Of a stretch of 50,542 nucleotides of DNA, positions 1 through 50,542 are shown one piece after another. The notes under the pieces are model-generated. The model was given only the letters and a program-made list of their open reading frames with translations. It searched no databases and had not been told where the DNA came from. Location of the stretch: assembly GCA_028715545.1 (NCBI GenBank), contig JAQURP010000003.1, forward strand, positions 1 through 50,542, in the 5' to 3' direction. The DNA is from Methanocellales archaeon. GTDB taxonomy: Archaea; Halobacteriota; UBA148. The position numbers were made by a program, and so were the translations under genes. Position 1 is the stretch's first letter. Every line of letters starts with the position of its first letter.

Positions 1-138
1 TCCGTCGCAAAGAGGGTGGGTGCAGACTTAATCATAAGGCCATTCGCATCTGAAAAGACGGATCTTAATAAATATTTTGATGAGTCAAAGTTGATAAACT
101 ATGGAAGTGCAGTTTTCTATTTGTATAGAGATAAATAA
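1..138 (+). CDS. 3' end of an unidentified ORF entering from the left edge (partial)
   Basis: Frame 1 is open from base 1 to TAA at 136-138 (SVAKRVGADLIIRPFASEKTDLNKYFDESKLINYGSAVFYLYRDK*). No recognisable motif. Confidence 0.3.
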   Translation, partial: SVAKRVGADLIIRPFASEKTDLNKYFDESKLINYGSAVFYLYRDK

Positions 139-258
139 ATAGCGATTAGTGATTTTTCTATATGTTTATTAGATTAGAAATGTTCCATTTATCTCGCTTA
201 ATAGTTGTTATACGCAATTCCAAAAGATTTTTTTAATAGATAGATATCTTCTTTACTC

Positions 259-897
259 ATGGTCACTAAAGATAAGTTATTAGATTATTTTGTAGGATTT
301 AGACAAAATGATATTTCTTATGAATATTTAGATATAGATTTTGATCTGCTTCCATTTGACTTTATTGAATTCGCCGAAAAAGACCTTAAAGAAAAAACCG
401 ATAAAAACCTGATTAACGCTTTAGGGAATATTAAAAGAGCAATAGAATGTCAAATAGATATTTTAATAACTTTTTGTGGAAAATATAAACAGTCTTCAGA
501 TGAAAAATGGAGTTTTCCAAAGAAAATTGAATATTTAGAAAACTTAGGATTTGTTGCTCCGAGCATATTGAAAAAAATTAATACTAAAAGAAACAAATTA
601 GAGCATTACTATAGAATTCCCAAAAAAGAAGATGTCCAAGACGCTTTTGATATTGCACTATTATTTCTAAAATCCACAGAAAAGTTTCAAGATAACTTTA
701 TCCCGTATTTTAATATTGTTAATAATGATGAAATAATTTTTGTAGAATATAATTGCAAAAAAGGAGAATTCGTAATCAGGTTAGGAAGAAGTAAAGAAGA
801 ACCTAGTTGGGAATCTGACATATATCAGACAATTACTATTGATAGTAAAGATAGAGAATTTGAAAAGATGATGGACTTCTATGTGAACATTTACTAA
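259..897 (+). CDS. Hypothetical protein, possible HEPN-like (Rx4H) domain protein
   Basis: 212-aa ORF. RNKLEH (nt 589-606) fits the HEPN R-x4-6-H motif inside a predicted helical region (KRAIECQIDIL ... RNKLEHYY ... DAFDIALLFL). Not glycan-related. Flanked by short repeats (see findings). Confidence 0.5.
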   Translation: MVTKDKLLDYFVGFRQNDISYEYLDIDFDLLPFDFIEFAEKDLKEKTDKNLINALGNIKRAIECQIDILITFCGKYKQSSDEKWSFPKKIEYLENLGFVAPSILKKINTKRNKLEHYYRIPKKEDVQDAFDIALLFLKSTEKFQDNFIPYFNIVNNDEIIFVEYNCKKGEFVIRLGRSKEEPSWESDIYQTITIDSKDREFEKMMDFYVNIY

Positions 898-1131
898 AAA
901 ATCTTTTGGAACTTCTTCTCGCTGCGCCCTACTCCCTTAGTTCTTCAGGTCATATAACAAATATTAGTCGGAAAAATCCTCTGCTCGGATTTCCCAAATT
1001 CTTCGCTTTGCTTAGAACTTCGGCTAATCTTGATGTTATACGGAATTCTTAATATCCGATTTTATGTAAAAGGTGACATTAATACATTTAATACATAATG
1101 CTTAATACGTCTTGTGTAAAAGGATGTCATC

Positions 1132-2145
1132 ATGATAGGAATGGTCCTTTGCGGCGGTCATGGCAAACGTCTTCGACCTTTTACGTCCGAGATGCCAAAA
1201 TCCCTTATCGAAATCAAGGAAGGATATACTATTCTGGATAATCAGCTATTGGGCTTTTTATCTGCTGGAATCGATAATGTGGTACTATTGACTGGCCATC
1301 TGAGTGAAAAAATCAAGGAGAAATACGGCTCCGAGTACAAAGGGGTGAAAGTCGATTATATCGTCGAAGATGAACCACTTGGCACCCTAAACGCCATAAA
1401 AATGGGTCTTGCTTCTGTTGAAGATGATGTGACCATTATGAATGGTGATGTCATTGCAGATCTAAATTTGAAAAAGATGATCACCATATTTCAAAATTCC
1501 GACTTCATTGCAACTATGTTTGTCACGAAAATGAGAAGCCCTTATGGGGTAGTGGTTCTTGGTGAGGATCGTATCAAGTCTTTCCGAGAGAAGCCCTTTT
1601 TGGAGCATTACATAAATGGTGGTATATATTGTTTTAAAAAGGGTTGTTCTTCATACTTTGATGACTTTGAAGGTGGTGATATAGAGAAAACCGTATTTCC
1701 CATGCTGGCTGATTCAGGCAAACTGGGTTATTATAAAGAAGATGGCCTTTTCTGGAGTTCTATTGATACGACAAAGGACCTAGAGGAGATCAAAAAAGAG
1801 TATGCCAATAGAGAAGATAAGCCATGGGGCTACGAGAAGATTTTAATCTCCACCGATAAGTATCTGACCAAGGAATTGTTCATCAAAGGAGGTTATAAAA
1901 CATCACATCATTATCACGAGCAAAAGGACGAAACCATGCGTATAATGAGTGGATCAGGTTACATTAAATTTGATGATAGAGAGGAGCGCTTCGGGCGGAA
2001 TGATAATATTCAAATAAAACCGAAAACCCCTCATACAATAGTCGCTTCGGACGCTTCGGAGAACACGATAATTCTTGAGGTATCTACTCCGCACCCAGAT
2101 GATACCATCAGGTTAAAGGATTATTACATTAGGTGGAAGACATGA
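1132..2145 (+). CDS. Sugar-1-phosphate nucleotidyltransferase with C-terminal cupin domain (ManC / mannose-1-P guanylyltransferase-like)
   Basis: N-terminal [13 protein letters not shown] (GxGxRL nucleotidyltransferase signature). C-terminal WGYEKIL ... HHYHEQKDE ... PHTI is cupin-like, as in type II PMI/GMP enzymes. Confidence 0.8.
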
Positions 2146-3443
2146 AACGAATATCTGTTATCGGAATGGGCTTTGTTGGCCTTGTTAGCGCAGTTTGCTT
2201 TGCCCATAAAGGTTTTGACGTCATAGTCTCCACACATGATCCAAAGAAAGTCGAACTGATAAATGATGGGAAAGCGCCTTTTTATGAGAAGGACCTGACT
2301 CCCATTTTGGTGGAGGCCGTGAAAAAAGGTAATCTGAAGGCAATAGTAGGGAGGAAAGAGGCAATCCTCAACTCTGATATCACTTTCCTTGCTGTAGGGA
2401 CGCCAAGTAAAGCAGATGGGGGCATCGATCTCGGATTCATCAAATCTTCTGCTAAAGAAATAGGGGAAGCCCTAAAGGACAAAGGCAGCCATCTAGTTGT
2501 AGTAAAAAGCACCGTGGCTCCAGGGACAACCGAAGAAATTGTCAAACCACTTATAGAAAAATACTCTGGTAAAAAAATTGGATCGGATTTTGGGCTATGC
2601 ATGAGCCCGGAGTTTTTGAGAGAAGGCAACGCAGTCTATGATACCTTGCATCCTGATCGGATTGTAATAGGTGAGAGCGATAAATCCGCAGGAGATGCTC
2701 TGGAAGAATTCTATCGTGAGTTCTACGGCGAAAAGTGTTCTCCAATCCTAAGGATGAGCCTTGTCGCGGCAGAGATGGTCAAATACGCCTCTAACGCACT
2801 TCTTTCCACAAAGATTTCCTTCGCAAATGAGATTGGCAACATCTGTAAAGAGTTTGGCATAGATGCCTATGAGGTCATGCGTGCCGTCGGCATGGATCAC
2901 AGGCTATCGCCGCACTTCTTAAGAGCTGGTGTTGGATTTGGTGGCAGCTGCTTTCCAAAGGATGTGAAAGCGCTCATCCACAAGGCAAAGGAAATTGGCT
3001 ATGATCCCAAACTTTTGAAGGCCGTGATGAATGTTAATGAGGAGCAGCCGAAAAGAATGATTAAACTTCTCGAAAGAAAACTGCCTTCCTTGAAAGGCAA
3101 GAAGGTCGCCGTATTGGGTCTTGCCTTCAAGAACAACACTGATGATATACGAGAGTCCAGAGCGATTCCAATAATAAAAATGTTGATGGGCAAGAATGCC
3201 CTAGTTTCTGTCTATGATCCTTTGGCTAACGAAAGTATGCGCTCTATACTTCCTGACATCGAGTACTGTACTAGCGCTGAGGAATCGCTCAGAAATGCGG
3301 ATGCGTGTTTAGTAGTGACTGAATGGGAAGAGTTTAAAAAATTGGATCATGAATTTGATGTTATGAAAAACAGGGTAGTCATTGACGGAAGAAAAGTTAT
3401 TTCTCCCAGAGAGGGCATCGATTATGAAGGGCTGTGTTGGTGA
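2142..3443 (+). CDS. ugd: UDP-glucose 6-dehydrogenase
   Basis: [18 protein letters not shown] Rossmann motif and catalytic-Cys motif [10 protein letters not shown]. Size about 430 aa. ATG 2142 forms an ATGA overlap with the upstream stop (GTG 2133 is the longest alternative start). Confidence 0.9.
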
Positions 3444-4452
3444 TCAAATAAAAGTAGTCATTCCTGCTGCTGGTGTTGGCAAAAGGTTGTACCCTCATAC
3501 TCTTACAAAGCCAAAATCGATGGTATCCGTGGCTGGCAAGCCTATCATCGGACATATTCTTGATCGATTGATCGATGTTCAGGCGGAAGAGTTAGTCATA
3601 GTCGTTGGATACATGAAAGATAAGACCATCTCTTACATCGATGCGAATTATTCTTCTTGCTTTGGCAAAATCTCCTATGTCACTCAGGATAAACCCCTTG
3701 GTTTGGGTCATTCCATATATGTCACAAAGGATATTATTGGAGATTCACCCATTATGATTGCTCTGGGTGATATGATCTTCAAGGCAGGCTATAGGGGGTT
3801 CTTAGAGTTTCATGAAAAAAATGGTGAATGCTCAGGTTCAATAGGGGTTAAGATCGTTGACATGCCTCAATACTATGGTGTTGTATACCTGGACGATGCA
3901 GGAACGATAGTCAAGCTGGAGGAAAAGCCACAACTATCTACGTCAGATCTTGGTATAGCTGGAGTCTATATCATAGATGATACCTCCCTACTCTTTGAAT
4001 CGCTGGAAAAGCTGATTAGTAATGATACCAAAAAAGAGGGAGAATACCAGCTTACTGATGCTCTACACATCATGGTAGAAGCAGGTGCAATGCTAAAAAC
4101 TTTTCATGTACATGACTGGTATGATTGTGGTAGGGCGGACACTTTGTTGGAGGTAAATCGGTTGTTACTGGCCGAAATTCCAAGAGAGATAATACGCTCC
4201 ACTAATTCTATTATAATTCAGCCGGTAGCTGTCGGGTGTGGTGTGGAAATAGTTAACTCAGTCATCGGTCCAGACGTGTCTATCGCTGACGATACAGTTG
4301 TCAAAAATTCTATCATTGCTGACAGTATTGTGGGCTCTTGTGCAAAGATAATTAATATGAATCTCCAAACAAGTATACTTGGGGATGCAGTCAATCTCGC
4401 AGGCAAACCAAATACGCTCAACATAGGTGACTCGTCAACAATAGAATTTTAA
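3424..4452 (+). CDS. Sugar-1-phosphate nucleotidyltransferase with C-terminal left-handed beta-helix domain
   Basis: VVIPAAGVGKRLYPHT signature. C-terminal hexapeptide-repeat stretch (VIGPDVSIADDTVVKNSIIADSIVGSCAKII). ATG 3424 overlaps the ugd 3' end. The longest ORF starts at 3382. Confidence 0.8.
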   Translation: MKGCVGDQIKVVIPAAGVGKRLYPHTLTKPKSMVSVAGKPIIGHILDRLIDVQAEELVIVVGYMKDKTISYIDANYSSCFGKISYVTQDKPLGLGHSIYVTKDIIGDSPIMIALGDMIFKAGYRGFLEFHEKNGECSGSIGVKIVDMPQYYGVVYLDDAGTIVKLEEKPQLSTSDLGIAGVYIIDDTSLLFESLEKLISNDTKKEGEYQLTDALHIMVEAGAMLKTFHVHDWYDCGRADTLLEVNRLLLAEIPREIIRSTNSIIIQPVAVGCGVEIVNSVIGPDVSIADDTVVKNSIIADSIVGSCAKIINMNLQTSILGDAVNLAGKPNTLNIGDSSTIEF

Positions 4453-4633
4453 ATAGCAGATCACAACATATGGTCTAAAAGGTAACCGCTAAAGTTTAAT
4501 CAAGTCTTTTGGCAAACAAATGCCTTGTATCGTATCTTTCGAGGTCATTTTTTCTGAGTGGGTCTAAAAAATCTTTAGAAATTGGCTTCTTAATTGATTT
4601 TGAGTAATCTCCGATCTAACTGTTCGAAATGAG

Positions 4634-5335
4634 CTACTCAAACGGATAAGTTAATTTGGAAATTCTCCCGATGTTAAGTTTTGTAAGTCTCTCTTTAAGT
4701 GGCTCATAATTAGAAGGATTATTAAATGCTTCGAGCTGAAGTATAGGAAAGTCCCGAAAAATGTTTTGATCTCTAATAAATAATATAATGTGGTCAACGA
4801 TATGATCAAAAACAGCAATCTTATATGGTTTTCCTTTACCAATCCCCTTTTTAAAAGGAATGGGCATATGATCGAGTCCTTCGGGATGATTTTTAATAAA
4901 TTTATTAATGAAGTAACTATCACTTGTATTTTTAGATATGCCTTCAACATTAATATGGAAGGGCTGACCAGGAAGATGATTCTTTAAGTCAATACATATG
5001 GTAATATGTTTTGGGTCAACTGAACAATTAGGCGGAGGTTTATGAGAATGATAAATTTCCATTAAGGCATCTCTTTTATCTCCACTACGAGCTTTATGTG
5101 GATCATACACTTGTATGTATATGGCTTCGTCTATCCTTTTGTTACAAGCTCTCAAGCCAAAACCAATGACACTCTCATTGGTATATACTGTTGAACCATC
5201 TGTTTCATCTGTTGTCCCCCCGATTATTTTTTTCCTGACATCCTCATCAGAACATGCGGCTGAACCGTCTGTATCATCGGTTATTTTTCTTACATATACT
5301 TTTTTTAAATGTGCTCTATCGGCTACTTCTTTCAT
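4634..5335 (-). CDS. Hypothetical protein (orphan, opposite strand)
   Basis: 233-aa ORF with long intergenic flanks on both sides. N-terminal in-frame internal repeat (TDDTDGS / TDETDGS, 23 codons apart). No recognisable catalytic motif. Confidence 0.55.
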   Translation of the reverse strand: MKEVADRAHLKKVYVRKITDDTDGSAACSDEDVRKKIIGGTTDETDGSTVYTNESVIGFGLRACNKRIDEAIYIQVYDPHKARSGDKRDALMEIYHSHKPPPNCSVDPKHITICIDLKNHLPGQPFHINVEGISKNTSDSYFINKFIKNHPEGLDHMPIPFKKGIGKGKPYKIAVFDHIVDHIILFIRDQNIFRDFPILQLEAFNNPSNYEPLKERLTKLNIGRISKLTYPFE

Positions 5336-5602
5336 ATTCGTAAAAAGAATGGTTTTAACTTATTAAAAACCCCTGCCAACAATTTAAAAATAATTGGCGT
5401 TGATAGGAAAGTCGTTTATAGGACGCAAGATATAGTTGAGCGATACGCAATCTAAAAGACAAATGATCTTAAAAAAGAGATGTGGTAAATGCTGAATAAT
5501 TCACGGAAAAGGTATAATAGAAATTAGGAGATTTAATATTAATTTTGATAGGTTAAAAAATTAAGGTGCTGAAAATTTGATCGCAGGCGGTGAATAAATA
5601 AA

Positions 5603-6559
5603 ATGAAAACAGTGCTTGTAACGGGTGGGGCAGGATTTATAGGTTCACATCTGTGTGAAAAACTGCTGGTTGAAGGTCATAAGGTAATATGTCTTGATGA
5701 TTTATCTACTGGAAATGAGAATAATATCCATCACTTGCTGAGTGATGCTGGATTCACTTACTTAAAACAGGATATCGTCAAGTCATTGAAAATCACGGAA
5801 AAAATCGACCATATTTTCCATCTGGCGAGTCCTGCCAGCCCAGTGGATTATCAACGATTGCCGATAGAGACATTATTAGCCGGTTCATTCGGCACTAATA
5901 ATGCATTGGAGTTGGCCAAAGAAAAAGGAGCAGTGCTATTGCTAGCATCAACATCTGAGGTTTATGGTGACCCGGCAATACATCCGCAGCGGGAAGATTA
6001 TTGGGGCAATGTAAACCCAATCGGTCCAAGAAGTTGTTATGATGAGGCTAAGCGGTTTGCTGAGGCGTTAACGATGGCGTATCATCGTAAGTATGATCTA
6101 AACGTGCGAATTGTTCGGATATTTAACACTTACGGGCAAAGGATGAGAAAGGATGATGGTAGGGCAATCCCTAACTTCATAACTCAGGCTATGGCTGATG
6201 AACCAATTACAGTCTATGGTGACGGCTCTCAAACGAGAAGTTTTTGTTATATATCTGACATGGTGGAGGGCATGTATAGGGCAATGTTCTCAAAGGATAT
6301 GAGAGGTGAAGTCGTGAATCTGGGCAATCAAAGCGAGATACCAGTACTTGAATTGGCTGAAAGAATCAAGAGTACCACTAAGTCACATTCAAAGATCGTA
6401 TTTAAGAAATTGCCCGAGGATGATCCGAAGCAGAGATGTCCAGATACGTCCAAGGCAAAAGAAATCCTGGGCTGGGAACCTGTAGTCGATCTGGAAGAGG
6501 GATTAAATAGGACCATAAGGTGGTTTGAAGAAACTTTGGAGCCATCAGGGCATTTATAG
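5603..6559 (+). CDS. uxs: UDP-glucuronate decarboxylase (UDP-xylose synthase)
   Basis: [71 protein letters not shown] and [12 protein letters not shown] match the UXS/ArnA-decarboxylase family signature blocks. Confidence 0.9.
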
Positions 6560-6589
6560 TGACTATTAAAAGATTGTTGGGGAGATAAT

Positions 6590-7636
6590 ATGAAGGTATT
6601 AGTAACAGGTGGTGCGGGCTTTGTCGGAAGCCATGTAGCGGAATACTATGCAAAAAAGTGTGATGAAGTGGCCATATTTGACAATCTGTCGAGAGCGACG
6701 TTGTTAGGATATGGTGCTTCTAATGCTGTGTATAACTGGAATTATCTTAAGAGCTACGCTAATATTGATCGGATCAAAGGAGATATCAGGGATATTGGGG
6801 CAATAGAAGCCGCTTCGAAAGATGCTGATGTAATCATACATACAGCTGCTCAAACTGCAGTTACAACTTCTGTCAAAGATCCTAGAACTGATTTTGAAAT
6901 AAATGCTTTGGGAACTTTCAACGTACTTGAGGCAGCACGCAAATCCAATGCATCAGTCATCTTCTGCTCTACCAATAAAGTTTATGGGGATAACGTAAAT
7001 AAAATCCCAGTGAAGGAGCAAGAAAAAAGATACGTATTTAACGACTCAAAGTACAAAAACGGCATTAAAGAAATCTTCCTGACAGACCTGTGTGAGCACA
7101 CGCCTTATGGCGCTTCAAAATTTTCAGGTGATACTTATGTACAAGATTATGCCCATGTTTATGGCTTGAAAACAGCCGTTTTCAGGATGAGTTGCATATA
7201 TGGGACCAGGCAATTTGGCGTTGAGGACCAGGGCTGGGTTGCTTGGTTTATTATCGCTACGCTTACAAATAAGCCGATTACCATTTATGGGGATGGAAAG
7301 CAGGTGAGGGATGTGTTATATGTTGATGATTTAGTAAAAGCTTACGATTTGTTTATAGAGAGTAATTTGAAGCAGGAGGTTTTCAACATAGGCGGAGGAT
7401 CAGAAAATACTCTCTCACTTCTGGAACTTTTGGATTTATTAAAAGATTCAACTGACATGAGGGCAAAAATCAGTTATGATGATTGGAGACCGTCTGATCA
7501 AAAGATTTACATTTCAGATATTGGTAAGATTAGAGAGAAACTGAAATGGAAGCCTAAAGTAAATCCAAGAGAAGGTGTTAATAAGCTTATGTATTGGGTA
7601 AAAGAAAATAGCAGTTTGTTTAGTATGGGGCGATGA
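6590..7636 (+). CDS. CDP-paratose/tyvelose 2-epimerase family SDR
   Basis: FDNLSR, DFEINALGT, STNKVYGD, PYGASK, FRMSCIYGTRQFGVEDQGWVAWF, GDGKQVRDVL and FNIGGG..NTLSLLEL follow the RfbE (tyvelose epimerase) block pattern closely. Confidence 0.8.
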   Translation: MKVLVTGGAGFVGSHVAEYYAKKCDEVAIFDNLSRATLLGYGASNAVYNWNYLKSYANIDRIKGDIRDIGAIEAASKDADVIIHTAAQTAVTTSVKDPRTDFEINALGTFNVLEAARKSNASVIFCSTNKVYGDNVNKIPVKEQEKRYVFNDSKYKNGIKEIFLTDLCEHTPYGASKFSGDTYVQDYAHVYGLKTAVFRMSCIYGTRQFGVEDQGWVAWFIIATLTNKPITIYGDGKQVRDVLYVDDLVKAYDLFIESNLKQEVFNIGGGSENTLSLLELLDLLKDSTDMRAKISYDDWRPSDQKIYISDIGKIREKLKWKPKVNPREGVNKLMYWVKENSSLFSMGR

Positions 7637-7808
7637 AAATTTCATTTCATTTTATTTATATTGCCTGCGCATAAGCCATAAGAAGGAGACATAAAAAAAT
7701 CTATTAAGAAACCAATTCCAGTTGTGGAAAGTCCTAAGAACAAAGACAATGAAACAATATTAATGAAATGAATGATAAAATCACAGACTTATCTGTTTAT
7801 AGGTTAAC

Positions 7809-9326
7809 ATGACGCATTTAGCAAGAAAAGTCCTGAAAAACACGGCTTTTAACAGCTCAAGCATTATCGTAAGCGGCATTGGTGGATTAGTTTTCACTGT
7901 TATTTTAGCCAGATTACTGCATCCAGAGCTATTTGGCATCTATCATTTGGCTTTATCGGTTGCGCTTGTCATGCTAACGTTTACCGATCTTGGTGTAAAC
8001 AGAACAATGACAAGATATGTTTCCTATGCTTTGGGGAAAAATGACAAGACCTTAGCGAGGAGTTTTTTCAGGTATTTGCTGAAAATAAAATTTTTATTGA
8101 CAACTTTGGCATCTATAGCGCTTACTATTTTGGCTAAACCTTTAGCTATTTACGTTTTTCACAAACCCGATCTTATTTTACCCCTAGAGATTGTGGGCAT
8201 CCTCACATTTTTTTACTCTTTTATGGATTTTCTGGATGGAACCTTTGTTGCACTTCAAAAATTTCAGTATTCTACGGCAAGGAGTATAACTTATGAGATA
8301 TCCAGATTGGCCATTATTCCTTTATTCGTCCTCCTTGGTTATTCAGTTTATGGGGCTTTAGTTGGACTTACTTTATCAGTTATCTTTGTTGTTGTGGTTC
8401 TATTTTTTTTCTTAGCGAAGAGATATTCTTATTTATTTAAAGGGGAGACGGTAAAAATAGATGGTCAAAGGGTTTTAAGATTTTTAGGATATCTGACATT
8501 TTCAACTCTGGTTTCAGGTCTATTCTTTCTTCATGTTGATGCCATAATGCTTGGTATTCTTATGACTGCCAAGGATGTTGGTTTTTATAAAGCGGCATTT
8601 AGTATAGTCACTGCATTCATAAGCTTGGTATCTATTACATCAGTTCTTTTTCCTGTTTTTACACAATTGGAAGGAGACGAATTGAGAAATGCCTTTGTGA
8701 AAGTCTTTAGGTATTTGTCAATATTCGCTTTTCCATGTGCTTTTGGATTAGCTTTCATAGCGCGTCCTCTTATACAAGTTATGTATGGGGCAGAATATTT
8801 GCCATCAGTGATACCTTTTTACGCGTTATGCTTGTTAATCCTTATTGTGCCGATGGATTTCTTTAGCATTTTGTTTGACTCAAAAGAAAAACCGGAATAT
8901 CCTGCAAAAGTTACTGTTATAACTTCCGGATTAAATATTGTGCTCAATTATTTCCTTATTCTAATGTTTGGATTGATAGGCGCAGCGATTGCAACCTTAA
9001 CTGCAAGATACTTTGGTGCTTTTACCCTAGGAATCCTATCAAAAAGAGTTTTAAATATCTTCCCCAGATTTGATTCGATTTATAAGCCCCTGTTTTCTTC
9101 CTTTGTGATGCTTGCTTTCCTTTATCTGATACCAAGTCCCATAACCCTTTTAGATGGCATAATTGGAATCATCTTTGCTGCGGTTATTTATATTTCAGTG
9201 ATGCTTTTGATAAAGGGAATCGATAAAGAAGATATGATCTACTTGAGCGCAGTTTTTGGGCAGCAGGAAAGGTTAAAAAGGATGTATAACACAGTGAACA
9301 GCAAGTTTCAAAGGGGTGGGAAGTAA
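7809..9326 (+). CDS. wzx: Wzx-like polysaccharide/oligosaccharide flippase (MOP superfamily)
   Basis: 505 aa, polytopic (about 12-14 hydrophobic helices). N-terminus typical of the polysaccharide biosynthesis protein family. Sits in a glycan cluster. Confidence 0.75.
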   Translation: MTHLARKVLKNTAFNSSSIIVSGIGGLVFTVILARLLHPELFGIYHLALSVALVMLTFTDLGVNRTMTRYVSYALGKNDKTLARSFFRYLLKIKFLLTTLASIALTILAKPLAIYVFHKPDLILPLEIVGILTFFYSFMDFLDGTFVALQKFQYSTARSITYEISRLAIIPLFVLLGYSVYGALVGLTLSVIFVVVVLFFFLAKRYSYLFKGETVKIDGQRVLRFLGYLTFSTLVSGLFFLHVDAIMLGILMTAKDVGFYKAAFSIVTAFISLVSITSVLFPVFTQLEGDELRNAFVKVFRYLSIFAFPCAFGLAFIARPLIQVMYGAEYLPSVIPFYALCLLILIVPMDFFSILFDSKEKPEYPAKVTVITSGLNIVLNYFLILMFGLIGAAIATLTARYFGAFTLGILSKRVLNIFPRFDSIYKPLFSSFVMLAFLYLIPSPITLLDGIIGIIFAAVIYISVMLLIKGIDKEDMIYLSAVFGQQERLKRMYNTVNSKFQRGGK

Positions 9327-9399
9327 TAAAAAACATGTTATATTAAAGTTTGGACTATGATATATATGGCGGAATAAAAACAATATCAAAAGAGAAAAT

Positions 9400-9747
9400 A
9401 TGACGAATCATTGTCAACATAAAGACTGCGGTGCTGTAGAAAAGGTATGGCTTCCCTGCGAATTTGAGGGACGAAACAGAGGATTGAAGTCGTATCCATA
9501 TTGCATTCACTGTGGCTTGGTTAAAAACATCTCACCTGATAGGGCTAAACAAAAGGGATATTATATGAACGCACTTGTGAAGCTGCCAATCACAAAAGTC
9601 CAGATGCGTCTTATCATAAAAGAATTAGAAAATATGGATTTTGATGATACATATTCAATGACAAGGTCTGCGCAGGAAAAAGTACTTATTAGCGTGGTTC
9701 AAAAACATTGCAAAGTATCTGAGAGTAGTGTGAGGGTGTATCTATAG
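9400..9747 (+). CDS. Small hypothetical protein with a putative zinc ribbon
   Basis: 115 aa with two Cys pairs (CQHKDC ... CIHC). C-terminal half is helical and basic. No further homology recognisable. Confidence 0.4.
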   Translation: MTNHCQHKDCGAVEKVWLPCEFEGRNRGLKSYPYCIHCGLVKNISPDRAKQKGYYMNALVKLPITKVQMRLIIKELENMDFDDTYSMTRSAQEKVLISVVQKHCKVSESSVRVYL

Positions 9748-10003
9748 TGCTGATGCCGAATCTGAATTGAATCGGTGATAAGTGGGTCGGCATTATGTAG
9801 CGGAAGCTGTATACATGTGGGGTTTATTGGTTTTTATCTATCTGTCCTATGGAGAGGTACATATTGGAGACGCGATATAAAGGGAGATATTTCTGATATA
9901 GTGAAAGTGCAGCATGAAATTATGTGTAAGCCCGATGTGAAGGTGCAAGAGTTTGTTGGAAAGTTAGCTGCGTTGTAGAAAAGAAAAAAGGGTTTTTGAG
10001 AAG

Positions 10004-11434
10004 ATGGTATGGAAAAAAATTAAAACTGTTTTATCTGAAAATTCATGGATATATATCCTAGGTATAATCTTTTTGAGTCTTGTATTATATTGGCAGACTT
10101 TACATTTTGGTTTTGTGAGGGAGGATTATATTCAAGATAGGCTCTACTCTTTGAAAGAATTAGTTTCAACTTTTTATGGCACCTGGGATCCAAAGCACAT
10201 AGAAACCGATTTTTATCGTCCTTTGGTCACTCTCTCATATGCTGCAAACTACTTTATCTGGAAAACGAACCCTTTTGGATATCATTTGACAAACGTACTT
10301 CTAAATACGCTAAATGCACTCCTTATTCTTTTCATTATGATAAAACTCGGAACAAAACGGATGTTTAGTTTCGTTGCCGCCATCATGTTCCTTTTAATAC
10401 CCTATAACTCTATTTCTGTATCGTGGATTAGCCATAGATCTGACATTATAATGACTTTATTTTTTTTGATCTCCTTTTTATCATTTATTATTTTTTATAG
10501 TAAGCCTGATAAACGAATGTATTATCTTCTCTCGGTTTTATGCTTTGTCTTTTCTTTGATGTCCAAAGAGCAGGCAGTTACGTTACCTTTTATATTGTTA
10601 TTTTATGCGTATATAATGTATAACGATATACCCAAAAGATATTTATTATCTTATTTCGCAATATTATCTTCATATATGGCATTTAGATTTTTTATTTTTT
10701 CTGGAATTGGTGGCTATGGCACATGGTATCCTTTATGGCAGGCTATACCCCTAAATTTTTGTCTCGCATTTTTCCGAACATTCGTTCCTTTTTCCGAGGC
10801 AGACCTAATCTATGTAGCAATATATATGCCAATAATTGTTATATTTCTTGCATTTATTGCCTCTCAAATTAAACATCTCCACTATAGGGGCCATATATTT
10901 TTTTCTTTGTCATGGATAACGATTACAATCCTATCCTTGTATTCGGCATCATTCTCTCGATTGTTATATCTGACATCAGTGGGATTCGGTATGTTATTTG
11001 GAATCATTTGCTCTGAATTATTTACAAGTTTTTCGAAAACGCCAGCAGAATGTTTTGCAACTAAGAATGATATTGCGAAAACTGTTATTTTAGTTCTTTT
11101 AATAATCAGTCTATTTACCTTATTCGCCGTAGTCAATATGGAACACCAAGATACTTTAAGTCCGTCAAGTCCCATGGTTTTAAAGCGTGATCAGGGGATA
11201 TACGTCCGCTGGCATGACAAAATGGAAGATGAACAGCTTGATATTTTAAAACAAAAACTGGATAAATATGGATTATTGGATGAAACCGAGGAATTATTGA
11301 AACAAACCGACCAAGAGTTATATCCAATTCATCAAGAGGCACCGGTAGATATTTACATAACGGATTTATACCAAAAAGGTGGCTTAAATTTAGTTCTTAA
11401 AAAGATTCTCGGAAGGTGGCTATGGGAACCTTAA
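10004..11434 (+). CDS. GT-C fold membrane glycosyltransferase (PMT_2 / DUF1736-TMTC-like)
   Basis: Polytopic membrane protein. N-terminal FYRPLVTLSYAANYFIWKTNPFGYHLTNVLLNTLNALLI resembles the conserved first-loop/helix block of TMTC/PMT_2-type GT-C enzymes. Confidence 0.6.
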   Translation: MVWKKIKTVLSENSWIYILGIIFLSLVLYWQTLHFGFVREDYIQDRLYSLKELVSTFYGTWDPKHIETDFYRPLVTLSYAANYFIWKTNPFGYHLTNVLLNTLNALLILFIMIKLGTKRMFSFVAAIMFLLIPYNSISVSWISHRSDIIMTLFFLISFLSFIIFYSKPDKRMYYLLSVLCFVFSLMSKEQAVTLPFILLFYAYIMYNDIPKRYLLSYFAILSSYMAFRFFIFSGIGGYGTWYPLWQAIPLNFCLAFFRTFVPFSEADLIYVAIYMPIIVIFLAFIASQIKHLHYRGHIFFSLSWITITILSLYSASFSRLLYLTSVGFGMLFGIICSELFTSFSKTPAECFATKNDIAKTVILVLLIISLFTLFAVVNMEHQDTLSPSSPMVLKRDQGIYVRWHDKMEDEQLDILKQKLDKYGLLDETEELLKQTDQELYPIHQEAPVDIYITDLYQKGGLNLVLKKILGRWLWEP

Positions 11435-11518
11435 GCACTTCAGGAAAAGTAAAGTGATCTGACTCATTGCTACTCATATCGTTATTTTAATTTAATAAGG
11501 AATAAGGGGGCGAATAAA

Positions 11519-12841
11519 ATGGAAAAGGAAAAAATAGCCATAATGGGGATGGGTTACGTTGGTTTAACCCTATCTGTAGTATTAGCTAAGAACGGATTTG
11601 AGGTATATGGTATCGAGATTGAAAAAGAGGTTGTTGAAAATTTAAAAAAAGGAGAACCTCACTTTCATGAAAAGCGACTTAAAGCCATATTAAGACAGCA
11701 GCTGAGGTTGAATAATCTTAAGATTTGTGAATCTTTTCCGAATGAGAAAATTGATATTTATATTATCTGCGTTGGGACTCCCCTGAAAAAGGAAAGTAAA
11801 ACGTCTAACATCGATTATATTAGGGACGTAGTGCTTAACGTAGCGGGGCATATGAAACGGGGCTCCCTAATTATTTTGCGCTCTACTATCCCTGTTGGAA
11901 CATCCAGATCTGTCGTTCTCCATCTTTTGGAAAAGCAGTCTGGTCTTAAAGCGGGCAAGGATTTTTACTTCGCTTTTGCTCCCGAACGCACTATCGAAGG
12001 GAATGCCATCTTAGAGTTGGAAACGAATCCTCAAATTATAGGGGGCTTCGATGAGCGAAGTGTGACTCTAGCGTCTGATTTATTTAGAAAACTAACTCCT
12101 ACGGTAATTAACGTGTCAAGTCTTGAAGCCTCCGAGATGATAAAGATATTGGATAATACCTACCGTGATACCGTATTCGCCTACGCTAACGAGATCGCAA
12201 TGATTTGTGAAAAACTGAATCTTGACGCAACAGAGCTGATAAATGCTGCAAATACTCACTATTCCAGAAATAATATACCTAACCCAAGCCCCGGAGTTGG
12301 TGGTGCCTGTCTCTCAAAAGATCCACATATATTGATCGATTTTGCAAAGAGAGCAGGATACGATGCGAAAATAATTAAAGAAAGTAGGAGAATAAACGAA
12401 TACATTCCCATTCAAATTGTGAGTAGAATAAAAGCTAAATTGGAAGAATTCAATAAAAATATTAGGGATGCGAAAATATTTATTGTGGGTTTTGCATTTA
12501 AAGGAGAGCCTGAAACATCTGACATGCGTGATTCAACAACTTTGTTATTTCTTGATGAATTGAAAAAATATGCGAGTGACATTCATGGCTTTGATCCCGT
12601 TGTTGATAATGAGCAATTAAAACATCTTGGTATCAAGGTTTGCGAGACTATGGGGGAAGGATACTCTAATGCAGATGTGATTTTATTTTTAAATAATCAT
12701 AGGTACTATTTGGATTTAGAGCCTTTTGAAATTTGTTCAAAGATGAATAAACCCGCGATTTTTTATGATGCGTGGAGAATGTTCGAAAAAGAATTATTTA
12801 AAAATATCGAGGGAATACACTATATGGGAGTTGGTTTATGA
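11519..12841 (+). CDS. Nucleotide-sugar 6-dehydrogenase (UDP-GlcNAc/ManNAc dehydrogenase class, TviB/WbpO/WecC-like)
   Basis: IAIMGMGYVGLTLSVVLA Rossmann motif and catalytic-Cys motif GVGGACLSKDP. 440 aa. ATGA-coupled to the next SDR gene. Confidence 0.85.
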   Translation: MEKEKIAIMGMGYVGLTLSVVLAKNGFEVYGIEIEKEVVENLKKGEPHFHEKRLKAILRQQLRLNNLKICESFPNEKIDIYIICVGTPLKKESKTSNIDYIRDVVLNVAGHMKRGSLIILRSTIPVGTSRSVVLHLLEKQSGLKAGKDFYFAFAPERTIEGNAILELETNPQIIGGFDERSVTLASDLFRKLTPTVINVSSLEASEMIKILDNTYRDTVFAYANEIAMICEKLNLDATELINAANTHYSRNNIPNPSPGVGGACLSKDPHILIDFAKRAGYDAKIIKESRRINEYIPIQIVSRIKAKLEEFNKNIRDAKIFIVGFAFKGEPETSDMRDSTTLLFLDELKKYASDIHGFDPVVDNEQLKHLGIKVCETMGEGYSNADVILFLNNHRYYLDLEPFEICSKMNKPAIFYDAWRMFEKELFKNIEGIHYMGVGL

Positions 12842-13827
12842 AAAAGATTTTAGTGACGGGTGGTGGCGGATTCATAGGTTGTCATCTATCAAAACACCTT
12901 GCGAACGAGGGTAATGAAGTGATGATTGTTGATAATCTATTCAGAGGAAGGATGGATGACGAATTAAAAGAGATACTTAAAATGGAAAATGTGAAATATA
13001 CTGAAGCAGATTTGACAAACTCCAAATCCTTCGAGAAATTGGATAGTGATTTCGATTATGTATACCATCTCGCTGCTATTAATGGGACAAGATATTTTTA
13101 TGAAATTCCAGATGAAGTTTTAAGAACCAATAGTTTAGCCACAATTAATATTTTGGATTGGTTTGTTAAAAGCGAATGTAAAAAAATCCTTTTTTCATCG
13201 TCATCAGAGGTTTATGCTGGTGCTATGAGAAAATTTGGATTGCCAATTCCTACACCTGAGGATGTCCCTCTTTGCATTGAAGATGTCCAAAATTCAAGAT
13301 GGTCTTATGCTGGAAGCAAGATAATAGGGGAATTGCTATTTATCAATTATGCAAAGAAACATGACTTCGATATGACAATCGTCAGATATCATAATATTTA
13401 CGGACCGAGGATGGGATATGAACATGTGATCCCAGAATTTTTACTTAATATATACAAAAATATAGACCCTTTTCCTGTGTATGGGAATACCTCAAGAGCT
13501 TTTTGTTATATAGACGATGCAACAGAAGCCACTGAGTTGGTTATGAAGAATAAGAATTGTAACGGTGAAGTATTAAATATAGGAAATGATTTAGAAGAAA
13601 TAAGTATGGTGGATTTGGCGAAAACTATGTTTGATGTTTTGGGTTATGGTGCAACGATTGATGTAAAATCTGCACCCGAAGGCTCTGTGGATAGAAGGTG
13701 CCCAAATATTAACAAGTTAAAAAAATTAACTGGTTACAAACCAAAAATCAATCTTAAAAAGGGAATTGAGCTGACACACAGATATTGCTATAAATATTTC
13801 AAAGAAAGGAATAAAGAAGATGGATAG
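12838..13827 (+). CDS. NAD-dependent nucleotide-sugar epimerase/dehydratase (extended SDR)
   Basis: VTGGGGFIGCHL, SSSSEVYA and YAGSK (YxxxK). Pairing with the upstream dehydrogenase resembles TviB/TviC or WbpO/WbpP pairs. Confidence 0.8.
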   Translation: MKKILVTGGGGFIGCHLSKHLANEGNEVMIVDNLFRGRMDDELKEILKMENVKYTEADLTNSKSFEKLDSDFDYVYHLAAINGTRYFYEIPDEVLRTNSLATINILDWFVKSECKKILFSSSSEVYAGAMRKFGLPIPTPEDVPLCIEDVQNSRWSYAGSKIIGELLFINYAKKHDFDMTIVRYHNIYGPRMGYEHVIPEFLLNIYKNIDPFPVYGNTSRAFCYIDDATEATELVMKNKNCNGEVLNIGNDLEEISMVDLAKTMFDVLGYGATIDVKSAPEGSVDRRCPNINKLKKLTGYKPKINLKKGIELTHRYCYKYFKERNKEDG

Positions 13828-15100
13828 AACAGAGATAAAGAAAAAAATATTTGAGTTGATTAAGGAATATTTTGATCATCAAGGGAAAGAGGATTTTATT
13901 CCGAATAAAACGAAAATAGGTGTGGGTTTTCCCTGCTATAACCATAAAGAGATTATTTCTGCCGTAGATTCTTTGTTAGATTTACGTTTATCACAAGGGA
14001 AAAAAGTAGAAACATTTGAAAGAAACTTCAGTAATTATATCGGATGTAAATATGGCATTGCTGTAAATTCGGGATCCTCTGCTAATTTATTGGCTATATC
14101 TGCCCTATTAAAATCAGGCAGAGTGAAAAAGGGATGTGAAGTTATAACCCCTGCAGCAACATTTACAACGGTCGTATCGCCCATTTTACAGAATGGACTA
14201 ATCCCAACATTTGTGGACGTGGATAAGGAAACTTATAACATAGATCCACAGGAAATTAAAAGAGCATTAAACGAAAATACGGGCTTAATACTGCCGGTTC
14301 ATTCGCTTGGATGCCCCGCAGATATGGGAGAAATAATGGAAATTGCCAGGGAAAATGACATTCCAGTGATGGAAGATTGCTGTGAGGCACATGGTGCGTC
14401 AATTAATGGTGAGAAAGTTGGAACATTTGGCTTGATTTCGACCTATAGCTTCTTTGTAGCACATAATATGACGACAGGGGAAGGAGGGATAATCACAACC
14501 GACGACAAGGAGTTAGATGAGATATTAAGATCGATCAGGGAATTTGGTCGTTTAAGAAGCGTTGATTTTGATAAACCAAGATTTTATTACTCTGACGCCT
14601 GGCTAAAAGAGTATGATGAAAGATATATTTTTGAAAATATTGGGTATAATGTGAGGATGACAGATGTAACGGCTTCGTTAGGGATAGAGCAGTTGAAAAA
14701 ACTCGATTTATTAAATAAAGTGCGAGTGGAAATTGCTAAATATTTTACAGACAGATTGGAAAAATATGAGGATTATTTACAATTACCAAAAGTACCTGAA
14801 AATTATTATCATTCATTTTATGGGTTTCCTATTTTAATAAAAGAAAGCGCACCCTTTTTAAGAAGAGACATCGTTCGCTTTTTGGAAGAATATAAGATTG
14901 AAACGCGAGCTTTTATGGGTGGAAATTTGGCACTACAACCAGCATATAGAAATGAAAATATTAAGGTTATCGGGAATTTAGAAAACACAATAAAAATAAT
15001 GAACAATGCTTTTTTTATTGGTTGTTATCCATACATTGATGAAATTCAAAGGGAGTATATTATATCTGTATTTGATAATTTTTTTGAGAAATATTTGTAA
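13820..15100 (+). CDS. DegT/DnrJ/EryC1-family NDP-4-keto-6-deoxyhexose 3-dehydratase (RfbH/E1- or ColD-like)
   Basis: VNSGSSANLLAISAL and CCEAHGA blocks. In SFFVAHNMTTGEGG a His occupies the position of the PLP-binding Lys, as in E1/ColD dehydratases. Size of 426 aa and N-terminus are RfbH-like. Confidence 0.75.
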   Translation: MDRTEIKKKIFELIKEYFDHQGKEDFIPNKTKIGVGFPCYNHKEIISAVDSLLDLRLSQGKKVETFERNFSNYIGCKYGIAVNSGSSANLLAISALLKSGRVKKGCEVITPAATFTTVVSPILQNGLIPTFVDVDKETYNIDPQEIKRALNENTGLILPVHSLGCPADMGEIMEIARENDIPVMEDCCEAHGASINGEKVGTFGLISTYSFFVAHNMTTGEGGIITTDDKELDEILRSIREFGRLRSVDFDKPRFYYSDAWLKEYDERYIFENIGYNVRMTDVTASLGIEQLKKLDLLNKVRVEIAKYFTDRLEKYEDYLQLPKVPENYYHSFYGFPILIKESAPFLRRDIVRFLEEYKIETRAFMGGNLALQPAYRNENIKVIGNLENTIKIMNNAFFIGCYPYIDEIQREYIISVFDNFFEKYL

Positions 15101-15115
15101 TAGCAGAGGGCTAGA

Positions 15116-16048
15116 ATGAGTTTTTGGAAAAATAGAAGAGTGTTAGTCACTGGCGGTACAGGTTTTCTTGGAAATTCATTGGTTCCAAAATTGGAGGATT
15201 GTGATGCCATTATTTTCACTCCTGGGGGTAAAGAATTTGATTTGACTAAAGAAAAAAACGTTGAAAGTGTATTTCAAAATTTTAAAGCAGAGATAGTAAT
15301 CCATTTAGCTGCAGACTTTGGTGGAATTGGATATTTGAAATCAACTCGAGGCAAAGTTTATTTTAATAATGTAATGATGAATACGTTATTGGTGGAAAAG
15401 GCTAGGCAATATAACGTGGATAAATTTGTTGGAATCAACACCGTTTATTGCTATCCTGGAAATGCTGAAATGCCTTTAAAAGAAGAAGACCTATGGAAGG
15501 GAAGACCAGAAAAGAATTTAGCTTCTTATGGATTATCCAAAAGAATGATGATTTTTCAATCAGAAGTTTATAGAGAACAATACGGGTTTAACTCAATAAA
15601 TCTTCTATTTAGTAACATATATGGTCCACACGATAATTTCGATTTGAATTCTGCAGGTATAATTCCTGCTACCATTCGGAAATGCATCGAAGCAAAGAAT
15701 AACAATAACGATCATATTACTCTATGGGGCACAGGAAAACCCACGAGAGATAATTTGTATGTAGAAGATGCAGCAGATGCGATAATTCTGGCAACTGAGC
15801 GGTATAATAAAAGTGATCCCGTTAATATTGGAGGTGGGATTGAGGTATCGATAAGAGAACTGGTAAATCTCATTGCTGAATTGACCGGGTTTACTGGCAA
15901 GATGATTTTTGATACGTCAAAACCAGATGGGCAATTAAGGCAGTGTGTGGATACAAGTAAGGCGAAAAAGGAATTTGGATTTGAGGCTAAAACAGATTTA
16001 AAAGAAGGATTGAAAAAAACTATTAAATGGTATATGGAAAACAAGTAG
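15116..16048 (+). CDS. fcl: GDP-L-fucose synthase family 3,5-epimerase/4-reductase (Fcl/ColC-like)
   Basis: VTGGTGFLGN, NIYGPHDNFD, IIPATIRK, WGTGKPTRDNLYVEDAADA and DTSKPDG align with E. coli Fcl blocks. Confidence 0.8.
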   Translation: MSFWKNRRVLVTGGTGFLGNSLVPKLEDCDAIIFTPGGKEFDLTKEKNVESVFQNFKAEIVIHLAADFGGIGYLKSTRGKVYFNNVMMNTLLVEKARQYNVDKFVGINTVYCYPGNAEMPLKEEDLWKGRPEKNLASYGLSKRMMIFQSEVYREQYGFNSINLLFSNIYGPHDNFDLNSAGIIPATIRKCIEAKNNNNDHITLWGTGKPTRDNLYVEDAADAIILATERYNKSDPVNIGGGIEVSIRELVNLIAELTGFTGKMIFDTSKPDGQLRQCVDTSKAKKEFGFEAKTDLKEGLKKTIKWYMENK

Positions 16049-16075
16049 GTTAAGTATTGAGTTCTAGGAGTTTTT

Positions 16076-16789
16076 ATGATATCTGTGGTTGTACCGACAT
16101 ATAATGAAAAAGGAAATATTTTACCTTTTGTCAAACAAATGGAACATGTTCTGGAAAAAATTTCGGATGACTCTGAAATCATTTTCGTTGATGATAGTAG
16201 CCCCGATGGTACGGGGGAAGTAATAAAAAATTTACAAAAAAACAATTCTAACTTGGTTTTAGTAGAGAGAGAAAAGAAAGAGGGAATCGGAGCTGCTCAC
16301 ATGGCTGGTTTTGATGTTGCAAAAGGCGATATCATTATAACAATCGATGTTGACCTTTCCCAAAATCCTAAATATTTGTTTGATTTTAAGGATAAATTGT
16401 ACTCCGGGTGGGACATGGTCATTGGATCACGTTATATAAAAGGCGGTGGCATGGAAAACAAGACATTTATAAGCCATATGGGTAGCAGATTTGCTAATAT
16501 AATGAGTTCTCTCATTTTAGGTATAAAGATAAGGGATGCCTCGCATACATTCAGGGCATTTAAAAGAGAAGTTTACGACAAACTTAGGGGAAAATTAAAA
16601 TCAAAGGGACATCCATCATTTGAAGTTGAGTTCACATATATGGCAACTAAATTTGGTTTTAAAATATGTGAGATACCTGTTATATTTCATGAGAATAGAA
16701 TTAGCGGAAAGTCAAAGATAGACATCAGACGAGAATTTTATAGATACATGAAATGCCTTTTAGACCTACGATTTCGTGGGAACAAATAA
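16076..16789 (+). CDS. GT2 polyprenyl-phosphate glycosyltransferase (Dpm1 / dolichyl-phosphate mannose synthase-like)
   Basis: ISVVVPTYNEKGNI, IIFVDDSSPDGTG, IDVDLSQNP and GSRYIKGGG are the classic Dpm1/GtrB-type soluble GT2 pattern. 237 aa. Confidence 0.85.
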   Translation: MISVVVPTYNEKGNILPFVKQMEHVLEKISDDSEIIFVDDSSPDGTGEVIKNLQKNNSNLVLVEREKKEGIGAAHMAGFDVAKGDIIITIDVDLSQNPKYLFDFKDKLYSGWDMVIGSRYIKGGGMENKTFISHMGSRFANIMSSLILGIKIRDASHTFRAFKREVYDKLRGKLKSKGHPSFEVEFTYMATKFGFKICEIPVIFHENRISGKSKIDIRREFYRYMKCLLDLRFRGNK

Positions 16790-16857
16790 ATTAATCATTC
16801 CAATCAATTTATTAAACTCTGTATTGTTGATACATTTGTTTGAGTGTAAAAGATTCC

Positions 16858-18588
16858 ATGAAGATTTCCTGTGTAGTTCCGGCATATAACGAAGAGAAAA
16901 ACCTCAAAAAATTGGTGGAGGAGTTAATCCCAGTTTTAGAAAGCCATGAAGAAACAAAAGACTATGAAATAATTTTGGTCAATGACAACAGCACAGATAA
17001 TACGCCTTCTATTATTGACACATTAGCGAATGAGAATCCACGTATTAAGCCTGTTCACCGAGCAAGCACACCAGGATTTGGGAATGCAATAAAGTCTGGT
17101 TTAAAACATGCTTCAGGAGATATTGTCATCCCAGTCATGGGTAACCTGTCTGACGACCAGACAGACCTCCTAAAACTTGTCAAAAAGATAGAAGAAGGAT
17201 ATGACATTGCATACGGCTCAAGATTCATAAAAGGCAGCTCGGTAGAAGACTATCCTATCACAAAAATCTTTGCAAATCGTATTTTTAACAATGTAGTTCG
17301 TTTTTTGTTTGGAATCAGCCATAAGGACGTAACAAATGCATTCAAGGCATATAAGCGGAAAGTTTTAGAGACAATTGGCATTGAGAATATGGAGGCAGAG
17401 GGCTTCGACCTTACCGTGGAGATACCGCTAAAAGCTCACATTCTGGGTTTTAAAAGTGCTGAAGTCCCTGTGAACTGGTATGGCCGGAAAAGAGGGATTG
17501 TCAAGCTGAAGTTATCAGAAAATGCGCTGGTTTACGGCAAAAGATTGCTCAAGCTATTTTTCTGGGGAAATCTTGTCGCATTGCGTGATTTATTCAGTGC
17601 CGTTATAAAGGGTTCTTGGATAAGTGTGCTTGTGGCAATACTCATTGGTTTTTTTATCTTAGCAGGTATCTTCACGTTTTCCGGATTTTCAGAGGTTTTT
17701 GGTATTCTGAGGAGTGCATCGCTATATTGGATTTTGTTTAGTTGTAGTACAATTTTTTTGTCATTCCTATTGAGAACGTGGAGATGGAGTGTTATATTGA
17801 GAAGTGCAGGGTTTGTAGCGTCACGAGATATGGTCTTCAAATGCATCATGTTTGGCTGGCTATTAAATTATTTACTTCCCGCAAGATTAGGAGATATTGC
17901 ACGAGGCATTGCATTAAAAACGACTGAGCGGGTACCACTTGGTATGGGCCTATCAACAATCGTGTTGGAGAGAATTTTTGATATAATAGCGCTTGCTGTT
18001 TTATTAGCGCTGCCTGCAACTTTGTTTTATCAAAAGCAATTTTTGTGGCTGGAAGTAATTTCAGTCGGGTTAGTGGTTGCACTGACTCTTGTTCTGTTCC
18101 TCGTGTATAAGTTTGATGAATACATCGTTAGAGTGCTGAAAGGCAGGGTACCAAAAATAAAAGACTCCATCTCTTTGCTAAAAAAAGGGTTAGATGATAT
18201 AAGGAATAGTATGCCAGCTATGGCTTTTTGTTTCGCACTTTCCATACCGATATGGCTCTTTGAGATATCCTCATTATTTTTTGCAGCAAAAGCGATTAAT
18301 TTTGATATTCCATTTTTATTTGCGACGGTTTCAGGGATTGCGGCATTTATTGCCCAGGCTCTCCCAGTTACACCAGCAGGTATCGGCGTCCATGAAGCTT
18401 CAATTACAGGTGTTCTTGCACTATTTGGCGTACCTACAAGTACTGGCGTCTCAATAGCCTTGGTTGATCATTTCGCGAGAGGTCTGATAATCTACATCTT
18501 TGGCTTGATTTCTGCTATTCATATAGGTTTTGCATCAAGGGGCTATTTTAAGCGAAGGGATGAGATGAATAAGGATGGAGATGGGTGA
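16858..18588 (+). CDS. Fusion protein: Dpm1-like GT2 domain + UPF0104 (LPG_synthase_TM / MprF-flippase-like) membrane domain
   Basis: N-terminus has ISCVVPAYNEEKN, ILVNDNSTDNT and GSRFIKG. C-terminal ~330 aa is polytopic with RTWRWSVILRSAG ... LNYLLPARLGDIARG, typical of UPF0104. ATG 16858 preferred over TTG 16840. Confidence 0.8.
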   Translation: MKISCVVPAYNEEKNLKKLVEELIPVLESHEETKDYEIILVNDNSTDNTPSIIDTLANENPRIKPVHRASTPGFGNAIKSGLKHASGDIVIPVMGNLSDDQTDLLKLVKKIEEGYDIAYGSRFIKGSSVEDYPITKIFANRIFNNVVRFLFGISHKDVTNAFKAYKRKVLETIGIENMEAEGFDLTVEIPLKAHILGFKSAEVPVNWYGRKRGIVKLKLSENALVYGKRLLKLFFWGNLVALRDLFSAVIKGSWISVLVAILIGFFILAGIFTFSGFSEVFGILRSASLYWILFSCSTIFLSFLLRTWRWSVILRSAGFVASRDMVFKCIMFGWLLNYLLPARLGDIARGIALKTTERVPLGMGLSTIVLERIFDIIALAVLLALPATLFYQKQFLWLEVISVGLVVALTLVLFLVYKFDEYIVRVLKGRVPKIKDSISLLKKGLDDIRNSMPAMAFCFALSIPIWLFEISSLFFAAKAINFDIPFLFATVSGIAAFIAQALPVTPAGIGVHEASITGVLALFGVPTSTGVSIALVDHFARGLIIYIFGLISAIHIGFASRGYFKRRDEMNKDGDG

Positions 18589-19242
18589 TTTGTATCAAGA
18601 AATGTATCGCAGAAGATTTTGTAAGGATATCGAGTTCAGAAAGAAGTTGTACTAGGTGCTTTGCACCGACTTTTTTTTTCAGAAATATATTCCTGAAGAT
18701 GCGAATGTGCTTGAAATTGGTGCTGGATACTTTGAATTCATAAATAATATGATCTCAAAGCAGAGAAAAAAAATCGTTTTAGATTCAAATCCAGACATTA
18801 AAAAAATTCGTTGGGGGTGATGTTGGAGCAGTTATAGCAAGTTCTACGGATATGAAGAAAACTAAAAATGGAAGTATGGATGTAGTTTTTGCCAATAATT
18901 TCTTTGAACACTTAAGCAGGGAGATATTGTTAAAACGATCACAGAAGTTCATAAAGTCCTAAGTAACGGGGGCAAATTCTTGATTTTACAGCCTAACATT
19001 CGATTTTGCTTCAAGGATTACTGAATGTTTTCTATCATATAACGCCTTTAGATGACAGAAGCTTGTCTGAGGTCTTAGAAATTAATGGATTTAAATTTGT
19101 GGAATGTAATCCTAAATTTTTACCTTACACAATGAAAAGTAAATTGCCTAAATTTATCCTCCTTCTGAAATTATATCTTAAGATTACCTCAATCCATAAA
19201 ATATTTGGCAAAAAAGCGTTTATTTATGCCCTAAAAGTGTGA
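18581..19242 (+). pseudogene. Decayed class I SAM-dependent methyltransferase
   Basis: Homology is followable across three frames (VLEIGAGYFEFINN ... SMDVVFANNFFEHLSRE ... KTITEVHKVLSNGGKFLILQPN ... HITPLDDRSLSEVLEINGFKFVE). In-frame TAG at 18653-18655 and TGA at 19021-19023, plus at least three frameshifts, one in the A7 run at 18800-18806. Confidence 0.75.
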
Positions 19243-19303
19243 TAATATGGGGTTAGTGAGAAATGGAAAGATAGCGGGCGAGTTAAGGAGAAAGTAGATT
19301 AAA

Positions 19304-21007
19304 TTATTCACTTTTTGAAAACTGGAAATAGCACAAACTTACAACTATAATTATTCCAAACGAAATAATCGAGTTAAGCAAAAGGTCTGAATCGGTGAGA
19401 AAGAAATGTGCAGAAACGAAATCAGATATTTGAAAATCCGGGATATAACGGCTTATATTTGTTGCTGTGCCTGATATTCCCCCTTCAACTTGATAAAAAT
19501 TGAGAGTCAGTATGCCATAAATAAAATCTTCAATTAAACACCCTATAAATGCCAAGTAAATCAAGAGGGATCTTATCCTTTGGGCTTTGAATTTATATAA
19601 TTCATTAAATCCAAGCATAATTAAGATTGGAATTGTTGGATGTAACCCCAGAGTTAATAAACCCCAATCTAACCATCCACAAATAGTCAAAAATAAGATG
19701 AAGGGTATTACCACAAACATCGTTAATACATTATCTGTCTTTGTTTTCCTGAATAAATACCTGACTACCCACACCACTACTAAAACATACATCAAAGTAG
19801 AAAGCGCACCGGGATAATCATGAGAATAATAATAAATTGGGTTATATGAAGGGTATTGCGTTGCAACAGGATTAATTGGTAATGCCACGGGTGTTAAGGT
19901 AACCACTGCATTAAAAATTCGTATTCCTATTATGTGCGAGATCGGTGTATTAAAAAATGTTTCGAAAACTTCTTGTGGACTCCCAATGCTCCAATATCCT
20001 TCTACTGCGAGTGGATAATAAATGACTGATCGTGGGGTGGATATTGTACCATAGAAGTAATAAATCCATAAAAAATACGGTATTGTGACCGCAGCAAATG
20101 AAACGAAAAAATATATAAATTTATTTTCGAAGAGTTCATGCGGAATTGTTAACGGTTTCTTATAAAGCTTTTTGACATAAATAAAAATAATCAATGCCGT
20201 GAATACATAAAACAAGATGTAGTCGTGCGTTAAGAATCCCAATGCAGCAAAGAACCCTGTAAGTCCGTAGTTAAATTTATTCTCCTCTGGTTTAGCGCGG
20301 AAGAACATGAAATAAATCGCCAGTAAGGAGAAATACATCGCCATATTCTTTGGCCACGTATAAATTGCGCTATTAACTAGAAAGGGCGTTATTATCATAA
20401 AAGCAGTGGATACTTTTGCAATATTGTCATTAAAAACTTTTTTCGCTATTAGATATGCAGGAAGGATAAATACAGTATTGGCGACCACGCTAATAATTTG
20501 CGATATCCAATACTGATACAGAGAGGTCCCCAACAAATGATGGTAAGAATAAATTAATAGATTAAAAAGCGGCGTTCTCTCCTGCGGGGGTGTCCAATCA
20601 CCAATATTGAACATATAGGGTCTTAATAGAGCATGTCCATACCAATCACTACCCATAACAGGATATTCCCACAGCGTTTGAACAAAGAATCTGAAAACTA
20701 GACCGATAATGAGGATTAATGCTAAAAGGAAGAAGTCATTGTTAACTTTCAAGTTTTGCTTTTGTTTTAATATATAGAATATTGAGGCTATGATGATGAG
20801 CACGAATATAATACGTGTCGGAATGTCAAACTTCAATGCGAACAGCGGTGTTAGTAATACAACTATGGGGAAAGAAAAACCGAAACTAATTGATAATCTC
20901 TCTATACTATCTAACTTCTTAATGCGTGTGGCAATTGCAAATCCCGGAATAAATGCTACGCCTACTACTGATAGTATGTATAACCAATAGGTTAATGTGG
21001 GGATCAT
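19304..21007 (-). CDS. GT-C-like polytopic membrane glycosyltransferase
   Basis: About 570 aa with many TM helices. First-loop block GSDWYGHALLRPYMFNIGDWTPPQERTPLFNLL resembles ArnT/PMT-type GT-C enzymes. ATG 21007 preferred (TTTATATA box 28 nt upstream). The longest ORF starts at TTG 21073. Confidence 0.6.
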   Translation of the reverse strand: MIPTLTYWLYILSVVGVAFIPGFAIATRIKKLDSIERLSISFGFSFPIVVLLTPLFALKFDIPTRIIFVLIIIASIFYILKQKQNLKVNNDFFLLALILIIGLVFRFFVQTLWEYPVMGSDWYGHALLRPYMFNIGDWTPPQERTPLFNLLIYSYHHLLGTSLYQYWISQIISVVANTVFILPAYLIAKKVFNDNIAKVSTAFMIITPFLVNSAIYTWPKNMAMYFSLLAIYFMFFRAKPEENKFNYGLTGFFAALGFLTHDYILFYVFTALIIFIYVKKLYKKPLTIPHELFENKFIYFFVSFAAVTIPYFLWIYYFYGTISTPRSVIYYPLAVEGYWSIGSPQEVFETFFNTPISHIIGIRIFNAVVTLTPVALPINPVATQYPSYNPIYYYSHDYPGALSTLMYVLVVVWVVRYLFRKTKTDNVLTMFVVIPFILFLTICGWLDWGLLTLGLHPTIPILIMLGFNELYKFKAQRIRSLLIYLAFIGCLIEDFIYGILTLNFYQVEGGISGTATNISRYIPDFQISDFVSAHFFLTDSDLLLNSIISFGIIIVVSLCYFQFSKSE

Positions 21008-21035
21008 ATTACCAACAAATAAGGTATGCTTCTCA

Positions 21036-21043
21036 TATATAAA
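21036..21043 (-). promoter_or_regulatory. Candidate archaeal-type TATA box (TTTATATA) for the minus-strand GT-C gene
   Basis: The minus strand reads TTTATATA, ending 28 nt upstream of ATG 21007. This spacing suits a short-leader or leaderless archaeal transcript. Confidence 0.3.
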
Positions 21044-21305
21044 TATCAGATAATACTGGGTCTGAGTGCCCAAGGTTTGCCAGCAAGAAAAGTATATGGT
21101 ATGTAAAAGGCAATGCTATGAATAACAAGTTGTGAAAGGGAGAGGCTAATGGTAAAAAAGGGCTGAGGAGGTGATATCTGAGCAAATAAAGTCAACGGTG
21201 GACGAATTGAAGGGAGATAAAGTTGAAGCGATGTATCTATATTTGAGACTTCAACTAAAGGTAATGCTAAAGGCATGCAGAAACTCTTGGCACGCATTGA
21301 AATTT

Positions 21306-21453
21306 AAAAGAGATGAAAGACATGAGGATATACTCAAAGGTCTTTAAGAAAGCGATTGAAATGCTCAAAAAATACAAAGAGAATAACATCTTCGATAGGG
21401 CAACGCAACTGTAGGATTGGTTGAAAGACCCTGAATACATCTTTTGGCTCGGA
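21306..21453 (+). repeat. Copy 1 of a duplicated leader segment (paralog of 32881-33028)
   Basis: Ungapped alignment at a constant offset of 11575 nt. Encodes MRIYSKVFKKAIEMLKK...QL*DWLKDPEYIFWLG versus MRIFKRGVKKAVETLGK...QLKQNLKDSDYVFWLG. This copy has TAG (21412-21414) where copy 2 has AAG. Confidence 0.7.
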
Positions 21454-21501
21454 GCGATAAATAGAGTTAGACATACAACAGATAATTCCGGGGGTATTTA
21501 G

Positions 21502-22542
21502 ATGGCTGAAGGAATTGAAGTAAACATTGATGAACTCAAAGGGATAGTTGATCAATTTGACAAGGCACACGTACTGGTCATAGGTGATTTCATGCTGGAT
21601 AAGTTTGTTCAGGGCACCGTTTCTCGTCTTTCCCCTGAAGCACCTGTTCCTGTGCTTGATGACATATCTGAGATTTTTAGACCAGGTGGTGCTGCAAATG
21701 CTATCAGCAATATAATAGCTTTAGGAGGGAATGTTGTTGCTGTTGGCGTTGTTGGTGATGATTTGGATGGTAGAAAGTTGATAGAGTTGCTAAAGCAGGA
21801 TGGAGTGGATACTGAATGTATAGTCAAGAGTAGGAAAAGATATACAACTGTAAAAACGCGCATAATCGCGGAGCAACAACAGATAGTACGAATAGATAAG
21901 GAAAAAAGAGGGGCAATGGAGTATGAATACACCAAAATAATTTTGGAGTTTTTGAATGAGAAAATTAAGGAGGTAGATGCGATCCTTATCTCAGATTATG
22001 ATAAAGGTTTAGTTACAAATACGTTGCTTGATGGTTTGATTCCGTTAGCAAGGAAATTTGATAAGCCTGTTGTAGCTCACCCTAAGGTTATGCACTTTCT
22101 TGACTACAAAGGTGTTACACTGGTCAACTCCAACCTCGAAAGGGCTAGTCTAGTGACTGGTATTCGCCAAATCAATGAAACGAGTATTCGAAACATGGGC
22201 CAATGGCTGTTGACACAACTTGAATGTGAATATATGCTCATCACTCGTAGTGATGAGGGCATGTCTCTCTTTGCGAAAAGTGGTAGTGTTACGCATATAC
22301 CTGCAATTGCTAAGAGAATACACAATGTAACCGGTGTTAGTGCTGGAGATACCGTGACAAGTTTGATTACGCTCTCCTTGGCGTCCGGTGTTACTGACAT
22401 GACTACTTCTGCAATATTGGCAAATACTGCTGCTGGGATACTGGTGGGGAGGTTAGGATCTGCGACATTAAAGAGGGATGAATTAAAACGCCAGTTGAAT
22501 ATATTGAAAGGAGGACAACTTGCATTTGTAGGGAGTTTGTGA
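21502..22542 (+). CDS. hldA: D-glycero-beta-D-manno-heptose-7-phosphate kinase-like PfkB kinase (RfaE domain I / HldA-like)
   Basis: VLVIGDFMLDKFVQGTVSRLSPEAPVPVLDDISEIFRPGGAANAISNIIALGG parallels the E. coli HldE N-terminal domain (ILVVGDVMLDRY..SRISPEAPVPV..RPGGAANVA). Confidence 0.85.
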   Translation: MAEGIEVNIDELKGIVDQFDKAHVLVIGDFMLDKFVQGTVSRLSPEAPVPVLDDISEIFRPGGAANAISNIIALGGNVVAVGVVGDDLDGRKLIELLKQDGVDTECIVKSRKRYTTVKTRIIAEQQQIVRIDKEKRGAMEYEYTKIILEFLNEKIKEVDAILISDYDKGLVTNTLLDGLIPLARKFDKPVVAHPKVMHFLDYKGVTLVNSNLERASLVTGIRQINETSIRNMGQWLLTQLECEYMLITRSDEGMSLFAKSGSVTHIPAIAKRIHNVTGVSAGDTVTSLITLSLASGVTDMTTSAILANTAAGILVGRLGSATLKRDELKRQLNILKGGQLAFVGSL

Positions 22543-22563
22543 GTTGTGGGGAATATCAGAGAT

Positions 22564-23376
22564 ATGGATACTTTTAAAATAATCGAGGAAAAAGCGAAAA
22601 TAATCAGAAAACATGTAGTTAATATGATCTATGAGGCTAGTTCAGGGCATCCGGGGGGATCATTGTCCTGTGTCGACATTCTAACGACACTCTACTTCCA
22701 TACAATGTACCATAACCCTTTAGATCCTGAATGGGCAGATAGGGATCGCTTTATTTTGTCAAAAGGACATGCAGCACCTACTTTATATGCGATCTTGGCT
22801 GAGGCGGGTTACTTCCCTATCGAAAACTTGTCGTCATTGCGAAGGATTGGGAGCATGTTACAAGGGCATCCAAATAGCAAAGTTCCTGGCGTTGAAGTCT
22901 CCTCTGGATCGCTTGGGCAAGGTTTATCCATTGCAAGTGGTCTTGCACTGGCTGGCAAGCTGGACAAGAAGGCTTACCGGGTTTACACTCTGTTAGGTGA
23001 TGGTGAATGTGATGAAGGCCAAGTCTGGGAGGCGGCTATGCTCGCAGCACATTACAAATTAGATAACTTGGTTGCAATAGTGGACCGTAATGGTCTCCAA
23101 ATTGACGGATCGACCGAAAAGATAATGCGCTTGGAGCCGATAGCAGGAAAATGGGGGGCATTTGGCTGGCATGCTATCGAAATTGACGGAAACAAAATTG
23201 CGGAGATAACGGCAGCAATTGACGAGGCAAAGAGTATCAGGGGCAGGCCAACCGCAATTATAGCCCATACATTCAAAGGAAAGGGTATATCTTTCATGGA
23301 ATGGATTAATGCGTTCCACGGGAGGGCGTTAAGCAAAGAGGAAAGGGAAATTGCATTAAAAGAACTGAGTGAGTAA
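22564..23376 (+). CDS. tkt: Transketolase, N-terminal (ThDP-binding) subunit
   Basis: SSGHPGGSLSCVDILTTLYF, SKGHAAPTLYA and LGDGECDEGQVWEAAM (GDG ThDP motif). Split-gene organisation. ATG 22564 preferred over GTG 22546. Confidence 0.9.
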   Translation: MDTFKIIEEKAKIIRKHVVNMIYEASSGHPGGSLSCVDILTTLYFHTMYHNPLDPEWADRDRFILSKGHAAPTLYAILAEAGYFPIENLSSLRRIGSMLQGHPNSKVPGVEVSSGSLGQGLSIASGLALAGKLDKKAYRVYTLLGDGECDEGQVWEAAMLAAHYKLDNLVAIVDRNGLQIDGSTEKIMRLEPIAGKWGAFGWHAIEIDGNKIAEITAAIDEAKSIRGRPTAIIAHTFKGKGISFMEWINAFHGRALSKEEREIALKELSE

Positions 23377-23383
23377 TCTAATC

Positions 23384-24316
23384 ATGGAGCTGAAATCTAC
23401 CAAGGACGCTTATGGCGAGGCGTTATTGAAGTTTGGAGCTGATAACAGCATTGTGGTCTTAGATGCCGATCTATCAGTCTCGACACAAACAAATAAGTTT
23501 GCAAAGCAGTACCCGGAGCGCTTTTTCAATGTTGGCTGTGCCGAACAGAACTTGATAGGAGTCGCTGCTGGACTTGCAATTGCAGGAAAAACTTCATTTG
23601 CCAGCACCTATGCAATCTTCTCAAACAGAGCTTGGGAGCAAATAAGGAATACCGTAGCCTACGATAATCTAAATGTGAAAATTGCTGTTAGCCATGCTGG
23701 GTTAACTAACGGGCCTGATGGCGCCTCACATCAATCACTGGAAGATATAGCACTCATGCGAGTCATCCCGAACATGAGGGTTATTGTACCAGTTGACGCT
23801 GTAGAAACAGAAAAAGTGGTTAAAACAGAGATCTCTAACCCTGGACCTGCTTATATCAGGTTAAATCGCGTAAAGACACCCATTATTTTTGATGATAGCT
23901 ATGACTTCGTGTCTGGAAAGGCTGTTTTATTACACGAGGGCGTTGACCTGGCTATAATCTCTACTGGAACAATGGTATACGAAGCATTGGACGCATCCAA
24001 GAAGTTAAAAGAGGAGAACGTTAATGCGTGTGTACTTAACATACACACCATAAAGCCTATTGATAAGGATGCTATTATTAAAGTTGCGAAGGAGACAGGT
24101 GCTGTTATTACCGCTGAAGAGCACAATATTTATGGCGGATTAGGTGGAGCAGTTGCGGAGATATTGGCAGAAAATTATCCTGTTCCAGTAAAGATGATTG
24201 GCGTGAAAGACACCTTTGGGGAATCAGGCGAATATAGAGAATTATTAGAAAAATATTGTTTAACCTCGAATCACATAGTTAAATCAGCGAAGGCAATGTT
24301 GGAGAAGATGAGATGA
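23384..24316 (+). CDS. tkt: Transketolase, C-terminal (pyrimidine-binding) subunit
   Basis: [20 protein letters not shown] and [17 protein letters not shown] are typical of the Tkt C-terminal half. ATG 23384 preferred over the longest start at 23369. Confidence 0.9.
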
Positions 24317-24963
24317 AAATTTTTATTGATACCGCAAATGTAGAAGAGATCAGAAAGGCAACTAATTGGGGAGTTATCGACGGGGTAACCACAAATCCCT
24401 CACTGGTTGCAAAAGAAGGAAGAGAGTTTACAGAGCTTATTCGCGAAGTCATAAGTATAATTGATGGCCCCATAAGCGTGGAAGTAATCAGCACAGATGT
24501 AGAAGGCATGATTAAAGAAGCTGTTGAACTCTCAGAATGGTCATCAAACATAGTAGTGAAAATCCCGATGATTCCTGAGGGGCTCAAGGCGGTTAAAGTA
24601 CTCAGTGCAAAAAAGATTAAGACCAATGTAACACTGGTTTTCTCGGTTAATCAAGCATTATTGGCCGCTAAGGCTAGGGCAACCTATGTGAGTACTTTTG
24701 TCGGAAGATTGGATGATATAGGCCATGAAGGCATGCAAATTGTGCGCGAGATGGTAGAAATATTCAACATCTACGATTTTAGCACAGAGGTGATAGCCGC
24801 GAGCATTAGGCATCCAATGCACGTAATAGAAGCAGCTAAAGCTGGTGCGCATGTTGCAACCATTCCCTTTACGGTTATCGAAAAGATGTTCAAGCATCCG
24901 TTAACAGATATCGGATTGAAAAGATTCTTGGAAGATTGGAAGAAAGTGGAATCACGAGATTGA
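24313..24963 (+). CDS. tal: Transaldolase / fructose-6-phosphate aldolase family (short, type 3B)
   Basis: [31 protein letters not shown] and VKIP. 216 aa. ATGA overlap with the tkt C-terminal subunit gene. Confidence 0.9.
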
Positions 24964-25646
24964 CAGAACTCTTTTTCTTTTGCGGAACGAATGCACGGCT
25001 AAAAGAAGAGTTAAAGATTGTTCACGGATATCCGTGTGATCTGACGAAGATAGAAAAGCGCTATATAAACACAAAGAAGAATAGAGCAGTTTTTCTTGAT
25101 AGAGACGGCGTTATAACACAAGACCCTCCACACTTTGCACATCGAATAGACCAGCTCAAGTTGATTCCAAAATCCGCCGAGGCCATTAGGTTACTGAACG
25201 AAAATGGATTTAAAGTTGTTATAGTCTCAAATCAATCTGGGGTGGCAAGAGGATATTACCAGGAGAAGGATATTGGAATATTTAATCGCGCAATGGAGGA
25301 AGAATTAGAGAAGCATGGTGCATCTATTGATTCTATATACTATTGTCCTCATCATCCTGATGCGAAAGTAGAAGCGTATAGAGTAACTTGTGAATGTAGA
25401 AAACCCAAGCCAGGAATGTTGAAACGAGCAGAGAAGGACTTGAACCTGGATTTGAAACGATCATTTATGGTTGGTGATAGATTAATCGATGTAGAAGCAG
25501 GCCATAGTGCGGGTTGTAAAACAATCTTAGTGCTTACCTGTCATGGTAGTGATGAAGTGAAAAAGGTCAAGGAGAGTACTATAAAGCCCACATATATCTT
25601 AGAGGACTTATATAGTGCAAGTAAGATGATAAATGGTGTTAAATAA
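24936..25646 (+). CDS. gmhB: D,D-heptose 1,7-bisphosphate phosphatase (HAD, GmhB-like)
   Basis: [10 protein letters not shown] (DxDG HAD motif I), VSNQSG and the Zn-finger insert YYCPHHP...[10 protein letters not shown], then [10 protein letters not shown]. There is no in-frame ATG upstream of the HAD core. Likely TTG start at 24936 or 24960 (TTGA overlap with the tal stop). Confidence 0.8.
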
Positions 25647-25726
25647 GAATCTAATGAAGATTATACGAAGTGTAAGGATTGATCATTATCATTGCTTAGG
25701 GAATGAGAGCAGGGATGGTAAAATAA

Positions 25727-26914
25727 ATGAAAACTATTTGCTTTGCCAAGTATGATGCAGGAATTCGAATATATAAACAAGCAAAGGCTCTAAAAGAGAC
25801 AAAAAAGTATAAATTGTTGTTAATTTGCGAAAAATGTGATTATAACTTGTTAAAAGAGGTGTTCGATGATATTATTTTTCTTGGTGTTTTAAAAAATAAA
25901 AATAATAATTTTCTTTCAAGAAGTTGCAATTATACAACAAATAAGCTGTTTAAATATGGCGAGAAAAAATTAAAAAGGGTTATTAATGGTATTGATGTTG
26001 ACCTATTTCACACTCATGCGGACTCAAATGATATTCCGAGAGGGATCATTGAGAATTCAGACAGACCGGTTATTTTTGACGAGCAGGATTTTTCCGGGAT
26101 CTCTTATGGATTAGAGAACTTGGATGAGAAGACAAAAGAAGATGAAAGATATTGTTTCGAGCATGCAGACGGAATTATTAGAAAAGGACCCCCTTTTGAG
26201 ATAGACTATTACAGGCAACATGGATATAACATAAATTGTCCTGAGCTTCAATGGCTGGATTACTGTGATGCAGACCTATTTGCTGACGTGAACCGTGCAA
26301 AATTATCGGATGAAGACGGTGATACGCATTTTGTTCTTGTTGGGTCCATTTCCCCCGACAAAAATTATCAAATTAAGTATTGTATTCCCTTGGGGAAAGA
26401 ATTAGCAAGACAAAAAATACATCTTCATATCTACCCCGCCCCACTTGAGTATAAGATATCGAAGGAATATCATGAATTGGCTAGAAAAGAGAAATATTTC
26501 CATTTTCATAGACCAGTCCCCTATAAGGAATTGAGTAACGAGATTGCCAAGTATGATTGGGGTATTGTAGATGCTTCCGTCACACTTCCTACGGATTTCG
26601 AAGGTGAACGTATGTCGAATGATAGGAAAAAGTCTGGAATAGGTAACAGACCGTTTACTTTTATGGAAGCGGGTATTCCATTCATTGTGAGTAAGATGTA
26701 CGTATTGTACAGGGATATTGCTGAGAGGAATAAGATAGGTTTTTCAATAGATAACACTGAATTAAGTAGATTAGGAGAACTAATAAAGGAATATGATTAT
26801 TTTGAATTGAAGGAGAATGTAAGAAAAGCTAGGGATACTTTGTCGTTAAGTAAGCAAGTAGAACATCTCGAAATGTTTTACCAAAAAGTTATTGATAATT
26901 ATAGGTATAATTGA
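25727..26914 (+). CDS. Hypothetical protein, possibly a divergent GT-B fold glycosyltransferase
   Basis: 395 aa and very AT/Lys-rich. Two-lobed layout with a C-terminal block (FHFHRPVPYKELSNEIAKYDWGI ... FTFMEAGIPFIVSK) reminiscent of the GT1/GT4 donor-binding region. Weak. Confidence 0.4.
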   Translation: MKTICFAKYDAGIRIYKQAKALKETKKYKLLLICEKCDYNLLKEVFDDIIFLGVLKNKNNNFLSRSCNYTTNKLFKYGEKKLKRVINGIDVDLFHTHADSNDIPRGIIENSDRPVIFDEQDFSGISYGLENLDEKTKEDERYCFEHADGIIRKGPPFEIDYYRQHGYNINCPELQWLDYCDADLFADVNRAKLSDEDGDTHFVLVGSISPDKNYQIKYCIPLGKELARQKIHLHIYPAPLEYKISKEYHELARKEKYFHFHRPVPYKELSNEIAKYDWGIVDASVTLPTDFEGERMSNDRKKSGIGNRPFTFMEAGIPFIVSKMYVLYRDIAERNKIGFSIDNTELSRLGELIKEYDYFELKENVRKARDTLSLSKQVEHLEMFYQKVIDNYRYN

Positions 26915-27054
26915 GAAATAATGCTAACGGAAAACACATGGAGTCCCGGAAAGGTGCTAGCTCGCTACCGTATCAACTCCTCAAAGAGGCGAAAAATGAC
27001 TTTATCATTTAAATAGGATAATATTAATTACTACTATTCGGAGCGGAGAGAAGA

Positions 27055-28572
27055 ATGGATCCTAAAATTTTGGAACTGGATCAATTGGCGGAAAAAGTTA
27101 GGCAGTTGAAACAAGAAAACAAGAAGATTGTGCATTGTCATGGAGTTTTTGACCTACTGCATGTGGGCCATATTCGCCACTTTAAAGCGGCGAAGCAATT
27201 TGGTGACGTACTGATTGTTACTGTAACGCAGGATAAATACGTAAATAAGGGCCCCTATAGGCCAGCATTTACCGAGAATATACGAACTGAGACCCTAGCT
27301 GCGTTAGATTGCGTTGATTACGTGGCGATTAACAAATGGCCAACTGCCGTTGAGACCATTGGGTTATTAAAGCCAGATATTTATACAAAGGGTATGGATT
27401 ACAGTGATCCTGCTAAAGATTATTCTGGAGGGATCCTTACAGAAAAAGAAGCAATTACCCAAGTTGGTGGAGAAATAATTTTTACCAATGAAATAACCTT
27501 TAGTTCTTCAAACCTGATAAACAGATATTTACATATATTTCCAAAAGAGGTAAATGACTATATAATCGATTTTTCTAAAAAATATTCTCAAGAGGAGATT
27601 ATCAAGTATTTGGACGGGATAAATAATTTAAAGATATTAGTAATTGGGGAAGCTATCATTGATGAATACCAGTATGGTGAATCAATAGGCAAAGCTGGAA
27701 AAGAACCCATAATTGCTTTAAAGTATCTTAAAACCGAGAAATTCGCTGGTGGTATTCTTGCTATAGCGAATCAAATAGCAAATTTCTGTGATAATGTGGA
27801 CATGTTCACTCTGTTGGGCGAGGTAGACTCTCAAGAGGCTTTTATCTCTCAAAACCTAAACAAAAAAATAAATAAGTTATTCCACTATAGAAAAGACTCC
27901 CCCACCCTAGTTAAAAGGCGATTCCTTGAAACGAGTCCGTTGTCAAAACTTTTAGAATTTTATATATTCAACGACGATAGCTTGGAACCAGAGCTGAGCA
28001 AAGAGATACAAGCACACTTGGAAAAGATACTCCCAAGCTATGATTTGGTTATTGTGGCAGATTTTGGTCACGAATTGTTCAACAAAGAGATAATAAATTT
28101 AATTACGAAAAAATCTAGATTTATTGCGGTTAATACACAGTCCAATGCAGGTAATATGGGTTATAACACGATTTCAAAATATCCAAGAGCAGATTACATT
28201 TGCATAGACGAGCCTGAGATTCGGTTAGACAGTAAAGATAAGAGTAGTGAGGTGACTGAACTCATTCCGAAGGTGGCGAAAAAATTGTCTTGTAAAAAGA
28301 TGGTTCTAACTCGTGGAAGAAATGGTTGTATAGCTTACTCTAACAATAATATTACTAGTATCCCTGCATTTTCAGAAGAGGTTTTGGATACAATGGGTGC
28401 TGGTGACGCCCTCCTCTCTATAACATCACCACTGGTTGCAAATGATGTTCCAATGGAGATAGTGGGCTTTGTAGGTAATGCAGTAGGAGCCATGGCATGC
28501 ATGATTATCGGAAATAAACAGTCGATTGATAAAGTGTCTTTATATAAGTTTATAACCTCCTTGATGAAGTAA
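27055..28572 (+). CDS. Bifunctional cytidylyltransferase-like nucleotidyltransferase (RfaE domain II-like) + PfkB sugar kinase (RfaE domain I-like), in reversed domain order
   Basis: N-terminus has HCHGVFDLLHVGHIRHF (HxGH nucleotidyltransferase motif). C-terminus has ILVIGEAIIDEYQYG ... LDTMGAGDALLS (PfkB DTxGAGD motif). 505 aa. Confidence 0.8.
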   Translation: MDPKILELDQLAEKVRQLKQENKKIVHCHGVFDLLHVGHIRHFKAAKQFGDVLIVTVTQDKYVNKGPYRPAFTENIRTETLAALDCVDYVAINKWPTAVETIGLLKPDIYTKGMDYSDPAKDYSGGILTEKEAITQVGGEIIFTNEITFSSSNLINRYLHIFPKEVNDYIIDFSKKYSQEEIIKYLDGINNLKILVIGEAIIDEYQYGESIGKAGKEPIIALKYLKTEKFAGGILAIANQIANFCDNVDMFTLLGEVDSQEAFISQNLNKKINKLFHYRKDSPTLVKRRFLETSPLSKLLEFYIFNDDSLEPELSKEIQAHLEKILPSYDLVIVADFGHELFNKEIINLITKKSRFIAVNTQSNAGNMGYNTISKYPRADYICIDEPEIRLDSKDKSSEVTELIPKVAKKLSCKKMVLTRGRNGCIAYSNNNITSIPAFSEEVLDTMGAGDALLSITSPLVANDVPMEIVGFVGNAVGAMACMIIGNKQSIDKVSLYKFITSLMK

Positions 28573-29577
28573 ATGATGAGCACTAAAAAAGCCCTAGTCA
28601 CGGGTGGAGCAGGGTTTATTGGCTCCCATCTGGTGGATAGACTCTTGGAAGATGGTCATGAAGTCGTGATTCTCGACAACTTTTCGAGTGGGCGCATGGA
28701 AAACTTGGCCCAGTCCAAAAAGAGCGAAAAGTTAACAGTGGTGGAAATTGACGTTTCCAGCTTCCAAGACATTAAAGATTATTTTAAAGGTGTGACTTGG
28801 GTCTTTCATCTCGCTGCGCTTGCTGATATCGTTCCATCCGTGCAGAATCCATTAAAATACCATAGAGCGAATGTGGATGGAACAGTTTCAGTCCTTGAAA
28901 GTGCAAGGAAAATGGGTGTGAAAAGATTCATATATGCGGCCTCGTCCTCATGTTATGGGATCCCAGATGTTTACCCAACTCCAGAGAATGCCGATATTAG
29001 GCCCAAGTATCCCTATGCATTGACAAAGTATATCGGCGAGCAATATGTCCTTCACTGGGGAAAGCTTTATGATTTGCCTGTCGTCTCGTTAAGATTATTC
29101 AACGTGTATGGCCCCAGAGCAAGGACTACTGGAACTTATGGTGCAGTTTTTGGCGTATTCTTGGCACAGAAATTGGCTGGAAAACCGTTTACTGTTGTAG
29201 GCGATGGCACACAGACAAGGGATTTTACGTTTGTTACTGACGTTGCTGACGCGTTTATTTTTACTGCTGAATCTGAGTTCCACGATGTGGTCTTTAATGT
29301 TGGATCTGGCGAGCACCATAGTGTTAACGAATTAGTGGAGCTGCTGGGAGGGGGCAAAAAAGTATATATCCCAAAAAGACCTGGAGAGCCTGACCACACA
29401 TTTGCGGATATCTCAAAGATAAAAGAAAGATTGGGGTGGAAGCCAAAGGTTGGTTTCAAAGAGGGTGTTAAAATAATGCTCGAGAATATGGATTACTGGA
29501 GAGATGCCCCTGTGTGGGAGAAGGACTCGATATCAGAAGCTACGACGGATTGGTTCAAATACCTGTCAAAGAAATGA
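28573..29577 (+). CDS. NAD-dependent nucleotide-sugar epimerase/dehydratase (GalE/WbpP-like extended SDR)
   Basis: [29 protein letters not shown] (YxxxK) and GDGTQTRDFTFV. Starts immediately after the stop of the upstream fusion gene. Confidence 0.8.
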   Translation: MMSTKKALVTGGAGFIGSHLVDRLLEDGHEVVILDNFSSGRMENLAQSKKSEKLTVVEIDVSSFQDIKDYFKGVTWVFHLAALADIVPSVQNPLKYHRANVDGTVSVLESARKMGVKRFIYAASSSCYGIPDVYPTPENADIRPKYPYALTKYIGEQYVLHWGKLYDLPVVSLRLFNVYGPRARTTGTYGAVFGVFLAQKLAGKPFTVVGDGTQTRDFTFVTDVADAFIFTAESEFHDVVFNVGSGEHHSVNELVELLGGGKKVYIPKRPGEPDHTFADISKIKERLGWKPKVGFKEGVKIMLENMDYWRDAPVWEKDSISEATTDWFKYLSKK

Positions 29578-29589
29578 GGAGGTGAAAAA

Positions 29590-30597
29590 ATGTCCAACTT
29601 AAAATTTAAAAACGTTCTAATAATAGGTGGTGCTGGTTATGTCGGGAGCGCTTTAGTGCCAAGTATGTTGAAAAAGGGCTATAACGTGACCGTTTATGAT
29701 CTATACCTTTACGGAGATGTCTTCTCAAATTTAGAAGACATCCCAAACCTTACACAAGTAAAGGCCGATATCCGAAATAGAGAAAAGCTGATTGAGGCTT
29801 CAAAGGATATCGACGCGATAGTACACCTCGCATGCATCTCCAACGATCCGAGCTATGAGCTTGACCCCGCTCTGGGTAAGTCTATAAACTATGATGCCTT
29901 TTTCAACGTTCTTGAAGCGGCGGAAAAGAACAACATCAAACGGTTCATATATGCTAGTTCATCGAGCATCTATGGCATAAAAGAGGAAAGAGACATAAGG
30001 GAAGATGCGTCCTGCGAGCCCTTGACGGATTATTCAAAATACAAGTTGGAGTGCGAGAAGGAGTTATTGGAGTTTGGGAAGGTGCACGAGATGGAGCACG
30101 TGATAGTGAGGCCCGCAACTGTATGCGGGTACACGCCCAGACTGCGGCTTGACTTAGTTGTGAACATCCTGACGATCAACGCACTGGTCAATAGGAAGAT
30201 AAAAATTTTTGGTGGGAACCAACTAAGGCCGAACATCCATATCAAAGACATAGTTAGGGTGTATGAGCTGCTTCTTTCTGCACCAAAAGAGAAAATCAAT
30301 GGTCAGATATTCAATGCAGGCTATCAAAATTATTCCGTAGAAGAACTTGCTAAAAAAGTGAAAAGCGTCATAGGGGACCCAAAAATCGAATTGGAGTCTG
30401 TACCCTCGGATGATATTCGATCCTATCATATCAATTCCGATAAGATACGGGATGTGTTGGGATTTGAACCAAGATATACAATTGAAGATGCTGTACGAAG
30501 TCTTGTAGATGCTTATGGGAAGGGCTTGATTGAAGATGGTTTAAAGAATCCACTTTATTACAATATCAAGATGATGCAAAAAGTCAACTTAAGATGA
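29590..30597 (+). CDS. NAD-dependent epimerase/dehydratase family SDR
   Basis: IIGGAGYVGSAL, ASSSSIYG, YSKYK (YxxxK). Strong GGAGGTGA RBS upstream. Its stop overlaps the start of the E1 alpha gene (ATGA). Confidence 0.75.
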   Translation: MSNLKFKNVLIIGGAGYVGSALVPSMLKKGYNVTVYDLYLYGDVFSNLEDIPNLTQVKADIRNREKLIEASKDIDAIVHLACISNDPSYELDPALGKSINYDAFFNVLEAAEKNNIKRFIYASSSSIYGIKEERDIREDASCEPLTDYSKYKLECEKELLEFGKVHEMEHVIVRPATVCGYTPRLRLDLVVNILTINALVNRKIKIFGGNQLRPNIHIKDIVRVYELLLSAPKEKINGQIFNAGYQNYSVEELAKKVKSVIGDPKIELESVPSDDIRSYHINSDKIRDVLGFEPRYTIEDAVRSLVDAYGKGLIEDGLKNPLYYNIKMMQKVNLR

Positions 30598-31580
30598 AAA
30601 TGAACAGCAAAACATTTCGTTCGTTCTTATATAAAATGCTGAGGATTCGAATGGTTGAAGAGAAGATAGTAGAGTTGTACCCAGAGCAAGAGATAAGATG
30701 CCCCACACACCTATCTATAGGTGAAGAAGCAACTGCAGTCGGCGTGTGCGAGAATTTAAGACAAGACGACATGGTATTTGGCTATCATCGTAGTCATGCA
30801 CATTACTTGGCAAAAGGCGGCAACCTCAAAGCATTTATGGCTGAACTGTATGGTAAAGCCACTGGGTGTTCGAGAGGCAAAGGTGGTTCCATGCATCTCA
30901 TAGATATTTCTGTCAATTTTTTGGGTACTACACCGATTCTAGGGGGGACCGTCCCACTAGCAGTTGGCGCAGCATTATCTTCACAGATGCAGGGTAAGGA
31001 CAATATTGCTGTTGCTTTCTTTGGAGATGCTGCTGCAGAGGAAGGAATAATTCACGAGAGCCTCAATTTTGCCTCTTTGAAAAAGTTGCCCGTTTTATTT
31101 GTCTGTGAAAATAATCTGTACTCGGTTCAAACTCCTCTTTCAGCTCGACAACCAGAAAGGGAAATCTATTTACTCGGCAAAGCGCATGCAGTGGATTCTT
31201 ACTTGGCGGATGGTTACGACGCACTAAAGGTGTACGAGATAGCCAAAAAGGCCGTTGAAAAAATAAGGGCTGGCAATGGACCGATATTTTTGGAATTATT
31301 AACCTATCGATGGCGTGAACATTGTGGCCCAAACTATGATTTTGAACTCGGATATAGGAACGAGGTCGAGTTCCTGAAATGGAAGGAGAAGGATCCCATA
31401 AAAAAGCTCAAAGAAGAGATGTTAGAGGCAAATATCCTATCAAATGAAGAGTTTGAAGGGATGAGAGAAGAAATAAATAGGGAAATAGAAGACGCTGTAT
31501 CCTTCGCAAAGGATAGTCCATTCCCGGAAAAAGACGAATTATATAGCAACGTATACTCAGAGCAGGGACATGAAAAGTAA
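30594..31580 (+). CDS. ThDP-dependent 2-oxoacid dehydrogenase E1 component, alpha-subunit-like
   Basis: FFGDAAAEEGIIHESLNFASLKKLPVLFVCENNLYS (GDx(n)NN ThDP-binding motif), HLSIGEEA and YRWREHCGP. 328 aa. Confidence 0.85.
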   Translation: MKMNSKTFRSFLYKMLRIRMVEEKIVELYPEQEIRCPTHLSIGEEATAVGVCENLRQDDMVFGYHRSHAHYLAKGGNLKAFMAELYGKATGCSRGKGGSMHLIDISVNFLGTTPILGGTVPLAVGAALSSQMQGKDNIAVAFFGDAAAEEGIIHESLNFASLKKLPVLFVCENNLYSVQTPLSARQPEREIYLLGKAHAVDSYLADGYDALKVYEIAKKAVEKIRAGNGPIFLELLTYRWREHCGPNYDFELGYRNEVEFLKWKEKDPIKKLKEEMLEANILSNEEFEGMREEINREIEDAVSFAKDSPFPEKDELYSNVYSEQGHEK

Positions 31581-32649
31581 TAGAATAATTAGCTACATGG
31601 AAGCTGTAAGGGAAGGCATTGATTTATGCTTGGAGAAATACCCCTCGGTATTCATCATAGGTCCTGGGGTACCTGATCCAAAAGGTGTCTTTGGAACAAC
31701 GTTGAACCTTGTCGACAAATATGGACCCGGCAGGGTTTTGGACATGCCCCTGTCTGAAAACGGAATTACTGGTGTTTGTATTGGGGCTGCTTTGACTGGG
31801 ATGAGGCCAATTATGGTGCATCAGAGGATGGATTTCTCCCTCCTGGCAATTGACGAACTAATAAATAATGCCGCAAAATGGCATTACATGTTCGGTGGAT
31901 GGTGTGAAGTACCGCTTGTGATTCGGCTTATAATCGGTCGCGGATGGGGGCAGGGCGCACAGCACTCACAAAACCTCCAGGCGTTGTACGCACATATTCC
32001 TGGCTTGAAAGTCGTTATGCCCACCACTCCTTATGATGTCAAAGGCCTGTTAATTTCGAGCATAGAGGACAACAATCCCATAATATTTATCGAACACCGC
32101 TGGTTGTACAATATGTGTGAACACGTACCTGAAGCGATGTACCGAGTGCCGATTGGTAAATCCAAAATTGTCAGAGAAGGTGAAGATATAACGATTGCCT
32201 CCACATCGTATATGACTATAGAGTCCATTAAAGCTTCAAGAATCATTGAGAATTTAGGAATCTCTCCGGAAATAGTTGATATTCGAACAATAAAACCGCT
32301 TGACACTAATTTGATTATTAAATCTGTAAAAAAGACAGGCAGATTACTAGTCATAGATTCCGGATGGAAAAGCGGGGGAATTGCAGGCGAAGTTATAGCT
32401 AGTGTGGTTGAGGAGGCTTTTGATTCCTTCAAATCTAAACCTCAACGGATTACTCTACCAGACATCCCTACACCCACCAGTCATTCTCTAACAAGGCATT
32501 ATTATCCGACCTATGTAGATATTGCAAATAAGATAGCGACTATGGCGGGAATGGGGACGGAAAAAGCTGAGTTGAGAAAAATTTTAAAATCCAAAAAATA
32601 TGACACCCCATCGGATATACCCCACCTCTCTTTCACAGGACCGTTTTAA
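31570..32649 (+). CDS. ThDP-dependent 2-oxoacid dehydrogenase E1 component, beta-subunit-like
   Basis: ISYMEAVREGIDLCL ... RVLDMPLSENGITGVCIGAALTGMRPI ... IRTIKPLD is the transketolase-like Pyr plus C-terminal domain pattern. 11-nt overlap with the alpha gene. Confidence 0.85.
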   Translation: MKSNRIISYMEAVREGIDLCLEKYPSVFIIGPGVPDPKGVFGTTLNLVDKYGPGRVLDMPLSENGITGVCIGAALTGMRPIMVHQRMDFSLLAIDELINNAAKWHYMFGGWCEVPLVIRLIIGRGWGQGAQHSQNLQALYAHIPGLKVVMPTTPYDVKGLLISSIEDNNPIIFIEHRWLYNMCEHVPEAMYRVPIGKSKIVREGEDITIASTSYMTIESIKASRIIENLGISPEIVDIRTIKPLDTNLIIKSVKKTGRLLVIDSGWKSGGIAGEVIASVVEEAFDSFKSKPQRITLPDIPTPTSHSLTRHYYPTYVDIANKIATMAGMGTEKAELRKILKSKKYDTPSDIPHLSFTGPF

Positions 32650-32682
32650 TAGTTTTATATAGAGTGACGACCTAATCTTGGA

Positions 32683-32910
32683 GTGATAAAAGTGATTTTA
32701 AGCTATGGGGACTTTTTGCAAGCTTCACACGAAGGGTTTGCTGAACTGGGACTAGAAGAAAAGCTGAGGACTACAAATAAAGCTCTATACAGGGCGTCGA
32801 TATGGTATGCCAAACGCAGTGGAAGTATAGTCCATCGAATGCTTGTGGAAAAGCTTTCAGTGCTTGTTGGAAAGTTGAAAGAAAGAGACGAAAGGTATGA
32901 GGATATTTAA
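32683..32910 (+). CDS. Small hypothetical ORF (upstream member of the duplicated leader pair)
   Basis: 75 aa with a GTG start. Its C-terminal KLKERDERYEDI matches KFKRDERHEDI, encoded at about 21300-21335 upstream of the heptose module. Coding status uncertain. Confidence 0.3.
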   Translation: MIKVILSYGDFLQASHEGFAELGLEEKLRTTNKALYRASIWYAKRSGSIVHRMLVEKLSVLVGKLKERDERYEDI

Positions 32911-33028
32911 AAGGGGCGTTAAGAAAGCGGTCGAAACACTTGGCAAAAGCGAAGCTGAGGGGACATCCATATGGGTGCCTCAGTTGAAGCAGAATCTAAA
33001 AGATTCCGACTATGTCTTCTGGCTAGGT
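32881..33028 (+). repeat. Copy 2 of the duplicated leader segment (paralog of 21306-21453)
   Basis: Contains an intact 47-codon ORF (32897-33040: MRIFKRGVKKAVETLGKSEAEGTSIWVPQLKQNLKDSDYVFWLGMVW*). About 40% aa identity and roughly 70-75% nt identity over the first 60 nt to copy 1, judged by eye. Confidence 0.7.
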
Positions 33029-33088
33029 ATGGTGTGGTGAAATATGGTGGTTCTTTTGAAGCAGTATCGATAATTTTAGGTGTAGAAG

Positions 33089-34078
33089 ATGAATAAAATA
33101 GCAGTGATAGGTAGCAATTCTTTTTCTGGAAGCCATTTCATAGATATGCTTCTGGAAGAGAGGGATTCAGAAGTTCTTGGACTTAGTAGGTCTCCTGAAA
33201 AAAGCGCCTTGTTTCTTCCATACAAGAAGCAAGACACTTCCCGATTTAGATTCTTCCAAATGGACTTGAACAGGGATATTGATAAAATAATGGACCTATT
33301 TGATATTGAAAAGCCAGAGATGATTGTTAATTTTGCTGCACAGAGCGAGGTAGGTCCAAGTTGGGATCATCCTGAACAGTGGTTCCGTACAAATTGCCTT
33401 GGAATAGTTAATCTTACCAATAAACTAAAGGATAGAGAGTATTTCAAGAGATATGTTCACATCTCATCACCCGAAGTCTACGGTACTTGTCTAGGTATAG
33501 TCAAGGAAGACGCCCCATTTAACCCAAGCACACCCTATGCCGCGTCAAAAGCCGCTGGAGACATGTTTATACAGGTGTTAATCAAGAATTTTAATTTCCC
33601 TGCAATACTCATAAGGTCCACTAACGTTTATGGCCCCGGCCAGCAATTATTCAAAATCATTCCTAGGTCCATAATCTATATAAAAATGGGGAAAAAGATA
33701 GCACTGCATGGCGATGGACTCGCGGTAAAATCCTATATCCACATCCGGGACACCTCTCATGGCGAACTGGCGGCTATGGAGAAAGGGCGTCTAGGAAGCA
33801 TCTATCATCTCTCACCAGAGAGTGGATATGCGGTGCGCGATGTTGTGCGCAAGATCTGTGACCTTATGGGTCGTGACTTCGAGGCATCTACGGTCTCAGT
33901 AGGCGAGCGATTGGGTCAGGATGCTGCGTATGTGATTGATTCTTCGAGAGCACGCGATGAACTTGGCTGGTACCCAAAGATTACGCTGGACGAGGGGCTG
34001 GCTGATGTGATTGACTGGGTGGAGGACTATTGGGAGCAGATTCAAAAAGAGCCTCTGGACTATATACATAAGCCGTAA
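33089..34078 (+). CDS. NDP-hexose 4,6-dehydratase-like extended SDR
   Basis: IAVIGSNSFSGSHF (variant Rossmann motif), ISSPEVYG, STPYAASKAAGD (RmlB-like YxxxK block) and TNVYGPGQ. Confidence 0.7.
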   Translation: MNKIAVIGSNSFSGSHFIDMLLEERDSEVLGLSRSPEKSALFLPYKKQDTSRFRFFQMDLNRDIDKIMDLFDIEKPEMIVNFAAQSEVGPSWDHPEQWFRTNCLGIVNLTNKLKDREYFKRYVHISSPEVYGTCLGIVKEDAPFNPSTPYAASKAAGDMFIQVLIKNFNFPAILIRSTNVYGPGQQLFKIIPRSIIYIKMGKKIALHGDGLAVKSYIHIRDTSHGELAAMEKGRLGSIYHLSPESGYAVRDVVRKICDLMGRDFEASTVSVGERLGQDAAYVIDSSRARDELGWYPKITLDEGLADVIDWVEDYWEQIQKEPLDYIHKP

Positions 34079-34095
34079 AAAGAGTGAGTAATGTA

Positions 34096-34947
34096 ATGAT
34101 TGGGTTAAGCACGACATATTATGCAACAAAAGGGTGCTCTATTTATGATTCTGTTTTAAGAGCGGTAAATTTAGGTTTTGACGTTGTTGAATTAGGTACC
34201 GCACATATGTATGAGGATAACGCTTGGGATGTTTTACACAAGATAAAGAGAGATTTCCCAGATAGTGCTTTTTCCGTCCATAACCTATTCCCCCCTCTTA
34301 AGAATAAAACCTGGTTTAACCCCGCGGACGGTTTATGCTCTGTTAACAAAAAAATTATTGACCGTTTATTTAAGACCGCTTCGATATTAGGGGCTCTAGT
34401 TATAAGTATACACCCCCCCGTTCTTAATGAGATCTGTTTGAGCGGTAAAGTGGCCGGCAATTTCGACAAACCCCAAATAGGCAAGCCTAAAGACGAGGAG
34501 ATAAGTAGAAAGAATTTCACCCAATTCCTTGAATATATAAACAAGAGGTCTGAAGAGATTAATACGAGGGTGCTTATTGAGAATATGAGCACCTCATTTG
34601 TAAACGCCCTTCTTTCTACAAAAGATAATTTTTTAGAAATATTCGATAAATTCGATAATATCGGCTTGCTTTTAGATGTCGGGCATGCTTTGCAATGCGA
34701 AAATCTTCATGAATTATTAGAATTAAATGACGATATCTTTGAATTACATCTCCATGATGTTGGAGAGACACCGGAGAGGAAAAAGTGGGCTCATTTACCC
34801 GTGAAGGATAAATTATATTTTGAAACCCTAAAGAAGATTACAAATAAGAACTCTGTGCTTTGGGTCTTTGAACATGGCGCAGATGTTTTTGAAGACGAGA
34901 TCCTGGAAGAGAAGAAACTATTAGAGAAGTTTTTAGGAGGGGCGTGA
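34096..34947 (+). CDS. Sugar (phosphate) isomerase/epimerase, xylose-isomerase-like TIM barrel
   Basis: GFDVVELG, ISIHPP, VLIENM, LLLDVGHA and ELHLHD are spaced as in AP_endonuc_2 / xylose isomerase-like barrels. ATG 34096 preferred over GTG 34084. Confidence 0.7.
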   Translation: MIGLSTTYYATKGCSIYDSVLRAVNLGFDVVELGTAHMYEDNAWDVLHKIKRDFPDSAFSVHNLFPPLKNKTWFNPADGLCSVNKKIIDRLFKTASILGALVISIHPPVLNEICLSGKVAGNFDKPQIGKPKDEEISRKNFTQFLEYINKRSEEINTRVLIENMSTSFVNALLSTKDNFLEIFDKFDNIGLLLDVGHALQCENLHELLELNDDIFELHLHDVGETPERKKWAHLPVKDKLYFETLKKITNKNSVLWVFEHGADVFEDEILEEKKLLEKFLGGA

Positions 34948-34954
34948 GGAGAAA

Positions 34955-36616
34955 ATGGCATTATTAAATCGTGACGCAGGTGAAACGGAAAATAACATTA
35001 AGGTACTTTTGGTGACTCCAATAAGTGATCTTAGCTTTATGAACCTCACATGTGCACCACCAATTGGGCTGTATCGTGTCAGGAACTATCTGATATCCAA
35101 GGGCATATATTGTGATATTCTAGATTTAGATCTGGATCGTACACTTGAGAATAAATATTTACGTCTGGTTGAGCAAGGTGTCTATGATGTGATCGGTGTC
35201 AGTGTAAGCCATCAGAATATACTTTCAGACCTCAAGACATTGTGGAGGTTTCGAGAGGCTAGTAGAAAGAGTGGTAAGAGGTGCGTATTTATCTCTGGGG
35301 GACAAGAAGCAAGCCTCAATTATACGCAGTGGTTGGAAGCTGGCATTGATCTCATTTTCTTAGGTTACCCTGAAAAAAGACTATATGAATTTATTTCACG
35401 TTTAGATCGTCAAAGAGATGATGATATAGGGGAAATAGTCAGGGATATTCCTGGAGTTGCATACAAAGAGAAAGATGAACATTTTGTCTTTCGCCCAGCA
35501 AATATTTTAACTCCAAAGGAATTTAGAGAATTATCATTCGACAATGTCAAGAATTTAGATATCCCATTTGATGATTATTGGGCCGCTGTACGTAAAAGTG
35601 CGGATAATCTTGATTTTCATGGTAACATATTCATTGTTGAAACAGTGAGACTTTACACATCAAGCCATTGTGCTCATAATTGCGGCTTTTGTACCTCGCA
35701 GGTTTTTCTTCCTGTATGTCAAAATAAGAAATTTCCAGTAATTATGCTCTCAGCTTCTGAGGTCTATGAGTTAGTCCTACATCACATTAGAAGATATGGT
35801 GCAAAAGGCTTTTTGTTCTGTGATGATGATTTTTTAGTCGGAAATAAGGGCGGGTTAGACCGTGCAGTTGAATTCTGTAGATTAATAGTCGAGGCAAAGA
35901 ATAACGGTTTGATTCCTGAAGATACAACGTTTAATTGCCAAGCCAGAATATCCGACTTCTTGATAACTCAAAAAAAGCTAAATTTGGAGCTTATGGATGC
36001 ACTACATCAAGCTGGATTTCATGGTATAGGGGTAGGTGTAGAGACCTTTTCGGACAGCTTATTAAAATGCCCCTCGGTCAATAAAATAGGTGTTACTGAA
36101 ACGGATTGCTACAATGTTTTAGATGCTTTGTTACAGAAAAAACTGGTTCCGACGATGAATATTATAATTGGGATACCTGAGAGCACCTGCGATGATGTCA
36201 TCCACTCAATGCAGATGGCAGTAAAATACCTCCTAAAGGGCTGCCAAGTTGCGGTCACCATAGTGCTGTTCTCATTCCCTGGTGCACCAATTTATAATTC
36301 GAATTCCTATGACTTTAGCACAATAGAATGGGTAAATCCTGAAACGAACAAAGTTTTGATTATTAAAGACCATGTCCTACCAAATGAGCCCAAGATAGCC
36401 AATATACTCGAGAAGATACAAGACGCATCCGCCGAAGAACTTCGTAAATTCAATATGCAATATCCTTGGCTGGAAGATTCAGCAATTCCAAAGCCACTTC
36501 AAGGCTTGGCTATCTTTATAAGTGTTGCAAAACTTTTAGGTAGACAGGACGTTGCAGAAGAATTCATAGAAGTTGCACACAATATTATCAAAGAGGAGGA
36601 GCTAAAAATTGGATGA
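34955..36616 (+). CDS. B12-binding-domain radical SAM enzyme (class B, methyltransferase-like)
   Basis: N-terminal Rossmann-like block (IKVLLVTP ... PPIGLYRVRNYLISKGIYCDILDLD ... VIGVSV). Radical SAM cluster motif CAHNCGFC (CxxxCxxC). 553 aa. Confidence 0.8.
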   Translation: MALLNRDAGETENNIKVLLVTPISDLSFMNLTCAPPIGLYRVRNYLISKGIYCDILDLDLDRTLENKYLRLVEQGVYDVIGVSVSHQNILSDLKTLWRFREASRKSGKRCVFISGGQEASLNYTQWLEAGIDLIFLGYPEKRLYEFISRLDRQRDDDIGEIVRDIPGVAYKEKDEHFVFRPANILTPKEFRELSFDNVKNLDIPFDDYWAAVRKSADNLDFHGNIFIVETVRLYTSSHCAHNCGFCTSQVFLPVCQNKKFPVIMLSASEVYELVLHHIRRYGAKGFLFCDDDFLVGNKGGLDRAVEFCRLIVEAKNNGLIPEDTTFNCQARISDFLITQKKLNLELMDALHQAGFHGIGVGVETFSDSLLKCPSVNKIGVTETDCYNVLDALLQKKLVPTMNIIIGIPESTCDDVIHSMQMAVKYLLKGCQVAVTIVLFSFPGAPIYNSNSYDFSTIEWVNPETNKVLIIKDHVLPNEPKIANILEKIQDASAEELRKFNMQYPWLEDSAIPKPLQGLAIFISVAKLLGRQDVAEEFIEVAHNIIKEEELKIG

Positions 36617-37823
36617 ATCGAAACTTGCCATCCATGGTGGGCCCCCAATAAGGAGCAAACCGCTCCCCTATAGGAAGCTTTTTGGAAAAAAAGAATTAGA
36701 AGCGGTTACGAAAGTTTTCGAAGATAGTTGGCGAGAGGGGGTGGATTTTGGTTTCCAGGGAAAATATGAGAAACTGTATACCGACAAATTCTGTGAGTTT
36801 CAAGGAGGGGGGTTCGCTGATGGTGTAAGCTCTGGAACGGCAGCCGTCTATCTTGCATTAAAGGTTCTCTATCTTGAGCCAGGGAGTGACGTTATTACCT
36901 CTCCTGTCACAAATCCAGGTAGTATCTCCTCCATCATATTACAAGGTATGAACATCGTTGTTGCGGATTCTCAACCAAATACCTTTCTTTTGGGTCCAGA
37001 TGAGTTCGAGGCAGCCTTGACGCCTAATACCCGTGCTGCGGTTTTAACTCATTCTGGTGGGTATCCCATTGATATGAATCCAATAGTGGAAATAGCTGAG
37101 TCCAAGGGAATCAAAATAATCGAAGATGGTTCACAGGCCCACGGAGCTCTCTACAAAGGAAAGAGAGTTGGACGTTTCGGAGACATTGCCGCTTTTTCTA
37201 CCATGTTTTCCAAGACTCTCGCAACTGGTGGTTGCGGAGGTCTTGTCTATACGGAGAACGAAGAATACTATTGGCCTATTCGCTCGCATGCGGATAGGGG
37301 TAAACCCTTTCACATCTCTGACTTTAGCCAGAGGAGGTTTGATGAATACCTGTTCCCTGCGTTGAATTTTAATCTCGACGAGCTTTCTTGTGCCATTGGT
37401 CTTTCAACTCTTTCTCGGTTACAGAAAACGATCGATAAACGTTTTGAAATAACCAGAAAAATTGATGAAGCTCTTGATGCATCGTCAGTCGTATCCCCCG
37501 CCTTGAAGCCCCAATATGACTGTAAACCCTCAATATTTTTCCATACTGTTATGGTTGACGTTGACAAGCTTAAGGTCTCAAAAAAGGAATTTGCGGAGGC
37601 CGTGGCTGCTGAAGGCATTTGGGTTAATCCTGATTATCGTGAAGTTGTCTCTGAGTGGAAGTGGCTCCAGAGTTACTTGAAGAGAGGAACACATACCCCA
37701 AATGCCTCGGATTTCCGGGATAGGACCTTTAACATCCTCCTTAATGAACGATTTTCAGACGAGGACATCGAGGATGTGATCGCGAGTATTCTGAAAGTAG
37801 AATCTGTTCTCGCAAAGACATAA
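36609..37823 (+). CDS. DegT/DnrJ/EryC1-family PLP-dependent sugar aminotransferase
   Basis: LAIHGGPP start, IEDGSQAHGA, and FSTMFSKTLATGGCGG with a Lys retained in the PLP-binding region. TTG start at 36609 overlaps the upstream stop by 8 nt. Confidence 0.85.
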   Translation: MDESKLAIHGGPPIRSKPLPYRKLFGKKELEAVTKVFEDSWREGVDFGFQGKYEKLYTDKFCEFQGGGFADGVSSGTAAVYLALKVLYLEPGSDVITSPVTNPGSISSIILQGMNIVVADSQPNTFLLGPDEFEAALTPNTRAAVLTHSGGYPIDMNPIVEIAESKGIKIIEDGSQAHGALYKGKRVGRFGDIAAFSTMFSKTLATGGCGGLVYTENEEYYWPIRSHADRGKPFHISDFSQRRFDEYLFPALNFNLDELSCAIGLSTLSRLQKTIDKRFEITRKIDEALDASSVVSPALKPQYDCKPSIFFHTVMVDVDKLKVSKKEFAEAVAAEGIWVNPDYREVVSEWKWLQSYLKRGTHTPNASDFRDRTFNILLNERFSDEDIEDVIASILKVESVLAKT

Positions 37824-37915
37824 GGGGCTTTTGCTCGCACCAGCTCAATGAAAGTGGCAACTTGATGGTATCAAAGGGGTATCCTTCATGCTAGCTGGCA
37901 GAAAAGATATTATAA

Positions 37916-39052
37916 GTGCATATTCCTCTGCATATATTAAGAATTATTGATCTGGGGAGTGAAAAAACGAGTAAAGAAGTTTTCCATAATAAGCATGAGG
38001 CTTTTACTGAAGAAGCGTTTAACACACCAGGCATGCTTCCAGACAGATATGTTTTTGTTCTCACCAATCTTTGTAATCTGAAATGCGGTTTTTGTTATCA
38101 GAAAAAAAATTCAAAAAAAGATGCCATGAATGCAGAAGAATGGATAAATTTAGCAAAACAGCTCCCTAGTTACGCTCGAGTTACATTTACAGGGGGTGAG
38201 CCCTTCGTCTTTCCAAGCTTTAAAGACGTTTTCTCATACGTTGCGGAGAGATTTAATTGTAACATCATTTCAAATGGGATATTATTAACTGAGGAAAAAA
38301 TCGATTATATCCTTTCTTTTCCAAACTTCAAAGTGCTTTCTTTATCAATAGACGATGTTGGAAATGCCATTAGAGGAGTCACACCCGCACAATGGGGTCA
38401 TCTAAAAAAGATGATGAAATACTTCACCAAAAAAAGAGATGCGATTAATCCCGATTGCATTCTGGATGTTAAGACACTGGTTTTAGATGAAAATGCTGAG
38501 GATATTTTTAAAATTTACAAATATTTCGTAGAAGAGTTAAATGTCGATACACATGTATTTCAATTTTTAAAAGGTTCATCAATCCAACATGCTGATTCCA
38601 TGTTCGAGTTTAAAGATCTCTTAAAAAAGTCTCCCTCTTCGATCTATAAAAAATTTGACATAATCAAGGAGCAGTTAGAGTTAGTGCGGCAGTATAACGT
38701 GCGTAAAGGGAAAGTCTCTTTCATACATCCCAAGGTAGATTCTTTAGTCTCGGAAAATACATTATCCAACATTGATCTCCTTAATAACCCAGATCACGTG
38801 AAGGAGTTGTACTTGCCATGCAAATTCCCTTGGTCAAGCGTTCACATCAACTGTGATGGAACTCTCTTTCCTTGTTTGGCAGTCTCCATGGGGAATGTCA
38901 AAAAGTCCCCCCTATCCGATATAATCAACAGTGAAGAGTTTTATGAATTCAGGGAACTTATCAGGAGAGAAGGCACGATTGCGGCGTGTAATCGCTGTGG
39001 ATGGTTACGACCAAATCAAGTAAATCTAAATAATCCTGAGGTTTATTCATGA
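37916..39052 (+). CDS. Radical SAM enzyme with C-terminal Cys-rich SPASM/twitch-like domain
   Basis: LTNLCNLKCGFCYQ (CxxxCxxC), GGEPF, and the C-terminal CKFPWSSVHINCDGTLFPC ... ACNRCGW. Start uncertain (GTG 37916 or ATG 38033). Confidence 0.8.
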   Translation: MHIPLHILRIIDLGSEKTSKEVFHNKHEAFTEEAFNTPGMLPDRYVFVLTNLCNLKCGFCYQKKNSKKDAMNAEEWINLAKQLPSYARVTFTGGEPFVFPSFKDVFSYVAERFNCNIISNGILLTEEKIDYILSFPNFKVLSLSIDDVGNAIRGVTPAQWGHLKKMMKYFTKKRDAINPDCILDVKTLVLDENAEDIFKIYKYFVEELNVDTHVFQFLKGSSIQHADSMFEFKDLLKKSPSSIYKKFDIIKEQLELVRQYNVRKGKVSFIHPKVDSLVSENTLSNIDLLNNPDHVKELYLPCKFPWSSVHINCDGTLFPCLAVSMGNVKKSPLSDIINSEEFYEFRELIRREGTIAACNRCGWLRPNQVNLNNPEVYS

Positions 39053-39924
39053 CTAAGGAAGTTATCATTCTCGGTAGTAACGGATTCATCGGAAGTCGCT
39101 TACTGAAAAATTGTTCTATGAAAACATCTTATGAAGTCAGGGGATATTCCCGTGAAGAATGTGATCTACTATCTTTAGATTCAATCAATAGTGCCTTACC
39201 ATCAGTAACTTCGGATTATGTAATAATAATGACTTCTTCTATAACTAGGCTCAAAGATAACACCTATAATTCCATGATAAAGAACATCGCTATGGCGGAG
39301 AATATTGGCAGATTTATAAAAGAGCGTCTGGTAGGCCAATTTATTTTTTTAAGCACGGTTGACGTTTATGGGTTTGTTAAAAGTAAAATAAATGAGAAAC
39401 TCCCGCCTGATCCCAAAGATTACTATGCTATATCCAAGCTTACAAGTGAGTTCATTCTAAGAAAATATTGCTCAGAGAGTAATATCCCCCTTTTGATTTT
39501 GCGACTTTCCGGAATATATGGCCCGGGAGATGAAGGTAAAAGCACCATAAACCGTCTTTTTAGGTCTGCAGTAGAAAAGAATAAGGTCACTATTTGGGGT
39601 GATGGTACGGATAAACGTGATTACGTTTATGTTGATGACATTTATAAAATCATAAATGAAGCAATCATGAAAAAATCAAATAGAACAATAAATGTAGCAA
39701 CAGGTAGAAGCTACTCGATTCTTCAAATTATAGATATGATAAAATCCTTGTCTCTATACAAATTTCAGGTTGAATTTAGATCAAAGGCTAGTAACGGTGA
39801 AAAGAGGATAGAAGATATGATATTTGATTGTTCTTTATTAATGGAGGAATTTCCTAATTTGCAACTAACAGAGCTTAAAGAAGGAATATCGCGTTATATA
39901 TCTCATTCTTTAGGGAGGGTATAA
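39049..39924 (+). CDS. Short NAD(P)-dependent sugar epimerase/reductase (SDR)
   Basis: IILGSNGFIGSRL, YAISK (YxxxK), IYGPGDEG and WGDGTDKRDYVYVDD. ATGA overlap with the upstream radical SAM gene. Confidence 0.7.
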   Translation: MTKEVIILGSNGFIGSRLLKNCSMKTSYEVRGYSREECDLLSLDSINSALPSVTSDYVIIMTSSITRLKDNTYNSMIKNIAMAENIGRFIKERLVGQFIFLSTVDVYGFVKSKINEKLPPDPKDYYAISKLTSEFILRKYCSESNIPLLILRLSGIYGPGDEGKSTINRLFRSAVEKNKVTIWGDGTDKRDYVYVDDIYKIINEAIMKKSNRTINVATGRSYSILQIIDMIKSLSLYKFQVEFRSKASNGEKRIEDMIFDCSLLMEEFPNLQLTELKEGISRYISHSLGRV

Positions 39925-41051
39925 TGTATTTTGACAGTATTTTTGTTGAATTGACAAGTGTATGCGATATGTCGTGCGAGTTTTGTCCCAATAGTACTAT
40001 GAGTCGGCCAAAAAAGCATATAGATTTTGATTTATTTTTGAATATTATCGATCAAATAGTTGCAAACCATCTGACTAAACATATAAAGCTTGCTGCACTA
40101 GGTGAGTCCCTTTTGTATCCCAAGTTATTAGAGGCTATTAAATATTGTACAGAAAAAAATTTAGTAACTAGTATGTTCACTAACAGTTTGTTATTAACAA
40201 CTGATTTATACCAAAAATTGGTCGATAGTGGATTGAAAGGGATACAGATCAGCCTTCAGGACTTGACAGAAGATTCATTTGTATATAGGCATGCGAAGCG
40301 CAAGATAAGTTATTCTTCATTTTATCAAAATGTAATTAAGTTAATTGATTATCATGTAAATCATAATATCCCTATTCCTATGGTAATTTGTATAATGTTT
40401 TCTAAGCCGCAGTGGATATCCAGCGAACTGTGGGATTTACCGGCGATAAAAGAGAGTACAAAATATGTAACAGTTTTATCACAGATGTTTGTGGATGAAA
40501 TGAATAAAATAGCATATAAAAATAATGTTAAATGTTATTTAAACAAAAGATCATTTGGTTTTTCACTACGAGCTTTAAATGTTTTTAAAAGCAGAGACAT
40601 TAAAATAATGGACAATGTGTTTTTACATATGACTCCCCTAAATCCTGAATTATTTAATACGAGAAAAAAATTAGATGGGGTGCTTGGCAACAAGATTAAG
40701 CTGGTAAAAAGAACAAAAGGTTCATGTCCCTCTTTAGCAGAACCTATGATATTATCCAATGGTTCTTTTATCCCATGTTGTATAGATTGTCTTGGGGAAT
40801 CGGCTATGGGTAAAGTTACTACCGAGAACTCATTAATTTCGATAATAAATAGTGAAAAATATCAGAATTTAATTAAAGGATTTAAAAATCATAATGTTAT
40901 CAATCCCGTTTGTCAGGAATGTAAAGGAAAATTGGTCTATAAAAATCCCTTTTCTAGATTGGTATATTTAATTACTTCATTTAATATATATACCTTGATT
41001 GCCATATCTATTCGAAAATGGCACTCTTTATGGAAATTGTTAAAAAAATAA
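39924..41051 (+). CDS. Radical SAM enzyme with SPASM-like Cys-rich domain and C-terminal hydrophobic helix
   Basis: LTSVCDMSCEFCPN (CxxxCxxC). C-terminal CPSLAEPMILSNGSFIPCCIDC ... PVCQECKG. Terminal segment LVYLITSFNIYTLIAISI looks like a membrane anchor. TAATG overlap with the upstream SDR. Confidence 0.8.
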   Translation: MYFDSIFVELTSVCDMSCEFCPNSTMSRPKKHIDFDLFLNIIDQIVANHLTKHIKLAALGESLLYPKLLEAIKYCTEKNLVTSMFTNSLLLTTDLYQKLVDSGLKGIQISLQDLTEDSFVYRHAKRKISYSSFYQNVIKLIDYHVNHNIPIPMVICIMFSKPQWISSELWDLPAIKESTKYVTVLSQMFVDEMNKIAYKNNVKCYLNKRSFGFSLRALNVFKSRDIKIMDNVFLHMTPLNPELFNTRKKLDGVLGNKIKLVKRTKGSCPSLAEPMILSNGSFIPCCIDCLGESAMGKVTTENSLISIINSEKYQNLIKGFKNHNVINPVCQECKGKLVYKNPFSRLVYLITSFNIYTLIAISIRKWHSLWKLLKK

Positions 41052-41204
41052 ATGAAGCGAAAGAGCCGTGAAATCAACCCCAGTTTTATAACTACTGGAA
41101 AAAGGTTTTTATTTTCAAAACATAAATTCTGTGCAAAGCGTTTAGCTGGTAAAAAAGAAGTTTTAGACGTAGGATGTGTCGATGTCTTTGCCAATAACCT
41201 ATAG
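41052..41204 (+). pseudogene. Truncated 5' fragment of a class I SAM-dependent methyltransferase
   Basis: A 50-codon ORF (MKRKSREINPSFITTGKRFLFSKHKFCAKRLAGKKEVLDVGCVDVFANNL*) ends inside motif I (VLDVGCG expected). It is followed by about 350 nt with no ORF. Confidence 0.5.
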
Positions 41205-41481
41205 TAAACGCTTAACTCTCTATCAATCTAAGATCAGGAGTTGCAGTAGATGGCAAAAACAACCAACAATATCATAAAGGACTATAATAATAAACTATAT
41301 TATCTATTTCGTTCCCAAAATTCAAATTCCTGCAAAGAATAGGCTCATTATTTGAGGTGACGATGAAGGGGCTTTGGGGCACAATTTGCGAATCTCCTTT
41401 CTAATGGCAGGTTTTTTCGACTTTACTGGCTTATAGGAAATATTAGTTTATTTTTGTCCCAAAGCTATAAACGGGATTTCA

Positions 41482-41545
41482 TTTATATTAATGTATATGA
41501 TATATGATGATATACGATATATTATATCTTTGTATTTAAAGGAGG
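41482..41545 (+). promoter_or_regulatory. TA-rich candidate promoter/operator region plus GGAGG RBS upstream of 41558
   Basis: TTTATATT at 41482-41489. Tandem ATATGAT ATATGAT, then GATATAC and GATATATTATATC (a 6-1-6 palindrome). GGAGG at 41541-41545, 12 nt before the ATG. Confidence 0.3.
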
Positions 41546-41557
41546 AAAACTACTGAA

Positions 41558-42217
41558 ATGGTAGAAATAAACTTGCTTGAAAAATATCCGAGCTCAAAGA
41601 GACCCGTTGAAGAGAGAGCAATACAAAGAACCGCAGAGGATGTAGCACTCGCAAAGCAATTTGGTAAAGAGTATTTCGACGGAACCAGGATGCAAGGTTA
41701 TGGTGGATACTATTACCATGAAAGATTTTGGACTGAAGTGGTCAAAGATTTCATCAAATATTATGGACTAAAAGAAAACAGCAAAATACTGGACGTGGGT
41801 TGTGGGAAAGGATTTATGTTGCACGATTTTAGGAGAGCAATACCAGGTGTAACTGTAAGTGGAATAGACATATCTCAATATGCTATTGATAATGCGATGG
41901 AAGATGTAAAACCATTTTTACAAATTGGAAATGCTAAGGATTTAAGTATGTTCAAATATAAAGAATTTGATTTAGTGATTTCAATAAATACGGTCCATAA
42001 TTTAAAATTGGAAGAGTGCAGGCAAGCACTTAAGGAAATACAGCGTGTCGGAAAAGATGCATTTATAACAGTGGATGCATGGCGGAGGGAAGAAGAGAGA
42101 GAAAGACTGCATAAATGGAATTTAACTGCTGAGACGTACATGCACGTGGATGACTGGAAAAAGCTATTCACAGAAGTTGGCTATATGGGAGACTATTACT
42201 GGTTTATCGTCGAGTAG
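41558..42217 (+). CDS. Class I SAM-dependent methyltransferase
   Basis: ILDVGCGKGFMLHDF (motif I), FDLVISINTVHNL (motif II/III region). 219 aa. Confidence 0.8.
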   Translation: MVEINLLEKYPSSKRPVEERAIQRTAEDVALAKQFGKEYFDGTRMQGYGGYYYHERFWTEVVKDFIKYYGLKENSKILDVGCGKGFMLHDFRRAIPGVTVSGIDISQYAIDNAMEDVKPFLQIGNAKDLSMFKYKEFDLVISINTVHNLKLEECRQALKEIQRVGKDAFITVDAWRREEERERLHKWNLTAETYMHVDDWKKLFTEVGYMGDYYWFIVE

Positions 42218-42283
42218 AAGTATGAAACCTACACTGCAAGTTCCCAAAATCTAATCAGCACATGCTGTTCTAATTCTAGGATT

Positions 42284-43327
42284 ATGATAACAAAAGCTGC
42301 CGTATTATATAAGATTGGTGACCCTTTGGTCATTGAAGAGTTGCAAATACCTGAGTTGCAGCGTGGTCAGGTGCTTGTAAAGTTGCTATACGGTGGAGTA
42401 TGCCACAGTCAATTGAACGAGATAAAAGGATTCAAAGGGGAGGATAAATATATTCCCCATACACTGGGGCATGAGGGTTCAGGGGTTATTGAAAAAATTG
42501 GTCCAGGCGTAACAAAAATTAGAGAGGGGGACTATGTCGTCTTGTCGTGGATAAAAGGTCCTGGATTGGACGCACCTTCATCGCATTATATAAACAGCAA
42601 GAATGGTAAAAAAATCAATTCTGGTGCTATTTCAACATTTAGTCAGTTCGCAATTATCTCTGAAAATCGATTAATAAAAATATCAACAAATTTACCTCCT
42701 GATAAGGCAGCACTTCTGGGTTGTGCGGTTCCTACTGGAGCTGGAATTGTAAGGAATACTTTAAAGGCTAAAGAAGGCGAGACAATCGCAGTTTTTGGTA
42801 TTGGAGGGATAGGATCCAGCGCTGTTTTGGCTGCAGATTTGATGAAATGCTCCAAAATTATCGCTGTTGATATTCATGAACACAAGCTAAAGCTTGCAGA
42901 GGAGCTGGGTGCTACACATACGATCAACTCCAAGCGGGATGACGTAGTTGCTTCGATAAAACACATAACAGGGGGAATAGGGGTTGATTACGCTATCGAA
43001 GCCACGGGTGTAAAAGAGGCGATGGAATTGGCGTTTAGTTCGATTAAGGATTTGGGGACAGCAGTAATCGCTGGCAATTTGAAGCATGGCGAAAAAATCT
43101 GTATAGATCCATTTGATTTAATTAAGGGCAAAAAGTTATTAGGAACGTGGGGTGGTGAAACAAAACCAGAACGTGATATACCACTCTATGCGGAGATGTA
43201 TCTCTCGGGGAAGTTGAGACTTGATAAGCTGATAACTACCAAATATGGGTTAGAGAACATCAATGATGCATTTGCAGATCTTGAAAATGGGAAGGTTATG
43301 AGAGCTTTGATCGGTCTATTGCAGTAG
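42284..43327 (+). CDS. Zn-dependent alcohol dehydrogenase (MDR superfamily)
   Basis: GVCHSQLNE ... GHEGSGVIEKIGPGV (catalytic Zn ligands) and VFGIGGIGSSAV (GxGxxG). 347 aa. Confidence 0.85.
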   Translation: MITKAAVLYKIGDPLVIEELQIPELQRGQVLVKLLYGGVCHSQLNEIKGFKGEDKYIPHTLGHEGSGVIEKIGPGVTKIREGDYVVLSWIKGPGLDAPSSHYINSKNGKKINSGAISTFSQFAIISENRLIKISTNLPPDKAALLGCAVPTGAGIVRNTLKAKEGETIAVFGIGGIGSSAVLAADLMKCSKIIAVDIHEHKLKLAEELGATHTINSKRDDVVASIKHITGGIGVDYAIEATGVKEAMELAFSSIKDLGTAVIAGNLKHGEKICIDPFDLIKGKKLLGTWGGETKPERDIPLYAEMYLSGKLRLDKLITTKYGLENINDAFADLENGKVMRALIGLLQ

Positions 43328-43451
43328 CATAACTAAATGACAGCAAATCAGCGGCAAAAAAATTGAATGATAAAATTATATTTAGCACCTCAGGACTCAG
43401 ATAAAACTTAAGGATATATAATGTAGCATAATTATAGTAAGGAGTGTAACT

Positions 43452-44063
43452 ATGCCAAATTTTCGAACACAATTTGTAAAAGAATATCTAAGTAATGTTA
43501 TTCAACTTCTGACAGAGATGGAAGAGGATGCGATATCAAAGATAGATGTTTTAGCAACAGAATTACTTAAAGCGAGAGAAAATGGGAAGACCATTTTCAT
43601 AATGGGAAATGGAGGAAGTGCCACGACCGCATCTCATTTCGCCGGGGACCTTTCAAAGGGCACGATAGTGGAGGGATTCCCACGGTTTAGAGCAATTGCC
43701 TTGACAGATAACATCCCTAATATGCTTGCCTGGGCTAATGACAATGGTTATGAATATATTTTTGTAGAACAACTGAAGAATTTAATGGAGCAGGGAGATG
43801 TAGTAATTGGAATCAGCGGTAGCGGCAATTCCGAAAATATTATTAGAGCAATAGAGTATGCAAATGAGCATAATGCCGTCACAATAGGACTCTCAGGATT
43901 TTCAGAAAACAATAAACTTATGAATACTGCAAAGATTAATATTCACGCCCCCAGTTCATGCATGCAAAGGGTGGAGGACATCCATTTAGTGCTTCAACAT
44001 CTATTGATTTCGCTTATAAGAGAGGAGATGAAGCATGAGATAATCTCCAAGGATGGCCTATAG
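43452..44063 (+). CDS. gmhA: Sedoheptulose-7-phosphate isomerase (SIS domain, GmhA-like)
   Basis: IFIMGNGGSATTASHFAGDL and VIGISGSGNSENI. About 200 aa, the typical GmhA/phosphoheptose isomerase layout. Confidence 0.85.
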   Translation: MPNFRTQFVKEYLSNVIQLLTEMEEDAISKIDVLATELLKARENGKTIFIMGNGGSATTASHFAGDLSKGTIVEGFPRFRAIALTDNIPNMLAWANDNGYEYIFVEQLKNLMEQGDVVIGISGSGNSENIIRAIEYANEHNAVTIGLSGFSENNKLMNTAKINIHAPSSCMQRVEDIHLVLQHLLISLIREEMKHEIISKDGL

Positions 44064-44910
44064 GGGAGAAATGAAATTGTTAAAAGTGCTAATAGATATT
44101 TGGAGGTGTGGGAATACTCTGTTTGCAGGCACATGGGTAAGTAAAATTCCAGGGGTATCAAGACTGCACACTTACTTGGCAGCTTCGATTCTTAATGGAA
44201 AAACTCATGAGGTAGATGGTCAGAAAATGGTGGCTGTTTTTGATCCAGTAACTAAAGATTTATTATACTACACGAATAATTACGAACCCCTCATTTCCTC
44301 TCTTTTCTGCTCCATACTTGAAGAGGGTATGGTAGTTCTGGACATTGGTGCTTCTTTAGGTTATTACACATTACTTGCTGCAAAGCGTGTGGGTGGTGAG
44401 GGGGTGGTGATATCATTTGAACCGGATCCCGTTGCTTTTTGTGGATTGTTAGAAAATATTCGAATTAATGGATGGAAAAATGTTCGTGCATTCCAGTTTG
44501 CGGTTTCTGATTCCAATGGGGAAAGGAAAATGGGCAATTTGATGGCACATAAAAGTTTCGCAATCAAAAATAACACTGTTGGTATTATTACCGTAAAAAC
44601 AATCTCTCTGGATTCCTTTTTAGATGTTGATCCTGACATAATTAAGATAGATGTTGACGGAGCAGAGCTAGAGGTTATAAATGGAATGAAAAAGATTTTG
44701 GCTAAAGGAAAAGCGAAGATAATATGTGAGGTTAATCCTTCCCACCTCTCTTCTTTGGATTACAGTGCCGAAAAAATTGAAGAAATTCTCAAACAATACA
44801 ACTATAATATTTATTCGATAACTGAAAAAGGATTAATTCCTGTAACTTCTTTTGAAAATATAAAAAACGAAAGTGTTTGTGATACGTATTTTTTTACAAA
44901 GGAAAAGTGA
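44053..44910 (+). CDS. FkbM-family methyltransferase
   Basis: VLDIGASLGYYTLLAA, SFEPDPVAF, FAVSDSNG and IKIDVDGAELEVING are the canonical FkbM blocks. Confidence 0.8.
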   Translation: MAYRGEMKLLKVLIDIWRCGNTLFAGTWVSKIPGVSRLHTYLAASILNGKTHEVDGQKMVAVFDPVTKDLLYYTNNYEPLISSLFCSILEEGMVVLDIGASLGYYTLLAAKRVGGEGVVISFEPDPVAFCGLLENIRINGWKNVRAFQFAVSDSNGERKMGNLMAHKSFAIKNNTVGIITVKTISLDSFLDVDPDIIKIDVDGAELEVINGMKKILAKGKAKIICEVNPSHLSSLDYSAEKIEEILKQYNYNIYSITEKGLIPVTSFENIKNESVCDTYFFTKEK

Positions 44911-45069
44911 TGAACTTGGACTGGAATGTTTTTATACCGCACCGTATTGTGCATACTATTGTAGTGGTCATGACCCATCCCCTAAAAAGATGGCTTTATC
45001 CCCTCCTCTCTAAATCTGCTGAAGGAGATGACATGTTTTAATTTTACCTCAAAATCCCGAAAAAATTAG

Positions 45070-45077
45070 TTTATAAA
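45070..45077 (+). promoter_or_regulatory. Candidate TATA-like box (TTTATAAA) upstream of the GT4 operon
   Basis: TTTATAAA lies 48 nt before ATG 45125 and is followed by an AAGGAG RBS. Only meaningful if the organism is archaeal. Confidence 0.25.
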
Positions 45078-45124
45078 TGCCTGATAATAAAAATGTGCTA
45101 GGAAAATAAGGAGCGATGTAAGAT

Positions 45125-46279
45125 ATGAAAGTGATTATTTCAACAAGGGCGATATACCCATTTCATGGAAACGGAGGAATGGAAACATATTATTACAATC
45201 TGGCAAAGCATCTTGTTAGAGAGGGAGTTGAAACGGAAATTATTTCTTCTCTAACTAACACTGTAGGAAAAACAGAATACTATGATGACATAAAATACAC
45301 CTTTTTACCCCCAAACTTTAATAAGAAGCCGTTAATGAGTTTGTGGTGCAGATTCTTCGATTTAAATGTAAAAAAATATCTTCAAAGAATCGATTTTGAT
45401 ATTTTACATGCAACTGCTGGGATACACCCCTATGTACTTTCTAAAAATCGAAAAAAGGTTATTTTCCAACCCTTTGGTCTTGAATGGTTTAAAATAACTA
45501 AAGGTCTGGTAAAATTATATACTTACGCCTTAAACTATCGAACAGATAAGCTGATTTTTAACCATGCAGATGCAATTGCCTCAGAAGGAAAAGCAAACAC
45601 CCAAGAAATTATGAGTTTATTTAAAGTTCCAAGAGAAAAGATTTTTACTTTACCAAATGGGGTGGACCTTAGTTTAATTGAAGAGTGCTTGGCAAATTCG
45701 GAAATTCATCAAGAAGATTATGGAATACAGGATGCTGATTTAGTTCTTGTAAATGTAAATAAGTTAATACCACATAAGGGCGTTCATTACCTTATTGATG
45801 CATTAGAAATCTTAAATAAAAATTTGAATGCAAAATTAATTCTTATTGGTTCTGGCTCGCAAGAGCAGAAACTGAAAGAGCAAATAAAAAGAAACAAGTT
45901 GCAAGATAAAGTAATACATTTTAAAAGCATTCCGAATGAGAAGATATTTGCATTTTATGCTTTGGCAGATATCGCCGTTACCCCAACGTTGTACGAAGGG
46001 GGTTGCCCGCCTTTTGTTGTCTTAGAAGCAATGGCAGTAGGGAAACCGATAGTTACCACCGACATTCCACAGATGCAAGATGCGGTAAAAGATGGAATGA
46101 ATGGATTTTTAGTTCAGCCGAGGAATCCAAAAGCAATATCAGATGCGATATTAACTATCTATAATAAAGGGTTAATAAGAGAGATGGGAAAAAACTCAAG
46201 GGAAATTGTTAAGGAATATGATTGGAATATAATTGCAAAAAGAGCGATAACGAAGTACGAGGAATTGATCGAAGAATGA
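45125..46279 (+). CDS. GT4-family (GT-B) glycosyltransferase
   Basis: C-terminal EX7E region PTLYEGGCPPFVVLEAMAVGKPIVTTD. 384 aa. Confidence 0.85.
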   Translation: MKVIISTRAIYPFHGNGGMETYYYNLAKHLVREGVETEIISSLTNTVGKTEYYDDIKYTFLPPNFNKKPLMSLWCRFFDLNVKKYLQRIDFDILHATAGIHPYVLSKNRKKVIFQPFGLEWFKITKGLVKLYTYALNYRTDKLIFNHADAIASEGKANTQEIMSLFKVPREKIFTLPNGVDLSLIEECLANSEIHQEDYGIQDADLVLVNVNKLIPHKGVHYLIDALEILNKNLNAKLILIGSGSQEQKLKEQIKRNKLQDKVIHFKSIPNEKIFAFYALADIAVTPTLYEGGCPPFVVLEAMAVGKPIVTTDIPQMQDAVKDGMNGFLVQPRNPKAISDAILTIYNKGLIREMGKNSREIVKEYDWNIIAKRAITKYEELIEE

Positions 46280-46968
46280 AGAAAAAAAAAATTTGCAATA
46301 TTGTTTTAAATGATGCGCAAGATGTGATATTTAGAGACGAATTTAAGCCTATTTTAGATTTGATCCCTTCTAATTCTAAAGTTTTGGATTTAGGTTGTGG
46401 AGATGGTAGTTTAGGATATCAATTAATAACAACGAAGTCCTGTGAGGTAAGTGGAGTTGACGTATCTAAAGAGGTAGTAAAAAAAGCGAAAGAAAAGGGC
46501 ATTGTTGCATCCGTTGGTGATTTAGAAGAGGGTTTGGAATTCCCGGATGAAACTTTCGATTATGTTGTCATATGCGATGTGTTAGAACATGTACGAGAAC
46601 CACTTTACCTCTTAAAAGAAGCACTACGAGTCAGCAAAAGATATGTTATTGTAGCATTTCCAAATTTTGGCTATTTTGTTTGCAGAGTTCAAGCGCTTAG
46701 GGGAGAATTCCCGAAAGCAATTCATTTTGGGATGAAATGGTATAATTCGGCACATATCACACTGTTTTCACTGAAAGATTTTTTGAATGCATTAAAAGAA
46801 TTGAACTTCAATGTCAAGGTGAGCAGGTCTGGGCATATTGCCTCCAAAAAAATACCTCGGTTTTTGATTAGAATGTTTCCAACCCTTTTTGCCGGTGTTT
46901 GTGTGCTTGAGTTAGAAAAGGGGGAAGGGTGGAATTATAAAAATGTTAGGGATTATTATGATGTATAA
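46276..46968 (+). CDS. SAM-dependent methyltransferase (MetW-like class I)
   Basis: VLDLGCGDGSLGYQL (motif I) and FDYVVICDVLEHV. ATG 46276 gives an ATGA overlap with the upstream GT4. An A10 tract at 46282-46291 lies within codons 2-6. Confidence 0.75.
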   Translation: MKKKKICNIVLNDAQDVIFRDEFKPILDLIPSNSKVLDLGCGDGSLGYQLITTKSCEVSGVDVSKEVVKKAKEKGIVASVGDLEEGLEFPDETFDYVVICDVLEHVREPLYLLKEALRVSKRYVIVAFPNFGYFVCRVQALRGEFPKAIHFGMKWYNSAHITLFSLKDFLNALKELNFNVKVSRSGHIASKKIPRFLIRMFPTLFAGVCVLELEKGEGWNYKNVRDYYDV

Positions 46969-47060
46969 GAACTTCCTAATATTATTTATGCCCTTACATC
47001 CAAAGTATGGGATTTTAGATGGGTTTAGACTTTTCAAAGTCAAAATTTAATCGAAAGAAG

Positions 47061-48188
47061 ATGACCATGAGAATATGTTTAGTTTATAGAGATTTTAGCA
47101 AAACTGGAGGAATTCCAAGGTATGTCGTTGAGTTAGCAGAGAGATTTGCAAGAAAGCATGAATTGCACTTACTTACAACAGATTATAATTACGAGATTCT
47201 TAACTCAATTGTTCACAGAAAGCCAATTATAAGGACTCCCTTCTGGCTTCAAATTCTGACTAATACTTATTATAACACGAAATATGCAAAGAAATTGAAA
47301 GAAGAGTTGGATATTGACATTGTTCACTCTAATGGATCAGAATCTCTATTTTGTGATATTGCCACATTACATGACTGTCATAAAGCCTGGAGCGAAGAAT
47401 ATAAGAGTTGGGGCTTGCTACAAGCCACAAGATCTGTATTTGATCCCACAAATAGGCTTGTTTTACTTATTGAAGAAAAAGTGGTGAAGAATACGAAAAA
47501 GATTATCACCATCTCAAATAACGAGAAGAAAAGGCTGCTCAAATTTTATGACATCCCGGAAGAGAAAATTGCCGTTGTACCCAATGGGGTAAATACAGAG
47601 GAATTTGAGATTAATACAGACAATAGAATAAAAATTAGAAATGAATACAAAATTGAGGATAATGAAGTAGTTTTAATGTTTTGTGGTCATGAGTTTAGAA
47701 AAAAGGGCTTAGAGTTTATAATCAGATCTTTGCCGATGACAAAAGAGAATGTGAAACTTTTTGTTATTGGCAACAACAAGCCATCGTATTATAAAAAGTT
47801 AGCAGCCGAGATGGGCGTTTTAAATAAAATAATTTTCCTACAATTTGTACCTGATATAAAGGACTATTATGTGGCATCGGATATTTTTGTTTTCCCAAGT
47901 TTACACGAGGGTTTTGGATTGGTCATAACAGAAGCAATGAGTTCAGGACTACCAGTCATTACAACTAAGTTAACAGGTGCATCTGAGATAATGACAGATG
48001 CGTATGATGGTCTTCTGTTAAATGAAGTGAATCCAAAGGAAATTGCAGAGAAAATAAATTTACTTATAAGCGATGAAAAACTAAGAAAACAACTGGGTAG
48101 GAATGCAAGGAAAACTGCTGAAAAGCTCACCTGGGATAAAGCTGCAAGGAGAACTTTAGAAGTTTATGAAGAGATATTAAAAAGATGA
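47061..48188 (+). CDS. GT4-family (GT-B) glycosyltransferase
   Basis: MRICLVYRDFSKTGG N-terminus and EX7E region PSLHEGFGLVITEAMSSGLPVITT. Start uncertain (ATG 47019, 47061 or 47067). Confidence 0.85.
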   Translation: MTMRICLVYRDFSKTGGIPRYVVELAERFARKHELHLLTTDYNYEILNSIVHRKPIIRTPFWLQILTNTYYNTKYAKKLKEELDIDIVHSNGSESLFCDIATLHDCHKAWSEEYKSWGLLQATRSVFDPTNRLVLLIEEKVVKNTKKIITISNNEKKRLLKFYDIPEEKIAVVPNGVNTEEFEINTDNRIKIRNEYKIEDNEVVLMFCGHEFRKKGLEFIIRSLPMTKENVKLFVIGNNKPSYYKKLAAEMGVLNKIIFLQFVPDIKDYYVASDIFVFPSLHEGFGLVITEAMSSGLPVITTKLTGASEIMTDAYDGLLLNEVNPKEIAEKINLLISDEKLRKQLGRNARKTAEKLTWDKAARRTLEVYEEILKR

Positions 48189-48226
48189 CGATAACTACAT
48201 ATGATTTGCTTGAATCGAGAACATAA

Positions 48227-50032
48227 ATGAACATAACTGCCATGCTAAAAAAAATAGATTCTTTATTTGAAAGAACAACCGCTATCCGTGGGGCACTTTT
48301 GGGTTTATTCTTAATTTATTTGGCAGTTACCTTCCTAAAAATCTTTTTCGTATTGCAAGCGCCTTCCCCTTTTATCTTTTCTGATGAAACTGTATACGCA
48401 AAAATGGCACAGTCCTTTTTCGACTCTAAAACCTTCTCGCTATGGGGCACTCTCGTTGGCTACCCCCAACCGTTATATCCCGTAATATTATCAATAGCGT
48501 ATGCCTTTGGCGATATAACTTTTGCATATCCCATAATGAAAATTATAAATGCCTTCTTGTCTTCTTTGATAGTAATCCCTGTTTTTCTAATCTCTAAAGA
48601 GTTTATAAGCATTAAGAAATCCATAATTGTAGCATTCTTATCTTCTTTACTGCCTGCAAGTTTCTCATTCACTTCCGCGGTAATGAGCGAAAATTTGTTT
48701 TATCCATTATTCATGTTCTCCCTATTTTTTATGCTGAAATCACTTACAGAAGATGATAAAAAGTGGGATTTAATGTGCGGTTTATCTATAGGTTTATCAA
48801 TTCTAACGAGGTTGCCAGGTCTTGTATTATTGGTTATACTCTTTTTTGTTTTATTGATAAAAGGTACCTATATGCTTTTGTCTGAAGGTTCAATTACTAC
48901 CAAAGTCCGAAAAATTTTCTTGGCTTTTATTGATAAGTGGTGCATCTTTTTATCTTCTGCTGTGGTTGCGCTCCCATGGTTCTTAAGGAATGGCTATTAT
49001 TTTGGATTCAACTCTAGGGGATTAACAGGCGGTTCTATTAGCATGGCTGGCGGTCTCGCAAAATATGGCGGCTCGCAGCCAACAAATATTCCGGTGATAG
49101 ACTTTATCTACTGGGCCATGATGCACACAGGGTATTTCATCTTTGCAACTGGCATAATACTTTTTGCACTTGCTATGCTTCAAACATGGAAAATTGTAAA
49201 GCAAAAATCAATAAATAAAACTACATATGCGAATACAAAACTTTCAACCTTTCTCATAATTTCATGGGTTTCTTTTACAACGCTTGTCTTATTCTGTGCA
49301 TATCAAAAATTTCACGGCGGCCCTTATCTAATGGGCAGATACATTGCTCCAATTTTGCCAGCATTTATGGTCATGGGTGCAGTAGGCTTGGATTCTTTTA
49401 CTAAACGGGATTTCAAACCAATTTTTGGCACACTTATCGTTTGCTCATTCTCATTGGCATTTCTCCCAATAAATTCATTCATACGTGCTTATAACACCCC
49501 TGATGCGTATGTACTCTTGGTGCCACAACGTTTGTATGAAATGGGCGTACTGTCCTTCGAACCCAATGTCATCTTTATTAAACTGTTTTTATTGATATTG
49601 CCCTTCTTCTTTTTGATTTTAGCTAAAAAGAACGCATTAAAATGGAAATGCATAGCACCTTTGCTTTTAGTATTTTTTGTGGTAAATAGTGTAGTTGCAT
49701 CAGGTGTTATGTATGCTGCATCCACCGATGCTCAGGATGAAATGAAAGTCGGGTTATGGCTACATGATCATGCGCCAAAAAATTCGGTGATAATTTTTGA
49801 TGAGCGAGATGCAGATAGAATGAATTGGGCGATATGGGGGACGATGTTCTGGACTGATAATATAATAGAAATCAGCAATGTTAGCGCGATTGAGGCGGAT
49901 TATATAGTCTCTCTTCATAGACTGAACCTACCCTTGGTTCTGGAAGTGGACACTGAGACCGAAGTTATAAAGTCTTATGATAATCACTATTTTGTGTATA
50001 ACCCAATCAAAGTAACAAAAGGAATCAAATAA
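48227..50032 (+). CDS. GT-C fold membrane glycosyltransferase (GT39 / ArnT-PMT-like)
   Basis: 601 aa and polytopic. First-loop acidic motif FSDETVYAKMAQSF followed by YPQPLYPVIL, as in ArnT/PMT_2 enzymes. Soluble C-terminal ~100 aa. Confidence 0.7.
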   Translation: MNITAMLKKIDSLFERTTAIRGALLGLFLIYLAVTFLKIFFVLQAPSPFIFSDETVYAKMAQSFFDSKTFSLWGTLVGYPQPLYPVILSIAYAFGDITFAYPIMKIINAFLSSLIVIPVFLISKEFISIKKSIIVAFLSSLLPASFSFTSAVMSENLFYPLFMFSLFFMLKSLTEDDKKWDLMCGLSIGLSILTRLPGLVLLVILFFVLLIKGTYMLLSEGSITTKVRKIFLAFIDKWCIFLSSAVVALPWFLRNGYYFGFNSRGLTGGSISMAGGLAKYGGSQPTNIPVIDFIYWAMMHTGYFIFATGIILFALAMLQTWKIVKQKSINKTTYANTKLSTFLIISWVSFTTLVLFCAYQKFHGGPYLMGRYIAPILPAFMVMGAVGLDSFTKRDFKPIFGTLIVCSFSLAFLPINSFIRAYNTPDAYVLLVPQRLYEMGVLSFEPNVIFIKLFLLILPFFFLILAKKNALKWKCIAPLLLVFFVVNSVVASGVMYAASTDAQDEMKVGLWLHDHAPKNSVIIFDERDADRMNWAIWGTMFWTDNIIEISNVSAIEADYIVSLHRLNLPLVLEVDTETEVIKSYDNHYFVYNPIKVTKGIK

Positions 50033-50033
50033 A

Positions 50034-50542
50034 ATGAAAATCAAAAAAAGAATAGGGGATATTTTCAGAATTTTTATAGGAGTGTCTATCCTTTCCTTGC
50101 TAATTCTTAAATTAGGTGTGGCAGAAGTATTAGGTGTTATCTCAAACATGAACCTTTATATCGTTCTCTTAGTGTTATTTTCCTCGCTTTTTATATATTT
50201 TCTAGCTTCAATCAACATTAAAATACTGATAAACGGTTTGGGGGAAAAAATTAGTGCTTTTGATTCGTTCAAGTACTATTTGCCATCCTATACCTTAGGT
50301 TTGCTCACCCCTGGTAAAGTTGGGAATCTATCCCTGCTATATTTTTTTAAGAAAAATGAAATTTCATATGGAAAAACCCTTGCAGTTTTAGTTCTGGATA
50401 AACTAATTACTTATGTTGTCCTTTCTGTGATTGCAATTTATGGTTTTTTTATCTTTTTTGAACGAGAGGCTGCATTACAAGTTACGTTCTACCTGATATT
50501 ACTTCTACTTCTTGGTGTTCTTTTGATACGATCGAAAAGAGC
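50034..50542 (+). CDS. UPF0104 (LPG_synthase_TM / flippase-like) membrane protein, 5' partial
   Basis: Not in the ORF track because it runs off the right edge. My translation from ATG 50034: MKIKKRIGDIFRIFIGVSILSLLILKLG ... YTLGLLTPGKVGNLSLLYF. The PGKVGN block parallels PARLGD in the fused domain of 16858-18588. Confidence 0.65.
   Translation, partial: MKIKKRIGDIFRIFIGVSILSLLILKLGVAEVLGVISNMNLYIVLLVLFSSLFIYFLASINIKILINGLGEKISAFDSFKYYLPSYTLGLLTPGKVGNLSLLYFFKKNEISYGKTLAVLVLDKLITYVVLSVIAIYGFFIFFEREAALQVTFYLILLLLLGVLLIRSKR

Follow-up and report, generated by a model that had tools for sequence, protein, structure and literature searches.

An E1 alpha/beta-like gene pair in an archaeal surface-glycan locus probably encodes a ThDP-dependent sugar-branching carboligase

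The E1 alpha- and beta-like genes described here, from a 50,542-nucleotide stretch of DNA of a Methanocellales archaeon (GCA_028715545.1 JAQURP010000003.1:1-50542; hereafter the window), probably encode a heteromeric ThDP-dependent carboligase of the "alphaKADH2" type that branches a keto-sugar, rather than the E1 component of a dehydrogenase complex. The heteromer is most likely an alpha2beta2 assembly, as judged by homology. The alphaKADH2 class comprises AviB1/B2, Pau11/Pau12 (also named Plm8/Plm9) and KbDH-alpha/beta; the window pair was set beside AviB and KbDH by description only. On sequence grounds, the pair belongs to a distinct and widespread clade that stands apart from the E2-dependent E1s. 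The sugar-branching role of such E1 pairs has so far been described only in antibiotic-producing actinomycetes; this kind of enzyme is thus already known, but no description of it in a surface-glycan setting, whether in archaea or in the many bacterial phyla concerned, was found in the literature examined.

The two open reading frames lie on the + strand, as do all features given below, at 30594-31580 (E1 alpha-like subunit with the ThDP/Mg-binding PP domain; 328 amino acids) and 31570-32649 (E1 beta-like subunit with the Pyr and C-terminal domains; 359 amino acids), exactly where the first-pass annotation had placed them. The Pfam matches agree with its assignments, with PF00676 E1_dh at 3e-70 for alpha, and PF02779 Transket_pyr at 2e-34 and PF02780 Transketolase_C at 1e-31 for beta. 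The 11-nt overlap that it reported between these co-directional genes was also found, the beta ATG being at 31570 and the alpha stop codon at 31578-31580. Its placing of the alpha start in an ATGA overlap with the upstream SDR gene (29590-30597) holds in part: the overlap is present, with the SDR stop codon TGA (30595-30597) overlapping the ATG at 30594, but the true start may be a further in-frame ATG at 30600, 2 nt past the SDR stop, because the N termini of close homologues (MNNKTL.., MENKTS..) align with MNSKTF.. as read from that codon. Whichever alpha ATG is used, the SDR, E1 alpha and E1 beta genes are tightly packed. The gene order at the pair is HldE-like nucleotidyltransferase/kinase, SDR, SDR, E1 alpha, E1 beta, SDR, and the surrounding glycan locus spans 50 kb. 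Both subunits keep the residues needed for ThDP chemistry: the alpha ThDP motif reads G144-D145-A146...N173-N174-L-Y176 and the catalytic residues alpha H243, beta E63 and beta H132 are retained.

The SDR encoded directly upstream of E1 alpha (29590-30597; Epimerase family, 5e-43) has an SSS...Y148xxxK triad, does not contain the TDE dehydratase motif and may be the oxidoreductase by which the keto-sugar acceptor is produced. It is preceded by a second SDR (28573-29577), of the GalE/TviC/LegB-like epimerase or oxidase type by Pfam and NCBIfam, which also has an SSS...YxxxK triad. A third (33089-34078) sits 3' of the pair across a 440-nt gap and resembles dTDP-glucose 4,6-dehydratase (TIGR01181 at 4e-64, below the cut-off); it carries SPEVYG where RmlB-type dehydratases have a TDEVYG motif. 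The HldE-like bifunctional protein (27055-28572; CTP_transf_like and PfkB) has a reversed domain order, with a cytidylyltransferase-like N terminus and a PfkB kinase C terminus. It matches the models for rfaE domains I and II and for HldE, all below cut-offs, and is likely to act as a sugar-phosphate kinase and NDP-sugar former. Also encoded are a HAD phosphatase (24936-25646; Hydrolase_like/HAD), a candidate for the GmhB-like step, and a GmhA-like SIS isomerase of the sedoheptulose-7-P isomerase type (43452-44063; SIS_2, and gmhA models at 2e-31, below cut-offs). A block at 21502-24963, identified by Pfam matches, probably supplies ketose phosphate; it comprises a PfkB kinase, a transketolase split into N and C genes, and a transaldolase/FSA gene. 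All of the heptose-pathway genes fall under their equivalog cut-offs, and the sugar could therefore be other than heptose. Pfam matches further identify a class-I methyltransferase (41558-42217) and a Zn-dependent alcohol dehydrogenase (Zn-ADH; 42284-43327), both candidates for tailoring the new branch, and a DegT-family aminotransferase (36609-37823; PF01041 at 2e-64) that could transaminate a keto group of the ring or, alternatively, the carbonyl of the branch. GT2, GT4, Wzx and GT-C genes are also found in the locus.

In the proposed mechanism, ThDP would be bound at the alpha/beta interface and activated by beta Glu63; the activated ThDP would attack pyruvate, and decarboxylation would give the hydroxyethyl-ThDP enamine. 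Bypassing the lipoyl arm, this enamine would add to a keto-sugar at its ring carbonyl, and the product would be a tertiary alcohol bearing a C-acetyl group as the branch. The adjacent SDRs would form this keto-sugar by acting on an NDP-sugar, which the SIS isomerase, PfkB kinase, HAD phosphatase and HldE-like nucleotidyltransferase of the same cluster would supply; given this set of genes as its source, the NDP-sugar is probably an NDP-heptose. Later steps on the branch carbonyl would be reduction (by the Zn-ADH or an SDR), transamination (by DegT) and/or methylation, and the GT2, GT4, Wzx and GT-C gene products would incorporate the branched sugar into a surface glycan. Pyruvate is the presumed donor, and the acceptor would be a heptose-derived 4- or 3-keto sugar, NDP-bound or already glycan-bound, with the position of the branch presumed likewise.

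Pau11/Pau12 (Streptomyces paulus, S. albidoflavus J1074) resemble the window pair in being E1 alpha and beta proteins encoded among sugar genes with no E2/E3. Knockout of pau11, whose product is the partner of Pau12 in paulomycin biosynthesis, abolished paulomycin production, which was restored by complementation (PMC4425429), and work on combinatorial biosynthesis describes Plm8/9 as putting a pyruvate-derived C2 chain on deoxyhexoses (PMC4802897). The settings differ: the acceptor of Pau12 is a 2,6-dideoxyhexose that belongs to a secondary metabolite, and the neighbours of Pau12 include a dTDP-sugar 2,3-dehydratase and a 3,5-epimerase, whereas the window pair lies among heptose-type and surface-glycan export genes. 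AviB1/AviB2 of avilamycin biosynthesis (eurekanate branch), the precedent named in the first-pass annotation, are likewise an alpha and a beta protein that resemble PDH E1, and it has been proposed that they place a pyruvate-derived two-carbon branch on a 4-keto sugar. The window was compared with AviB by description only, and the precedent is apt in that Pau12 falls in the window's clade and shares all of its beta signatures. AviB1/B2 work with the non-haem iron enzyme AviO2, of which no counterpart was found in the window. The identity of AviB1/B2 to Pau11/12 is only 37% and 34% (PMC4425429). KbDH-alpha/beta joins pyruvate to cyclic ketone sugar analogues in vitro and is the sole alphaKADH2 member characterised in this way (PMC12247030). 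alphaKADH2 pathways go on to modify the branch ketone, by reduction, methylation, oxidation or, as in kibdelomycin, transamination (PMC12247030); by description only, such tailoring matches the Zn-ADH, methyltransferase and DegT of the window. The group also covers aldgamycin, kosinostatin, trioxacarcin, everninomicin and pillaromycin, and every member described so far comes from an actinomycete secondary-metabolite cluster, about 120 BGCs in all (PMC12247030), whereas the window is an archaeal-type surface-glycan locus.

YerE, ErwE, MMAR_2332 and MygE are functional analogues that add an acyl-anion equivalent to an NDP-4-keto sugar in a ThDP-dependent reaction of LPS/LOS synthesis, and NAD(P)H-dependent reduction follows the branching step in this pathway. 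Unlike the window pair, they are single chains of the decarboxylase/acetolactate-synthase-like ThDP superfamily, and YerE is a flavoprotein; no window ORF was assigned to the TPP_enzyme_N/M/C domains of such YerE-like chains. Other chemistry on the same fold and in the same sugar pathway might involve a donor such as hydroxypyruvate, an acetoin-type compound or a 2-oxoacid that is longer or hydroxylated, a glycan-bound acceptor, or a branch at C3 rather than C4. In LPS pathways, enzymes of the YerE type take as donors functionalised C4-C8 2-oxoacids that aldolases have made (PMC9306805), and the window contains a transaldolase/FSA-type aldolase and a transketolase. AviB and Pau have been proposed to work after glycosyl transfer, so that the acceptor need not be an NDP-sugar (PMC4425429); known alphaKADH2 branches are at C3 or C4, and a relative, acetoin:DCPIP oxidoreductase, uses acetoin-type donors (PMC12247030). 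Such variants are nevertheless rather unlikely, as alphaKADH2 enzymes appear specialised for pyruvate-derived C2 branches and KbDH took pyruvate only (PMC12247030), and the transketolase and transaldolase can also be explained as a supply of sedoheptulose-7-P beside the SIS, kinase and phosphatase genes.

The public annotations and best database matches of the pair are PDH, acetoin or alpha-ketoacid dehydrogenase E1, the best PDB matches being human PDH E1 alpha (4e-58) for alpha and Geobacillus PDH E1 beta (3e-70) for beta. The pair shares its fold, domain order, and ThDP-binding and catalytic residues with the alpha2beta2 E1s of PDH and of the branched-chain and acetoin dehydrogenases. Every catalytic residue of a dehydrogenase E1 is kept, both active-site histidines included, and the GD[GA]...NN.Y motif, alpha H243, beta E63 and beta H132 are invariant in both the sugar and the E2-linked clades. 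All of this would fit an ordinary pyruvate, acetoin or branched-chain dehydrogenase E1 whose E2 and E3 are encoded elsewhere and which lies among sugar genes by chance or to provide acetyl-CoA for sugar acetylation, but this reading is very improbable. Both subunits score under the cut-offs of the curated NCBIfam PDH E1 models, with 333.9 bits against 393.85 for E1 alpha (TIGR03182) and 316.5 bits against 321 for E1 beta (NF006667).

As the first-pass annotation had stated, no E2 or E3 gene was found in the window: Pfam searches of every ORF of at least 100 amino acids gave no match to 2-oxoacid_dh, Biotin_lipoyl, E3_binding or Pyr_redox_2, and tblastn searches of the window with five bona fide E2 sequences and one E3 returned only a 23-residue chance match (E = 0.96). 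Neither was found in the 10 kb past the window's right end, a region of more glycan genes read from a sister contig, and the search thereby covered the contig and its 10-kb extension; the partners of an ordinary E1 might lie elsewhere in the genome. It had been suggested that E2/E3 genes just outside comparable clusters would speak against sugar branching; E2 was found in 0 of 62 sugar-clade loci (flanks up to 10 kb each side), and none was found in the Woesearchaeota loci that carry the E1 pair. Among 87 related loci, E2 adjoins solely the more distant E1 pairs, being present in 17 such loci, mostly directly 3' of E1 beta.

Phylogenetic analysis, proposed earlier as a check, set both subunits apart from the E2-linked E1s. 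In neighbour-joining (not maximum likelihood) trees, the window and the sugar-context loci split from human and Geobacillus PDH and from the E2-context loci, for which the sample was limited to 17-21 loci, those with the greatest similarity to the window, with bootstrap values of 92/100 for alpha, where the sugar-branching Pau pair was represented only by Streptomyces proxies, and 100/100 for beta. The beta split was still 100/100 in the neighbour-joining tree once Pau12 itself was included, and Pau12 fell on the window's side. The window's clade contains all of the sugar-linked loci, from archaea and ~17 bacterial phyla, plus Pau12, the partner of the genetically validated Pau11; the AviB1/B2, KbDH and aldgarose-pathway sequences stand outside the trees and comparisons. 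For alpha, the window protein is ~44% identical to the Streptomyces proteins and 45% identical to its counterpart in an E2-linked bathyarchaeal pair; for beta, these values are ~41% and 43%. Raw identity thus fails to split the groups, and the assignment rests on the neighbour-joining topology and on signature residues.

Two regions are altered systematically in the sugar clade, the loop after the catalytic histidine and the beta C terminus. The alpha loop has the clade form H-[CV]-G-P, which reads H243-C-G245-P246 in the window; G245 is found in 59/59 sugar-clade against 0/22 E2-linked sequences and P246 in 53/59 against 0/22. The corresponding counts for beta are 51/54 against 0/20 for G33, 48/54 against 0/20 for H84 and 54/54 against 1/20 for R86, and an H-Q-R motif marks the window's beta subunit off from the dehydrogenase E1s. 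The beta signatures G33, T43, N64, H84 and R86 (window numbering) are all common to Pau12.

The beta C-terminal region is lengthened by ~35 residues and closes in F-x-G-P-F. In the window this clade-specific tail is encoded at 32524-32646 (residues 319-359) and ends D349-I-P-H-L-S-F355-T-G357-P358-F359. The median tail length is 36.5 residues in the sugar clade versus 9.5 in the E2-linked clade, and a C-terminal F.GP[FYW] is found in 44/54 sequences of the sugar clade against 0/18 of the E2 clade. F-x-G-P-F closes the protein in 120/120 close homologues, and F.GP[FYW] does so in 117/120 actinomycete-type homologues, Pau12 among them. Pau12 (P0265) shares the clade (100/100), the signatures and the C-terminal F-x-G-P-F with the window beta subunit, but it is only ~42% identical to it, has a tail of 29 rather than 41 residues and is without the D-[VI]-P-D box. 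In Geobacillus E1, the beta C terminus is the E2-binding site (for the peripheral-subunit-binding domain, PSBD). In the AF2 monomer model the window tail is extended, of low confidence and not placed; that it has a role is something we infer.

The carboligase reading is also supported by conserved synteny, for which co-occurrence was counted up to a distance of 10 kb from the E1 pair, in 62 sugar-clade and 21 E2-clade loci. The two SDRs upstream of the pair, whose co-occurrence the first-pass annotation had singled out, recur with it: homologues of the SDR at 29590-30597 are found in 33/62 sugar-clade versus 0/21 E2-clade loci and are the commonest labelled gene immediately upstream, and homologues of the SDR at 28573-29577 are found in 21/62 versus 1/21. 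DegT genes occur in 32/62 sugar-clade loci (directly 3' of E1 beta in 12), HldE-like genes in 28, methyltransferases in 24, homologues of the SDR at 33089-34078 in 24 (directly after E1 beta in nine) and SIS genes in 23, each against 0/21 E2-clade loci. Sugar-cassette genes (SDR, HldE-like, SIS, DegT and methyltransferase) are therefore absent from the E2-linked loci except for the one SDR match noted above, whereas Zn-ADH genes occur in both sets (15/62 versus 5/21). The order methyltransferase-E1 alpha-E1 beta or E1 beta-SDR-methyltransferase-Zn-ADH is seen in many loci. The closest homologues (67-79% identity) repeat the sugar-gene cassette; one locus (L005) encodes a 506-amino acid HldE-like orthologue in the gene order of the window, and in another (L001) the PfkB/transketolase/transaldolase block adjoins the E1 pair, at 48-72% identity. 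A complete four-gene heptose set (SIS, PfkB, HAD phosphatase and nucleotidyltransferase) adjoins the pair in the Woesearchaeota loci. Linkage to sugar genes, the loss of which would have counted against the earlier proposal, is thus conserved and recurs independently across archaea and ~17 bacterial phyla, which argues against a dehydrogenase E1 placed here by chance. Together, clade, signatures, synteny and the lack of E2 support acyloin-type branching as the predicted function.

ThDP carboligations are reversible in principle. A pair that cleaves a C-C bond or merely decarboxylates, acting on a sugar-derived 2-oxoacid or, by acetoin-like cleavage, on an alpha-hydroxyketone sugar and so shortening or rearranging the chain, would have parallels in the decarboxylation of 2-oxoacids by E1-type enzymes and the cleavage of an alpha-hydroxyketone by acetoin dehydrogenase E1 (PMC12247030), but is hardly to be expected here, since Pfam identified neither a ulosonic-acid synthase (NeuB or KdsA type) nor a PEP mutase among the window ORFs, which leaves neither a sugar 2-oxoacid nor phosphonopyruvate as an evident substrate, and the validated members of the clade add branches rather than remove them.

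The E1 alpha-like gene lies at 30594–31580 on the forward strand and encodes 328 aa with a full-length E1_dh domain (PF00676, 3e-70), followed on the same strand by the E1 beta-like gene at 31570–32649, whose 359-aa product contains Transket_pyr and Transketolase_C domains (Pfam). The first-pass annotation had described these genes as an orphan pair translationally coupled to sugar enzymes. The beta ATG at 31570 precedes the alpha stop, giving the 11-nt overlap that was claimed. The proposed ATGA overlap with the upstream SDR gene (29590–30597) also exists, its TGA at 30595–30597 overlapping an ATG at 30594, but the N-termini of close homologues align with the product of a further in-frame ATG at 30600. 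These N-termini appear to favor a 326-aa alpha subunit, which may start 2 nt past the SDR stop instead; ORF logic gives 328 aa, and the database call, from an internal Met at around residue 15, gives 314 aa. Spacings across the HldE-like/SDR/SDR/E1 alpha/E1 beta run (27055–32649) are 0, 12, −4 (or +2), and −11 nt.

All window ORFs of at least 100 aa were scanned against Pfam, and the whole window is one large glycan locus. It encodes nucleotidyltransferases, UDP-sugar dehydrogenases, eight SDRs, and two DegT aminotransferases, together with three radical-SAM enzymes, several methyltransferases, and, for assembly and export, GT2 and GT4 glycosyltransferases, a Wzx-type flippase, and two GT-C (PMT_2) proteins. 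Within the window the pair is indeed an orphan; its ORFs, its domains, and the absence of E2 and E3 from the window were all confirmed: no lipoyl, E3-binding, 2-oxoacid_dh, or Pyr_redox_2 domain was found among these ORFs, and tblastn of five genuine E2 sequences and one E3 sequence against the window returned nothing. No likeness to a lipoyl carrier was found among the unannotated window ORFs, which were considered as hidden partners, and the 10 kb past the right edge, read from a sister assembly of the contig, hold only further glycan genes. A split phosphonopyruvate decarboxylase of a phosphonate pathway was also considered and was rejected because Pfam found no PEP mutase domain in the window.

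The closest NCBIfam models are those of pyruvate dehydrogenase (PDH) E1 alpha and beta, with both subunits scoring under the curated cut-offs (333.9 versus 393.85 bits for alpha and 316.5 versus 321 bits for beta), and the best structural matches are to human PDH E1 alpha (4e-58) for the first subunit and to Geobacillus PDH E1 beta (3e-70) for the second. The pair is predicted to be a functional ThDP enzyme with an E1 fold, because all residues for ThDP chemistry are present, namely the G-D-[GA]...N-N-x-Y cofactor/Mg motif, alpha-His243 (presumably equivalent to human alpha-His263), beta-Glu63, and beta-His132. These residues are invariant across all relatives examined.

Alpha homologues number in the thousands. 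The best 120 are 58–79% identical and all derive from metagenomes or MAGs, with Nanoarchaeota, Woesearchaeota, "archaeon," Chloroflexota, and Syntrophomonadaceae as named sources. The proteins of the window are present in NCBI nr, where one cluster mate at ≥90% identity carries the annotation "Methanocellales archaeon"; the source is probably an uncultured archaeon, and its placement within the archaea is tentative. Contigs of the closest homologues (67–79% identity) carry the cassette HldE-like, SDR, E1 alpha, E1 beta, SDR, along with methyltransferase, split transketolase (TK), B12-radical SAM, Zn-ADH, and DegT genes, and E2 and E3 are absent from them. A scan with one genome per species gave 80 loci at 41–58% identity from very diverse organisms. 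Carriers available in culture include Colwellia sp. RE-S-Sl-9 (L021), Alteromonas sp. KUL42 (L073), and Polynucleobacter sp. IMCC 30228 (L066). Neighboring ORFs in these loci were labeled by BLAST against the window proteins, and true E2/E3 genes were found by Pfam in a few loci and then used as probes for the others. E2 was present in 17 loci, mostly directly 3' of E1 beta and all with an alpha identity to the window of at most 47%; the probe search found none in any remaining locus.

Co-occurrence was counted within 10 kb of the pair for 62 loci of the sugar clade (the window's pair and its sugar-gene-linked relatives) and 21 loci of the E2 clade (relatives grouping with E2-linked E1s). Homologues of SDR_29590 (window genes are named by start coordinate) were found in 33 of the 62 sugar clade loci, DegT in 32, HldE-like in 28, the methyltransferase MT_41558 and SDR_33089 in 24 each, and GmhA-like SIS in 23, compared with 0 of 21 E2 clade loci in every case, whereas SDR_28573 was found in 21 of 62 and 1 of 21, respectively. 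Two Woesearchaeota-annotated loci have a complete gene set beside the pair, comprising a SIS isomerase, PfkB kinase, HAD phosphatase, and cytidylyltransferase-like nucleotidyltransferase with GT2, E1 alpha, E1 beta, NT, SDR, DegT, and GT-C genes, and neither contains E2 or E3. The Woesearchaeota-annotated contigs L092–L095 have alpha-ketoacid/pyruvate dehydrogenase E1 annotations inside heptose and glycan clusters without E2/E3. At L056, L072, and L086 the E1 alpha match lies in an ORF of ∼700–816 aa with no separate E1 beta ORF called adjacent, and on these ORF calls a single alpha–beta fusion protein may be encoded; L072 has E2 in its locus, and L056 and L086 are in sugar contexts.

Neighbor-joining trees (100 bootstraps) were constructed to compare the window and the sugar-context loci with the E2-context loci and human and Geobacillus PDH. 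The window and every sugar-context locus are split from all E2-context loci and PDH in 92 of 100 replicates for alpha and 100 of 100 for beta. The sugar clade includes three loci from Streptomyces, each set among the deoxysugar genes of a natural-product cluster (NDP-sugar synthase, 4,6-dehydratase, 3,5-epimerase, 2,3-dehydratase, a DesVIII-like P450, an EryCIII-like GT, and EF-G). A Streptomyces beta query retrieved a protein named Pau12 in UniRef (S. albidoflavus, 345 aa, 87% identical to the query), and adding it to the beta tree gave the same split (100/100). Pau12 is the one representative of the validated enzymes in this comparison, on the beta side. Pairwise identity was rejected as a discriminator, as the window proteins are 41–45% identical both to the Streptomyces proteins and to the nearest E2-linked ones; tree topology and shared derived characters were therefore used instead.

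Such characters are found in both subunits. In alpha, [C/V]-G-P directly follows the catalytic His in the sugar clade, with G245 in 59 of 59 members (0 of 22 E2-linked) and P246 in 53 of 59 (0 of 22). The beta signatures are G33 (51/54 versus 0/20), T43 (48/54 versus 0/20), H84 (48/54 versus 0/20), and R86 (54/54 versus 1/20). The beta subunit also carries a C-terminal tail, of median length 36.5 residues in the sugar clade versus 9.5 in E2-linked proteins, ending in F-x-G-P-[FYW] in 44 of 54 clade members and 0 of 18 E2-linked ones. Pau12 resembles the window beta in carrying all beta signatures and ends in GFQGPF. This terminal motif is present in all of the best 120 beta homologues of the window, in which conservation is complete at D(−11), F(−5), G(−3), P(−2), and F(−1) and 99% at P(−9), and in 117 of 120 actinomycete-type homologues. 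The tail is missing from ten outer lineages of the clade, in which the remaining signatures and the linkage to sugar genes are retained. An AlphaFold2 model of the beta monomer has a confident core (mean pLDDT 86.9) and an extended, low-confidence tail (54–62). The tail may occupy the E2-binding site, because the beta C-terminus presumably forms part of that site in Geobacillus E1, or it may reach the active-site funnel.

E1-like enzymes that branch sugars are known from actinomycete pathways. Plm8/Plm9, the same enzymes as Pau11/12 of paulomycin biosynthesis, take a two-carbon chain from pyruvate and add it to 2,6-dideoxy- and 2,3,6-trideoxyhexoses (PMC4802897); pau11 knockouts make no paulomycins and are rescued by complementation, and Pau11/12 are 37% and 34% identical to AviB1/B2 (AAK83190 and AAK83191) of avilamycin biosynthesis (PMC4425429). 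A 2025 review grouped the enzymes as alphaKADH2, with branching at C3 or C4, subsequent reduction, methylation, oxidation, or transamination of the branch ketone, ∼120 known BGCs, and no experimental structure, and described coupling of pyruvate to ketone sugar analogues in vitro by KbDH-alpha/beta of the kibdelomycin pathway (PMC12247030). Ketone surrogates used with KbDH are dihydro-2H-pyran-3(4H)-one and 2-methyl-tetrahydro-4H-pyran-4-one. The review places these enzymes in actinomycete secondary metabolism (PMC12247030), whereas the window pair is in an archaeal-type surface-glycan locus. Branched sugars of LPS/LOS (yersiniose, erwiniose, caryophyllose, and gastriose) are assigned to single-chain YerE-like enzymes (PMC12247030; Steitz et al. 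2022, PMC9306805), and E1 alpha/beta in mycobacterial LOS (caryophyllose) clusters was rejected as a precedent, since the YerE-like MMAR_2332 is credited there. A literature search, with the Krug 2024 BGC survey outside it, found no paper in which E1 alpha/beta pairs are connected with surface-glycan clusters or with those of heptose type.

The first-pass reading of the pair as a branched-sugar carboligase is supported by its grouping with Pau12, the shared signatures, and the synteny with sugar genes: the pair separates from PDH and E2-linked E1s in both trees, and its operon linkage, upstream SDRs included, recurs in other genomes. It is thus best described as a putative alphaKADH2 sugar-branching carboligase, a known kind of enzyme, in a setting for which no literature description was found, and its clade is large, taxonomically broad, diagnosable by sequence, and linked to heptose-pathway genes. 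A variant that uses another donor, branches the sugar elsewhere, or acts at the level of the glycan would share these features and is considered improbable; AviB and Pau were proposed to use a glycan-bound rather than NDP-bound acceptor (PMC4425429), and by analogy the acceptor here could be glycan-bound. A conventional dehydrogenase E1 with E2 and E3 encoded at a distance would fit the public annotation of the clade genes, which are uniformly called pyruvate, acetoin, or alpha-ketoacid dehydrogenase subunits, but it is very unlikely because of the sub-cut-off scores, the neighborhood of the relatives, the phylogeny, and the signatures. Cleavage or decarboxylation of a sugar 2-oxoacid has no supporting gene and is given hardly any weight.

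For a branching carboligase, family knowledge suggests that beta-Glu63 would activate ThDP, pyruvate would be decarboxylated to a hydroxyethyl-ThDP enamine, and the enamine would attack a ring ketone of the sugar to give a C-acetyl tertiary alcohol. From synteny, the acceptor would begin as a ketose phosphate, probably supplied by TK and TAL/FSA. The GmhA-like SIS protein would isomerize it, a PfkB kinase would phosphorylate the product, and, once the HAD enzyme had removed a phosphate, the HldE-like protein would use its cytidylyltransferase-like domain to form an NDP-heptose or similar sugar; the genes of this pathway all score below equivalog cut-offs. One flanking SDR would make the keto-sugar. 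Both SDR_28573 and SDR_29590 contain a Ser-Tyr-Lys triad and no dehydratase motif, whereas SDR_33089 has SPEVYG at the dehydratase-motif position, where RmlB-type enzymes presumably have TDEVYG. The new branch carbonyl would then be tailored by recurrent neighbors, which are a methyltransferase upstream and, on the downstream side, either SDR, MT, and Zn-ADH genes or a pair of DegT genes.

The HldE-like protein (27055–28572, 505 aa) has an N-terminal cytidylyltransferase-like and a C-terminal PfkB kinase domain, the reverse of E. coli-type HldE; the reversed order also occurs in an archaeal homologue (L005, 506 aa), and Woesearchaeota loci have two separate genes. A split TK (N and C genes, 22546–24316) adjoins the PfkB and transaldolase/FSA genes. 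More divergent split TKs (∼40% and 27–36% identity) lie amid tailoring genes by MT and Zn-ADH at L005 (14647–16374), L013, L022, L024, L029, and L044. Because TKs encoded by split genes are proposed to attach hydroxyacetyl branches to keto-sugars in miharamycin and amipurimycin biosynthesis (to our knowledge reported from Streptomyces only), the split TK could by analogy perform a second ThDP-dependent branching step besides plain supply of sedoheptulose-7-P. Three radical-SAM enzymes inside the sugar cluster (34955–36616, 37916–39052, and 39924–41051), one B12-binding and two with SPASM, have homologues flanking the E1 pair in L001, which suggests unusual C-methylation, epimerization, or dehydration on the same sugar.

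Taken jointly, E1-type (alphaKADH2) carboligases would be a widespread, unrecognized branching route in surface glycans, with a functional beta tail and misannotated "PDH" genes, a combined reading that is put forward tentatively and judged somewhat less probable than an even chance. If it is true, the route yields C-branched, heptose-derived higher sugars and is not a specialty of actinomycete antibiotics, its carriers being archaea (DPANN and Methanocellales-like) and ∼17 bacterial phyla, including SAR11, Colwellia, Alteromonas, Omnitrophota, and Patescibacteria. The invariant tail D-[VI]-P-x-x-x-F-x-G-P-F-COOH might stand in for E2 docking or seal the active-site funnel once the acceptor is bound. 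The window and ∼60 related loci would extend E1-type chemistry to surface glycans of archaea and many bacterial phyla and would point to branched higher-carbon sugars of a class not yet described, probably made from heptoses. Hundreds of diverse biocatalyst candidates would also be available, and ThDP enzymes that convert ketones to chiral tertiary alcohols are sought after in biocatalysis. As a corollary, many "pyruvate/acetoin dehydrogenase E1" genes of uncultured genomes, taken as evidence of pyruvate oxidation, would be glycan-tailoring enzymes, with alpha H-x-G-P, beta G33, H84, and R86, and the C-terminal F-x-G-P-F offering a simple separator of branching from dehydrogenase E1s. Reconstructions of reduced-genome archaea, including Woesearchaeota, give "pyruvate dehydrogenase" as a route to acetyl-CoA (PMC5994134, PMC8421398); the Woesearchaeota E1 copies examined here are sugar-cluster genes, and no claim is made that the published reconstructions used them.

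Two sizeable window ORFs have no Pfam or NCBIfam family. That at 25727–26914 encodes a soluble 395-aa protein between the HAD and HldE-like genes, and its sole PDB match is faint and GT-B glycosyltransferase-like (E = 0.007). The other, at 10004–11434, encodes a 476-aa multi-pass membrane protein with at least six hydrophobic segments, which may be a polymerase or GT-C-like membrane protein. Other unannotated ORFs are small and soluble. The 440-nt gap after E1 beta (32650–33088) is among the largest in a tightly packed gene array and contains only short ORFs of 75 aa (32683–32910) and 47 aa (32897–33040), both basic; tRNA and Rfam scans gave no match there or elsewhere in the window. The gap may serve as an internal promoter or regulatory region, contain a small gene, or be what is left of a former gene. 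GC content is mosaic, at ∼0.41–0.44 in 21–25 kb and 28–38 kb and 0.32–0.36 in 8–21 kb and 39–42 kb. The left 10 kb are present on separate MAG contigs (GCA_028694255.1 and GCA_028688335.1), and an 83.7-kb contig of GCA_028706905.1 has records for the proteins encoded to the right of 11.5 kb (stretch compared, ∼37–50 kb). These patterns (related loci L088, L089, and L090) would fit a glycan island that is modular and possibly exchanged, or differences between assemblies.

Follow-up and report, generated by a model that had tools for sequence, protein, structure and literature searches.

What do seven closely spaced archaeal genes, three of them encoding radical-SAM enzymes, produce, and do they form a self-contained set? 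The seven open reading frames (c1 to c7) were found in the ORF listing on the + strand at 33089-41051 of the window, by which we mean the whole 50,542-nucleotide stretch of Methanocellales DNA that was analysed. A sequence-only reading had described them as a discrete, tightly packed sugar-tailoring cassette that it could not assign to any characterised pathway. The coordinates confirm the packing, with successive spacings of +5, +7, -8, +92, -4 and -1 nt so that three gene pairs overlap, by 8, 4 and 1 nt; the motifs quoted in that reading, CAHNCGFC, CNLKCGFC and CDMSCEFC, are all present, and all of the expected Pfam domains were hit, that for B12 binding in c3 slightly below threshold. As many conserved homologues were found for each of c3, c5 and c7, these are real genes, and the three radical-SAM enzymes belong to uncharacterised families. 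None of the seven genes passed an NCBIfam equivalog cut-off, PDB and structure searches found no close solved structure for the proteins of the set, and full-text literature searches found no paper on such a cluster, in agreement with the earlier failure to recognise the pathway. On balance, we favour a role for the seven genes in tailoring a nucleotide sugar, likeliest a heptose, through three modules of a surface-glycan locus (Table 1).

Table 1. Positions in the window, with supporting matches, of the genes and gene remnant discussed in the text
Gene	Feature	Position	Strand	Evidence
u1		21502..22542	+	Pfam PfkB; TIGR02198 329.8 bits, just under cut-off 345
u2/u3	Split transketolase	22546..24316	+	N half 22546-23376; pyrimidine-binding and C half 23369-24316; Transketolase_N 2e-61, Transket_pyr, Transketolase_C
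u4	Fructose-6-phosphate aldolase / transaldolase	24313..24963	+	TIGR00875 326 bits, above cut-off 246
u5	GmhB-type heptose 1,7-bisphosphate phosphatase	24936..25646	+	NF006506 195.9 bits, above cut-off 178
u7	Nucleotidyltransferase (N-terminal) and PfkB kinase (C-terminal) fusion	27055..28572	+	Pfam CTP_transf_like, PfkB; rfaE models, domain II 106 bits, domain I 108 bits
u8 and u9	Two extended SDRs (epimerase / dehydratase / reductase type)	28573..30597	+	Pfam, NCBIfam
u10/u11	Pyruvate-dehydrogenase-E1-like α, β	30594..32649	+	E1_dh 3e-70, Transket_pyr, Transketolase_C; TIGR03182 334 bits, NF006667 316.5 bits
c1	Extended SDR, 4,6-dehydratase relative	33089..34078	+	Pfam GDP_Man_Dehyd/Epimerase 1e-45
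c2	Xylose-isomerase-like TIM barrel	34084..34947	+	Pfam AP_endonuc_2 1.6e-15, 57.9 bits
c3	Radical SAM, N-terminal B12-binding-like Rossmann domain (class B fold)	34955..36616	+	Radical_SAM 6e-10
c4	DegT-family PLP aminotransferase	36609..37823	+	Pfam DegT 1.7e-64, 218.8 bits
c5	Radical SAM, twitch-type auxiliary-cluster domain	37916..39052	+	Radical_SAM 8e-17, SPASM 1.4e-13
c6	291-aa extended SDR	39049..39924	+	Epimerase 2e-38; GxxGxxG, Ser, YxxxK
c7	BtrN-like twitch radical SAM, rare clade	39924..41051	+	Radical_SAM 9e-16, SPASM 3e-8
	Class I methyltransferase remnant, N-terminal ~45 codons	41052..41204	+	LDVGC motif; in 506-nt gap
d1	Class I SAM methyltransferase 'MT219'	41558..42217	+	Pfam
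d2	Zn-dependent alcohol dehydrogenase, usually adjoining d1	42284..43327	+	Pfam, NCBIfam
d3	GmhA-like sedoheptulose-7-phosphate isomerase (SIS)	43452..44063	+	Pfam SIS_2; TIGR00441 109 bits, below cut-off
d4	FkbM-family methyltransferase	44053..44910	+	Pfam Methyltransf_21, 2e-22

The set is not a single cassette. The comparison drew on about 120 related loci of bacterial or DPANN archaeal origin; as these were picked for having c3 or c5, the co-occurrence frequencies given here are without background correction. The full gene order was limited to near-identical contigs, and it is three modules that recur, in more than 100 unstudied sugar loci: c1 with the upstream E1α/β genes u10/u11 (module A), c3 with c4 (module B), and c5 with c6, sometimes c7, and the downstream methyltransferase d1 and Zn-dependent alcohol dehydrogenase d2 (module C). 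One locus (L005), for example, combines GmhA, c1, E1α/β, c3, c4, MT219, the Zn-dependent dehydrogenase and an HldE-like gene and lacks c2, c5, c6 and c7. The 439-nt and 506-nt gaps that had delimited the set are not functional boundaries, c1 grouping with the E1 genes upstream and c5-c7 with d1 and d2 downstream. Nor are three radical-SAM genes exceptional for a sugar locus, since 16 of the 42 related loci that measure 15 kb or more have at least three, and the largest number in one locus is seven. We count the spread in GC content (0.44-0.45 in c1 and c4, 0.30 in c7), together with the decayed methyltransferase remnant that follows c7, as evidence for a mosaic origin of the set. The remnant matches by tblastx an intact methyltransferase of 228-231 aa in L036 (8291-8977) and also L091, L064, L063, L056, L013, L018 and L020. 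The proposed role in sugar tailoring is borne out by further homologues of the window's sugar genes in 47 of the 48 non-redundant loci of the c5 family that reach 6 kb and likewise in most c3-family loci, by the match of c7 to BtrN, and by a c7 relative that exists as a fusion with part of a GT2 glycosyltransferase.

The surrounding genes point to the probable substrate. The region around the set, in an uncultured archaeon related to methanogens, is a cell-surface glycan locus that spans at least 24 kb of the window (roughly 21.5-45 kb), with glycosyltransferases downstream, and also encodes two thiamine-dependent C2-transfer systems, methyltransferases and glycosyltransferases. At the family level, the flanking genes cover all steps from sedoheptulose-7-P to an NDP-heptose, with a transketolase, transaldolase-type aldolase, GmhA-like isomerase, HldE-like kinase, GmhB phosphatase and nucleotidyltransferase. 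The fusion protein u7 is HldE-like, but its domain order is reversed and its kinase domain diverged; its homologues occur in 12/26 c3-family loci and adjoin u8/u9 homologues (50-66% identity) in L022, L026, L030, L032 and L060, and in L119 u8/u9 homologues accompany a more diverged u7 match (29%). The split transketolase u2/u3, homologous pairs of which adjoin MT219, c5 and c7 in many bacterial loci, serves either in sedoheptulose-7-P supply or in C2-unit transfer during tailoring; its role may be limited to precursor supply. On the basis of this gene neighbourhood, the tailoring substrate is most likely the nucleotide-heptose made by the flanking genes. A hexose entering through a 4,6-dehydratase is not supported, since heptose genes flank the set and c1 has S-P-E-VYG where dTDP-glucose 4,6-dehydratases have T-D-E-VYG, so that the Asp of RmlB is absent. 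The assignment of c1 to the extended SDRs related to these enzymes stands, but it is not a canonical member, and it scores 217 bits against TIGR01181, below the cut-off of 365. Its homologues adjoin E1α/β in L005, L008, L016, L036, L040 and L046.

In module B, c4 is translationally coupled to c3 through the 8-nt overlap and retains the PLP lysine, in FSK. Homologues of c4 (43-72% identity) lie directly 3' of c3 homologues in four phyla (L005, L013, L025, L027), and the 26 c3 loci carry DegT genes in 13, MT219 in 13 and HldE-like genes in 12. Residues C239, C243 and C246 of c3 are invariant, and its AF2 model (pLDDT 89) gave Foldseek matches to OxsB and TsrM at 1e-17 and to AprD4 (6fd2) at 5e-15. 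By fold, c3 resembles the cobalamin-independent diol dehydratase AprD4 about as closely as it does the methylases, with a target-normalised TM of 0.64 that is as good as the match to TsrM, and we give some, though clearly minority, credence to c3 being an AprD4-like radical dehydratase or a DesII-like deaminase partner instead of a methyltransferase. As a dehydratase, it would act on a vicinal diol in the sugar and yield a deoxy-ketone that c4 would then aminate, the net result being an amine in place of a hydroxyl beside a deoxy centre; in the reverse version, c4 would put on an amine that c3 then removes. A ketone-forming c3 accounts better than a methylase for the conserved, coupled aminotransferase, the Pfam B12-binding match (7e-7, 29.5 bits) falls slightly below the cut-off of 32.1, and the c3 homologues in single-cell genomes of Pelagibacteraceae (L030-L032), which have little cobalamin-dependent metabolism, offer a lead. 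However, the N-terminal S-x-S and GG are, in our reading, spaced as in the classical S-x-L...GG cobalamin motif, the weak NCBIfam matches of c3 are in every case to B12 radical-SAM methyltransferases, and PF02310 is among the precomputed domains of most of its homologues. Also counting against a dehydratase, most of the class B enzymes characterised so far are methylases, and methanogens are corrinoid-rich.

The c5 family of module C is highly conserved: its members in bacteria and DPANN archaea form more than 400 clusters, at 53-80% identity. Homologues of c6 come directly 3' of those of c5 in 21 of the 30 loci with a c5 identity of 56% or more. The tails of c5 and c7 had been described as SPASM- or twitch-like; both match Pfam SPASM, but each has just four invariant C-terminal cysteines and not the seven of a full SPASM domain, a pattern that fits one auxiliary cluster in a twitch domain like that of BtrN, which the c5 tail matches at 2e-8. 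For c7, BtrN is the best solved relative (E 1.6e-17; the match covers both domains and aligns all four auxiliary-cluster cysteines), followed by BlsE, PqqE and DesII. Its terminal hydrophobic stretch is present as reported and aligns with the C-terminal end of BtrN, so a membrane anchor is not required. The c5-c6-c7 order recurs in L126; there and in L089, a c7 homologue separates the transketolase halves, and in L127 one lies directly 3' of a thiamine-dependent enzyme. MT219 is the commonest companion of both radical-SAM families (13/26 c3 loci, 36/86 c5 loci, uncorrected for background), and its pairing with d2 recurs in L005, L008, L009, L011, L013, L027, L033, L038, L047, L127 and others, with one intervening gene in L036 and L046.

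The likeness of c7 to BtrN also bears on the nature of the substrate, as the locus could act on a cyclitol or aminocyclitol, such as a 2-deoxystreptamine-like, amino-inositol-type head group, through a DegT aminotransferase, a BtrN-type radical dehydrogenase or Zn-dependent dehydrogenase, and an IolE/IolI-like TIM barrel. Inosose aminotransferases and c4 share a family, d2 weakly matches scyllo-inosose 3-dehydrogenase (100 bits), and the locus supplies sedoheptulose-7-P, the substrate of C7-cyclitol cyclases. The TIM-barrel protein c2, of the sugar isomerase / epimerase / dehydratase fold class, shares its fold with inosose dehydratase and isomerase; it has no NCBIfam match, its best PDB match is at E 0.028, and tblastn found no c2 homologue in 114 c3- and c5-family loci screened. 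From its sequence, c2 is a predicted accessory enzyme of isomerase/epimerase fold, particular to this strain among those loci. This absence of c2 argues against a cyclitol, as do the complete heptose activation set with its nucleotidyltransferase, companions that are typical NDP-sugar SDRs and glycosyltransferases, and the window's annotated ORFs, among which there is no dehydroquinate-synthase-like or inositol-phosphate-synthase-like cyclase; we consider a cyclitol substrate improbable. Least credible of all is that c5 and c7 are SPASM-type maturases of peptides or proteins (RiPP, metalloenzyme or sulfatase maturation) that merely reside in a glycan locus, for although both match Pfam SPASM, many maturase models in NCBIfam are weakly hit and the c5 core, with best fold and sequence matches to SkfB, SuiB and anSME, is as close to these peptide maturases as to sugar enzymes, the NCBIfam scores are far below cut-off (76 against 170, 72 against 380), the tails hold a single auxiliary cluster, a search of the flanking gaps found no conserved small ORF that could be a precursor peptide, sugar-pathway homologues accompany c5, whose fixed partner is an SDR, and c7 matches BtrN, BlsE and DesII and has a GT2-fused relative.

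We infer that three modules, each of which recurs on its own in other loci, remodel an NDP-heptose; the reactions assigned to the c3, c5 and c7 families are proposed by analogy. Downstream GT4 and GT-C transferases would then install the end product, an amino-(deoxy)heptose that is predicted to be branched and both C- and O/N-methylated, in the surface glycan. In module B, c3 would C-methylate an unactivated carbon, as GenK does, and c4 would make an amino sugar by transamination at a keto position. In module C, c5 and c7 would each abstract a hydrogen at the carbon of a secondary alcohol, with transfer of the electron to the auxiliary cluster, and so oxidise it to a ketone in the way of BtrN; c6 may reduce the c5 product with NAD(P)H, for a net epimerisation or, if water is lost, a deoxygenation, and a thiamine-dependent C2 transfer could use the c7 product as its keto acceptor. 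In module A, an SDR (u8, u9 or c1) would oxidise or dehydrate the NDP-heptose to a keto-sugar, to which u10/u11, as the putative thiamine-dependent donor, would add a pyruvate-derived two-carbon branch in the manner of AviB1/AviB2, the precedent for such addition by an E1 pair (PMC4753412).

An ORF listing reproduced exactly the seven plus-strand genes, here c1 to c7, that the sequence-only reading had delineated, with successive spacings of +5, +7, -8, +92, -4 and -1 nt. Every domain proposed for their products was borne out by Pfam, that for B12 binding in c3 falling just under its cut-off (PF02310, 29.5 versus 32.1 bits), and the three CxxxCxxC motifs quoted for the radical-SAM proteins c3, c5 and c7 are present, with cysteines that are invariant in the alignment of each family. 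Pfam scores for PF04055 of 40.0, 62.3 and 58.9 bits, respectively (cut-off 29.5), place all three in the radical SAM superfamily. These are real genes, and each of the radical-SAM proteins has conserved homologues. The aminotransferase c4 belongs to the DegT/DnrJ/EryC1 family (PF01041, 218.8 bits; cut-off 19.8) and carries the PLP-binding lysine within FSTMFSKTL, and the SDR c6 (PF01370, 132 bits) has the motifs GSNGFIG (GxxGxxG), LSTVDVYG (catalytic Ser/Thr) and YYAISK (YxxxK). No NCBIfam model scored above its cut-off for any of the seven proteins, the best equivalog for c4 being PseC at 155 against 423.5. The specificity of the TIM-barrel protein c2 was not narrowed by NCBIfam or by a search of solved structures in the PDB with its sequence, which gave no useful match, and tblastn found no c2 homologue in any c3- or c5-family locus screened. 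The families of c3, c5 and c7 contain no characterised or curated member.

Features of the seven-gene set and of the surrounding locus, with window coordinates where available
Feature	Coordinates	Strand	Location	Basis
c1, extended SDR	33089-34078	+		Pfam
c2, AP_endonuc_2 TIM barrel	34084-34947	+		Pfam
c3, Radical_SAM + B12-binding	34955-36616	+		Pfam
c4, DegT	36609-37823	+		Pfam, 1.7e-64
c5, Radical_SAM + SPASM	37916-39052	+		Pfam
c6, extended SDR	39049-39924	+		Pfam
c7, Radical_SAM + SPASM	39924-41051	+		Pfam
PfkB heptose-7-P kinase-like			upstream of c1	330 bits, cut-off 345
Split transketolase			upstream of c1	
Fructose-6-P aldolase/transaldolase			upstream of c1	cut-off passed
GmhB			upstream of c1	cut-off passed
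Nucleotidyltransferase-PfkB fusion, HldE-like, reversed domain order	27055-28572		upstream of c1	
Two SDRs			upstream of c1	
Pyruvate-dehydrogenase-E1-like α/β pair			upstream of c1	
Class I methyltransferase MT219			downstream of c7	
Zn-ADH			downstream of c7	
GmhA-like isomerase			downstream of c7	
FkbM and MetW-type methyltransferases			downstream of c7	
Two GT4 and one GT-C (PMT_2)			downstream of c7	
Wzx-type flippase	7809-9326		Arn-like region	
DegT aminotransferase	13820-15100		Arn-like region	
Small GT2	16076-16789		Arn-like region	
GT2-LPG_synthase_TM fusion	16840-18588		Arn-like region	
PMT_2/ArnT-like GT-C	19304-21073	-	Arn-like region	

The functional unit to which these genes belong spans about 21.5-45 kb rather than 33.1-41.1 kb, and nearly the whole window reads in Pfam and NCBIfam as one plus-strand glycan locus. 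From the assignments of the flanking genes, a complete predicted route from sedoheptulose-7-P to nucleotide-heptose surrounds c1-c7: GmhA, heptose-7-P kinase, GmhB and nucleotidyltransferase types were all found. Heptose is suggested here by gene neighbourhood, and the GmhA-like and adenylyltransferase-like domains score below their NCBIfam equivalog cut-offs. The HldE-like fusion has its nucleotidyltransferase first and PfkB second, with a diverged kinase half; the kinase encoded apart from it at 21502-22542 is far closer to HldE. A second sugar pathway, at 1132-21073, resembles the Arn (4-amino-arabinose) system and also includes nucleotidyltransferases, two UDP-glucose/GDP-mannose dehydrogenase-type genes and several SDRs.

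Conservation was evaluated in related loci (L-numbers) picked for carrying c3 or c5, most of them short metagenome fragments, so that the co-occurrences reported are raw frequencies within that set. It comprised 31 genome loci for c3 and 80 metagenome loci plus several contigs for c5, all searched with every protein of the window by tblastn; three contigs containing c7 were inspected as well. A conserved seven-gene order did not extend beyond contigs about 99.9% identical to the window, such as the 83.7-kb JAQTVF010000001.1 of a Methanocellales archaeon MAG. Smaller groups of these genes recur as three modules. In the first, a c1-like SDR (33-67% identity) adjoins the genes for the thiamine-enzyme pair E1α/β in L005, L008, L016, L036, L040, L046 and others. 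In the second, the c3 homologue is immediately followed by a c4-like DegT gene (43-72% identity) in four loci, from Nitrospirae (L005), Omnitrophota (L025), Planctomycetia (L013) and Anaeromyxobacter (L027). When ORFs of the c3 loci were clustered de novo, the c3 homologues of 26 loci formed one family, accompanied by the DegT family in 13 loci, MT219 in 13, the transketolase N half in nine and Zn-ADH in seven; the reversed HldE-like fusion, in 12 of the 26, is the commonest neighbour besides DegT and MT219. The third module pairs c5 with a c6-like SDR directly downstream, in 21 of 30 loci whose c5 is 56% or more identical and in 4 of 29 with lower identity.

Among the companions of c5 are MT219 (36/86), E1α (30/86) and split transketolase (22/86). 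In L126, c5, c6 and c7 again stand in this order, between the two halves of the transketolase and ahead of MT219, and c7 also accompanies the pair in L089 (TktN, c7, TktC, MT219, c5, c6, Zn-ADH) and in L127 (MT219, Zn-ADH, c5, c6, DegT and, further along, a thiamine enzyme and c7). Locus L005 has the core of the window (GmhA, c1, E1α/β, c3, c4, MT219, Zn-ADH and the HldE-like fusion) without c2, c5, c6 and c7. Base composition is heterogeneous within the seven genes, with GC of 0.442 in c1 and 0.449 in c4 versus 0.342 in c6 and 0.303 in c7 (window mean 0.377), which suggests modules of separate origin. In the 506-nt gap after c7 (41052-41557), a 50-codon ORF (41052-41204) with an LDVGC motif is the degraded start of a class I methyltransferase gene, whose undecayed form (228-231 aa) is found in L036 (8291-8977) and in no fewer than seven more of the related loci. 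More than a promoter region, this stretch thus includes the residue of a gene, and the remnant, like the GC shift, would fit assembly from separate pieces.

The presence of three radical-SAM enzymes in one set had been singled out as unlike any characterised pathway for NDP-sugars. The set matches no curated family, and a full-text literature search returned no paper on such radical-SAM heptose or nucleotide-sugar clusters. Three radical-SAM genes in one locus are nothing out of the ordinary among these relatives: at least three occur in 16 of the 42 loci of at least 15 kb, the maximum being seven (L012), although the counts are approximate, being drawn from iterated phmmer and a CxxxCxxC filter on our own ORF calls. 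At least four further radical-SAM families occur in c3 loci. L012 (a Magnetococcales MAG, 21.6 kb), L023 and L044 far exceed the window, with five to seven predicted radical-SAM genes in about 21 kb of sugar-pathway genes, and in L005 two distinct radical-SAM genes with B12 domains are arranged in tandem (8437-9954 and 9998-11599). A paper on C. jejuni HS:19 was also checked and is unrelated. Hosts include Methanocellales, Woesearchaeota, Pacearchaeota, Omnitrophota, Nitrospirae, Planctomycetes, Magnetococcales and SAR11, often with three to seven radical-SAM enzymes per locus. To our knowledge, nearly all radical-SAM sugar chemistry described so far belongs to antibiotic biosynthesis in cultured actinomycetes and bacilli (BtrN, DesII, GenK, AprD4, BlsE). 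The families here, in loci for primary surface glycans of uncultured archaea and bacteria and around a heptose pathway, differ from these cases in setting.

The SDR c1, initially read as a 4,6-dehydratase, is 35-40% identical to dTDP-glucose 4,6-dehydratases and departs from the standard enzyme (RmlB) at its active site: c1 and 13 homologues have S/T-P-E-VYG in place of T-D-E-VYG, and its TIGR01181 score of 216.7 bits falls well short of the 365-bit cut-off. Because the motif of GDP-mannose dehydratase is T-S-E, some dehydratase activity is still possible for c1. The motif lies in the region of residues 126-134 (window 33464-33490), with homologues in L005, L008, L046, L053, L082 and L018, and about half of the c1 homologues have YxxxR for the catalytic YxxxK, giving an active site that is uncommon among extended SDRs. 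No gene is recognisable in the 439-nt gap between E1β and c1 (32650-33088), and nothing in related loci resembles it; small ORFs of 41-75 aa are predicted there by other gene callers.

The enzyme families of the pathway that we propose are established, and we infer its reactions as follows. The flanking genes would supply an NDP-heptose, the SDRs c1, u8 and u9 (the last two upstream of c1) would generate keto intermediates, and E1α/β may add a two-carbon branch from pyruvate, for which AviB1/AviB2 provide a precedent on a keto-sugar (PMC4753412). c3 would C-methylate an unactivated carbon and c4 would transaminate a keto group. c5 could then oxidise a secondary alcohol by hydrogen abstraction, with the electron passed to an auxiliary cluster, and c6 could reduce the resulting ketone, leading to epimerisation or deoxygenation. 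A second BtrN-type oxidation is a candidate role for c7, and its product may be the acceptor for C2 transfer, because c7 is found repeatedly inside or beside thiamine-enzyme genes. The methyltransferases and Zn-ADH would complete the sugar, to be installed by the GT4 and GT-C enzymes. A bolder reading, plausible although short of probable, is a widespread pathway family in which surface nucleotide-heptoses, or higher sugars made by thiamine-dependent C2 addition, are remodelled by several radical-SAM enzymes, with at least one of c3, c5 and c7 catalysing a reaction new for nucleotide sugars and with a branched amino sugar of a type new to archaeal glycans as the product.

The main alternative within this scheme concerns c3. 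Its homologues form 114 clusters; neither single-sequence nor family-profile searches found a sequence relative in the PDB, and NCBIfam gives no assignment. The AlphaFold model (pLDDT 89) matches OxsB and TsrM (E 1e-17), AprD4 (5e-15, TM 0.64), CysS and MgmA, by which the predicted structure supports a class B architecture. The fold fits OxsB/TsrM and equally AprD4, and the fold search thus does not separate a cobalamin-dependent methylase from an AprD4-like dehydratase, the similar domain of AprD4 not being known to bind cobalamin. An AprD4-like, cobalamin-independent c3 would dehydrate a diol to a ketone that c4 then aminates, a serious alternative that we consider less likely than a methylase.

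For c5 and c7, four invariant tail cysteines and the alignment with the BtrN twitch domain identify probable BtrN-type twitch enzymes with a single auxiliary cluster, not seven-Cys SPASM maturases. The Cys-rich, SPASM/twitch-like tail first described for c5 and the SPASM-like part of c7 fit twitch domains with four conserved cysteines and not full seven-Cys SPASM domains. c7 homologues fall in 15 clusters, a profile search finds 153 representatives at E<1e-30, and c7 itself is 100% identical to a protein of an NCBI-named Methanocellales archaeon MAG. In addition to C14/C18/C21, it has C268, C285, C330 and C333, invariant in 14 sequences. Its family profile matches BtrN (E 1.6e-17) through the core and twitch domain with all four auxiliary cysteines, leaving about 140 residues between the two aligned parts unmatched, and then BlsE, PqqE and DesII in that order. 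Larger c7 relatives bear N-terminal extensions: P0254 (499 aa), from our library of representative sequences, carries part of a GT2 glycosyltransferase domain fused to a c7-like radical SAM/SPASM enzyme, and its sister P0251 has a weak match to a sugar C-methyltransferase C-terminal domain. These fusions tie the radical-SAM clade of c7 to glycan metabolism. A cyclitol pathway is conceivable, given a BtrN-like enzyme, DegT, Zn-ADH and an IolE-like fold, but it is weighted low, as no gene for a cyclase appears among the annotated ORFs of the window.

The c5 family is much larger, with more than 400 clusters at 53-80% identity across two domains of life, and this high conservation would point to one defined, common reaction. 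The motif cysteines C53/C57/C60 are common to 27 homologues, in which C302, C320, C358 and C361 are the only invariant C-terminal cysteines. Profile comparison relates the tail to the BtrN twitch domain (E 2e-8) and the core to SkfB and viperin-like enzymes. Residues 1-42 (window 37916-38040) form a conserved segment before the radical-SAM core, F-H-N-x-H-E-x-F-T-E-K-A-Y, with His24, His27 and Glu28 nearly invariant among homologues; one gene caller cuts it off in L042 (339 aa). The c5 model (pLDDT 88) has generic SPASM/twitch fold neighbours (SkfB, SuiB, anSME, DesII, BlsE and viperin) at TM of about 0.5-0.7, so that fold comparison does not separate sugar from peptide enzymes. A role of c5 and c7 in peptide maturation, envisaged at the outset as another possible outcome, is very unlikely: both lack the seven-Cys motif with two auxiliary clusters, every NCBIfam maturase model is far below cut-off for them, and sugar genes surround c5 in 47 of 48 loci. 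Comparison of the 439-nt and 506-nt gaps with all related loci found no conserved precursor-peptide ORF, the decayed methyltransferase being the sole conserved one. A prokaryotic viperin acting in defence is excluded for c5 by its score (65 bits; cut-off 180), its extra twitch domain and its sugar context.

No product or activity is assignable from sequence, and the enzymology is widespread. If the bolder reading of the heptose-remodelling pathway is correct, candidate new reactions include radical C-methylation of an NDP-heptose, radical oxidation that makes a chain-extension acceptor, and radical deoxy-amination. Solving c3, c5 and c7 would provide new enzymology for C-H functionalisation of nucleotide sugars, explain unfamiliar sugars in environmental and archaeal glycans, and yield biocatalysts for rare branched, methylated or amino sugars. 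The modular picture offers concrete sets of enzymes to express together: c1 with E1α/β, c3 with c4, and c5 with c6 (sometimes c7) plus the methyltransferase and ADH.

Among known systems, the twitch radical-SAM enzyme BtrN, the 2-deoxy-scyllo-inosamine dehydrogenase of butirosin (PDB 4M7S/4M7T), is similar to c5 and c7 in working beside a DegT aminotransferase. c7 differs in length (375 aa versus about 250-270) and has an insertion of roughly 140 residues between the aligned parts, and c5 differs in a core closest to SkfB and viperin and in its conserved N-terminal FHNxHE segment; they lie among nucleotide-heptose genes in a locus for cell-surface glycans, whereas BtrN belongs to an aminoglycoside cluster. 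c3 shares with the class B enzymes GenK, GenD1, Fom3, OxsB and TsrM a predicted Rossmann B12-like domain, a radical-SAM barrel and CxxxCxxC, but has no detectable sequence similarity to the solved members, only putative cobalamin binding, an aminotransferase partner and a primary cell-envelope glycan locus. The diol dehydratase AprD4 and NADPH reductase AprD3, responsible for C3' deoxygenation in apramycin, are similar to c3 in fold, without sequence-level similarity, and have a reductase where an aminotransferase follows c3. The c5-c6 pair repeats their logic of a radical SAM enzyme and then an SDR-type reductase, although AprD4, as we understand it, lacks the auxiliary cluster domain of c5.

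ADP- and GDP-heptose pathways (GmhA, HldE/HddA, GmhB, HldC/HddC), as in Campylobacter capsules, septacidin and hygromycin B, have the full activation set that is also in the window, and we know of none for which tailoring by three radical-SAM enzymes has been described. The window differs from them in the reversed domain order of its nucleotidyltransferase-kinase fusion and in its dedicated transketolase and aldolase. Thiamine-dependent two-carbon branching of 4-keto sugars is represented by AviB1/AviB2 (avilamycin) and YerE (yersiniose) and, by analogy, by the paulomycin and aldgamycin pairs. The window is like AviB1/AviB2 in having an E1α/β pair, here directly upstream of c1, an adjacency kept in several loci; L127 and L038 have an acetolactate-synthase-type thiamine enzyme in its place. 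Unlike AviB1/AviB2, this E1α/β pair has heptose and radical-SAM genes around it, adjoins an SDR without the RmlB Asp, and shares its locus with a second thiamine system, the split transketolase.
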